From Nemertoderma westbladi (taxonomy: Eukaryota > Animalia > Xenacoelomorpha), in NCBI GenBank assembly GCA_032718475.1, contig JAUCBJ010008151.1, forward strand, positions 1 through 51,358: a DNA stretch of 51,358 bases, read 5' to 3'. Numbering within the stretch: the stretch's first letter is position 1; every line of letters begins with the position of its first letter. A model generated the notes under the pieces. The model was not told where the DNA came from, made no database searches, and was given only the letters and a program-made list of their open reading frames with translations. The translations under genes and the position numbers were made by a program. Below, piece by piece: positions 1 to 51,358 of the stretch.

Positions 1-515
1 CCGATTTATCCGATGTGGTATTTAGTCCACGCGTCCCCGCCGTGTATAAGAGTGAAATAAAGATAACTGAGTTCTGAAGTTCGGTGTATAATAATAGGTT
101 ATAGGATATAGATATATTGTGAATTATACGGTAGGCGGGATACGGTAACTAAAGTCCCGTGATCCCCTAACTAAACTAATTGGCTGTACCCTACGCTAGC
201 ACTGCTGCACTGAGATAACTGAATCACTGATTAATAGGTTATTGGTTATATTGCACGGTGGCCTTACTGCTACTCAATCGATGCCATTCCCCCCTCTGAT
301 TGGTTAATACCCTTGTTGGCGCCCCGTGGAGTATTCCCGTTCACTCCACCTGTTCTCCTTGGGTTAGGGGTTTGGCCCCTGACCCTCTATTGTGTGCTTC
401 CTTCCCACTCTCATTGGGATGGCACGAGTTGGTTAATTGCCCAATCTCGTGGCTCCCAATATTGCTTATCGGCTAATAACTTTATGGGGTGTTGGCGGGA
501 TTGAATAAGCTAACA
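1..515 (-). repeat. 3' LTR of the BEL element (truncated by the window edge)
   Basis: Matches 13594-14108 with 2 substitutions seen (positions 230 and 448). Begins TGTTAG on the minus strand directly after the PPT. Confidence 0.95.
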
Positions 516-524
516 CTCCCCCCC
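516..524 (-). promoter_or_regulatory. Polypurine tract (GGGGGGGAG) priming plus-strand synthesis
   Basis: Purine run immediately 5' of the 3' LTR's TG on the minus strand. Confidence 0.85.
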
Positions 525-1222
525 ATGCTATCTTCCCGGTAAGGAAGATAGCATCAACCTAAAAGTGCGTTACAATCCCGCTGGATCCCGATCTAGTATC
601 GGGTGTGGGGTGGAATTCTTTTCTCTAGGAGCCGGCTTTCCAGGCCGCCCCCTATGGGTATGATAACGCTACCCTGTGTGCCTGGCGTCTCATGTCGGGC
701 CGATCGCGCTCACCTCTTCACGCGATTTTTGTTTCCCCAACATTTTCGCCCTATCTCACCTTCACTCTCACCCTAACTCTCTCATACCCCCGGACCTCCT
801 CGTCCCTCACTCAGCCTCTTATTCTCCCCCCCCACACTAGAATTGCGTTCGCACTCTCTCCGCACTTCGCACTCTTATTCCGATTCTCAACTCCACTTTG
901 ACTGTTTTATCTCTCCTGACGAACCTCCCCCCCCTCTCGTGCCGTCGCACTCAAGAAGCGTGAAATTGTCAGTTGTCTCGTCCATAGTGCCATAGTCAAT
1001 TGTCCCCCAGTCCCAGTAGCTAATTGAGAAAGGTTGTATGACTATAGTACTTACTCCAAACGTATGTATTTTACTGCTAATCACTACGTACGTACATACA
1101 AATTGCACTTATATAGTTATTTGCGTTAATTAAATTTATACTTAATAGTTCGTACGTTGCATGCGGCGCCTTCCAGGCGCACCACTTCCCAGTCTCAGTC
1201 TCATTCCCTCGTCTCCGGGAAC

Positions 1223-3703
1223 TTATCTGTTCCTCCTCACGTCCTCTTCCCTGGCCCGTTTCTTGGTTATCACCGCTCCTCTGGCATCATCCGCTTTCTG
1301 CTTCCGGACCTTCGCTGCCACTTCCTTGCTGATCCCGGTCGTCGGCTCCTTGGGCGCTGGTGTTATTAATGCCCGATACCGCTTCGCCGGTGGCCCCTCG
1401 GAATGGCCTGGTTGTTTCCCTCGTGTGGCGTCCCATAGGATCATCTTCATTGCCTTTGGTACGTGTTCCGCCAAGAAATCCCTAAACTCCCTCCGGTTCT
1501 CTGGTGTCCACCTGTCCAGGTACCGTTGCGTGTTCATAACTCCGGCGAACGATGCCGCCGTTGCTACCTCTTGATAGGTAAACGGTAACCTTCGCTTTAT
1601 GATTTCCATGTGGGTCTCCTGGTTTATGAGGAAGAAACCCCACTTGAACTCTTGGGCCTTCATGCGCTGGCGCGTCATGGCCCCGACGTCGGCCCACTCC
1701 TCGAACCTCGTGAACTTCTCCTCGTCGCTCATCCAGTCGCACTCGCGTCTGTAGTGTCCCCGAAAGTGGCACTTTGGACATCGGTTATGCAACCGTGGAC
1801 ACGCCCCCATCCTGTGACTTGGTTCTCTACAGTAGAGACAAAAGGTTCCCCGTTGGAACCGGTATAGGCAGCTGCTTTCCTGATGGGTCTGTCTCCCACA
1901 GTAGTCGCAGCCGAGTACCAATGTCTCCCGTCCCACCTCGTCCTTCGTCCCAAGCGATCTCCGCGGTCTATGGAGTCGCTGGTAGGCAAACTTCTCCACG
2001 TTGCTCTCCCTGTTTACGTCGATCTCTCCGCCCCTCTCGGGCATCGTCTCCCCGAATACTATCCGTGGTGCCGTCCCCGGTTGCTCGCCCAACCTGATGG
2101 TGCTCCCCGCGAAATCCATCGCCGGCCCCTCGTGCACCCAGGTCCGCTTGCCGGATCTGTTCCAGAAGGCCCTCGCCCCACTGGCCGTCACCACCCTTCC
2201 GCCAACCCAGTCCGTGTCCGAGTGGCCTATCCTTTCGATGGGCGGCATCTCTCCGAACTCGTCGTCGTCGTCCTCCTCTTCTGGTAGTGTCTCCAATCCC
2301 GGTATCCCGATGGATCCACTATGTCCCTTCCCGCCTTGGCTCTCGCCCGTAGCTCTCCATCCCTCTAGCTCCCTTAACTTCCTTGGCGGTTGGTCGCCCT
2401 CGGCGCCCGCTGGTATGGGCATCGCGTGCAACCCCGACGTCGACTGTTTCGGCGATCCCACCGTCCATCCCAATTCTCGTCCTAGAGACTCCCCCGAACT
2501 CCCTGACGAAGTCCAATGAAGCTCGTCTAGACCTGCCTGTTCCTCGAAGCCATAACTCTGTGTCCTGGCCTCCTCTTCCCTCTCCTCTGCTTCTATCCTC
2601 TCCCGTCTAGCGACTTCTTCCAGTCGCTTTGCTTCCCATCTATCCATCTCTAGCTGCTCCCATCTCTGATACGGTGTATCCGTCTCCCCATCTACCAGAT
2701 GTCGGCTGTTGTAGTACACCGACTCGCCCTTCAGCCCCGGGTGGTCTACCAGACCGTCAAAGGCTGTCTTAAAGGCTCTCCTGTAGCTTAGGGGTGATCC
2801 CGATAACAGAAATGCCCCTGGTTCCCTTTCGATAACTACGGTCATGAATAAGTTAAGTAAACTTATCATCATCCAGTCTTCCTGCAGGATATATCGCTTC
2901 TGATATACCTTTATCGCTCCTCTGCGAAACTGATATACCTCCTGCTTTCCCGGTCTCGCTCCCCACTTCAGCGAGTTCGCTAGTTCTGCTCCGTATTCTT
3001 CCCTAAACTTCCCCCAATCCATTGGTTTGTGGCATACGAGCCCCAATAATTGGCCCATCGCCACCGCCCCGCTTTGGCCTGAGTTCTCGACTACCCCCAA
3101 TCCATCCGGTGCCGTCATAGCCATAAAGACTTTCTGCATATCCAGGAGGTTGGTGGCGTCCGGACCGATGATCCTCTCCGCGTCCTCGCGAATCGCCGAT
3201 CCCACTTTCGTCGTCGACTTCTCTCTTACTAAGACTTGTACCGCTTTCGGCAATCGGTCTAATTTCGGCCCGTCCTTCTTCCCATACGTCCCTAGGTCGA
3301 ATAAGAAGATGTCCCCATTTGGCGCTGCCAAATGCAAGAGTATGGTCCTGGCCGACCCTGCCATTCCTCGTCTCGAACCCGCTTCGTCTTCCACGGTTCC
3401 CTCGTCATCTAGGATCATATATCCTCCTCTGTTGACGGACTCTATGAATCTTTTCCAGTCCTTCCTCGGCGATTCCCTCGGATACTTCGGAATCCCGAAC
3501 TTCGCTTCGTCCCCTTTCACCACGTAGTGGAAGTGTTGGAAGATCGCGTTGTCCAGCGACGGCGTCCCGTAGGTCCCGACCAACCGCTGTTCGTGCGCCT
3601 CCCGGAAGTGATCCTGCAGCGCTCGTGCCGCGTGACCCCTTTCCAACCTCTCGTAGTATCCTCTCGTCTTCTCCTCCGGGTGTCTTTCGGTGAAATCCAC
3701 CAA
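1223..3703 (-). CDS. Retrotransposon-borne accessory protein: DEDDy (WRN/EXD2/Mut-7-like) 3'-5' exonuclease domain, acidic linker, three CCHC zinc knuckles, basic tail
   Basis: ExoI-like YMILDDEG, then LLHLAAPNGDIFLFDL, LPKAVQVLV..TKVGSAIREDAE (ExoII), LLDMQ and YQKRYILQED (ExoIII-like). Knuckles CDYCGRQTHQESSC, CLYCREPSHRMGAC, CPKCHFRGHYRREC. The tracked start is TTG; an in-frame ATG lies at 3757 beyond one TAA. Confidence 0.8.
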   Translation of the reverse strand: MVDFTERHPEEKTRGYYERLERGHAARALQDHFREAHEQRLVGTYGTPSLDNAIFQHFHYVVKGDEAKFGIPKYPRESPRKDWKRFIESVNRGGYMILDDEGTVEDEAGSRRGMAGSARTILLHLAAPNGDIFLFDLGTYGKKDGPKLDRLPKAVQVLVREKSTTKVGSAIREDAERIIGPDATNLLDMQKVFMAMTAPDGLGVVENSGQSGAVAMGQLLGLVCHKPMDWGKFREEYGAELANSLKWGARPGKQEVYQFRRGAIKVYQKRYILQEDWMMISLLNLFMTVVIEREPGAFLLSGSPLSYRRAFKTAFDGLVDHPGLKGESVYYNSRHLVDGETDTPYQRWEQLEMDRWEAKRLEEVARRERIEAEEREEEARTQSYGFEEQAGLDELHWTSSGSSGESLGRELGWTVGSPKQSTSGLHAMPIPAGAEGDQPPRKLRELEGWRATGESQGGKGHSGSIGIPGLETLPEEEDDDDEFGEMPPIERIGHSDTDWVGGRVVTASGARAFWNRSGKRTWVHEGPAMDFAGSTIRLGEQPGTAPRIVFGETMPERGGEIDVNRESNVEKFAYQRLHRPRRSLGTKDEVGRETLVLGCDYCGRQTHQESSCLYRFQRGTFCLYCREPSHRMGACPRLHNRCPKCHFRGHYRRECDWMSDEEKFTRFEEWADVGAMTRQRMKAQEFKWGFFLINQETHMEIIKRRLPFTYQEVATAASFAGVMNTQRYLDRWTPENRREFRDFLAEHVPKAMKMILWDATRGKQPGHSEGPPAKRYRALITPAPKEPTTGISKEVAAKVRKQKADDARGAVITKKRAREEDVRRNR

Positions 3704-4261
3704 TATTTATTTTCCTCCTGACTCCGCCTTTCTCTTCCTGATCAGCTTACTCGCCATTCCGAACACTACACTCGCTCACCTGTAGGGTGGTGCCTTACCA
3801 AGGCGCAATACAGATGAGTGATGTATTAAGATGTTTCGTACAGTTCGATAATGGCCTACTTTTCTACTTAACTGCGCCTTTCAAGCTTAATTTAATCTAA
3901 TTAATTTCGGAGCTAGTAAATCAGCCTAATTTACAATTTCCGTCCGTTACTTTTATTATGTTCTAGAACGACTTTCCTTGTGTTACCACTATTTTTCGAT
4001 TTTTTAGCCCTATTCTATTTATTTATTTATTTGCTTTGATTCTACTGTCCTACTACTTACTACTGCCTATGGATTTATTCTATTCTCTCTCTGATCCATA
4101 TTCTGGCCTACTCAGTGGGCCTATGCAGTACAGCAGTATGCGTCGTGTGGCCACACGATTTATCCAGCTGCACTCATATGCCCCCCTCTCGCTACTAACT
4201 CTACTTACTGCTAACTAATATCTATATCCTATTTACCCCTTTTACCTCTTACTCTCTCTCT

Positions 4262-4948
4262 CTCTAACTAATGGTACTACGTACCCTCTAACTCTAACTC
4301 TAACTAGGTACTACGTACCTACTAACTCTCTAACTATCGGTACTACGTACCCTCTAACTCTAACTCTAACTAGGTACTACGTACCTACTAACTCTCTAAC
4401 TATCGGTACTACGTACCCTCTAACTCTAACTCTAACTAGGTACTACGTACCTACTAACTCTAACTCTAACTAGGTACTACGTACCTACTAACTCTCTAAC
4501 TACCGGTACTACGTACCCTCTAACTCTAACTAACTATTGGTACTACGTACCCTCTAACTCTAACTATCGGTACTACGTACCCTCTAACTCTAACTCTAAC
4601 TAGGTACTACGTACCTACTAACTCTCTAACTATCGGTACTACGTACCCTCTAACTAACTAACTAACTCTAGGTACTACGTGCCTACTAACTCTCTAACTC
4701 TAGGTACTACGTACCCTCTAACTCTAACTAACTATTGGTACTACGTGCCTACTAACTCTCTAACTCTAGGTACTACGTACCCTCTAACTCTAACTAACTA
4801 TTGGTACTACGTACCTACTAACTCTCTAACTCTAGGTACTACGTACCTTCTAACTCTAACTTTAGGCACTACGTACCTACTAACTAACTAACTAACTCTA
4901 ACTAACTAACTCTAGGTACTACGTACCTACTAACTAACTAACTAACTC
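4262..4948. repeat. Tandem array of ~20 GGTACTACGTACC palindromic cores separated by CTAA/CTAACT-rich linkers (period mostly 30-36 bp)
   Basis: Cores counted by eye from 4273 to 4915; followed by a (TTTTA)n tract at 4949-4981. Confidence 0.9.
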
Positions 4949-5061
4949 TTATTTTTTATTTTATTTTATTTTATTTTATTTGTGTGGGAAGGGCGTCTCG
5001 CCCTCAATCCCACCCCCCTCAGTCCAAAACTTGGACGACTAAACTCTACTCTAACTCTATA

Positions 5062-6061
5062 TTAAGGTGCCCCTTCAAGAAGACAGCATTTACCTACCGC
5101 TCTCCTGTAGGTTTTTCTGTCCTTCGCGTGTCCTGTCGTTTTTCTTTCCACCTATCCGCACTTCTACCGATCGGACTCTTCCGTCCTCGTCGGAGTAGGT
5201 GCCTACGACTCTCGCCAACCGCCACTGGTTGTTGATGATAGTGTCGTCCGTGACGATTACGAGATCTCCCTCTCTTAACTCCCTGTTCGGCTTCCTCCAC
5301 TTGCTTCGCTTATGGAGCGTGGGTAGGTATTCCTCTACCCACCTCCTCCAATACTCTGCGCTAATTGCTTTAGCTACTTTCCAACTTTGGCGGGAGTGTA
5401 TATCATCTGGGTCCACACCCCGCATATCGATGGTCGCTGGCCTTTCCATCAGAAAATGGCTAGGCGTCAGCACATCTAACGACTCAGGGTCATCATTCTC
5501 CGGATATAGCGGTCTGCTATTAATGATCCCCTCGCACTTCGCAAGTACCGTCCGTAAGACGTCTTCAGTGACCATGTGGGTGTTCATCAGCTTCGTCATT
5601 AGACGTTTTGAACTGCCCACCAGTCTTTCGACGCATCCTAGTGTATGTGGTGCATACGGCGTCCGTCTTTCCCACTTTACTTGTCGTCTCCTCATGGCCG
5701 CCCTGACTTCTTCTCCCTCCAAGATGTCTAAGGCCTCTGCCATCTCACTCTCTGCGCCCACAAAGTTGGTGCCGTTGTCGCTATATATCACTGCGATCGT
5801 CCCACCTTTGCGGTCCCTAAACCTTTCTAAGGCGTTAATGAACGCTGATGCGGTTGCATCTTGGGCGAGTTCTATCCCTACCGCCCGCGTATTGTTGCAT
5901 ACGAAGATAATACCGTAGCGTTTCTCCGTGTGTCGCATCACCTTGATCTTTATCGGCCCGAACATGTCCACACCGCAATGCGTAAATGGCGGGTCGTGCT
6001 GTCTTACCCTACTCGCCGGTAGTGGCGCCATCTCCTGTACGGCTCGCTCCTTCTTCGCTCG
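5062..6061 (-). CDS. Integrase catalytic core and C-terminal domain of BEL pol (in-frame continuation after the TGA at 6062-6064; probable 1-bp frameshift near the end)
   Basis: MAPLPASRV, PFTHCGVDMFGP, KRYGIIFVC, IYSDNGTNFVGAE, GCVERLV, LTPSHFL, WVEEYLPTL, GDLVIV, WRLARV, DGRVRSV. A shifted frame ends TYRRAVGKCCLLEGAP* at 5062. Confidence 0.9.
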
Positions 6062-9000
6062 TCAGCAGGTCTGGCACTGCCCCACTACCGCTTTCACCTT
6101 TTTCCTTAATTGTTTGACCCAATAGGTCCTTCTTATCTCTGTGAGGGTTCGGTTGGTGCCCCCATGCAGTATCGATTTGTGGGAGTCCCATATGATCTGG
6201 TGGACTATAGGCGATCCTGTGGGAATGATGATGGGTTTCGGTGGCACGACTATACTGTTGTTATATCCCACCCTAGAATTCATTACTAGGATCCCATCCT
6301 CGTTGAGTTGTGGCGACAGCGTGATCAACTCGCTATCCCGTCGGAGGTGCTGTTGGTTACCGACACGTTCCACCTCGTCGCCGTAGTTCTTGCGTTGTTC
6401 ATAGCGGATCACTGCCTTGGCCGCTCCTTCCAGATCTATGGTTGTCCTGGTCTTCTTGTCCTTGCCGACTCCCGCAAGGAAATTCCCAAAGGCTCTCCAG
6501 TACGCCACTAGTTTCTTGGTCTTATACCAACTAGAACTGTAGCTGAGGAGTTTATCCGTCGGGTTATCGCACAGTTCCCTTCCTGGTTGAACGTCCCTAA
6601 TCTCCCTCACCATCTGGGAGTATATCTCTTCTCCCTCTGAATCTCCCTCTCCTTCTGATACTGGTTCCGAGCCCGGGTCCACCTTCCTCATCGGCGGCCA
6701 GGCCTCCCTATCGCTCAGAAATTGTGGCCCATGTTGCCACAATACTTCCTTCTTCAGGAAAGTGTGGCGTTCCACGCCCCTCGACAGCAAGTCCGCTGGG
6801 TTCTCATCTGTTGAGCAGTAGTGCCACCTTTCCAGTTCTGTGCTCGCCCTTATTTCGTCCACTCTATTCGCGACGAATATCGGGTATCTCGTCTTTTCGT
6901 TGTGTAGCCAACCAAGCACTACCATGGAGTCCATCCAGTAGTGTGTCTCCACTATGTTGGGAATTGTATCCACTAGGTAGGCTGTGGCTCTAACTCCTAG
7001 TCTCGCAGCTGTCAATTCTAACTTGGGAACAGATGCTGAATCTGGCGGCGTTGACTTAGCTTTGCTAAAGGCTAGTCTGGGCTTGTGAGGCCCCTCTCGT
7101 TGTACTAAATAGAGTGCCGCTCCGTATGCCTCTAACGACGCGTCGGAGAACATATGTAAGTCCAGATTCGTCATGTTCCCGTCCGGAAAATACACTCGCG
7201 GCATGTTGTATGTTCCCATCCTCTCCAAGTCTCCTGTCCATTTGCTCCACTGTTTCTTGATGTCCTCTGGTACCTCTACATCCCACTCATCCTTCAATTT
7301 ATATACTCTCTTGAGTATCTGTTTCCCCGTGACTAGTAATGGGGATGCTAGGCCTAGGGGATCGTATATCCTTGCTATATACGATACATAACCCCTCTTC
7401 GTTTGGGTGTCTGCGCCCTCTTGGCTCAGCTGATACTTCAGTTCGTCTGTTCCTCTATCCCACACGATTCCCAATGCCTTTTGCTGCGATTGTGTTCTCT
7501 TATTCGCCATGTCCTGTCCTTTGGCTGTTGTAGGGTTATCCATGGTCGATCCTGGTTTCTTGTCTTCTATTTCCTTGATAAATTCTTCTGAACTGGATTG
7601 GAATTTGGTCAGGTTGAAGCCGGATCCTTTCAGGATGTCGCGAACCTCGCGCCCTGTTTCCAGTATCTCCTCAACCGTATTTCCAGACTCCATACCGTCG
7701 TCTACGTAGAAGCCGCGTCGGATCATATCGACGGCCCTACTGCTGTATCTATCTTCCTTCCCTTTTACCGTGTCTCTCACTGCCATAGTCGTCGTAAATG
7801 AGGACGACTTGGCCCCCATATTTTGTACTACCATCTTATACACTGGTATTACCGGCGGTTCTTCTTCGCCGTTATACCATAAGAAGCGTTGACTATCGCT
7901 ATCTTCCTCTGTTACTCGGACTTGGTTGAACATGCCTTCTATGTCACACGTGAAGGCGTGTTTCCCATTCCGAAACCTAAGTAACACCTCTATGCCCGAA
8001 TTGTAAATATTTGGGCCTTCCAACAGGTAATCGTTTAAGCATTTTCCGTCGGTCTTTGCCGATGCATCGACTACCATCCTCAGTTTACCTTTCTTTGGGT
8101 CTAATGCTACGTGGAGTGGCAGGTAGTATGTCCTGTCCGTATTCGGCTCGTCGACCGGTAACTCCACGGCCCATCCTTTCTCGACGTACTTCTTAATGGT
8201 TTTGTGAATGTACTCGTTCTTCTCGGGGCTCCGTTGTAGTGTTTGTTTCAGCTTGCGGAGTCTCGTGAGTACCATCCCTCTATTATCGGGTAGCGGTATC
8301 TTCGGTAGTTTCCATACCATTCCTATTGTATACCGCCCCTCATCACATGTCATCGATTCCTCCACACTTTGTAGAGCCTGCTTGTCTTCTACCGAGGTCC
8401 CGACCCCTGTATCTTTCAGTCCCTCGAAGTCTTGTCTGAGCAGTCTTTTAAGCTGCTCCTCTGCTCCCTCGTCACCCATTTCCTGCATTGTTCCCGCGAA
8501 CATGCATCCTGATGTCTCCGACATCCTGAATGGTATCTTGCTCTTAATTGGACCACTCAGCGTCCACCCGAATGGCGTTAATATGGCCACCGGGTCGCTC
8601 TGCTTGTCTTCGCCGAAGACCGTTTGCATTCTCTCGTGGGCCGTTGGGCAGTCCATGCCTACTATGATGGATACCTTCCTAACGTCCACGTCTGGGATTG
8701 AGAAGTCAATGTTGTCCAGGAATTTGTATTGCTCGACCTCGATGTTGGTTGGCCGCCTGGCATTGATGTTAATTGACTCTATTACTTGGATGGGGTCGAT
8801 GGTTGCCCCATAATCGCATCCTGGTGCCACTGCTGCAATTGCGCACTGTCCTGTCCTCATCTCTAGGATCTCGTCTTTGCTAGAGATGGTTGTCACCGCC
8901 ATCCTGCTTGGCCTCGTTCTCAACCCTATTTCTTCGGCTACCCATTCCTCAACTAATGTGAAGGCAGCTCCACTATCAACCAGCATTAGTGTTGTTACTG

Positions 9001-12000
9001 ATCGATTGCCTTCCCCGATCACTCGTACTGGTACTACTCCAAGTAGCACTGTTCCTCTCTTCTTCGCCCCTATTGTGCTCGTTGCCATCGTCTGGCCTCT
9101 CCTTTGGCCAAACTTGACCGGCTTCTCTTGGCATTCCCTGGCCTTGTGTCCACTCTTTACACATCGCGAGCAGATTTTATTGCTCGACGCGTAATCTATC
9201 TGGTCTTGCCTCGGTAGCGCCTGCCAGTACCTGCAGTTCATGGTTTTATGAAGCGCATTTGCGTGTAACTGGCATTTGCTCTTTGGGTCGTAGCCCTCTT
9301 TATACAATGCGTTGCGTATCGCAGTTATATTTGTACCAAAGTCCCTACTATTCTTATTGACTGGATTTGGCCTACTGGACGTACTGGGGTTATGTTTATT
9401 CATGTTGTTATTGTTCCCCTGTCCGTCCCTTGATGTTGTCTTATCTTCGCTTGTCTGTGGACTTGCAGTCCCCTGCGTCGCTGCATATGGCAATGATTGC
9501 CTGAGTCTCGGTAACGCGTTTGATGTATTGTGCTCTGGTTTGGGCCTGTAGTGATCTGTCTTTGGTCCCTTTCCCAGGCTATCTTCACTATAGACTGGGT
9601 CCGTTATTAGTTCAGCCTCGTAATTTAAGAAGTTTGACATTTCTTCTAAACCTGGTTCCGCACCCTTCTTGTCTCGGGTGGAGAAAGCGATCTTCCTCCA
9701 TTTGTTGCGCAGCCAGCTCGGTAGTGCCTGCGCTATCGTGGTGATGTTATTGGACGCGTTGAGCTCGTATGGCGCGTCTAGCGTCTTCAGCACGATCAGC
9801 GCCTTCTCGACTTTGTTAGCAAACGTCTTAATGCTAACGGGGTTATCCTGTAGGCCACCCGATGTTATGCCTCTCAGCGTCTGCCTGATGATCTTGGCCG
9901 GGTGCCCGTATTCCCTATCCAGTGCCCGCCATGCTGTCGTGAAGCCGCCCTCTATTCCCTGATATTGCCTCACGATGTCGTATGCTGGGCCTCCCGTGTA
10001 CACTTGTAGATACTTTAGGCACTCCGCCTGCGTCAAGTTTTTTGTTAGTATTTCGTTACTATACATTCGCCGAAACTGTAAGTATTCTTCCGGCCTGCTC
10101 CCATCGAATTTGAACGGTTCCACGGGTGGTAATTCGATCCTCGTTTTCAACGCATCGATCAACGTGGCCATCCCCATTGCCTGCGCTTCTAATGGATTCG
10201 ACGGGTGCTGTATAGTTTCCCCTGTCTGGTGCGGTTCGTCCGTCCTATTTCTTGATCTTCTCTGACTCGGATATGTCATTGGGGGTAGCGGCCCCCTCCA
10301 TATGTCTGTATCACACGATCTGTTTTCGTCCAAGGGTCTCGTTGTTCTTGCTACCATCGGGGTATATTGTTGATATTGTGATGGGGGAATGTCACCCTGT
10401 CCCCCCCCCCCCACCGGTATGTCTGGTACTGGGGTTGATGTTAATACGTTGGGGCCCATGCACCTATCCGCAATGATTCCCCCCTCCCCTGGGTATATGT
10501 TATGTCCCTGCATGCTGTAGTCATACTGCTGTGCTGGTACCGGTATAGGCCTATCAGCTTCTGGCCTACCCGCCGGTATGTATTCCGCGACTTCCGGGTT
10601 TAATCCCGTTGTCCGCGCTATCCTATCGCCTACATTGCCTCTCTCAGTATGGCCTACAGTATGTGCAGTAAGACCTACAGTATGCCCTACAGTCTGCATG
10701 TGTTGCTCGGGATCGAAGTTTATTCTTCTCGAATAATCCTCCCCGCGGCTACCGTATTCTCGATCGGTAGGTATATTCCGTCGGAAAGTTTCTCTTCGAC
10801 CCCCCTCTCCACTGTTTTCATCTTCGTACCGGTACATCGCGTACCCCTCTCTCGGCGTGTAATGCGTCTCACCGGATCGCATCCCTCCGGGGCGACGGCA
10901 ATCTCCCGGAGTCCGACCCCACTGACTCTCCGTTCTCATCTCGACTACCGACGGCTCGCTGTCCGTCCTCGCTCTTCTATCTTTTGCGGCGATGCTTCTA
11001 CTACTCTCTTCCTCTCTTCTCCTATCAGTGGAATATTCCCGCTCACGAGATCTCTCGTCGACCTCCCGGTTAAACCCCACTGTTCTTCTTTCCTCCTCTG
11101 ATCGGGCTCGACGCTCCGTCTGCCCTCCCGCGACGTCAACCTGTCTTTCTCTGCTCGATCGCACGTCGCTGGGGATACTCGCAATCCCCCTATTACTTTC
11201 CGTCGCCGGTTGTTGCGGTTTACCTTGTTCGGCCCTCGCATTGTCCGCTGACGGCTGTGGGACACTCTCTGCCCCCCCCCCCCCCCTCTCGCCGCTAACT
11301 CTCTGTTGTGGGGCCTTTGTAGCCCCCCCCCACTCGCTACATTCTACTTCGCTACCTCTCGCCCCGCTACTATATATCTCTCTAGTCGACACATCAATCC
11401 TGCCACAGTCGGGTCTATTCACCCCCGCCTCTCCCTCTGCTATTGCGTGGCCTTCCAGGCCCTCTACTCCCTGCCTACCAACTACGCGGCCTACCAGGCC
11501 CTCTGCTCCCTGTCTACTAACTACGTGGCCTACCAGGCCCTCTGCTCCCTGGTTACGTAGGCCCGACGTGTTTACATTAATAGCACCCATATTGGAAACG
11601 GAATTAATTTGCTCATTTGAAACAAAATCATTTGTATTATTCTGCGCGACTACGTTATCTGAATTATTTTGTAAATTCGGGCTAAGATCATTATTTGAAT
11701 TATTCGAATTATTCTGTGTAATTGCGTTATTTAAGTTATTTTGTAGGTCCGAATTCGAGTTATTATTTTGATTATTTGAATTATTTTGCGTAACTACATC
11801 AATATTAGGATTATTTTCTACATTAACACTGGGATTGTTCTGATTTAAATTTAAATTACTACCACTAGGCAAAGTATTTCCTGTAATAAAGGTTTGATTA
11901 GCGTTATCCCATACGGTACTATTAATATCAACAACGTCTACTGTACCATTATTATTATCACCCCCCCCCCCCCCCCCCCCGCCCGTATGGTTACACCAGT

Positions 12001-13456
12001 TCTGGGTCTGTCGTGCGGTCCCTGTCAGTGGGGTGTTAATGAACGTGTCTACGGCTCCTGGCCCCTCAAAAATACTCGAGCCGGCCCCGCTTTCAGACGG
12101 CAACACTCGGACCAATTCCAGCTCGTGCGCCCGTCTAATCTTATTTTTTGCCGATACACCTTGGCGTTTCTCTAATTCCCTTAACTCTCGCTCAGCCTTT
12201 GCCCCTCTCTCCTCACTCTCCTGGCTGTCCCGTCTGGCCGACTCTACTACACTCCTAGCGTTCTCCCTTCGTCTCGCCTCACGTTCTTTGCGTTCCTTTT
12301 CCCTTCTTGCCTCACGTTCCTTGCGTTCCTCGTCCTCCCTTGCCTCACGCTCTCTGCACTCCTTTTCCTCTATTTCGTCACTCTCCCTAAGGCTCCTCAA
12401 AGCCCTTTCGACCCTCTCACCGTTCTCTTTAATCAATGCCGCTTCCCTCGCTAACCGCGCTCTCCCCTCCTCTAGCCGTTCCTCCATTTCCTTCTGACCT
12501 TGCTCTGCCACGTCGAGGCGGTATGCGGCACCTATCTCTCTCACCACTCTTTCTTTCGCGGAGGATGTAACAGACTTATCGGTTACGACGGACTTCCCCC
12601 GCCTTCCCGACCTACTAACTTTCCCCGGCCTCCCGGAGCTTTCTCCGACCGACGAGGCCGAATCCTCGGGGTTAACCTCGGATTCGCCCCCTTCGAGTCC
12701 CCTCCAACCCACTGGTTTTACTCCCCGGGCATCGACCAAGTATGGCCCTATGTACACTGGCGCTACACTAGGTTCCATACTCCCACACTCCCATAGTTCA
12801 AACAGTTCGCCGGCTATCCTTTCTGCTCTCTCCCCGGCCAGTTCTCTCTGCCCAAAACGTATTAGGTAATTTAAGTGTCTATCCGACTCACCTAGTCGCT
12901 TTCTCAGTCTCACCTCGTCTACCTTCGCCCCTTCCTTCTTGGCGTCGTTTATCAGCTTCCGGGTCGCGTTGTAGGCCCGTCGAAGTCGCTCAGAAACCCC
13001 GACGTCCTCGTCGCCGACCTCTCCTCCGTCCCTCCGGGTTCGACGTCGTACCGGCGGCTCCACCGTCGCCGTTCCGGTGGGCCGTCCGTCGCCCTCGGCC
13101 TGTAGCTGGCCGGCGACATCGGTACCGATCTCTCCTCCGTCTCTTCGCGTCCGGCGCCGCACCGTCGGCCCCACCGTCGCCGTTTCGGTGGGCCGCCCGT
13201 CGCCCTCGGCCGGTAGCTGGCCGGCGACATCGGCGCGCCGTTCTCCCTCTCGTGTCGACTCGTCTCCCTCTCCCTCCGTCTCGCTCTCTCTCTCTCTTGG
13301 CTCGACTTCGGGTTCCAGGCCCTCCTCGTCCTGGACTTCCGGTTCGCCCGTAATCGATGGCTCCGGCGTCGTGGGCCTGTATCGCTTGGTCGCGGCCTCG
13401 CGGATCGTTTGATCTTCGTCCGGGGTCCGCGGTGGTGTCTCGCCCGACTCACTCAT
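6062..13456 (-). CDS. BEL/Pao gag-pol polyprotein (long low-complexity N-terminus, gag, aspartic protease, RT, RNase H, integrase zinc finger)
   Basis: Gag LPPVEPFKFDG..EY; knuckles CQLH..H..C and CSRCVKSGHKAREC; protease LVDSGA; RT FYVDD; RNase H FSDAS/WMDS/NPAD; integrase HHCC (HKSILHGG...CQTC). Confidence 0.96.
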   Translation of the reverse strand: MSESGETPPRTPDEDQTIREAATKRYRPTTPEPSITGEPEVQDEEGLEPEVEPRERESETEGEGDESTREGERRADVAGQLPAEGDGRPTETATVGPTVRRRTRRDGGEIGTDVAGQLQAEGDGRPTGTATVEPPVRRRTRRDGGEVGDEDVGVSERLRRAYNATRKLINDAKKEGAKVDEVRLRKRLGESDRHLNYLIRFGQRELAGERAERIAGELFELWECGSMEPSVAPVYIGPYLVDARGVKPVGWRGLEGGESEVNPEDSASSVGESSGRPGKVSRSGRRGKSVVTDKSVTSSAKERVVREIGAAYRLDVAEQGQKEMEERLEEGRARLAREAALIKENGERVERALRSLRESDEIEEKECREREAREDEERKEREARREKERKEREARRRENARSVVESARRDSQESEERGAKAERELRELEKRQGVSAKNKIRRAHELELVRVLPSESGAGSSIFEGPGAVDTFINTPLTGTARQTQNWCNHTGGGGGGGGDNNNGTVDVVDINSTVWDNANQTFITGNTLPSGSNLNLNQNNPSVNVENNPNIDVVTQNNSNNQNNNSNSDLQNNLNNAITQNNSNNSNNDLSPNLQNNSDNVVAQNNTNDFVSNEQINSVSNMGAINVNTSGLRNQGAEGLVGHVVSRQGAEGLVGRVVGRQGVEGLEGHAIAEGEAGVNRPDCGRIDVSTREIYSSGARGSEVECSEWGGATKAPQQRVSGERGGGGAESVPQPSADNARAEQGKPQQPATESNRGIASIPSDVRSSRERQVDVAGGQTERRARSEEERRTVGFNREVDERSREREYSTDRRREEESSRSIAAKDRRARTDSEPSVVEMRTESQWGRTPGDCRRPGGMRSGETHYTPREGYAMYRYEDENSGEGGRRETFRRNIPTDREYGSRGEDYSRRINFDPEQHMQTVGHTVGLTAHTVGHTERGNVGDRIARTTGLNPEVAEYIPAGRPEADRPIPVPAQQYDYSMQGHNIYPGEGGIIADRCMGPNVLTSTPVPDIPVGGGGQGDIPPSQYQQYTPMVARTTRPLDENRSCDTDIWRGPLPPMTYPSQRRSRNRTDEPHQTGETIQHPSNPLEAQAMGMATLIDALKTRIELPPVEPFKFDGSRPEEYLQFRRMYSNEILTKNLTQAECLKYLQVYTGGPAYDIVRQYQGIEGGFTTAWRALDREYGHPAKIIRQTLRGITSGGLQDNPVSIKTFANKVEKALIVLKTLDAPYELNASNNITTIAQALPSWLRNKWRKIAFSTRDKKGAEPGLEEMSNFLNYEAELITDPVYSEDSLGKGPKTDHYRPKPEHNTSNALPRLRQSLPYAATQGTASPQTSEDKTTSRDGQGNNNNMNKHNPSTSSRPNPVNKNSRDFGTNITAIRNALYKEGYDPKSKCQLHANALHKTMNCRYWQALPRQDQIDYASSNKICSRCVKSGHKARECQEKPVKFGQRRGQTMATSTIGAKKRGTVLLGVVPVRVIGEGNRSVTTLMLVDSGAAFTLVEEWVAEEIGLRTRPSRMAVTTISSKDEILEMRTGQCAIAAVAPGCDYGATIDPIQVIESININARRPTNIEVEQYKFLDNIDFSIPDVDVRKVSIIVGMDCPTAHERMQTVFGEDKQSDPVAILTPFGWTLSGPIKSKIPFRMSETSGCMFAGTMQEMGDEGAEEQLKRLLRQDFEGLKDTGVGTSVEDKQALQSVEESMTCDEGRYTIGMVWKLPKIPLPDNRGMVLTRLRKLKQTLQRSPEKNEYIHKTIKKYVEKGWAVELPVDEPNTDRTYYLPLHVALDPKKGKLRMVVDASAKTDGKCLNDYLLEGPNIYNSGIEVLLRFRNGKHAFTCDIEGMFNQVRVTEEDSDSQRFLWYNGEEEPPVIPVYKMVVQNMGAKSSSFTTTMAVRDTVKGKEDRYSSRAVDMIRRGFYVDDGMESGNTVEEILETGREVRDILKGSGFNLTKFQSSSEEFIKEIEDKKPGSTMDNPTTAKGQDMANKRTQSQQKALGIVWDRGTDELKYQLSQEGADTQTKRGYVSYIARIYDPLGLASPLLVTGKQILKRVYKLKDEWDVEVPEDIKKQWSKWTGDLERMGTYNMPRVYFPDGNMTNLDLHMFSDASLEAYGAALYLVQREGPHKPRLAFSKAKSTPPDSASVPKLELTAARLGVRATAYLVDTIPNIVETHYWMDSMVVLGWLHNEKTRYPIFVANRVDEIRASTELERWHYCSTDENPADLLSRGVERHTFLKKEVLWQHGPQFLSDREAWPPMRKVDPGSEPVSEGEGDSEGEEIYSQMVREIRDVQPGRELCDNPTDKLLSYSSSWYKTKKLVAYWRAFGNFLAGVGKDKKTRTTIDLEGAAKAVIRYEQRKNYGDEVERVGNQQHLRRDSELITLSPQLNEDGILVMNSRVGYNNSIVVPPKPIIIPTGSPIVHQIIWDSHKSILHGGTNRTLTEIRRTYWVKQLRKKVKAVVGQCQTC

Positions 13457-13561
13457 CTCGTTTGTGGTTGATGATTCGGCTAGCTAGGTTGCAGTTCTTA
13501 GAGTTTAACTAGGGCGGCAGCTCGGTTTAGTTACTGAATTTAGCTGGGGAAGCAACACCGT

Positions 13562-13570
13562 TTTAGTTAC
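13562..13570 (-). promoter_or_regulatory. Primer-binding-site position with non-tRNA sequence (GTAACTAAA)
   Basis: Directly follows the inferred LTR end (..TCACA). Lacks TGG. Perfectly complementary to 13738-13746 inside the LTR. Confidence 0.5.
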
Positions 13571-14108
13571 TGTGACGGGATCCAGGAGGGATCCCGATTT
13601 ATCCGATGTGGTATTTAGTCCACGCGTCCCCGCCGTGTATAAGAGTGAAATAAAGATAACTGAGTTCTGAAGTTCGGTGTATAATAATAGGTTATAGGAT
13701 ATAGATATATTGTGAATTATACGGTAGGCGGGATACGGTAACTAAAGTCCCGTGATCCCCTAACTAAACTAATTGGCTGTACCCTACGCTAGCACTGCTG
13801 CACTGAGATAACTGAATCACTGGTTAATAGGTTATTGGTTATATTGCACGGTGGCCTTACTGCTACTCAATCGATGCCATTCCCCCCTCTGATTGGTTAA
13901 TACCCTTGTTGGCGCCCCGTGGAGTATTCCCGTTCACTCCACCTGTTCTCCTTGGGTTAGGGGTTTGGCCCCTGACCCTCTATTGTGTGCTTCCTTCCCA
14001 CTCTCATTGGGATGGCACGAGTTGGTTAATTGCCCAATCTAGTGGCTCCCAATATTGCTTATCGGCTAATAACTTTATGGGGTGTTGGCGGGATTGAATA
14101 AGCTAACA
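13571..14108 (-). repeat. 5' LTR of the BEL element (538 bp, TG...CA)
   Basis: Minus strand reads TGTTAGC...CCGTCACA. The 14108 boundary is fixed by comparison with 1-515; the 13571 boundary is inferred from the TG/CA terminus because the partner end is outside the window. Confidence 0.9.
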
Positions 14109-14270
14109 AAATGTCGGCTCGCTTTCATTTTTATTATTGACAGATTGTTAACTTACCCGGCGCTGAGCCTTGCAGTACTGGAGTCCACCCACTGAGGCAT
14201 TAATAGAGTACACAGTCTTATAAAAGGAGTTGAATGGAGCTTCGTTAAAGGAGTATGTATAATAATCTGA

Positions 14271-14510
14271 ACGTCCCGAAATTAATTTATGGACGTCCCG
14301 AAATTAATTTATGGACGTCCCGAAATTAATTTATGGACGTCCCGAAATTAACTATATGGACGTCCCGAAATTAACTTATGGACGTCCCGAATTTAACTTA
14401 TGGACGTCCCGAAATTAATTTATGGACGTCCCGAAATTAATCTATCAACCAATCAGAATCGTAATGAAATAACTAATTAATGGACGTCCATAAATTAATT
14501 TCGGGATGTT
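14271..14510. repeat. ~8 tandem 22-bp units (GGACGTCCCGAAATTAATTTAT) plus one inverted copy
   Basis: Units at 14271-14445; reverse-complement unit ATAAATTAATTTCGGGATGT around 14490-14510. Confidence 0.88.
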
Positions 14511-14589
14511 AATTTCGGAAATTAATTTCAATAATATTTTTAAATTTTTTTAAATATTTTTTTACAATGTATAATTCGCGGACACTGCG

Positions 14590-14992
14590 GGGTGACTACA
14601 AAACAAAGACCCAATTATAAAGACCTGCATAATCTTGTTACATGTGTTAACTTTCGTTAATTGTTTTGAATACCCCGTTACGCCTCTGTAACTTGCTCCT
14701 TTACTAATCTGCTCCTTTAAATAGCAATGGTACATAACGCTCATTGTGACCTGTACAAAACAAAGAGGTAAAGTCGCGTTACGTCCCAAAGAGCGTTAGG
14801 TTCCAAAGAGCTTTAGGTCCCATTGCCAGAGAGCGTGAGGTCACATTGCCATTTAAAGGAGCAGGTTAGTAAAGAAGCAGGTTACAGTGACGTGTTGGGG
14901 AACCAAAACAATAAACGAAAGTTAACACATGTGTTTTGTATTTGTACAGGTCTTTATTATTTGGGTCGTCGGTCTTTGTTTTGTAGTCACCC
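14590..14992. mobile_element. Non-autonomous MULE/Mutator-like MITE with long imperfect TIRs and a 9-bp TSD
   Basis: Termini GGGTGACTACAAAACAAAGACC / GGTCTTTGTTTTGTAGTCACCC; inverted similarity runs ~150 bp; GACACTGCG duplicated at 14581-14589 and 14993-15001. Confidence 0.85.
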
Positions 14993-15484
14993 GACACTGC
15001 GGTGTTGCGTGGGGGCCACCAATCCACCCACCCACACTCAACTCCCAACTTCCTGGACACTAGGATACTGAGTGAAAGCGTCTGAAACTACTACAGGAAC
15101 TCCATGACATACTATGGGCTAGCGACTAGGGACTGGCGCCCTTGAACATGTTAACTGTAGTACCTACTGTACCACCTACCTTAGTGACCTGTGGGACCAG
15201 CCCATTATTAGTGAGGTCGGCATTTCTCTTTATCCTGCCGCTCTCTTTGTATTACAATAGCATACAGCTAACCAATGGCAATGGTCTCGAAATCCGGAAA
15301 TCGAAGCCTTTTTCTATCTGCCAACATCCTGGGCTTTACTTACACTCAGCCTCTATTCACTGGCTGTGATTGACAAGCCAACTTGCCTCAGAAGTTCCTT
15401 TCATGAATGCCGCAATTTATATTTGGCCATTTTGGTTGTTTTGGCCGCCAAAATGACCAAGTTAATGTTTATTGGGATTGGGAC

Positions 15485-18400
15485 TGTACAGATCCACATC
15501 AAACTGTATAATTATCATACAGGAGGCATACATACATAGTACACTGTATTATGTATGTATTAAGTATTATTATGTATTAAGTATTATGTACACATTAGTA
15601 GGTAAAAAAAAAATAGAAAAAAATAAATCTATAATTTTCATACAGGAGGCCTACATACATAGTACATACTGTACCAACTGATACGAATACAGAACCACAT
15701 CAAACTGTAAAATTATCATACAGTAGGCCTACATACATAGTACACTGTACCTACTGATACGTGATACGAATACAGATCTACATCAAACTGTATAATTATC
15801 ATACAGGATGCCTACATACATCGTACATACTGATGCGTATACAGATCCACATCAAACTGTATAATTATCATACAGGAGGCCTACATACATAGTACATACT
15901 GTACCAACTGATACGAATACAGATCCACATCAAACTGTATAATTATCATACAGGAGGCCTACATACATAGTACATACTGTACCAACTGATACGAATACAG
16001 AACCACATCAAACTGTATAATTAGCATACAGGAGGCCTACATACATCGTACATACTGATACGTATACAGATCCACATCAAACTGTATAATTATCATACAG
16101 TAGGCCTACATACATAGTACACTGAACCTACTGATACGAATACAGAACCACATCAAACTGTATAATTATCATACAGGATGCCTACATACATCGTACATAC
16201 TGATGCGTATACAGATCCACATCAATCTGTATAATTATCATACAGGAGGACTACATACATAGTACATACTGTACCAACTGATACGAATACAGAACCACAT
16301 CAAACTGTATAATTATCATACAGTAGGCCTACATACATAGTACATACTGTATCAACTGATACGAATACAGATCCACATCAAACTGTATAATTATCATACA
16401 GGAGGCCTACATACATAGTACATACTGTACCAACTGATACGAATACAGATCCACATCAAACTGTATAATTATCATACAGTAGGCCTACATACAAGTACAT
16501 ACTGTACCAACTGATACGAATACAGATCCACATCAAACTGTATAATTATCATACAGGAGGCCTACATACATAGTGCATACTGTACCAACTGATACGAATA
16601 CAGAACCACATCAAACTGTATAATTATCATACAGTAGGCCTACATACATAGTACATACTGTACCAACTGATACGAATACAGATCCACATCAAACTGTATA
16701 ATTATCATAAGAGGCCTACATACATAGTACATACTGTACCAACTGATACGAATACAGATCCACATCAAACTGTATAATTATCATAAGAGGCCTACATACA
16801 TAGTACATACTGTACCAACTGATACGAATACAGATCCACATCAAACTGTATAATTATCATAAGAGGCCTACATTCATAGTACATACTGTATCAACTGATA
16901 CGAATACAGAACCACATCAAACTGTATAATTATCATAGAGGAGGCCTACATACATAGTACATACTGTACCAACTGATACGAATACAGATCCACATCAAAC
17001 TGTATAATTATCATAAGAGGCCTACATACATAGTACATACTGTACCAACTGATACGAATACAGAACCACATCAAACTGTATAATTATCATACAGGAGGCC
17101 TACATACATAGTACATACTGTACCAACTGATACGAATACAGAACCACATCAAACTGTATAATTATCATACAGGACGCCTACATACACAGTACATACTGTA
17201 CCAACTGATACGAATACAGAACCACATCAAACTGTATAATTATCATACAGGACGCCTACATACATAGTACATACTGTACCAACTGATACGAATACAGATC
17301 TACATCAAACTGTATAATTATCATACAGGAGGCCTACATACACAGTACATACTGTACCAACTGATACGAATACAGAACCACATCAAACTGTATAATTATC
17401 ATACAGGAGGCCTACATACATAGTACATACTGTACCAACTGATACGAATACAGATCCACATCAAACTGTATAATTATCATACAGGAGGCCTACATACACA
17501 GTACATACTGTACCAACTGATACGAATACAGAACCACATCAAACTGTATAATTATCATACAGGACGCCTACATACATAGTACATACTGTACCAACTGATA
17601 CGAATACAGATCCACATCAAACTGTATAATTATCATACAAGAGGCCTACATACATAGTACATACTGTACCAACTGATACGAATACAGATCCACATCAAAC
17701 AACTGTATAATTATCATACAGTAGGCCTACATACATAGTACATGCTGTACCAACTGATAACGAATACAGAACCACATCAAACTGTATAATTATCATAGGA
17801 GGCCTACATACATAGTACATACTGTACCAACTGATACGAATACAGATCTACATCAAACTGTATAATTATCATACAGGACGCCTACATACATAGTACATAC
17901 TGTACCAACTGATACGAATACAGAACCACATCAAACTGTATAATTATCATACAGGACGCCTACATACATAGTACATACTGTACCAACTGATACGAATACA
18001 GATCCACATCAAACTGTATAATTATCATACAAGAGGCCTACATACATAGTACATACTGTACCAACTGATACGAATACAGATCCACATCAAACAACTGTAT
18101 AATTATCATACAGTAGGCCTACATACATAGTACATGCTGTACCAACTGATACGAATACAGAACCACATCAAACTGTATAATTATCATAGGAGGCCTACAT
18201 ACATAGTACATACTGTACCAACTGATACGAATACAGATCTACATCAAACTGTATAATTATCATACAGGACGCCTACATACATCGTACATAATGTACCAAC
18301 TGATACGAATACAGATCCACATCAAACTGTATAATTATCATACAGGAGGCCTACATACACAGTACAGACTGTACCAACTGATACGAATACAGAACCACAT

Positions 18401-19907
18401 CAAACTGTATAATTATCATACAGGAGGCCTACATACACAGTACAGACTGTACCAACTGATACGAATACAGATCTACATCAAACTGTATAATTATCATAGG
18501 AGGCCTACATTCATAGTACATACTGTATCAACTGATACGAATACAGATCCACATCAAACTGTATAATTATCATACAGAAGGCCTACATACATAGTACATA
18601 CTGTACCAACTGATACGAATACAGAACCACATCAAACTGTATAATTATCATACAGGAGGCCTACATACACAGTACAGACTGTACCAACTGATACGAATAC
18701 AGATCTACATCAAACTGTATAATTATCATAGGAGGCCTACATTCATAGTACATACTGTATCAACTGATACGAATACAGATCCACATCAAACTGTATAATT
18801 ATCATAGGAGGCCTACATACATAGTACATACTGTACCAACTGATACGAATACAGATCTACATCAAACTGTATAATTATCATACAGGACGCCTACATACAT
18901 CGTACATAATGTACCAACTGATACTAATACAGATCCACATCAAACTGTATAATTATCATACAGGAGGCCTACATACACAGTACAGACTGTACCAACTGAT
19001 ACGAATACAGAACCACATCAAACTGTATAATTATCATACAGGAGGCCTACATACACAGTACAGACTGTACCAACTGATACGAATACAGATCTACATCAAA
19101 CTGTATAATTATCATAGGAGGCCTACATTCATAGTACATACTGTATCAACTGATACGAATACAGATCCACATCAAACTGTATAATTATCATACAGAAGGC
19201 CTACATACATAGTACATACTGTACCAACTGATACGAATACAGAACCACATCAAACTGTATAATTATCATAGGAGGCCTACATTCATAGTACATACTGTAT
19301 CAACTGATACGAATACAGATCCACATCAAACTGTATAATTATCATACAGAAGGCCTACATACATAGTACATACTGTACCAACTGATACGAATACAGAACC
19401 ACATCAAACTGTATAATTATCATAGGAGGCCTACATACATAGTACATACATACTGTACCAACTGATACGAATACAGATCCACATCAAACTGTATAATTAT
19501 CATAGGAGGCCTACATTCATAGTACATACTGTACCAACTGATACGAATACAGATCCACATCAAACTGTATAATTATCATACAGGAGGCCTACATACATAG
19601 TACATACTGTACCAACTGATACGAATACAGAACCACATCAAACTGTATAATTATCATACAGGAGGCCTACATACATAGTACATACTGTACCAACTGATAC
19701 GAATACAGAACCACATCAAACTGTATAATTATCATACAGGAGGCCTACATACATAGTACATACTGTACCAACTGATAGAATACAGATCTACATCAAACTG
19801 TATAATTATCATACAGGAGGCCTACATACATAGTACATACTGTACCAACTGATACGAATACAGAACCACATCAAACTGTATAATTATCATACAGGAGGCC
19901 TACATAC
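15485..19907. repeat. 78-bp tandem satellite, roughly 55 copies
   Basis: Unit TACAGATCCACATCAAACTGTATAATTATCATACAGGAGGCCTACATACATAGTACATACTGTACCAACTGATACGAA with minor variants; degenerate at its left end. Confidence 0.97.
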
Positions 19908-21227
19908 CTGCTACCACAAGTTAGAAAAATCAACATGAGCTGATGACTGATTGTGTGTGCCTGGAGGTTTTTTAATTTAATTCTAGACCTACTATTGGGC
20001 CTACAGTAACTCGGAAACAGTTTAGTGTTGTTTAATGCATGGGTATAGGTATCTCGTGTTTGAATATGCTGTGTAAAGATTGGAAAGTAGGGGTTAATTA
20101 TTTTTACAGGATTAGGAGCGACTGCAAATAACTGTAAGATTTGCTTATTAGTGAAGCATTCTGTTAATGTACCATATTCCATACTATATATATATACTGT
20201 ACCACATTATACTGTTCCGCACACTATACATACTGCATGTAAAATAGTGTACTGTAGGTAAATAACAACCTGAAGTTACAGCTCTTTAACATGGTTGGCC
20301 GGAAGTCGGAGTCGAAAGCCTCAAAGAATTCTACATGATGCGAGAATGGATTCCTGGTTACTTCTAACTTTTTGGAACCCATTTTGGTTGTGGTGCAGGA
20401 GATTTTCCATGGGATCCCTTATCCTGTTCATGATATTTTATCTAATAGCTCAGCTGTAAACGAGATCAGACTGTTTCTGTTATATGAAAGAAAAAGTTTT
20501 CGTTTCTATGGGTCAACAAATACCTAAATTGACCTTGTGGTGCATTTTTAAATGTTTGAGCATTGGATAAAGTAATTGTAAGAATTCATGGATCTTGAAT
20601 AGTTCAGGAGTTACACAATCACATGCTTTATTGGTCTACATAGAAGCTGCAGTAGTGATAGGGTGGACACTGTCATTGGCTGTACCGGTCACAGCATTCA
20701 CAGCATTGTACCTGTCCCAGTAATTAATTTCTTCACGGGTGGTTTGTAGTCACACTGATGGAAATCCTAACAGTGAATGTATACTAAATTAACACTTGGG
20801 TTTTTCATGGCAGAGCAGTCATGACTTTGGAGACTTCTTGGAGACGAAAATGAGTTTTGTCTTGCACCCACCAAGACGACGGTGAGTTTGGAAATGTGGC
20901 TGCTGGAAGCATTAAATTGAATAAAAAAAACTCAAGATTTCCCGAATTTTGATTGAATTATTGCTGTACACAGAATGCATATTTGAGCTGAAAGATAAAG
21001 AGGAATTGGAGCACCCGAGAATGCCAAGGATACCTTTTTGAGCTTATCCATAATCCTCCCTTAGCTGTCCTGAACTTACATTGTACCATAGGCCCTATCA
21101 TACCGTGTACAACGCCATACGATACCATACTTTACCATACAGAATCATACCATAAGCAGTCAGACTGACTTTTTACATAGGGATAAGTTGTTGGCTATTT
21201 CATACTGAACCTACTGTTCCAAAATTG

Positions 21228-21410
21228 ATGATTATGATTGCACATTTGAAAATTAACCCTTTCTTCCCTTTGTTCTATTCATACATTTTGCCTTTTCTAA
21301 GGATCCAGTCGCACAGGAGAATCTCTAGTGATGACTTCATTAGACCAATTCCTGAAAGTCTAACAGCTGATTACCAGAGCTACATTTTACTAAAAACTCT
21401 AAACAGCAAG
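21228..21410 (+). CDS. Probable first coding exon of the ABCC transporter (N-terminal lasso/L0 segment)
   Basis: LFYSYILPFLRIQSHRRISSDDF resembles the ABCC4 lasso motif. Ends AAG|GTGGGT in phase 0, matching the phase-0 acceptor TTTCAG| at 23243. Looks identical in the duplicate while the flanks vary. The exact start is uncertain. Confidence 0.65.
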
Positions 21411-23243
21411 GTGGGTGTTATTGTGTTCTATTTACATGCAGTCGCTCCATCAAAGTGATGACTTTGAGGCGAGGTTGTAAAAGTCGTTTCTGGGAGTGGG
21501 ACACTACATCCAACATCATGTTGGTCTACATTTATGCTTTAAAATTAAATAGTATATATTTGTACATTATGTAACTTCTCTGCGTTATAGTGATATCCTC
21601 GTAACTGTTGTAGCCTATCGCGTTGAATGCTGCAAAATAATCGTAAAAAATAAACTTCTAGAACACGTCTTGCTTGAGTATTTTCCAATTTTGATAACCA
21701 TTATAAGCTACAGTAAGTGTATGTAAGTGCAGAGTAGTTAGTAACTAATTATTGCAGGAAAAGGATATTAATTTTAGATATCATATACTGGAGCTATCAG
21801 CAGGTTGATGCCATCAACACTGCCGATGATGGTTGCAGGCAATCTAGATATCTGCTGCCAGAGAGTGAATGGAAACAAAACACCACGGTTAAGGCAGATC
21901 TCCAGCTGATCACATCAGCTGTTGGAAGTCCCACTTTGAGAAGCTCTAAAACAATGGCATGATTTTGCCCGGTTGATAAATAATTTAATGCTTTATAAAC
22001 ACAATATGTACTCAGAAATACACACATTATTGGTGACACGTTCATGGGGGCCTTCACGCAGCACGAAGCCTCACACATAACAAGTTTCGTTTAAGTTCAT
22101 CTGCGATTGGATGCCTTATTTTAGATTTTTTTTAAAGTCTGAAACTACCGGTACCGACTGACAGACTGTCTCAATTTTGACCAAGCTTCAGATTATTTCC
22201 AACCTTTTGTCGTACTGCATACATTACAAAGTTCGGTTTAATTTCATCAATGATTGACTGACTTATTTCGGTTTTTATCAAAAGTTTTAAACTAACATGT
22301 ACTGACTGTTCGGTTTTTATCAAAAGTTTGAAACTAACATGTACTGACTGTTCGGTTTTTAACAAAAGTTTGAAACTAACATGTACTGACTGATAGACAG
22401 TCTCATTTTTTTTTACAAAACTTCAGATTCATTTCTAGACGTTTTACCAACTGCATACATACCAAGGTTTGTTTAATTTCATTGACTCTTCAGCTCATTG
22501 GAGCTGTTTGCTTCTAGTGTTGGTAGTTTGATAACTTCATGAATACCAACATGATGACAGTTTACTAAAACAGTGCTCAAGAAATGTCTGAATTATGAAC
22601 ATAACTTCCAACGCCAGGATCAAGTTTGCTTGCGTATGTGGATTCTGCTAATTGGTGAAGTAAGCATAAAAGTATGCATAAAAGTCAGGTGACAACCTCT
22701 GCATATATAAAGGTAAAGGCATGGGCAAAATTGAATGGTGTATCCACGGGTTGGAAGTCACAGAATAAAATGTAATCTCAAGGTTGATTATTTAAAGCAG
22801 CAGTAGAACTGGTCTCCTATATGGAAGTAAATTATGGGCTCTAACTGCTGAGGACAATAAATCTCAGGATGACTCATACACAAGAATGTTACACCAGGTT
22901 CATTATCTCAAGTTTAATAAACATATCTCCAACCAGACCAATAATGCATTGTAGGTGATTCTTTAGCCCAAGCTTACACTTGAATGGAGTCACCTTTCCG
23001 TTTTGCTGCATATTGTTTATGCCATGAGGACCAACCTTTGCACTATCTGGTGCTTTAGCAGACACATAGATAGAATGAATGTGTGAACCTTGAAGATACT
23101 GATCATCTCTCTAAAGTCATGGGGGATAGGGTGTTGTTGTTGCTCAATTTTGTCAATAAGCCAGCATTGCATTCACTACAATATAGCATGTCGATTATAT
23201 AGGTGATGTAAGGGGTCTCATTCTTATTTTTTATATATTTCAG

Positions 23244-26200
23244 AAAGTCGGAGGAACAAGACAAGAAGAATTCAATATTCTGAGAACACTGATAATAATA
23301 CATTGGAAAGAATACCTCATTTGTTCTATGTTAAAAACTGTTCATGAAGTATCCCTGCTGGTTAGAGTATTATTTCTACAACGATTTATTGGACACTATT
23401 TGGAAATGGATAGCAATTTTTCCATAGAAAAAACATTACTTGATTGCTTAATAATTGGAATAACTTCTTTTTTATCAGTGTTTGCTAACATAAATTCTTC
23501 TTTTTATTCTAACCTATTGTGGATGAAAATTAAGGTAGGATGCAGTACCCTTATATATAGAAAGATATTGACATTAAATTCATGGAATATCAATAATACT
23601 ACAACAGGTCAAGTTACTAACTTGTTGTCCTCTGATGTTGGAAGAGTGGAACAATTTTCATTTCTGGCGAATAGTCTAATTTCAACACCTATTTTGGTAT
23701 TTCTAGTGTTCCCTTTAATGTATTTCAATCTGGAATGGTCTGGAATTTTTGGTATGTTACTCGTAATGTTAGTCTTCCCATTGAGTCTAGGATTTGCAAA
23801 ATTATTTTCATTAGTACGACGGAAAGCTGCATTATTCACTGATCGGAGAATAACATTGATAAATGAAATATTAGTTGGCATGAAAGCAATCAAAGTGTTT
23901 GGGTGGGAAGATTTATATGAGGCTGCTGTAAAGAATGCCCGAAGTAAAGAATTATCAGAGATATGGAAGATCATGTATTGCCACTCATTTTACTCAACCA
24001 TTTTGTTTGCCTATATTAATGTTGTCACCTTTTGTGTCTATGTTCTGTATACTGGGCTTGGGTATCCATTAAATATAATCACAGTAATGAGCTCCAACAT
24101 CATATTAATCAATGTAATCACAAGCGTGCTAGTGTTTGGTGCTGCTTTACGTGAATTGGGGGAACTTCATTGTGTTTTTCAACGAATTGATTCGTTTATA
24201 GGTTTAAATTACATATTGTTTAATGTAGAGGACTTACAAAGGAATGGAATAATAAGAAATATGCCAAATCCAAAAGATATTTTTGTAAAGGTAGAAAACA
24301 TTACAGGAAGATGGTCTTTCAAGAATGGGTCTATCATTCATAATGTATCTTTCAAAGCAGTTTTTGGTGAAATAGTTTACATTATAGGTCCAGTAGGTTC
24401 TGGAAAGTCCAGCATATTACAGGCAATACTAGGTGAATTGCCTCCTGAATGTGGATTAATTGATAAAAATGGAAAGCTGGCCTATGTATCTCAAACACCA
24501 TTCATATTCTCTGGAACAATAAGGGAAAATATCTTGCTGGGGCAAATATTTGAAGGAGATTGGTATGATGAAGTCATTAAACTAAGTTGCTTATCAGCAG
24601 ACTTATTACTGTTTAAAGATGGTGATATGACTTTAGTTGGTGAAAAGGGGATATCATTATCTGGTGGTCAAAAAGCTCGTATAGCCTTAGCAAGAGCAGT
24701 TTATTCCAGGGCAAATATATACCTTATGGATGATCCTCTTTCAGCTGTAGACAGACGAGTGGCCAAAGACTTGGTTGATAACTGTTTAAAGCACTGTCAG
24801 TCCAACGGAATTGTCGTCATGGTCACCCACCTCCTACAAATTATACCTCCAAATTCAAAAACAGTGTCTCTTTATGGCAAAGATGTTACTGAAACCGTAA
24901 TTAGAAGCGATGTGCCAGAGACATCGAATGGTACAGAAATTGTTTATTCTAAAATGTATGAAAGTAAAATTATCGAAGATGATAATCACAACCCCAATAT
25001 TGACAATAATTTCGATAATAAAGATAGATCAGTCAAGTCAACGTTATCAATTATTCTCATATTTATTAAATTTGGATTAAATGCACCACGTTTTCTGGTA
25101 TTAATATCAACAGGGATTTTAACATACATATATCTGTCATTGTCAGATTATTGGTTGGTAAGTTGGGCTACTCAAGAATCATTTAATAATTCACAAAAAC
25201 AAAATTATGTTGAACTCAATAATAATATTATAAACCAACTAATAATAGAGAGCCAGTGGAGAGATATTGTACTTGGTTATGCATATCTGGTTTTCTCATA
25301 CTTACTGTGCAGTACATTAGGTATGTTTGCAATATATCATGCTATACTAGGTGCATCTGATAAATTACATGGAGAAATATTCAAAAGAGTTTCTCATGCC
25401 CCAATGAAATTCTTTGAACAGAATCCCGCAGGTGGAATACTCAACCGATTCTCTAAAGATATTGGAATAATGGACAACATATTACCAGATTTAATTGTTG
25501 AAATCGTCAATACATTCAGTCGTTGCATTCTTGCAGTTTTAGTTTCGGGAATAGCTAATCCATGGACCTTATTGCTGGCTATCCCTACAATGATCACGGT
25601 TTTCTTGATACGTTTATATATTATGAAAAGTCTTAAACAGGTTAAGTTTATTGAAGCATCAGTGAGAAATCCAATATTTCAACATGCTTCTGATACTATG
25701 GAGGGCCGTGATATTATAAAAGCATTTGAAGTCCAACCAATTTACGTGAAACGCTTTTTTCCCCACTTAGATCATCATACCGAATCAATGTTTATGGTTC
25801 ATAATCTTACTACGTTGCTTAGCATCAGTATATCAATTCCTTATGCCATTTTTAGCATATTTGTTTTACTAATTTCCTTGTATATGGATAGTTTTGTATC
25901 TAAGGACATATTGTTTGTAGCAGTAATATATGTGTTTGGAACCACCAATTTTATCACATATTTCATAAAAATGTCAGCGCTACTGGAAATTAATTTAACA
26001 TCTGTTGAACGAGTACTTGATTACTATAAATTAGACCAAGAGGCTCAATTCCACATTTCTGGCACGCAAATTCCAACTAAATGGCCAAATTCTGGAATTA
26101 TCACCTTCAAAAATGTGAAGCTTAATTATGGAGATGATGAGGTGTTGCATGGAATAAACTTTAAAACAAGATCTTCTGAGAAGATCGGAATTATTGGGCG

Positions 26201-26858
26201 CACCGGAGCCGGAAAATCATCATTATTTACAGTGTTACTTCGTCTTGTTGAACCTCAAGGACTAATCACTATAGATAATGTTGATATAACTGAAATTGGT
26301 TTGCATGATTTACGGAAGTCAATTGCAGTTATTCCACAAGATCCTGTTTTGTTTGAAGGCACTCTGCAATATAACTTAGATCCTTTTAATGAGTTTGAAA
26401 GTATTGAGATCATTGAAGCTCTAGAAAGGGTACAATTGAAGTCTTTTTTGGAAATGAGACTTGAGTCCAAATATAAATATGGTTCAATTATTCCAAAAGA
26501 AGGGGAAATAGATATCTTAACTTTTTATGTTGAAAGCCGTGGTAGTAACCTAAGTGTTGGAGAGAGACAACTTCTGTGTTTAGCGAGAGCTATGCTAAGA
26601 AAATATAGGGTTGTTCTAATTGACGAGGCAACATCTTCTATTGATCAGTTTACCGATGAACTTATACAGTCTGCCATCTCTAGGAATTTCCCTAACGCAA
26701 CAGTTATGACAATAGCACATCGGATAGATACCATTATAAACTGCGATAGAATAATAGTGATGAGTGAAGGACATATAGTGGAATTTGACACACCAGAAAG
26801 TCTAATAGAAAAGAAGAACAGCTTGTTATATTTGGCAGCTAAGATATCAAGCAATTAA
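23244..26858 (+). CDS. ABCC (MRP4-like, short-form) ABC transporter, main exon: TMD1-NBD1-TMD2-NBD2
   Basis: Walker A GPVGSGKS and GRTGAGKS; signatures LSGGQKARIALARA and LSVGERQLLCLARA; Walker B YLMDDPLSAVD and LIDEATSSID; GGILNRFSKD and SVERV motifs. The frame is open 28 codons upstream of ATG 23328, back to a splice acceptor. Confidence 0.93.
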   Translation, partial: KVGGTRQEEFNILRTLIIIHWKEYLICSMLKTVHEVSLLVRVLFLQRFIGHYLEMDSNFSIEKTLLDCLIIGITSFLSVFANINSSFYSNLLWMKIKVGCSTLIYRKILTLNSWNINNTTTGQVTNLLSSDVGRVEQFSFLANSLISTPILVFLVFPLMYFNLEWSGIFGMLLVMLVFPLSLGFAKLFSLVRRKAALFTDRRITLINEILVGMKAIKVFGWEDLYEAAVKNARSKELSEIWKIMYCHSFYSTILFAYINVVTFCVYVLYTGLGYPLNIITVMSSNIILINVITSVLVFGAALRELGELHCVFQRIDSFIGLNYILFNVEDLQRNGIIRNMPNPKDIFVKVENITGRWSFKNGSIIHNVSFKAVFGEIVYIIGPVGSGKSSILQAILGELPPECGLIDKNGKLAYVSQTPFIFSGTIRENILLGQIFEGDWYDEVIKLSCLSADLLLFKDGDMTLVGEKGISLSGGQKARIALARAVYSRANIYLMDDPLSAVDRRVAKDLVDNCLKHCQSNGIVVMVTHLLQIIPPNSKTVSLYGKDVTETVIRSDVPETSNGTEIVYSKMYESKIIEDDNHNPNIDNNFDNKDRSVKSTLSIILIFIKFGLNAPRFLVLISTGILTYIYLSLSDYWLVSWATQESFNNSQKQNYVELNNNIINQLIIESQWRDIVLGYAYLVFSYLLCSTLGMFAIYHAILGASDKLHGEIFKRVSHAPMKFFEQNPAGGILNRFSKDIGIMDNILPDLIVEIVNTFSRCILAVLVSGIANPWTLLLAIPTMITVFLIRLYIMKSLKQVKFIEASVRNPIFQHASDTMEGRDIIKAFEVQPIYVKRFFPHLDHHTESMFMVHNLTTLLSISISIPYAIFSIFVLLISLYMDSFVSKDILFVAVIYVFGTTNFITYFIKMSALLEINLTSVERVLDYYKLDQEAQFHISGTQIPTKWPNSGIITFKNVKLNYGDDEVLHGINFKTRSSEKIGIIGRTGAGKSSLFTVLLRLVEPQGLITIDNVDITEIGLHDLRKSIAVIPQDPVLFEGTLQYNLDPFNEFESIEIIEALERVQLKSFLEMRLESKYKYGSIIPKEGEIDILTFYVESRGSNLSVGERQLLCLARAMLRKYRVVLIDEATSSIDQFTDELIQSAISRNFPNATVMTIAHRIDTIINCDRIIVMSEGHIVEFDTPESLIEKKNSLLYLAAKISSN

Positions 26859-27376
26859 AAGTCTCATCATTCAAGTCTCTAGACAAACATCTCATTAGTA
26901 AATGTTTCTCAGTGTGTTTTATTTTACGTTAAATGTGATGTTTTGGTGATGAATATGTAATAATCTAAAATATTACTTCCTAGAGATGCATACAAATGTA
27001 TCATAAGACTAAGAATTATTATATTTTATTTGTTAATGGTGGATTCCCATCTGTAGCAGTGAAAATAAAATCAATACCTTTGAAATATAAAAAGTTGTTA
27101 CACATTTATTAGCGGGATGATAACTATCCCTAATGCTGGGCTACGGCCAAAAAAGTTATTTTGCCCTAGGGCAAAATATCCATGTTATTCCCTCTTAGTA
27201 GTGAAGTGTTTATCGTGACACCACATACTGACATACAAACATAGGAACCGGTAATGCTGCTGTACTCGTCCAGGTATTCAGACCACCAACTAGTTTTGTA
27301 CTTCATGTTTCATTATTATTGGGCTGTGCTCCACTAGACAGCAAGGCCTATTTATGTCTCATTAATCACCTCATTA

Positions 27377-28192
27377 ATGTTGATAATAAAGTCAAAGAAA
27401 TCTGTTACCCTGGAGGAAGAGCGAATAGTAACAGATAGATTGATGTCGATGACTGCAATGTATACTATATCATTAGGAAAGCTAGGTGAAGCACTCCAGG
27501 AATCATTAACGGCAAAGAATGAAATAATAAAGATAAACGAGCAAAAGACCGAAACAAGATCACAGCAAACTCAAGGGGAATCCCGTTCTACAAATACGAA
27601 TACAACTTCTTACCGAGACGTACTTATGACGCGGCCGCGTTCGCACCAGATTCCGGCTGAGCCGACCAGGTGCGAGGAACCGCAGCGGCAAACCGAAACA
27701 CCTTCCGACACAGGGATGGCTCGCCAGCCTGTGCCCGATAACAGTCGAGCTCGATCGCAACCGATACGAGGAACGCGAACCGACACCGGGAGTTCTATCC
27801 GGGCTGCCCCGAGGAGGTCTACCACCCAACCAAGCAGTCGCCCTCGAAAATGTCATATTCTAGTTAGCCGAATCGACTTAATGACGACGTCATCGGAAAT
27901 CGTTACGAATCTAAGAGAGGACGGAATTGATGTTGACGAAGTTATACCAAAGGACGTCTATGAAGGGTCTATCTCAAGAAGTTTTCACATTATCGCAGAC
28001 TGGGATATGAGACATGCTCTCATGAATCCTGGCCTCTGGGAGGATGGCATAGTCATCAAATGGTACAAACTGTCTGATGCTGAACGGGAGAAATACGGAC
28101 TACAACCACGCCGTCGCGATTGGGGTGGACAGACGGGAGTCGCTCGCAGAGAAGAAAACCAGAGAGTTGAAAATGCGAATGAAACTGACTGA
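27377..28192 (+). CDS. LINE ORF1 (coiled coil, linker, RRM-like C-terminal domain); probably N-terminally truncated
   Basis: ILVSRID..T..EI...L.....SFHI.......MNPGLWEDGIVIKWY is typical of CR1/L2-group-like ORF1 C-termini. Starts 1 bp inside the TSD. Confidence 0.75.
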   Translation: MLIIKSKKSVTLEEERIVTDRLMSMTAMYTISLGKLGEALQESLTAKNEIIKINEQKTETRSQQTQGESRSTNTNTTSYRDVLMTRPRSHQIPAEPTRCEEPQRQTETPSDTGMARQPVPDNSRARSQPIRGTRTDTGSSIRAAPRRSTTQPSSRPRKCHILVSRIDLMTTSSEIVTNLREDGIDVDEVIPKDVYEGSISRSFHIIADWDMRHALMNPGLWEDGIVIKWYKLSDAEREKYGLQPRRRDWGGQTGVARREENQRVENANETD

Positions 28193-30971
28193 CTAAAGAT
28201 ATCGCTGTCTCTATGGAATGTGGAAGGACTGAGCTTTATTCGTGATAACCTAACCGATGCGGAACTCTGTCAAGATCACGATGTATTACTATTTAATGAA
28301 ACTCTATTTACGGAGGACCAGATTGATGTGCAGGGCTATTATTCCTTTGTTCAGCCCGCAAAGAAACCCCCACGTGGCCGGCCCCAGGGTGGTCTTGCCA
28401 TTTTGGTAAAACCAAGTCTACAGCCGGGTGTATTAACTAAGTGCGAAAGTTACATGGTCTGCAGAACGACAACCTGTTGCTTTATTTTATTCTATTTCGA
28501 ACCTGACACACCTATTAGCGAAATTGTTTTAAACATCTCGGTGTCCCTTACATTTGCTCAGGATGACGACAATATAATATTAGCTGGGGATTTCAACTGC
28601 CGTTTAGACTCCGGAAATCGTGGATCAGAACTTATAGAAAGTTTAAACAGCCTTGGTTTCAACCTCATTGAATTTGAGTCACCTGGAATCCCTACGTATA
28701 TATCACCCCAGGGCGAAAGCGTCATTGACTTGATTTTCGCGAAATACTATGGTATAATAACAAGAGCTCTGCCAAGAGTTACGATAACGCCCACGCCGCA
28801 ACGCAGACACCAACGTTTGTCTACCATACTCAAGATAAACAGTGTGACACCAGAATATATGACAAGACCAACCCCATTATCTCGCAAAATAAACATGGAC
28901 ACATTACAATCGCATCCACAACTTCCTGATCTATTAAATGTATTTCAGAACAAGACTGATATTAACGTTGCGGAGACCTTGCTGACAACAATTATAAAGG
29001 AATCTACAATTCCTAAACCAATCAAACGGTTTCGGGGAAAACCATGGTTCGAAGACGAGTGTAGATCCGCGAAGTCGCAAGTTATGGACGCTCTGAGATT
29101 GAGAACGACCGATACAACAAACCGCCTTCATTACTGGGCTATTAGGAAAGAGTATAAGAAGTTACTGAAAGCGAAGAAGGAATCGTATGAGGAGGAGATC
29201 GTACTGAAACGGGTAGCTGATGCTGAGATCGACCCTTGGTCTCTTTTTAAGGACTGGAAGCCACCGACCGTGGCACCGATTGGAGTCGACCGTCTAGGCG
29301 AACATTTCCAGGCTCTATTGGGAACTGAAAACAATCCACACGAATGCCCAGTCGTACCGAGCACATCTCCAGAGGAGCGCGAAGCGCCTGAGTGGTATAA
29401 TGAACCAGTCACTGAGGAGGAGATCTATCTAGCAGCTCGAAATGCATCCAACAAGAAGGCCAGTGGCCCCGACGGTTTATTTTATGAACACATTAAGCAA
29501 TCACTTCCTTTTCTTGCGGTTTTTATTATGATGTTATTTAATTTTTGTTTAAACGTTGGATCTATACCAGTATCGTGGTCTCACAGTTTTATCAAAATCT
29601 TATATAAAGGAAAGGGTGCGTTAAATAACCCAGATAATTATCGTGGGATAGCTCTAACATCTATAATGTTGAAACTATTAACCGCGATAATGAATAAACG
29701 TATAATTTCTAATCTAAGAGACCAGATCCCTATTGAACAATTTGGTTTTTTGCCTGGAAAGAGTGCAGTTGAAGCTATTACACAGTTACTTAGATATATT
29801 AGTGAGGCTTTTAATTCGAGTTCTAGAAATGAACGCATTGTATATGCCTGTTTTGTAGATTTTAGAAAGGCTTTTGATTCTGTGCCCAGAGCCCTACTTC
29901 TATACAAATTGTATACATTAGGTGTCAAGGGGAAACTTTTTGATCTTATTAAGTCAATATTAAATAACAGTTTTCAAATTTTTGATGGTTTACGATTCTC
30001 AAATATCATACAACAACTTCGGGGTATTTTACAGGGCGATTGTTTATCGCCAACATGTTTTTTACTTTTTATAGCAGATTTAGTCAGTGCTCTACGTGCA
30101 GTTGTTGCTACAATATTATCTATTTTTTATGCGGATGATTTAGTATTCTTTTCAAAGAGTAGAGACGATATTCAGTCAGCATTGAACGCGTTATTTGAAT
30201 GGTGCAGGAAAAATGGAATGGACGTGAACTTGGTGAAAACTAAAATAGTTAAATTTCGAAAAGGTGGTCGTTTAAGTACTAATGATACATTTACATACAA
30301 TGGTAATCTAGTTAAAGTAGAAAAACAATACCAATACTTAGGCGTAACAGTACAGTCGTCGTTGTGCTTTACAAACCATATCAATAGTAAAAAAGTTGAA
30401 GCTTATAAGATAATAGGTTCTTTTACTAAGTTGCAATTACTATCTACGGATACTGGTTTAAAGATATTTAATGGTAAAGTGCTTCCGATGATTACTTATG
30501 GCCTATCTTAAATTGACAAACCTTAAAGAAATCGATAAAACGAAATCTACTTTTATTAAACGTATGCTAGGTCTACACATATCTTCATCGTCAACATTTG
30601 TGCATAACTTACTTGGTGAACCAACTTTGATAGAATATATTTTAGATAGGAACCCAAATATTTTTAGCGAGACTACTGTGCTAAAATATAGGAACTATAG
30701 AGCTGAACGGATGAATAATTTTATAAGGGAGGGCTACCTAGAGGGACCTGCCTTTCAAAACTTCAACTGGAAACGACCTGGACAACGAAATCGTCATGCT
30801 GTCTGTAGGGCAACATCTCACGGGTTTCACCATCTGATCTGCTGCACTATGAACTCATTCCACTCCCCAAAAGAAGACTGTATCTGTAGTTTCTGTGGTG
30901 GGAACTGTGAAAGCAGATATCACGCCCTTCGATGTCCTGCCTGTCCTAGCCTAAATTCGTTGGCTGCATGA
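28193..30971 (+). pseudogene. LINE ORF2: AP endonuclease, reverse transcriptase, C-terminal Cys/His domain; frameshifted near 30505
   Basis: LWNVEGL, FNET, GGLAILVK, AGDFNCR, VIDLIF; SGPDG, NYRGIAL, QFGF, FVDFRKAFDSV, QGDCLSP, YADD, YQYLG. Continues in the 30498-30971 frame with HGFHH..C..H..CICSFC..YH...C. Confidence 0.9.
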
Positions 30972-31635
30972 GTTTTATATATGTATCCGTTTTGCACGAT
31001 ATTTTAGAATTATTTTTATCAACGAGTTGTTTATATTTAATTTAATAATAATAAATTGTTTTATTCACACATTGAACCAAAGTAATACTGTACATATGTA
31101 AATTATTATAAATATTATGAAATATGTTTTATAGAGTAGCCTATCGTATTTCAATATCATTGTTTAATAGTTGCGTTTATCACCAGCGCAATAAGATGAA
31201 ATCCGATAAATATATTTACCCCGGTATGGGGGTGTTGATTGTCTTTAAAAAAAAATTAATCACCTCATTGTCATACTCATACTGACGACTTATACTGACG
31301 GAACTGACCTATGACTAAACTTTAAATTTCCACGGCAAATTAAGAGGTACCGGTACAGTAGGCCTACATAGTGTCACAGTCCAGAGTCGCACCGTACCAG
31401 GTCTGCAGCCTGCAGCCCTGCAGGTAGGTCTAGTTTGGTCTGTATTTATATAGGCTGCAAGGTACCATACTACCTCGTACTGCAGTGAGGCGTTTCTCCA
31501 GTTCCTTCCTCCTAAATGTTAAAAAAAGATATCTAAGAATGTCGTTTAAATACGTTCGCCCCTTTCTGCCTTTTTCTTTTTAATACAGACATTGAAACGT
31601 TTTAATATTAAAGTAAAGTAAAAAAAAGTATTAAC

Positions 31636-31895
31636 CGGTCTTCTAAACGGAAGGTCTGGTGTTCAAGCCCCAGAACAGCCAAATTGTTGCTAGCTTCCAG
31701 TTGTACTGTAGGCTAATGGCAACCTGTCATGAGTTAAGGAGTAAAGAATATGGTTAGATAACCAGAGTACTCGACCTTGGGAGTAGTGTGGTGCCTTCCC
31801 TGCGTTACAGATAATATCCAAGAGAATGGAGTCTTTGGGTTGTTGCCTCGGGTGTTTCTTCTTACACGTTTGAATATAACTTTACTTTACTTTTA
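31636..31895 (+). mobile_element. Possible tRNA-derived SINE, 5' end eroded
   Basis: B-box-like GTTCAAGCCC near 31661 and a (CTTTA)n tail at ~31880-31895. No TSD found. Confidence 0.35.
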
Positions 31896-34191
31896 TGCAG
31901 TTCTTAGCCAAAACTACATTTTCTGGACCATACTTTGATATAGTGGAGCAGAGATAGGTGTTGGTCGACTCTAAGTGACATCATTCTTTTAAAACTGGCA
32001 TAACAACCCATTACTATGGGAATATTAATGTTATTCTTATAATGTTACTATTTAGTTAGTGTTCGCGCTTTCAGACCTTTGGCAGTTTAACCCGCCAAAT
32101 TAAGATGTCTTCTAGATATTAAATCGCTTTTTAGCCTATGACAAGTATTTGATTCACTACACTAGTCGAAACCAATCCGTGCGCGACCATTCACCCGCTG
32201 GATATTCCCGGGAGATTGGGTTCGACGGTTTAATTTTGTTGCTATGTAAGCCTAATGTATTATTCGACTGACAGTATTATATAATCTCTGACAATATTAT
32301 TCACCTTCGGGAATATTAACAGTTCCTTTAGGACGTGGCGCTTTATCTACATAAACAGAGTTATGACTTAAACTACTCACAACGATATGGCTTAATTATA
32401 ATTCACATATATGGCGCATTCTTTAGGAATGCTTCTTTAACAGACTCACTCATACACAATGCTGCACAATACTGCACACTAATCTGCCGATCTTCACTGA
32501 TTTTAGTCACATATAAAAGGAACACAGACTGACTCATGTAGGGTCTATCAAATAACATTAGATTCACTTCAAACCACTTTAACATAAGTCACAATCGTTT
32601 ATCTGTAACCCTTCTCTCTTACCTTCGGTATATCAAGAATATTGGGTTTCGGGGTTATTTATCGTTATTCCAAATATAATTATTCATCAACCATATTATG
32701 AAGAACCGACGGTAAATAGCAGTATAAAACAACAATGAAAACACTGATTGTTATGAGTTTGCAATGTTTCAGCAGTCAGTATGTATGATCAGTTAGCAGT
32801 GATTCCATGAGTTAAAGGATATATGCCCTTTATAATTAAACCTACTAGTGTAAGACTAAAAACTAAAACACGGAGGTGCCAAAGCCGGTTCTTAGGCTCT
32901 GGGCAAAAACATAACACTGAACTACTGAGTTTCTGTATATACCTCCAACACAAAGACAACAAACGCTCTGATTGGTCAACCTGAACAACGAGAGAACAGA
33001 GAAACAAAGAAACGTCGACGTGGCAATATCAGCTGCTAGCTGTCGTCATGGTAGCGACACTGTTTTCAAGAGTATCGAGCTTTTACGTCACGGAATTACG
33101 GATTATGTCCTCTAAAGTACAAATACAGAAGAAATAGCTCTTATGTCCGCTAAAACACCAGTACAGCAAGGACACGGCCTTTTTATGCCTGGTAAACCAA
33201 CTACAGAGTACTTTACGGGAAAAATAAGGAAAAATAACCGGACAATTCAGTAAAAGCTTTTACAGTTAGCTCAAATATAGCTCAAAATGTGAAGAAAAAG
33301 AAGTACCTACTTTTTTCCCTAGGGAATAATAGTTAATCATACAGTAGGCCTAGGATTGCATTGAACTTACTTTTCCCGGCGAAAAATGTAAATGTGAAAA
33401 TATTTTTCGTGGAATTTCTTAAACTTTATTACATGTGTTGAAAGAGCATCGAAATAGAATATGTTTGTAGCTTTCCACGTAGTTTGAGCAAAATCCGAAA
33501 CTCAATAGTAAGTAATATATATATATTAATATATATATTCATATACATATAATATATATTCTTAATAAACTTCATATATTCCAGAACCATTAAATTAATT
33601 AACATTTTCCTAAGTACTAAATAATTATTTATACTAATAAATGTATTTAATGTGAACGATATACACCACCCTTCTGTGGGTAGTGGATACATGACATGTC
33701 CACCAAAAATACTATTCAATTAATTCAGCCAATTTAGTTATATATCCAATTTGAAGTTTATGCAATGTTACTCCTAGCGGCCAATGTAAGAAAATAGGAA
33801 TTTTAGAATGTAAACCATTTAAATAAGTTTGACATCAATTTTCACTAACAAATTCAGGTGCTTTTTTGATGATCGAATCTTACGGCGATTGGATGAATTA
33901 AGCATAGAGCTATACAACACACATGACACAGTAGGCCTAATGTTTTACCTTTGGAGCTTGGGTGTTATTATTCCCTTGGGCAAAATAACACCTATGCAAT
34001 TAATGAATTAAAGTGAAACACACCGAAAATTTTCCAATGTCCTTGGGCAAAATCAATTTAAACACCCCCAAAACTTTCCAAGCCCCATTTTGTAAACTCT
34101 CCCCCCAAACAATGCCCTCTTTTAGAATCTGTAAATAGTTGTTAAGGGATAAAAATAATCGAAATGCATACCACAGTACATGTGTAACAAC

Positions 34192-35597
34192 TTACTTATT
34201 ACCCAGTGATTTAGTAGCGATAGGTCGACAGTTTGCTGCAAGGTTGGCGAAAAGTGAAATATTGTTTACATTGGCAGTTGTGAGGTTACAATGTGATTGC
34301 GTGTTAGACACTCTAAATGGAGGAAGAATGCCACCATATTCAATTATTAAACTGTCATGTTGGCGTTGAAAATCTTGCCCAAGAATAATGTCAGAACAGA
34401 GATTACTGAGAACTTCAAGATAAATAGATGGGTAGATGGTATTGTTGATTTCGATATCAGTCACGCAAGATCCTAATACTTGCACAGTTAAGTTGCTCTG
34501 AGCCATGTTGATCTCCCTCGTCTTTGGGTCAATTTGCAGATTGAGCCATCGGGCTGCTTTATCGCTTATAAAGCTGTCTGAGCTACATGAATCTACAAGA
34601 GTGGAGATGTCTATTCCTTTAATTTTGCATGTTATAGCTGCATATCGGAGACCCCGTGGAACATTGGCACTTATCGAGCACATTGTAGGTTTAAACATGG
34701 CGGCAGTAGTAGATGTCTTTGGCTTTACCTTCGCAAAATGACCAGTTTTCCCACATCTGTCACAATCAGCGTCTTTCGCAGGACAAAGAATCCGTTTGTG
34801 AACCGCACCGCCACAAAAGAAACATTTTGCCATCGCTACATTCAGCTGTGTGTCCCGTGTAGTCGCAGCTAACAAACTTTCTCCAATCTCGTAATCGCCC
34901 AAAGCACCACTACTTGTCGTAGCAGCGAGAGTCATGGGCCTGTGGGAAGTCGTAGAGTAAGCATCAGCATTCCTCTGCACAAGATCAAGAGAATATGCTT
35001 GACTATGTGCTTCTGACAGCGTTAGAGTTTTGTTCTCAAGAAGTCGTTGCCGTATCATTGCAGAGGATAAACCGAAGGTTCTCATGAAGGAATCGCGAAT
35101 TAATTCCTCTCTATAAGTATCTGCTGTAACCGCCTTTATTCTCCAATCTTTACTGAGTTTCCGGAGTTCCAGTAAAAACTCGTCGATCGATTCGCCTGAC
35201 TGCTGTCATCGAGTCGCCAGTAAATGTCGCGCAAAAATTTCGTTCGGAGCTTTCACATAAAGAGCCTCCAAGGTTTTTAGCGCATCCTCGTACATTGCCG
35301 AATCTTCTATGTATTCATAAACGGAGGAGGAGGCATAATTAACGAGTGTTCGAAGTTTATCCGGGTTTACACAAACCTCCAGGAAGTTACTAAACGTCCG
35401 TAGCAATGCTTCCATTGTTTCGCTGCATCCGAAGCATTCGGATCCAAAACCAATCTCTGCGGTTTAAGGAGTTTTTCCATCTCGTATTATTACGATTAAG
35501 TTTATTATATAAGCTAAGTAAATTGTCGTGAATAGAAATTAAACACTGAGCCAAATATAATATTACTTCTGTATTATTATAATAGTTCAATAATACA
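34192..35597 (-). mobile_element. Decayed Ty3/Gypsy retrotransposon remnant (partial LTR, gag, protease), truncated before RT
   Basis: Gag start MEKLLKPQRLVLDP at 35480 with frameshifts and a stop. NEIFARHLLATR; knuckles CFFCGGAVH..CPA..CDRCGKTGHFAKV; protease LVDSCSSDSF and DIILGQDF; ends at RPIATKS. Confidence 0.85.
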
Positions 35598-35599
35598 CC

Positions 35600-37099
35600 T
35601 GTACACTGTAAAATTATCATACAGGAGGCCTACATTCATAGTACATACTGTACCAACTGATACGAATACAGATCTACATCAAACTGTATAATTATCATAC
35701 AGAAGGCCTACATACATAGTACATACTGTATCAACTGATACGAATACAGATCCACATCAAACTGTATAATTATCATACAGGAGGCCTACATACATAGTAC
35801 ATACTGTACCAACTGATACGAATACAGATCTACATCAAACTGTATAATTATCATAGGAGGCCTACATACATAGTACATACTGTACCAACTGATACGAATA
35901 CAGATCTACATCAAACTGCATAATTTTCATACAGGAGGCCTACATACATATGTAGTACATACTGTATCAAATGATACGAATACAGATCTACATCAAACTG
36001 CATAATTATCATACAGGAGGCCTACAAACATAGTACATACTGTATCAACTGATACGAATACAGATCCACATCAAACTGCATAATTATCATACTGGAGGCC
36101 TACAAACATAGTACATACTGTATCAACTGATACGAATACAGATCCACATCAAACTGTATAATTATCATAGGAGGCCTACATACATAGTACATACACAGAA
36201 TAGAATACAGATCCACATCAAACTGTATAATTAGCATACAATAGGCCTACATACATAGTACATACTGTACCAACTGATACGAATACAGATTCGCATCAAA
36301 CTGTATAATTATCATACAGGAGGCCTACATACATAGTACATACTGTACCTACTGATACGAATACAGATCTACATCAAACTGTATAATTATCATACAGTAG
36401 GCCTACATACATCGTACATAATGTACCAACTGATACGAATACAGAACCACATCAAACTGTATAATTATCATACAGGAGGCCTACATACATAGTACATACT
36501 GTACCAACTGATACGAATACAGATCCACATCAAACTGTATAATTATCATACAGGAGGCCTACATACATAGTACATACTGTACCAACTGATACGAATACAG
36601 ATCTACATCAAACTGTATAATTATCATAGGAGGTCTACATACATACTGTACCAACTGATACGAATACAGATCCACATCAAACTGTATAATTATCATACAG
36701 GAGGCCTACATACATAGTACATACTGTACCAACTGATACGAATACAGAACCACATCAAACTGTATAATTATCATACAGGAGGCCTACATACATAGTACAT
36801 ACTGTACCAACTGATACGAATACAGATCTACATCAAACTGTATAATTATCATAAGAGGCCTACATTCATAGTACATACTGTATCAACTGATACGAATACA
36901 GATCCACATCAAACTGTATAATTATCATACAGGAGGCCTACATACATAGTACATACTGTACCAACTGATACGAATACAGAACCACATCAAACTGTATAAT
37001 TATCATAGGAGGCCTACATACATAGTACATACTGTACCAACTGATACGAATACAGATCTACATCAAACTGTATAATTATCATACAGGAGGCCTACATAC
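35600..37099. repeat. Second array of the 78-bp satellite, roughly 19 copies
   Basis: Same unit as 15485-19907 and the same right junction CCTACATAC|CTGCTACCACAAG. Confidence 0.96.
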
Positions 37100-40000
37100 C
37101 TGCTACCACAAGTTAGAAAAATCAACATGAGCTGATGACTGATTGTGTGTGCCTGGAGGTCTTTTAATTTAATTCTAGACCTACTATTGGGCCTACAGTA
37201 ACTCGGAAATAGTTTAGTGTTGTTTAATGCATGGGTATAGGTGTCTCGTGTTTGAATATGCTGTGTAAAGATTGGAAAGTAGGGGTTAATTATTTTTACA
37301 GGATTAGGAGCGACTGCAAATAACTGTAAGATTTGCTTATTAGTGAAACATTCTGTTAATGTACCATATTCCATACTATATATATATACTGTACCACATT
37401 ATACTGTTCCGCACACTATACATACTGCATGTAAAATAGTGTACTGTAGGTAAATAATAACCTGAAGTTACCGCTCTTTAACATGCTTGTCCGGAAGTCG
37501 GAGTCGAAAGCCTCAAAGAATTCTACATGATGCGAGAATGGATTCCTGGTTACTTCTAACTTTTTGGAACCCATTTTGGTTGTGGTGCAGGAGATTTTCC
37601 ATGGGATCCCTTATCCTGTTCATGATATTTTATCTAATAGCTCAGCTGTAAACGAGATCAGACTGTTTCTGTTATATGAAAGAAAAAGTTTTCGTTTCTA
37701 TGGGTCAACAAATACCTAAATTGACCTTGTGGTGCATTTTTAAATGTTTGAGCATTGGATAAAGTAATTGCAAGAATTCATGGATCTTGAATAGTTCAGG
37801 AGTTACACAATCACAATCACATGCTTTATTGGTCTACATAGAAGCTGCAGTAGTGATAGGGCGGACACTGTCATTGGCTGTACCGGTCACAGCATTCACA
37901 GCATTGTACCTGTCCCAGTAATTAATTTCTTCCCGGGTGGTTTGTAGTCACACTGATGGAAATCCTAACAGTGAATGTATACTAAATTAACACTTGGGTT
38001 TTTCATGGCAGAGCAGTCATGACTTTGGAGACTTCTTGGAGACGAAAATGAGTTTTGTCTTGCACCCACCAAGACGACGGTGAGTTTGGAAATGTAGCAG
38101 CTGGAAGCATTAAATTGAATGAAAAAAACTCAGATTTCCCGAATTTTGATCGAATTATTGCTGTACACAGATTGCATATTTGAGGTGAAAGATAAAGAGA
38201 AATTGGAGCACCCGAGAATGCCAAGAAAACCTTTTTGAGCTTATCCATAATCCTCCCTTAGCTGTCCTGAACTTACATTGTACCATAGGCCCTATCATAC
38301 CGTGTACGCCATACCATACCATACTTTACCATACAGAATCATACCATAAGCAGTCAGACTGACTTTTTACATAGGGATAAGTTGTTGGCTATTTCTTACT
38401 GAACCTACTGTTCCAAAATTGATGATTATGATTGCACATTTGAAAATTAACCCTTTCTTCCCTTTGTTCTATTCATACATTTTGCCTTTTCTAAGGATCC
38501 AGTCGCACAGGAGAATCTCTAGTGATGACTTCATTAGACCAATTCCTGAAAGTCTAACAGCTGATTACCAGAGCTACATTTTACTAAAAACTCTAAACAG
38601 CAAGGTGGGTGTTATTGTGGTCTATTTACATGCAGTCGCTCCATCAAAGTGATGACTTTGAGGCGAGGTTGTAAAAGTCGTTTCTGGGAGTGGGACGCTA
38701 CATCCAACATCATGTTGGTCTACATTTATGCTTTAAAATTAAATAGTATATATTTGTACATTATGTAACTTCTCTGCGTTATAGTGATATCCTCGTAACT
38801 GTTGTAGCCTATGGCATTGAATGCTGCAAAATAATCGTAAAAAATTAACTTCTAGAACACGTCTTGCTTGAGTATTTTCCAATTTTGATAACCATTATAA
38901 GCTACAGTAAGTGTATGTAAGATAGTTTTTGCAGAGTTGTTAGTAACTAATTATTGCAGGAAAAGGATATTAATTTTAGATATCATATACTGGAGCTATC
39001 AGCAGGTTGATGCCATCAACACTGCCGATGATGGTTGCAGGCAATCTAGAAATCTGCTGCCTGAGAGTGAATGGAAACAAAACACCAAGGTTAAGGCAGA
39101 TCTCCAGCTGATCACATCAGCTGTTGGAAGTCCCCCTTTGAGAAGCTCTAAAACAATGGCATGATTTTGCCCGGTTGATAAATAATTTAATGCTTTATAT
39201 CATGTGTCACAATCTGTACTCAGAAATACACACATTATTGGTGACACGTTCATGGGGCCTTCACGCAGCACGAAGCCGCACACATAACAAGTTTGGTTTA
39301 AGTTCATCTGTGATTGGATGCCTTATTTTAGATTTTTTTTAAAGTCTGAAACTACAGGTACCGTCTGACAGACTGTCTCATTTTTGACCACGCTTCAGAT
39401 TATTTCCAACCTTTTGTCGTACTGCATACATTACAAAGTTTGATTTAATTTCATCAATGATTGACTGACTTATTTCGGTTTTTATCAAAAGTTTGAAACT
39501 AACATGTACTGACTGTTCGGTTTTTATCAAAAGTTTGATCAAAAGTTTTTCATTTCTAGACGTTTGACCGACTGCATACATACCAGTTTTGTTTATTTTC
39601 ATCGACCCTTCAACTCATTGGAGCTGGTTGCTTCTAGTGTTGGTTGTTTGTTAACTTCATGAAGACCAACATGATGACAGTTTACTAAAACAGTGCTCAA
39701 GAAATGTCTGAATTATGAACATAACTTCCAACGCCAGGATCAAGTTTGCTTGCGTATGTGGATTCTGCTAATTGGTAAAGTAAGCATAAAAGTATGCATA
39801 AAAGTCAGGTGACAACCTCTGCATATATAAAGGTAAAGGCATGGGCAAAATTGAATGGTGTATCCACGGGTTGGAAGTCACAGAATAAAATGTAATCTCA
39901 AGGTTGATTATGTCTCAGTGTTACTTCGTCTTGTTGAACCTCAAGGACTAATCACTATAGATAATGTTGATATAACTGAAATTGGTTTGCATGATTTACG

Positions 40001-40775
40001 GAAGTCAATTGCAGTTATTCCACAAGATCCTGTTTTGTTTGAAGGCACTCTGCAATATAACTTAGATCCTTTTAATGAGTTTGAAAGTATTGAGATCATT
40101 GAGGCTCTAGAAAGGGTTCAATTGAAATCTTTTTTGGAAATGAGACTTGAGTCCAAATATAAATATGGTTCAATTATTCCCAAAGAAGGGGAAATAGATA
40201 TCTTAACTTTTCATGTTGAAAGCCGTGGTAGTAACCTAAGTGTTGGAGAGAGACAACTTCTGTGTTTAGCGAGAGCTATGCTAAGAAAATATAGGGTTGT
40301 TCTAATTGACGAGGCAACATCTTCTATTGATCAGTTTACCGATGAACTTATACAGTCTGCCATCTCTAGGAATTTCCCTAACGCAACAGTTATGACAATA
40401 GCACATCGGATAGATACCATTATAAACTGCGATAGAATAATAGTGATGAGTGAAGGACATATAGTGGAATTTGACACACCAGAAAGTCTAATAGAAAAGA
40501 AAAACAGCTTGTTATATTTGGCAGCTAAAATATCAAGCAATTAAAAGCCTCATCATTCAAGTCTCTAGACAAATATCTCATTAGTAAATGTTTCTCGGTG
40601 TGTTTTATTGTAAGTTAAATGTGATGTTTTGGTGATGAATATGTAATAATCTAACATACTACTTCCTAGAGATGCATACAAATGTATCATAAGACTAAGA
40701 ATTATTATATTTTATTTGTTAATGGTGGATTCCCACATATGTAGCAGTGAAAATAAAATCAATACCTTTGAAATA
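37100..40775 (+). repeat. Segmental duplication, copy 2, lacking the equivalent of 22792-26229
   Basis: Collinear with copy 1 apart from scattered SNPs/indels and the deletion junction at 39911-39916. Confidence 0.92.
38422..40544 (+). pseudogene. Internally deleted ABCC duplicate: exon 1 (38422-38604) plus the NBD2 C-terminal part (39916-40544)
   Basis: The NBD2 segment starts just after Walker A; the splice acceptor, both TMDs and NBD1 are deleted. Confidence 0.85.
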
Positions 40776-42114
40776 ACAAGTTATTCGTTTTAATTTTTGA
40801 TGAAGAATCAAGTTATTATAAGGGAAATAAATTACTTTACTAAAATAATAATTAAACTAATTATATATTGACAGATAATTATGTGATATTTCCTCTCTTC
40901 TGTGACGTCTTCGGCATCGTACTGTAAATCAGTGACACACTCCCAGCACTCCACAACATTTTCTATAAATCTTCGTGAGATTGCCAGGGGCGGATTAAGA
41001 ACATGGCGGCCCGGGTGCACTTTTCCACTGGTCCCCCCCCCCCCACCCCTGTTGTATCTGTGTTATGCATTGCTTATGCATTGCGGCCTAACAGAGCTTT
41101 TTTTTACAAATTTAAGTTTGTGCGACAAAGTGAAAAATTACAAACCGAAACTATAAAACAAAATTAAACATAACCTGCAATAAGTAACTAAAATTAAGAT
41201 ATTATAAATTTGTAAATGAGCAAAATAAATTAATGATAACTTTTGGAAACTTTTCTATTTACACTTTTTTTAACTTTTTTATATACGGATATTTTATGTA
41301 GAAATTAAAATAGCCAATTAATAAATTAAAACTAGTTTAACGAATTAATTAAAAAATTAAAATAGTAAAATGTATTAGCCGCAAATAATGTATATACAAT
41401 TATGAGAAATATTATTAACAACACAGTTGCAGTTACAATACTAAATACACCATGTCCCAGAATATAGTGTCGTAATTCAGTGACACGCCCCACAGCAGTT
41501 ATTCTTCTACCTTATAGTGATTCAGATATAAACACATACCTAAAAGACATCGCTACAGTAGAATCAACATTATACAGTCAATATTGCAATATTACGTGAC
41601 ACTTACCTGAAACCTGACACTTACCTGACAAGGATACTACTGCAGAGCCATAGTGATAGCAATACACTACAAGAGATAGTGATTACTACTAGGAAAATAA
41701 ACATCTGCATCACTTCTCTGAGTAAATCTGGTTAGCGTTAGCCTGTCTATTCGGATGATGATTGTGAATAACTGATTTGGTTAATCTTCGTCTATGTCCA
41801 AAGTATGCTCTAGCTCTAGCAGGTATGATATCAGTACCGCCGTACACAGAATACAGGAAGTTCGATCTTTCGTTACGGTAATGATTGGAGCGTTCGTTAA
41901 AATCTATAGGCCTACTGGTGGAAAGGTTAGCACTGTAACAGTAAAGCCCTTCCCGAAAACAGAAAGTGATACAACATTGCAACACAGCATTGCAGAACTA
42001 AGAGTGATGTAGGAGGTGCAGATAACAACATCACGTTGCAGAATGATCGATGAAGAAATTAATGCATGTAAAAAGTCTTTCCTTATATAAAGCAGTGCTG
42101 CCAGGCCAAGCGCG

Positions 42115-42412
42115 AAGGTGTAGGCGTAGGTGTAGGGCATAGGTGTAGGCATAGGTGTAGGGCGTAGGGCGTAGGCGTAGCGCATAGGTTTTTGGCGTAG
42201 GTGTAGGTGTAGCGCGTAGGTGTAGGCGAAGGTGTAGGTGTTGGTTTAGGTGTAAGTGTAGGCGTAGGTGTTGGTGTAGGCGTAGGTATTGGCGTAGGTG
42301 TACGCGTAGGTCTAGGCGTAGGCGTAGGTGTTGGCGTAGGTGTAGGCATAGGCGTAGGTGTTGGCATAGGTATAGGCGTAGGTGTTGGCTTAGGTGTAGC
42401 TGTAGGCGTAGC
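42115..42412. repeat. Imperfect hexamer repeat (TAGGYG)n
   Basis: Runs of GTGTAG/GCGTAG/GCATAG. Confidence 0.9.
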
Positions 42413-43927
42413 GTTTACACCCCACTGTATCAGCTGCAATCAGGACAATATGGGGCATGTTAAGTGTTCGCCATATTCGGCAGTACAGTACTGTACAGAG
42501 ATACTAACTGTACCCCTCCCTGCCTTCCCTTTAGCATAACAAACAAACAATAAATTTTTAAAATGTAATATATTAATAAGTATCATTATTTAATAATATG
42601 AATTATAATTAATATAATTAACAACTATTAATATATATAACTATTAACAAGAACGATTAGTAAAATATTGCAGCAAAGGCAGAAAGGCTGTATTGTTTTT
42701 AATAAATAATTAATGTTTTAACACCAACGAAATCTGCGAAAGTTGTTTACATCTGAAACTATCCATCTTTGCTGGGGCAATCACACAACTTTCATACCCG
42801 CCATCCTTCATCCTATATGGCATTTTCAATATATAATAACATGCCTTTTGTAAAAGCTTTTGCGGACAAAATAAGTCATTTTGCGTATTGCGCTAAATAC
42901 TCTAAAAAGACTTATAATTGTACAACTACGTGTCTGTCAAAAAACCCAGAGTTGGAATGACGAAATCTACCAGCTGTTCCTTTGTGTGAGAATGTTTTTT
43001 GTTGACATATATTTTCAGCCAATCAGAGTGATCTCCCTTTCTCTGTTTACAGCGGCCTATGGGAGATGACGCAATGCGGCAGTTTTCCGAGAATTCATAC
43101 TTGATTCAGGATTCATTCGGACATTCTGACTTTTAGACTTTCGTCCTAACATCAGAGGCTAGAGTCATAGGAACGCAAATCTAATAACGACCGATCGACC
43201 GATCATACATTTTCACTCGAAATTCATACAATTCATACTGACTGATTTCACCGCACTGATTTCTAATATACTGTTTTAAATTATTGTCAATTGCTGTTTA
43301 TAATAATGTATGTTATATTTGGAGAATACTGATGAATAATCGTAAAATCCCCCTTGACTTTCTTAATTCATGAGGTAAGCAGAAGGGTGTTTCAGTAGCA
43401 ATTGTGGCTCAATTTATAATGGTTTTTGTGTGAAATAAATGCTATTTCATAATCCCAACATACGTGAGTTGCAATCCTCCTTATACAGTATAAGATCAAA
43501 ATCAGTGACAGTCGGCAAATCAGTGTGCATTAGTGTGAAGTTAGTGTGAAGGTTAATAAAGCATTCCTAAAGAATGCGCCATTTGCGATATCCTATTGCC
43601 ACTAGTTGTGATTAGTGTCACTAGCGTAGCGAGGGTAGGGTCCCGGGACCCTACCATGGAGATTCCAACTTACACTAACTCTGAGAGCATTTTGCCATCG
43701 TCAAGTTCCGTTAAATTAAAAAAATTATAATGACAAGTGCAATAAACCGAATATTAGAAAATATTCGAAGTTGAAGTTGCTTTGGAAAGGAGCCCGACCC
43801 CAGACCAGATACAATCCACATTATCCCAGGCAGGTTGCCAAAGAAAATAAGTAGTAGAAAGGAGACCATATACCCCATCAAAGTGTTGTAGCCAGGCCTC
43901 CAGCCACACTACCAATAATTCCCTCAG

Positions 43928-43972
43928 GCACCCCCCCCCCCCCCCCCCCGGGGGGGGGGGGGGGGGGGGTGC
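43928..43972. repeat. GCA-C19-G20-TGC homopolymer palindrome
   Basis: Read directly from the sequence. Confidence 0.85.
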
Positions 43973-44485
43973 GAACACCTTTGCTGCATTGGCTGCATAC
44001 CAGTATGCCTGTACTGTTATGTCATATGATGATACTGATAAGTAACAGGGCAACATTAAACGTGATGGTGATCCCCTGTTGGCTATTTATTTACCTAACA
44101 GACAGGTAGGTAAATATTATATATCTTTCTCCTGATTGGTTATAGGATCAGATGCCATCAGATCAGATCAGATAAGGACAGACGTTTATTCTACCTCCCG
44201 AGAAACAGAGCCAGTCAGTGTTGGGTTGTTTACTAACCGAAACAATAATAATTAATGTGAGACTAAATGAAAAGGATAGCAGTTCGAGAAACAGAGCCAG
44301 TAAGTGTTTCCCTTTTACAGTAGTAATTACATTTCCTTAGGCTGTGGTTAAAGATGCTTTCGCAGCATTTACAACAGTAAATTTTAATTTCAAAAACTAT
44401 TTTTTTTTATTAATTTGAGTTGACCTGATAATGGAACTGTACAAAATTAATATTTTTTTAAATTATATCTCACATCTCTAACAGA

Positions 44486-45363
44486 TCTTGTAAAGCGGAC
44501 GAGTTCTTCTACAATGGGCAACCTGTAAAGATATTGAATGCATATACATTATTTAGGCGTCACTTTTCACATTATCGTTCTCGAAACATATCTCAAATAT
44601 CTGGTGTAAATCAATCCTGTCTATCCAAAAATCCTCGTTCACTCTCGCTAGAAACAGCTCTCAAAGTATTCAATATAAAGATCCGCGTTCACTCTCGCTA
44701 GAAACAGCTCTCAAAGTATTCAATATAAAGATCCGACCGATTATAACCTACAACATAAAGTTAATTTGGCCGCATTTGACTTCAACAAACTTGCATAAAA
44801 TAGACAGCGTAAAATATGTAACTATTTAAAGAAAACTCTTGGATTGCATAAGACGACTCGTAACCGTTTAGTTATAGCGCTCTGTGGCGAGGATACTTTT
44901 GTAGAGAACATCGTTTCCCAGCTACGCTTAAACGAAACGGCCTCCTTGCAGAAGTATAGAAGTGACATAATCGCCATAAACAAAGAAATTCCTCCAGAAT
45001 TCTGGAACAGCCCCGCGTTCCAGAACCGGAAGTGGGCAGAACCAAACCAAACGTGCCGACATGTCGCAACAAGGGTATCGGTCCATGGTTTCCACCACAA
45101 AATCTGCCCACTACCCAGTTTCACGTCCCCGATACGAAAAGTTGTATATGTCTGCTCTGTAACGAGCACGCCGCACTCTACCACCTATTAAATTGCAAAC
45201 AAAACGCTACTGTAAGTCACTGACATATTGGGCCGAGTCTAACAGCTAAACGCGATTTTTCTTAATTTTTTCTTAATTTTTTATTAATTATATTTTTTAT
45301 TATTTACCACGTATGTTTTTACCGGTTTAACGCCTTTCCCGGGGCGCAATTAAATTAAATAAT
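44486..45363 (+). mobile_element. Strongly 5'-truncated, decayed LINE related to the 27376-31254 element; 12-bp TSD
   Basis: ATCTCTAACAGA at 44474-44485 and 45364-45375. Encodes YLGVT, LGLH, PAFQNRKW, RH..TRVSVHGFHHKIC, CICLLC..YHLLNC. Internal 50-bp tandem duplication at 44636-44735. Confidence 0.85.
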
Positions 45364-45700
45364 ATCTCTAACAGAAGTCCTACATGATTCTAGTATAGGC
45401 CTATGTTAAAGTAAAGCGGGGGGGGGGGGGGTTACACTACACATACAGAAAGAAAGTGCAGAAATAGTACAAACGAGTGAGAAACGCATGCAAAACGTGT
45501 ATACCAGTGTAGTATAATACTGTAGTATACACTTACACACTTACACTTGTATACAAATATAATTAATTGTAAGCTATAGAATTATATTCCCTAAATGCCG
45601 TGGATTTTCAAAATTTTATTTTATTCGAATTAACTTTGTAAAGATTGCTTTGAGTTCTCATTAGTATTGGTTCTATCTATTGTGTATCTATCGGTCAAGT

Positions 45701-45776
45701 GGTTCAGTAGCTCAGTTGGTAGAGCGTTGGAAATTATATGTGTAGTAGGTATCGAGTTCGAATCCTAGTAAGTGCG
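45701..45776 (+). pseudogene. tRNA-derived sequence (pseudo-tRNA or SINE head)
   Basis: A box TAGCTCAGTTGGTAGAGC and B box GTTCGAATCC present; acceptor and anticodon stems do not pair. Confidence 0.55.
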
Positions 45777-48085
45777 AATTATTTTTTGTGCAGAATTTCA
45801 ACTCATTTAAATTAACCGCTACAAATTAATTGCATTTGTCTGTACCAATAAGGCTGTAGTTATTTGATTGTAACCAATGTCGTGCAAGTTATATATTAGC
45901 TGGACCAATAAGCTATCTTTAAAACCTCGTTAGAACCCATAGAACAATCGAGAATTTTCTCGATTGATTGCAGCACAAATTTAGTATATAAAGGTGCGAT
46001 TCGTTCATTAGTTATCTCTCTTACACTACTTTAGTATACATTATCTTATCAATATTCTGTCGTGCTTAGTTTATTCTCAGATTACATTGTATTATAATTG
46101 TGTCTTCTGTAATAAAGTCAGAATATTCTCTCAGCTTTTTCTGTTTTACTATGGTTTCACTACGGTGAACAAACTCGGGGACAGGATGGCCAGCTAGAGA
46201 TCGGGCCGCAGCAATGAACGGGAACATCACGGGAATGTAGACGAGAGACAACCCGCAATACCATTTAAAGTTATTCGCCCATCGCCTGAAAGGTTAGACA
46301 GCGTTCGATCCTTGCTACCTAAGTATAAGACCAAAAGATCAAAGGTAGACGTAGTGACACGCTGCAAGCCTAAAATTACATCATAGGGACTGTACTGTCT
46401 TGATTCAGGGAAAACCGCAGTAGACCTTCATATTCCTACGGGGGAGGGAGAGAGAGAGCAGATACTAGTACGCAGATAGGACGTAGGCACACCGGTACAA
46501 GGCATACACATTGGTTAGGGTGCAGCAAACTGTACGCTTAACTCTTGCTAAGTACAGGTGTGTGTGCGACTATTTGCAGTACGTCAGTGTCCATTATATC
46601 AGAACTTGTAGGCTAGGGGGTTGCTGTGTTTTCACCTGAATTGGGATTGTACCGTTCAGGCGGTAGGGCAGTTTACGCTAGGCGCAAATAAATTGAGGCT
46701 ATCAGGGATACTAACATCTACCGTGTCCCCGCCAACGCCCTAATAGGAAGTTACCCGGACTACCTGGGTGACTAAAATTCTAGATAGGAGCCAGGATAGC
46801 TATTAGTACCCGTACGCCTACAGTAGTAAACTAACACATCTCTTCTTAGTATCAGGGACCTGGTACCTAAAATTGCCGAATTCTGGGCGTAGTATTAACC
46901 TTATGCCTGAATTTGAGTCCTGGAAATACGCAAGAGGGGAAGGAACCTTACCATTCGTGAGTATTGGACCTACAAGTTATAAAATTAGAATATTCGTAAA
47001 ATGCACACCGTACCCAGTAATTATATATGTGAAGGAGCAAAACTGCTTTGACCGTTCAGAATTAACACACGCGCGTTAAAAATTATTTACACCTCAAAAT
47101 ATATAAAATTAACTTTCGTCCTTACTGCACTTTGCTCGCTAGTTAGACATCTCCAAATATCTGCCTCTGTACCTAGCTAGCGTCCCTTTGCCCAACCATA
47201 TAAATCACACCGCGGCAAAGTATACGAGCCCCTTAGTCTGTCAGTGAGTCAGCCTGATTTTAGGATTCGCTGCGCGGGATTTGTTTTATCGAAGTTTGTC
47301 TGCTCGTAGACTGTTCTGCCTCACCGGTTAAAAGAGATCGATACTGCAATATATTCGCTTACTTAGGGTTTACTGTTTTGGTGAGAAGGTCGGATTTATG
47401 ATTTGATTTACAAACTTTACAGTAGGATATTGCAGGTATTGTTACCGTCTCTTCCGATAGTAGGAATAGGCGTATCTCTCCAATTTAGTAGGAATATGTT
47501 TTACTGAACTACGGTTCGGTAGGACTAAAGTTATTTGAAAATTTTGTATTTTGAGGTAAAAATTTGTATTTGATTAGCTAAGTGCTAATTTTTTGAAATA
47601 AAATTTGATTTGAACCGCGTGTAAAATTTTTGGAATTGAATACCGGTGTTTAAAAGGGTTTAAATACCATATTGTACCGGTACAAAATTTTCGTAAAGTA
47701 AAACCTAACTCTTTTGTTTTTCAGGATTCAGAACTCATTTCTAGACTGTAACGGGAGCAAGACCGTGTTTAGCAAGTTTGGGAGATAGATAACTCAACAA
47801 CTTTGGTTGGGAAAATCGCGTTTCGTCCGCAACGTTAAAAACGGAAAGGTTCACGTTCGGTTTGTATCTGGGAATCTGTTTTTCTGGAGAATTATTGGAG
47901 TGGGTGAGTTCGAAAAGTTGCATAAATAAGTTAGGCATTACCGTATTAGTTAAAATTATTGTGGGTTCCACTGTCTCAAGTATTTATGCATTCCGTATGA
48001 TTTCTTTGTTCATTGCTGAATTAGTCCGTAGTATTGTATTTAATTTACCTTTTGATAACGCATATCGTTATCCGATTTATTTGTT

Positions 48086-48210
48086 ATAAAATTGGCCGCT
48101 AGGCTAATTTTATTATATACTTATTCCGTGACATTTATTTGCTGTAAAATTGGCCGTTTAGGCTAATTTTATCCATCTGCTATAAAATCGGCCGGTAGGC
48201 TAATTTTATA
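48086..48210 (+). other. Three repeated stem-loops upstream of the gag-like ORF
   Basis: TAAAATYGGCC-loop-GGCTAATTTTA at 48086-48113, 48144-48172 and 48181-48210. Confidence 0.7.
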
Positions 48211-48292
48211 TGACTGTAATTAGTACCGTTTTATACAAATACGGTAAACTCGATACTTTGACACTCACTTCACTTGACTTACAACTACCGAA

Positions 48293-50035
48293 ATGAGTGA
48301 CAAACAAGACTATACGAAGAATACACAAACCGACTATGACTCGTGTGACGGAGATAAGTCAGCAGCGGAAGAACAACAGGGGAAGACTCGTGAGCCTACC
48401 GAACCTACACCGTGTTCGTCACCAGTACATCCAACGGGAGTACCGGATGCCGTAGTACGAGGCGACGGCAGGACCGAGGACTTTCTAACTGTTCCGCAAC
48501 CTAGATATAGGGAAACGGAAATGGTAAGTTCAGCAGGAAGCACAGAAAGTGTGGTTAGAAGCGTCGGAGGATACATGGCGCATATAACCAGGAGCATTGG
48601 AGAAGGCCAACGCATATTAGACGGGTTGACCGCTCCGATGTCTCGATTCGAGTTCTACACCCTCCAGGTTAGAGTACAGAGTAAAGTATATAAGTCCGTA
48701 GATAATCTAGTTGGCCTACAAGATCTAGCTAGACAGAGACAGGACATGGATACTCAACTTAGAATCCTCGAGAAACTAATGATCACTAGAGAGAAACTGA
48801 TTCAGTTTAAGTCGACGATTAGACAGATACAACAGGAACAAGCGGACCAGTTGTTAGGTGAGTCAGTTTCGGACGAATTATTACAACCCGAGGAAGAACA
48901 GGAATTGTACCGACTGGATGGACAATTGAAACATCTGACGGACCACTTACGCATGTGCGGCGAAGACGTCGGCGATTTGGAAACCGTGCCGGAATACACG
49001 AGGGAAACTTCATTCGCACAAATCGAATCGGCACCGGGAATACTAAATCAATCATTGGTAAGTATTTGTAGCGAAATCTGCGAAGGAAGTATAGTCACGT
49101 CAGAAGTTGCTCGACAACAGCAGCAGTTCTACAGACAGCAACACGAGATAGAAGAACAAGCTCAACTTCTAATGATACAAACAGCAGTAGAGGAAGAGAA
49201 AATACGTGTTGCGAATGTAGCGAGAATCTCTCATCTGCAGGAACAAGCCGAACTCGAAGCGGCCGAAATGGAAAGGTTAGAGTTGGACATTGCCCAACAA
49301 GCGGCAACGGCCGAGTTAGCGCAACGAACGGCAACAGCCGAGTTAGAGCGACAAACGGCTGCGGCAGAGTTAGAGCGACAAACGGCTGCGGCAGAGTTAG
49401 AGCGACAAAGAGTAGTTTCGGAAGCCAGAGTCGAGATGAAGACACGGCAAATAAAAGCCCAACAAGCGATACGACAAGCAGAGTTCGAGGCGCAACAACA
49501 ACAAACGGAACAACGAGAAAAGGAAGTTAAACTTCGTTTCGAACTTGAGAAGAGGGCGAGAGAATTAGCCGAAACTAAGGAAAATCTGGATCTTCTAGCC
49601 CGCGATCGATCGATGAGATCTCGCGACGGACATGATTTGGACCAGTTAGAGGTAAGACATCGCCAAATTCAGGAACGGAAGAAGGAAGGAAGCGTAGGAG
49701 CACCCGGACGGGAACGACAATTAGTAAAAGACGTGTGTCAACGATTCCCACAGGTAACTCATATGTTTGCACCGGTTACGACTAAGGAACCTGTTTCGAT
49801 TGCGGGTAGTAGTGATATTTCTCCTATCCATGGTGCGACGGAACACAGGTTTGTTATTCCGGACAAGTTTACACCGCCAAGAGCAACGTCGTCGCCTATT
49901 CCGAGAGTCAAGGTAAGTAACCCACCGATTACAGATTGTAGTAGTTTATTGACCGGACCTGCGCTACTGACGACAAAACAGGTGAGTCCACCTTTGACGC
50001 CTAAACCCGTACCTAAAGAGGTGAGGTCTCTATAG
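48293..50035 (+). CDS. 580-aa coiled-coil protein, probably the N-terminal part of a retrotransposon gag
   Basis: Intronless ATG-led ORF with an E/Q/R/A-rich coil, 9-aa repeats (TAAAELERQ) and a P/S/T-rich tail. Layout resembles the BEL gag N-terminus in this window. No catalytic motif seen. Confidence 0.5.
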   Translation: MSDKQDYTKNTQTDYDSCDGDKSAAEEQQGKTREPTEPTPCSSPVHPTGVPDAVVRGDGRTEDFLTVPQPRYRETEMVSSAGSTESVVRSVGGYMAHITRSIGEGQRILDGLTAPMSRFEFYTLQVRVQSKVYKSVDNLVGLQDLARQRQDMDTQLRILEKLMITREKLIQFKSTIRQIQQEQADQLLGESVSDELLQPEEEQELYRLDGQLKHLTDHLRMCGEDVGDLETVPEYTRETSFAQIESAPGILNQSLVSICSEICEGSIVTSEVARQQQQFYRQQHEIEEQAQLLMIQTAVEEEKIRVANVARISHLQEQAELEAAEMERLELDIAQQAATAELAQRTATAELERQTAAAELERQTAAAELERQRVVSEARVEMKTRQIKAQQAIRQAEFEAQQQQTEQREKEVKLRFELEKRARELAETKENLDLLARDRSMRSRDGHDLDQLEVRHRQIQERKKEGSVGAPGRERQLVKDVCQRFPQVTHMFAPVTTKEPVSIAGSSDISPIHGATEHRFVIPDKFTPPRATSSPIPRVKVSNPPITDCSSLLTGPALLTTKQVSPPLTPKPVPKEVRSL

Positions 50036-51358
50036 GGGTGCTGGTAACAGGCGGCGGCGGACTCGTGAGGGTCTGGGGGCACGTTAAATTGGGCGATAAG
50101 TGCAAGGGAGATACTGAAGGCCCTCGTGTCTAACGAACCATGAATTGTCATGGTGCCGTGGTACCGTCTAGTCGGCCTGTTGCCGTACTGCCAGTCCTGT
50201 ACACAGTAGGGGTGGTGGCATGGCGTGATTTGTGGTTCATGTGGCGCGAACTATGTTTTGTATGTGGGCGATCAGTGGCAGTTTGCTTGGGGCTTGGATG
50301 GTTCCATTGACCGTCAGCTGTTCCGTTTTTTTGATACTATATGTTATTGTCTCCATGTTCAGCTGATTGGTCTTTGGTGGCATTGGAAAAACCGTCGGGT
50401 CTTGAGTTTTCTGTTGCTGTGGGTACGTGAGTACACGTGATTGCATGTGTGGCCACTGCGAGTGGGTAAGGGAACCCTTGCCAGTTGGACAAGACGCCGC
50501 TGGTATTAGTAGGACCATACTTTACTGCGCCCCAGCATACTTTGTGCACACAAAGTTATTTTACCCTGTCGGTAAAATAAGGTACTCTCGATTTTGCCGT
50601 TTGTCGATACAATTTTGTCCCCTCTGAATTTGTCCCTTCCGATTTTGACCCCGATTTTGTCTTACCCGAATATGTCCTCTGTGTGTGCATGGTATGCGTC
50701 AGATTTTGTGTTTACCGTAGTGTACTTGATATTGTGAACATCTGTTGAGTACACGTGTACAGGACGGGTAAGTGGTTACTTGTTCCTAGCTTTCGAGCTA
50801 GTCAGTATTGTTGAGGAACGGTGTCCCCTCAATACTGCCGGCGAGGCAGGTGAAAACGTGTCAATATTCCATGTTGGGTAGCGCAAGCCCGCTTGGGACA
50901 AGACCGTCGGTTAGGCCCAAGGGCGACCTTGGTGCTCGATCGCTATCGACTGGTCCACCTGCCGGTTGACTCTTTGTTATACTTTGAGTTGGCTCAATGT
51001 ACAGTCAGGCCACAGTAAGTTGACAGTAGCCGCCCATCTGGCTACACGTTCGACGAGCTGTGCCGGTGTGATCGGGGGACCGAAAACAGAACCCGGGAAG
51101 CATCGGGCCACCCTCCGGCCCGGTCTGATAATAACATCTGTCGGACTGGCCCCAGGGGTGGTGGAAAGGTGTCCGCCTCGTGGGTGCGCCTCGGGGAGGA
51201 GCCCAGAAGGACACAAGCGTACACATTACGCTTACCCAATGACGTTTCGACCTACAAGGCCAGTTGTTTCAAATGCTGTCATTCGCCCACCGGTTCAGTT
51301 TACATCGCAATCTACGACTTCGAGGAAGACTTGTGAGCCTACCGAACAACGGAGAACA

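Follow-up and report, generated by a model that had tools for sequence, protein, structure and literature searches.

What does an open frame of 827 codons do in an apparently BEL/Pao-type retrotransposon, where it occupies the position of an env gene, after pol and before the polypurine tract? The frame, called ORF3 below, lies in the 51,358-nucleotide stretch of DNA analysed here (the window). An earlier note, made from the letters of this DNA, read it as a DEDDy-type 3'-5' exonuclease followed by three zinc knuckles, carried as cargo by the element. Here, we consider in turn the carrier, the frame, the fold of its predicted nuclease domain, its fate in the family of copies, and its possible functions.

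The carrier element

The features of the element are collected in Table 1. The evidence from sequence supports a BEL/Pao-type LTR retrotransposon of about 14 kb, ORF3 included. The LTRs have TG...CA ends and a polypurine tract is present. The two LTRs had been described as near-identical, and comparison of 1-515 with 13594-14108 bears this out, giving 2 mismatches in 515 positions. The outer end of the 3' LTR is beyond the window, and with this LTR truncated by the window edge the target-site duplication is therefore unreadable. The inner end of the 5' LTR was placed at 13571 from its CA end; one contig of run X6 departs from the window sequence near 13591.

Table 1. Features of the element and of ORF3 in the window.
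Feature	Position	Strand	Basis or detail
3' LTR, truncated at window edge	1..515	-	repeat of 13594-14108
Polypurine tract	516..524	-	purine run adjoining 3' LTR
ORF3, open between stops for 827 codons	1223..3706	-	
Unassigned hydrophobic domain (1723-1394) and basic tail (1393-1226)	1226..1723	-	
Three CX2CX4HX4C zinc knuckles	1739..1909	-	motif reading; 1909-1868, 1840-1799, 1780-1739
Gly/Ser/Pro-rich acidic linker	1919..2548	-	composition by segment
Predicted DEDDy-type domain	2804..3463	-	ESM Atlas, profile tests, alignment, alignment-aided model
Likely ORF3 start: ATG 3757, basic KLIRKRK, premature stop 3709-3707	3707..3757	-	predicted start
Tandem repeat in pol-ORF3 spacer, periods 32-34 and 66 bp	4262..4944		
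Integrase remainder, same frame, past stop	5090..6061	-	rve 5.2e-05, DUF5641 1.4e-23
gag-pol frame, ending at premature stop 6064-6062	6062..13483	-	Pfam and motifs
Leader start at primer-binding position	13562..13570	-	complement of LTR stretch 13746-13738, 9 bases
5' LTR, TG...CA, 538 bp	13571..14108	-	repeat of 1-515

Gag and pol form a single frame with Pao-type profiles (DUF1759, 3.9e-11; Peptidase_A17, 7e-40; DUF5641), which agrees with the original assignment of the carrier to BEL/Pao. The order is Gag (DUF1759), Cys-His boxes, protease, reverse transcriptase (YVDD at 7708), RNase H (DAS at 7144) and the start of the integrase (Integrase_H2C2, 3.7e-10), where the one premature stop in the pol of this copy falls within the zinc-finger region. 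The integrase is 33-43% identical to those of 80 related environmental loci, and as a query against viral contigs it found no match. No dUTPase was matched by Pfam in the carrier.

A triple Cys-His box in Gag is described as a hallmark of BEL/Pao elements, with Tas as the named exception (PMC554778). Gag here has one canonical box and one variant (CX2HX4HX4C), the third box being absent; the third is present in all 46 of the related loci that have two boxes (46 of the 80 loci were readable). It is because the triple box was not found that we use the label 'BEL/Pao-type', and the missing box may be private to the present copy. Gag also contains a long low-complexity sequence.

At the primer-binding position the tRNA-type TGG is absent. 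The 9-base complement between the leader and the LTR is only suggestive of a priming signal, since shuffling the LTR by dinucleotides gave as many bases in 20 of 2000 trials. A primer built by splicing was rejected, as none of 276 GT-AG joins within the LTR gave at least 10 complementary bases. ARAGORN found no tRNA genes, and neither of the poly(A) hexamers AATAAA and ATTAAA occurs in the LTR or the 3' spacer.

ORF3 and its domains

ORF3 is on the same strand as gag-pol and the integrase frame, and sits in the env slot between pol and the polypurine tract; on strand and position our coordinates and the earlier reading agree. The three opposite-strand frames listed (1986-5918) have at most 239 codons, against 827 for ORF3. 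The length of 826 codons first given is correct for the translation of 1223-3703, which has no internal stops, but it is a stop-to-stop figure. The first Met of the open frame is residue 96, right beside the ExoI motif, and the likely start is an in-frame ATG upstream, with a premature stop 16 codons on. In runs X1, X2 and X3 nearly all of the depth differs from the window in that stop codon, so that the stop seems private to the window copy, which is broken twice, once early in ORF3 and once in pol. ORF3 begins 1.3 kb behind pol, and for this reason we propose that it has its own or a spliced message; a crude scan of 3741-4300 found no strong splice acceptor or TATA box.

The motifs recognised in the frame begin at 3415 (ILDDEG), 3340 (LLHLA), 3310 (IFLFDL), 3208 (KVGSAIRED), 3148 (LLDMQ) and 2902 (QKRYILQED). 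The linker that follows the nuclease domain is, from its composition, likely to be disordered. The three knuckles are found as the earlier note had read them, with marginal profile matches for the region (Pfam zf-CCHC_4, E 0.13; a Gag knuckle in the PDB, E 0.15), and a word-index search of 5.8 billion clusters with this region found no true homologue. The C-terminal region matches no Pfam family, nor did Pfam detect an HRDC or Rrp6 family in ORF3. The basic tail (30% Lys/Arg) could be a nuclear localisation or RNA-binding signal. ORF3 was rejected as an env gene: it lacks a transmembrane anchor, the best 19-residue Kyte-Doolittle mean being 1.3, where the usual threshold for a transmembrane stretch is about 1.6.

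The nuclease domain

Searches with the domain sequence were blank. Pfam, where the earlier note had looked to DNA_pol_A_exo1, gave no family at E up to 1, nor up to 10, and the PF01612 cut-off was not reached; NCBIfam and PDB sequences gave no match. No true homologue was found by a word-index search of 5.8 billion clusters, whether with residues 40-340 or with the domain alone, or by HMMER against 1.84 billion representatives. The single HMMER match, to a 2805-residue repeat protein in which 19 residues were matched 14 times, is spurious, and one plasmid match (E 0.9) was dismissed. Nothing was found in metagenome and viral contigs or by exact look-up.

However, other comparisons point to a DEDDy nuclease. 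Using language-model features, the ESM Atlas gives PF01612 in 25 of 30 matches (score 0.94, 178 of 256 features in common), where by the tool's own text 4-10 of 100 shuffled proteins reach a score of 0.9; PF01612 is also present in 30 of 30 named matches, one of them named as a Werner syndrome-like exonuclease. A WRN-type profile of 42 bacterial proteins, selected by means of a WRN/EXD2-like seed, gives the domain 8.9 bits, compared with 7.3 for the best shuffle and -2.4 for the reversed sequence, and none of 2000 shuffles (970 scored) reached the score of the domain. With this profile ORF3 ranks first among 3608 peptides, a rank that is not significant (E 1.2). In hhalign the domain has E 0.0055 and the linker, used as a control, has 0.63; for the domain the probability is just 6.6%, over 73 columns that have both ExoI and ExoIII outside them.

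In the alignment, the ExoI, ExoII and ExoIII blocks have the order and spacing right for DEDDy proteins, with KVGSAIRED paired with KVGVGIAQD and YILQEDW with YAATDAW. The D-x-E of ExoI is present as D99-D100-E101, with a predicted strand at model residues 15-21; MAFFT introduced a gap and set D100 rather than D99 beneath the Asp of ExoI, and the register D99-x-E101 is our visual reading, guided by the invariant D and E. In ExoII, D174 pairs with the invariant Asp in the profile, hhalign and alignment. ExoIII reads Y271-x3-E275, with an Asp at 276, in place of Y-x3-D, and because of this Tyr-x3-Glu we class the domain as DEDDy-like and not canonical. The earlier note was right that YILQED is unusual, but it is E275, not D276, that occupies the fourth catalytic position.

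A single-sequence AlphaFold2 model is poor (pLDDT 32; best fold match Z 4.3, to unrelated helices). The alignment-aided model is better (pLDDT 69.8, pTM 0.67) and matches the DEDDy family with Z up to 12.1 (rmsd 3.4, 170 aligned), but these matches are largely circular, because the model had been given aligned sequences of known DEDDy proteins as input. Within about 1.5 Z units this circular model matches RNase D, NrnC, Egalitarian, WRN, Nibbler and EXD1 alike, so that it favours none of them. A DnaQ/DEDDy-like domain, as claimed at the outset, is the most likely reading of the Atlas, profile and alignment results, with Pfam, NCBIfam and the PDB blank and the fold not independently proven. The DEDDy assignment is likely, not secure; a DnaQ/DEDDy fold in which D99, E101, D174 and E275 take the four metal-binding positions is, in our judgement, probable.

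Family copies and selection

In three DNA runs the region 516-4250 is matched by 5021 (X1), 7808 (X2) and 4510 (X3) contigs, which cover all 30 of 30 bins with identities to the window from below 90 to above 99%; at most 1% of the contigs in these runs continue into unlike sequence. Run X5, conjectured to be of RNA, contributes 9 contigs to this stretch, which are uninformative. Ten of the ten small indels listed lie outside 1223-3757. Of 347 places, the 40 with the best support yield the 28 differences listed within ORF3; 19 of the 28 are synonymous, compared with 22-30% expected (binomial p 3e-7 to 4e-5), giving for the listed differences a rough omega of 0.14-0.20. Of the nine non-synonymous ones, two fall in a single codon and five occur almost exclusively in the window copy; the differences listed at codon 275 are synonymous. 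The summed depth ratio of ORF3 to pol, which is not equivalent to copy number, is 0.94 (X1) and 0.97 (X3). The nuclease part in X1 has about half of the depth of pol (16442 vs 31612), and minor copies in three runs have internal deletions of ORF3 (1200-1745 skipped, depth 375-421).

Given the indel-free listing, the synonymous excess and the pol-like summed depth, ORF3 is a family gene under apparent purifying selection and not a one-off capture, in line with the claim that it travels with the element. Its linkage to pol is directly visible only in the window, because no compared piece covers a compared region in full and the comparison has a gap at 4251-4989. There is also no sign of a separate nested element, which we reject: the two spacers share no inverted match of at least 11 bases, and an A-tail is absent. 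The base composition of ORF3 resembles that of gag-pol and differs from that of a host ABC gene.

Of 80 environmental BEL/Pao-type loci found with the integrase, 31 have at least 3.5 kb downstream. No relative of ORF3 was found among the environmental loci by tblastn (best E 0.55), phmmer or the WRN-type profile, and the long downstream frames, inspected by eye, are the gag-pol of neighbours or other transposon genes. These negatives do not demonstrate that ORF3 is absent from BEL/Pao elements at large.

Comparison with known systems

The earlier note knew of no described BEL element with this cargo. We found no report of a BEL/Pao element with an exonuclease ORF, nor did a word search of the available text of PMC8556966; Repbase, subscription journals and supplements might contain such an annotation. 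However, DEDDy ORF3s of LTR retrotransposons are already in print (Rodriguez, Kenefick and Arkhipova, 2017; PMC5408684), and the surprise is therefore lower than first claimed. They are described from the bdelloid rotifer LTR elements Juno1/2 and Vesta2/5, which are Ty3/gypsy-like, and from Athena/Terminon Penelope-like elements. In both cases ORF3 is a separate frame past pol, in the env position and with no transmembrane segment, and its DEDDy-like domain has one catalytic Asp changed to Glu and a putative activity. For the bdelloid proteins, 3'-end processing or a role in silencing was proposed.

There are also clear differences. The carrier here has a Pao-type pol without dUTPase, whereas theirs are Juno/Vesta with dUTPase, or Penelope-like. 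ORF3 here runs to about 840 codons and has another domain besides its three CCHC knuckles; for the bdelloid DEDDy ORF3s the available text of PMC5408684 names no knuckles, and gives a Cys-His-Cys motif in two. The acidic residues are DEDE here and DEED there. Many copies here have a synonymous excess, while in that account only bdelloid env and GDSL ORF3s were sequenced, with neutral variation. These are comparisons of published descriptions; the word-index and HMMER searches brought up no homologue.

The domain resembles the PF01612 group (WRN-exo, EXD2, Mut-7 (Nibbler), EXD1, Egalitarian and RNase D) in the order and spacing of ExoI, ExoII and ExoIII, in its Atlas neighbours, and in having K-x-G ahead of ExoII, a DL motif and a Trp two residues past the last acidic residue. 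It differs in being only 16-24% identical to the aligned bacterial members, and in several insertions, the Tyr-x3-Glu and the lack of a Pfam score. Dada DNA transposons of Laccaria bicolor and Ectocarpus siliculosus also carry a DEDDy-type DnaQ-like exonuclease, with 3'-end processing proposed (Kojima and Jurka, 2013; PMC3706591), but there the domain is inside the DDE transposase and its DEDD is complete, whereas here it is a separate retrotransposon gene. Tas and Cer7 are BEL/Pao elements that likewise have an extra gene, env (PMC554778); ORF3, with nucleic-acid-binding motifs and no transmembrane stretch, is not an envelope gene.

What is new is the occurrence in a BEL/Pao carrier, the strong divergence of the domain, the three knuckles and the signs of purifying selection. 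The 2017 paper did not test what activity or benefit DEDDy nucleases have in LTR elements (PMC5408684). A very divergent version in another superfamily, kept throughout a large family with an excess of synonymous differences, suggests that such genes were gained independently more than once and bring a real advantage, and with its many copies the family would allow selection, expression and activity to be measured and RNA-end processing to be separated from counter-defence. If this is merely another DEDDy ORF3, the known pattern extends to BEL/Pao.

Possible functions

Our leading proposal is a tentative one, which may prove right although we stop short of calling it probable: ORF3 encodes an active nuclease whose knuckles hold RNA while it trims 3' ends, aiding replication of the element. 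The protein would be translated from its own or a spliced message, and would be active even though its last catalytic Asp is Glu. The knuckles would grip single-stranded RNA, likely that of the element itself, and the nuclease would then degrade the unpaired 3' end, stopping where it met a duplex or a protein already bound, in the manner of RNase D, Rrp6 and Nibbler. One candidate substrate is the 3' end of the element transcript, the LTR having no AATAAA or ATTAAA; another is the reverse-transcription primer, the tRNA-type binding site being absent. Trimming of either would help the element to replicate. For the bdelloid DEDDy ORF3, 3'-end processing has likewise been put forward (PMC5408684).

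The nuclease might instead be active against the host, binding and shortening or destroying the piRNAs or siRNAs aimed at the element, or the precursors of these. Nibbler and EXD1, which function in small-RNA pathways, are among the matches of the circular model; the three knuckles would fit short single-stranded RNA, and the family has many copies. EXD1 and mut-7 are placed in small-RNA pathways by PMC5408684, and a precedent is the arenaviral exonuclease that suppresses innate immune signalling (PMC7968707). We nevertheless consider this role unlikely, since the same model does not separate EXD1 from RNase D, a counter-defence gene might evolve fast whereas the listed differences are mostly synonymous, and bdelloid small RNAs also cover ORF3-bearing families (PMC5408684). 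The more specific version, that a BEL/Pao lineage independently gained a knuckle-guided 3'-5' exonuclease and turned it against host piRNAs targeting the element, is rather improbable; if true it would explain the many copies, and would be a retrotransposon-encoded anti-piRNA enzyme that could be assayed directly.

Nor do we think it likely that ORF3 is a pseudo-nuclease, its fold retained for RNA binding, which together with the knuckles packages, shields or transports element RNA. The change of the ExoIII Asp to Glu is consistent with such an adaptor, as are the matches of the circular model to EXD1 and to Egalitarian, including Egalitarian bound to I-factor RNA, and the reduced boxes of Gag. 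However, all four positions remain acidic and Y271 is retained, which a dead enzyme need not do, and the missing Gag box could be a deletion in the window copy rather than a family trait. An adaptor of this kind, with EXD1 and Egalitarian as models, would perhaps compensate for the reduced Gag nucleocapsid.

That the domain is not a DEDDy nuclease, its motifs being alike by chance, or that the frame is a passenger kept on other grounds, would account for the blank unbiased searches and the poor single-sequence fold, and fits the share of shuffled proteins that reach a high Atlas score. We consider it very unlikely, given that three motif blocks are correctly ordered and spaced, that the Atlas features and the profile test agree although they are independent kinds of evidence, and that the frame is under apparent purifying selection.

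A role on the DNA side, permitting a 14-kb genome by proofreading for the reverse transcriptase or by trimming the ends of the cDNA ahead of integration, might be expected from the action of WRN-type domains on DNA ends, from the basic ends of the protein, which suggest nuclear import, and from the Dada domain (for which processing of 3' ends after cleavage was proposed; PMC3706591) and the exonuclease with which nidoviruses proofread (PMC7968707), but it is highly improbable here, as ORF3 is separate from pol with no visible link to the reverse transcriptase, the 14 kb counts ORF3 itself and the long low-complexity Gag, and the copies diverge widely (many contigs being less than 90% alike), with no sign of high fidelity.

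Organization of the element

The window holds an LTR element of 14 kb on its minus strand. The LTRs form a pair in which 1-515 repeats 13594-14108 with 2 mismatches, and the 3' LTR is truncated at the window edge, so that the target-site duplication is unreadable. Across both pol frames, Pfam and motif matches give DUF1759, Peptidase_A17 (7e-40), reverse transcriptase with YVDD, RNase H with DAS, an integrase core and DUF5641. On these predicted domains pol is of BEL/Pao type, interrupted by one premature stop. ORF3, the third-gene frame, lies between pol and the polypurine tract; 0.7 kb separates its end from this purine run, beyond which the 3' LTR begins. The spacer repeat ahead of it could serve ORF3 as a promoter, enhancer or RNA structure.

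Features of the element and of the remainder of the contig
Feature	Position	Strand	Remarks
5' LTR	14108-13571	minus	TG...CA ends
Gag-pol frame	6062-13483	minus	2473 codons
Second pol frame	5090-6061	minus	323 codons, same register as gag-pol
Spacer, pol to ORF3			1.3 kb, with tandem repeat
Spacer tandem repeat	4262-4944		~680 bp, core palindromic
ORF3 frame	1223-3706	minus	
22-bp tandem repeats	14238-14529		inverted copies; adjoins 5' LTR from outside
Satellite array	15487-19907		unit 76-78 bp; further units near 35605-37099
Segmental duplication	18404-22331 and 35605-39538		~4 kb, 95.6% identity, 17.2 kb apart
ABC transporter gene	23187-26858		uninterrupted, 1223 codons; two membrane and two ATPase domains (Pfam)
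Repeat of ABC gene 3' part	39855-40544		13.7 kb downstream
LINE	27338-30971		ORF1 and endonuclease-RT frame, broken near 30500
Gag-protease fragment	34192-35205		different LTR element
Coiled-coil frame	48278-50035		585 codons, no Pfam match

The 826 codons reported in the earlier note do form a frame, but the count runs from stop to stop and the first methionine comes only at residue 96. Upstream, an in-frame ATG at 3757 is followed by a short basic stretch and a stop at 3709-3707. In three public DNA sequencing runs (X1, X2 and X3) nearly all contig depth departs from the window within this stop codon. The intact ORF3 is likely to run to about 840 codons, and the window copy was probably hit once it had inserted, which agrees with the low divergence of the LTRs and with the stop in pol.

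Selection on ORF3 across a large family

Six public runs contain the stretch or part of it. Contigs matching 516-4250 number 5021 in X1, 7808 in X2 (the same sample as X1) and 4510 in X3, cover 30 of 30 bins, and range in identity to the window from below 90 to above 99%, with at most 1% continuing into unlike sequence. All 10 small-indel rows in the contigs of X1-X3 lie outside 1223-3757. ORF3 holds 28 of the best-supported 40 differences (347 places in total), and 19 of these 28 are synonymous, as against 22-30% expected, giving a rough omega of 0.14-0.20. Among the 9 listed that are non-synonymous, 2 fall in one codon and 5 are nearly private to the window copy. For comparison, in pol 6194-6428, 16 of 19 listed differences are synonymous (19 of 40 rows being classed). 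The synonymous excess among family copies argues against a one-off capture, the outcome that the earlier note had named as counting against its reading. We conclude that ORF3 is a real feature and a gene under selection, belonging to a large family.

The ratio of summed ORF3 to pol depth is 0.94 in X1 and 0.97 in X3, a depth sum not being a copy number; X1 depth over the nuclease part is about half of pol depth, and minor copies with internal deletions are present. Linkage of ORF3 to pol is seen directly only in the window, each contig piece being shorter than the stretch and 4251-4989 lying outside the comparison. The base composition of ORF3 resembles gag-pol and differs from the host ABC gene. 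There is no sign of a separate nested element, neither inverted ends nor an A-tail being found. ORF3 is not general in BEL/Pao, since no relative was found at 80 related environmental loci of BEL/Pao type, of which 31 extend 3.5 kb or more downstream.

The nuclease-like domain

All of the motifs listed for ORF3 in the earlier note are where it had placed them, including three CX2CX4HX4C knuckles. Its call of a DEDDy exonuclease is only partly borne out. Pfam, NCBIfam and PDB sequence searches with the domain gave no match, three word-index searches and metagenome, viral and plasmid DNA were blank, HMMER against 1.84 billion proteins gave one spurious repeat match only, and a single-sequence structure model was uninformative, the fold not being obtained. 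By contrast, in the ESM Atlas PF01612 (the WRN, EXD2, Nibbler, EXD1 and RNase D group) is found in 25 of 30 matches and in 30 of 30 named matches (scores 0.92-0.94, shared features 169-179). A WRN-type profile of 42 bacterial proteins, gathered with a seed matching WRN and EXD2 structures, scores 8.9 bits on the domain against 7.3 for the best shuffle, exceeding 2000 of 2000 shuffles (970 scored). It ranks ORF3 first among 3608 peptides, non-significantly (E 1.2). In hhalign the domain has an E of 0.0055 at a probability of 6.6%, where a control piece has an E of 0.63. Atlas features and profile tests both point to a DEDDy-type domain, and a chance likeness of motifs is highly unlikely.

Unnamed eukaryotic clusters, 213-214 residues long, take the top three places among the Atlas feature matches (0.94-0.95), with Basidiomycota the commonest taxon; they may be further divergent exonucleases, possibly transposon-borne.

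Aligned with the family, KVGSAIRED stands over KVGVGIAQD and YILQEDW over YAATDAW. The catalytic places read D99, E101, D174 and E275, with Y271 retained. The strict ExoIII motif is absent, this third block having Glu for Asp, and we therefore use the label DEDDy-like. An alignment-aided model (pLDDT 69.8) matches RNase D, NrnC, Egalitarian, WRN, Nibbler and EXD1 (Z 10.6-12.1), which indicates compatibility only, because the fold is imposed by an input alignment of the known family. Overall, we consider a DnaQ/DEDDy fold probable.

Possible functions

From the N-terminus, ORF3 has a basic start, the nuclease-like domain, a charged helix, a long Gly/Ser/Pro-rich linker, the three knuckles, one more domain with no Pfam match and a basic tail; no membrane segment was found in its product. 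Judged from sequence, the product is most likely an element-borne RNA-binding 3'-5' exonuclease. It would be an accessory factor translated from a separate transcript or a spliced one, as is said of the bdelloid ORF3s (PMC5408684), the knuckles gripping RNA while the nuclease domain would trim unpaired 3' ends. AATAAA and ATTAAA are absent from the LTR, and no tRNA-type primer-binding site was found in the element; these absences are weak hints of possible substrates for trimming. The first 9 bases of the leader (13570-13562) complement LTR 13746-13738, which 20 of 2000 shuffles equal, making self-priming possible. The leader 9-mer has a second copy at 13534-13526, and some copies skip 13522-13562.

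Viral exonucleases are described as serving proofreading or immune suppression (PMC7968707). Counter-defence, with ORF3 acting against small RNAs, is rather unlikely here, and an anti-piRNA enzyme specifically is distinctly so. Also rather unlikely is a role as an RNA adaptor with an inactive nuclease fold, as in EXD1 or Egalitarian, which might substitute for a reduced Gag box; in its favour, Gag of the window copy has no third Cys-His motif, which is present in all 46 readable related loci with two Gag boxes. Proofreading or cDNA trimming has a very slim chance of being the function of ORF3.

The Gag boxes, in 9274-8980, comprise one CX2HX4HX4C variant and one canonical box, and the protease motif follows only some 50 residues further on. 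The Gag region (13483-9300) is very long, with about 1100 residues ahead of DUF1759; parts of it are charged, Asn-rich or repetitive (repeats of 111, 39 and 33 bp).

Relation to known systems

A DEDDy exonuclease as an extra gene is already known, being published for other elements. Bdelloid Juno and Vesta elements gained DEDDy exonuclease ORF3s at least twice, shared with Terminons; in these DEDD has become DEED and activity is predicted only (Rodriguez, Kenefick and Arkhipova 2017, PMC5408684). Two reviews restate these ORF3s (PMC6431247, PMC5718144), and a DEDDy domain is also present in Dada DNA transposons (PMC3706591). Published accounts give BEL/Pao elements a Gag with three Cys-His boxes and, in some cases, an env gene (PMC554778). 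No BEL/Pao element with such an exonuclease gene was found in the literature searched, Repbase and subscription journals lying outside it. The claim of an undescribed cargo therefore holds for BEL/Pao within that literature, but the idea itself is in print for other elements. As far as searched, ORF3 is new in being carried by a BEL/Pao element, in diverging so extremely, in having three knuckles and in showing evidence of purifying selection.

Remainder of the contig

It is worth adding that we read the ABC transporter as ABCC-like. The 22-bp repeats resemble a DNA transposon terminus, and the coiled-coil frame may be the Gag of an additional element.
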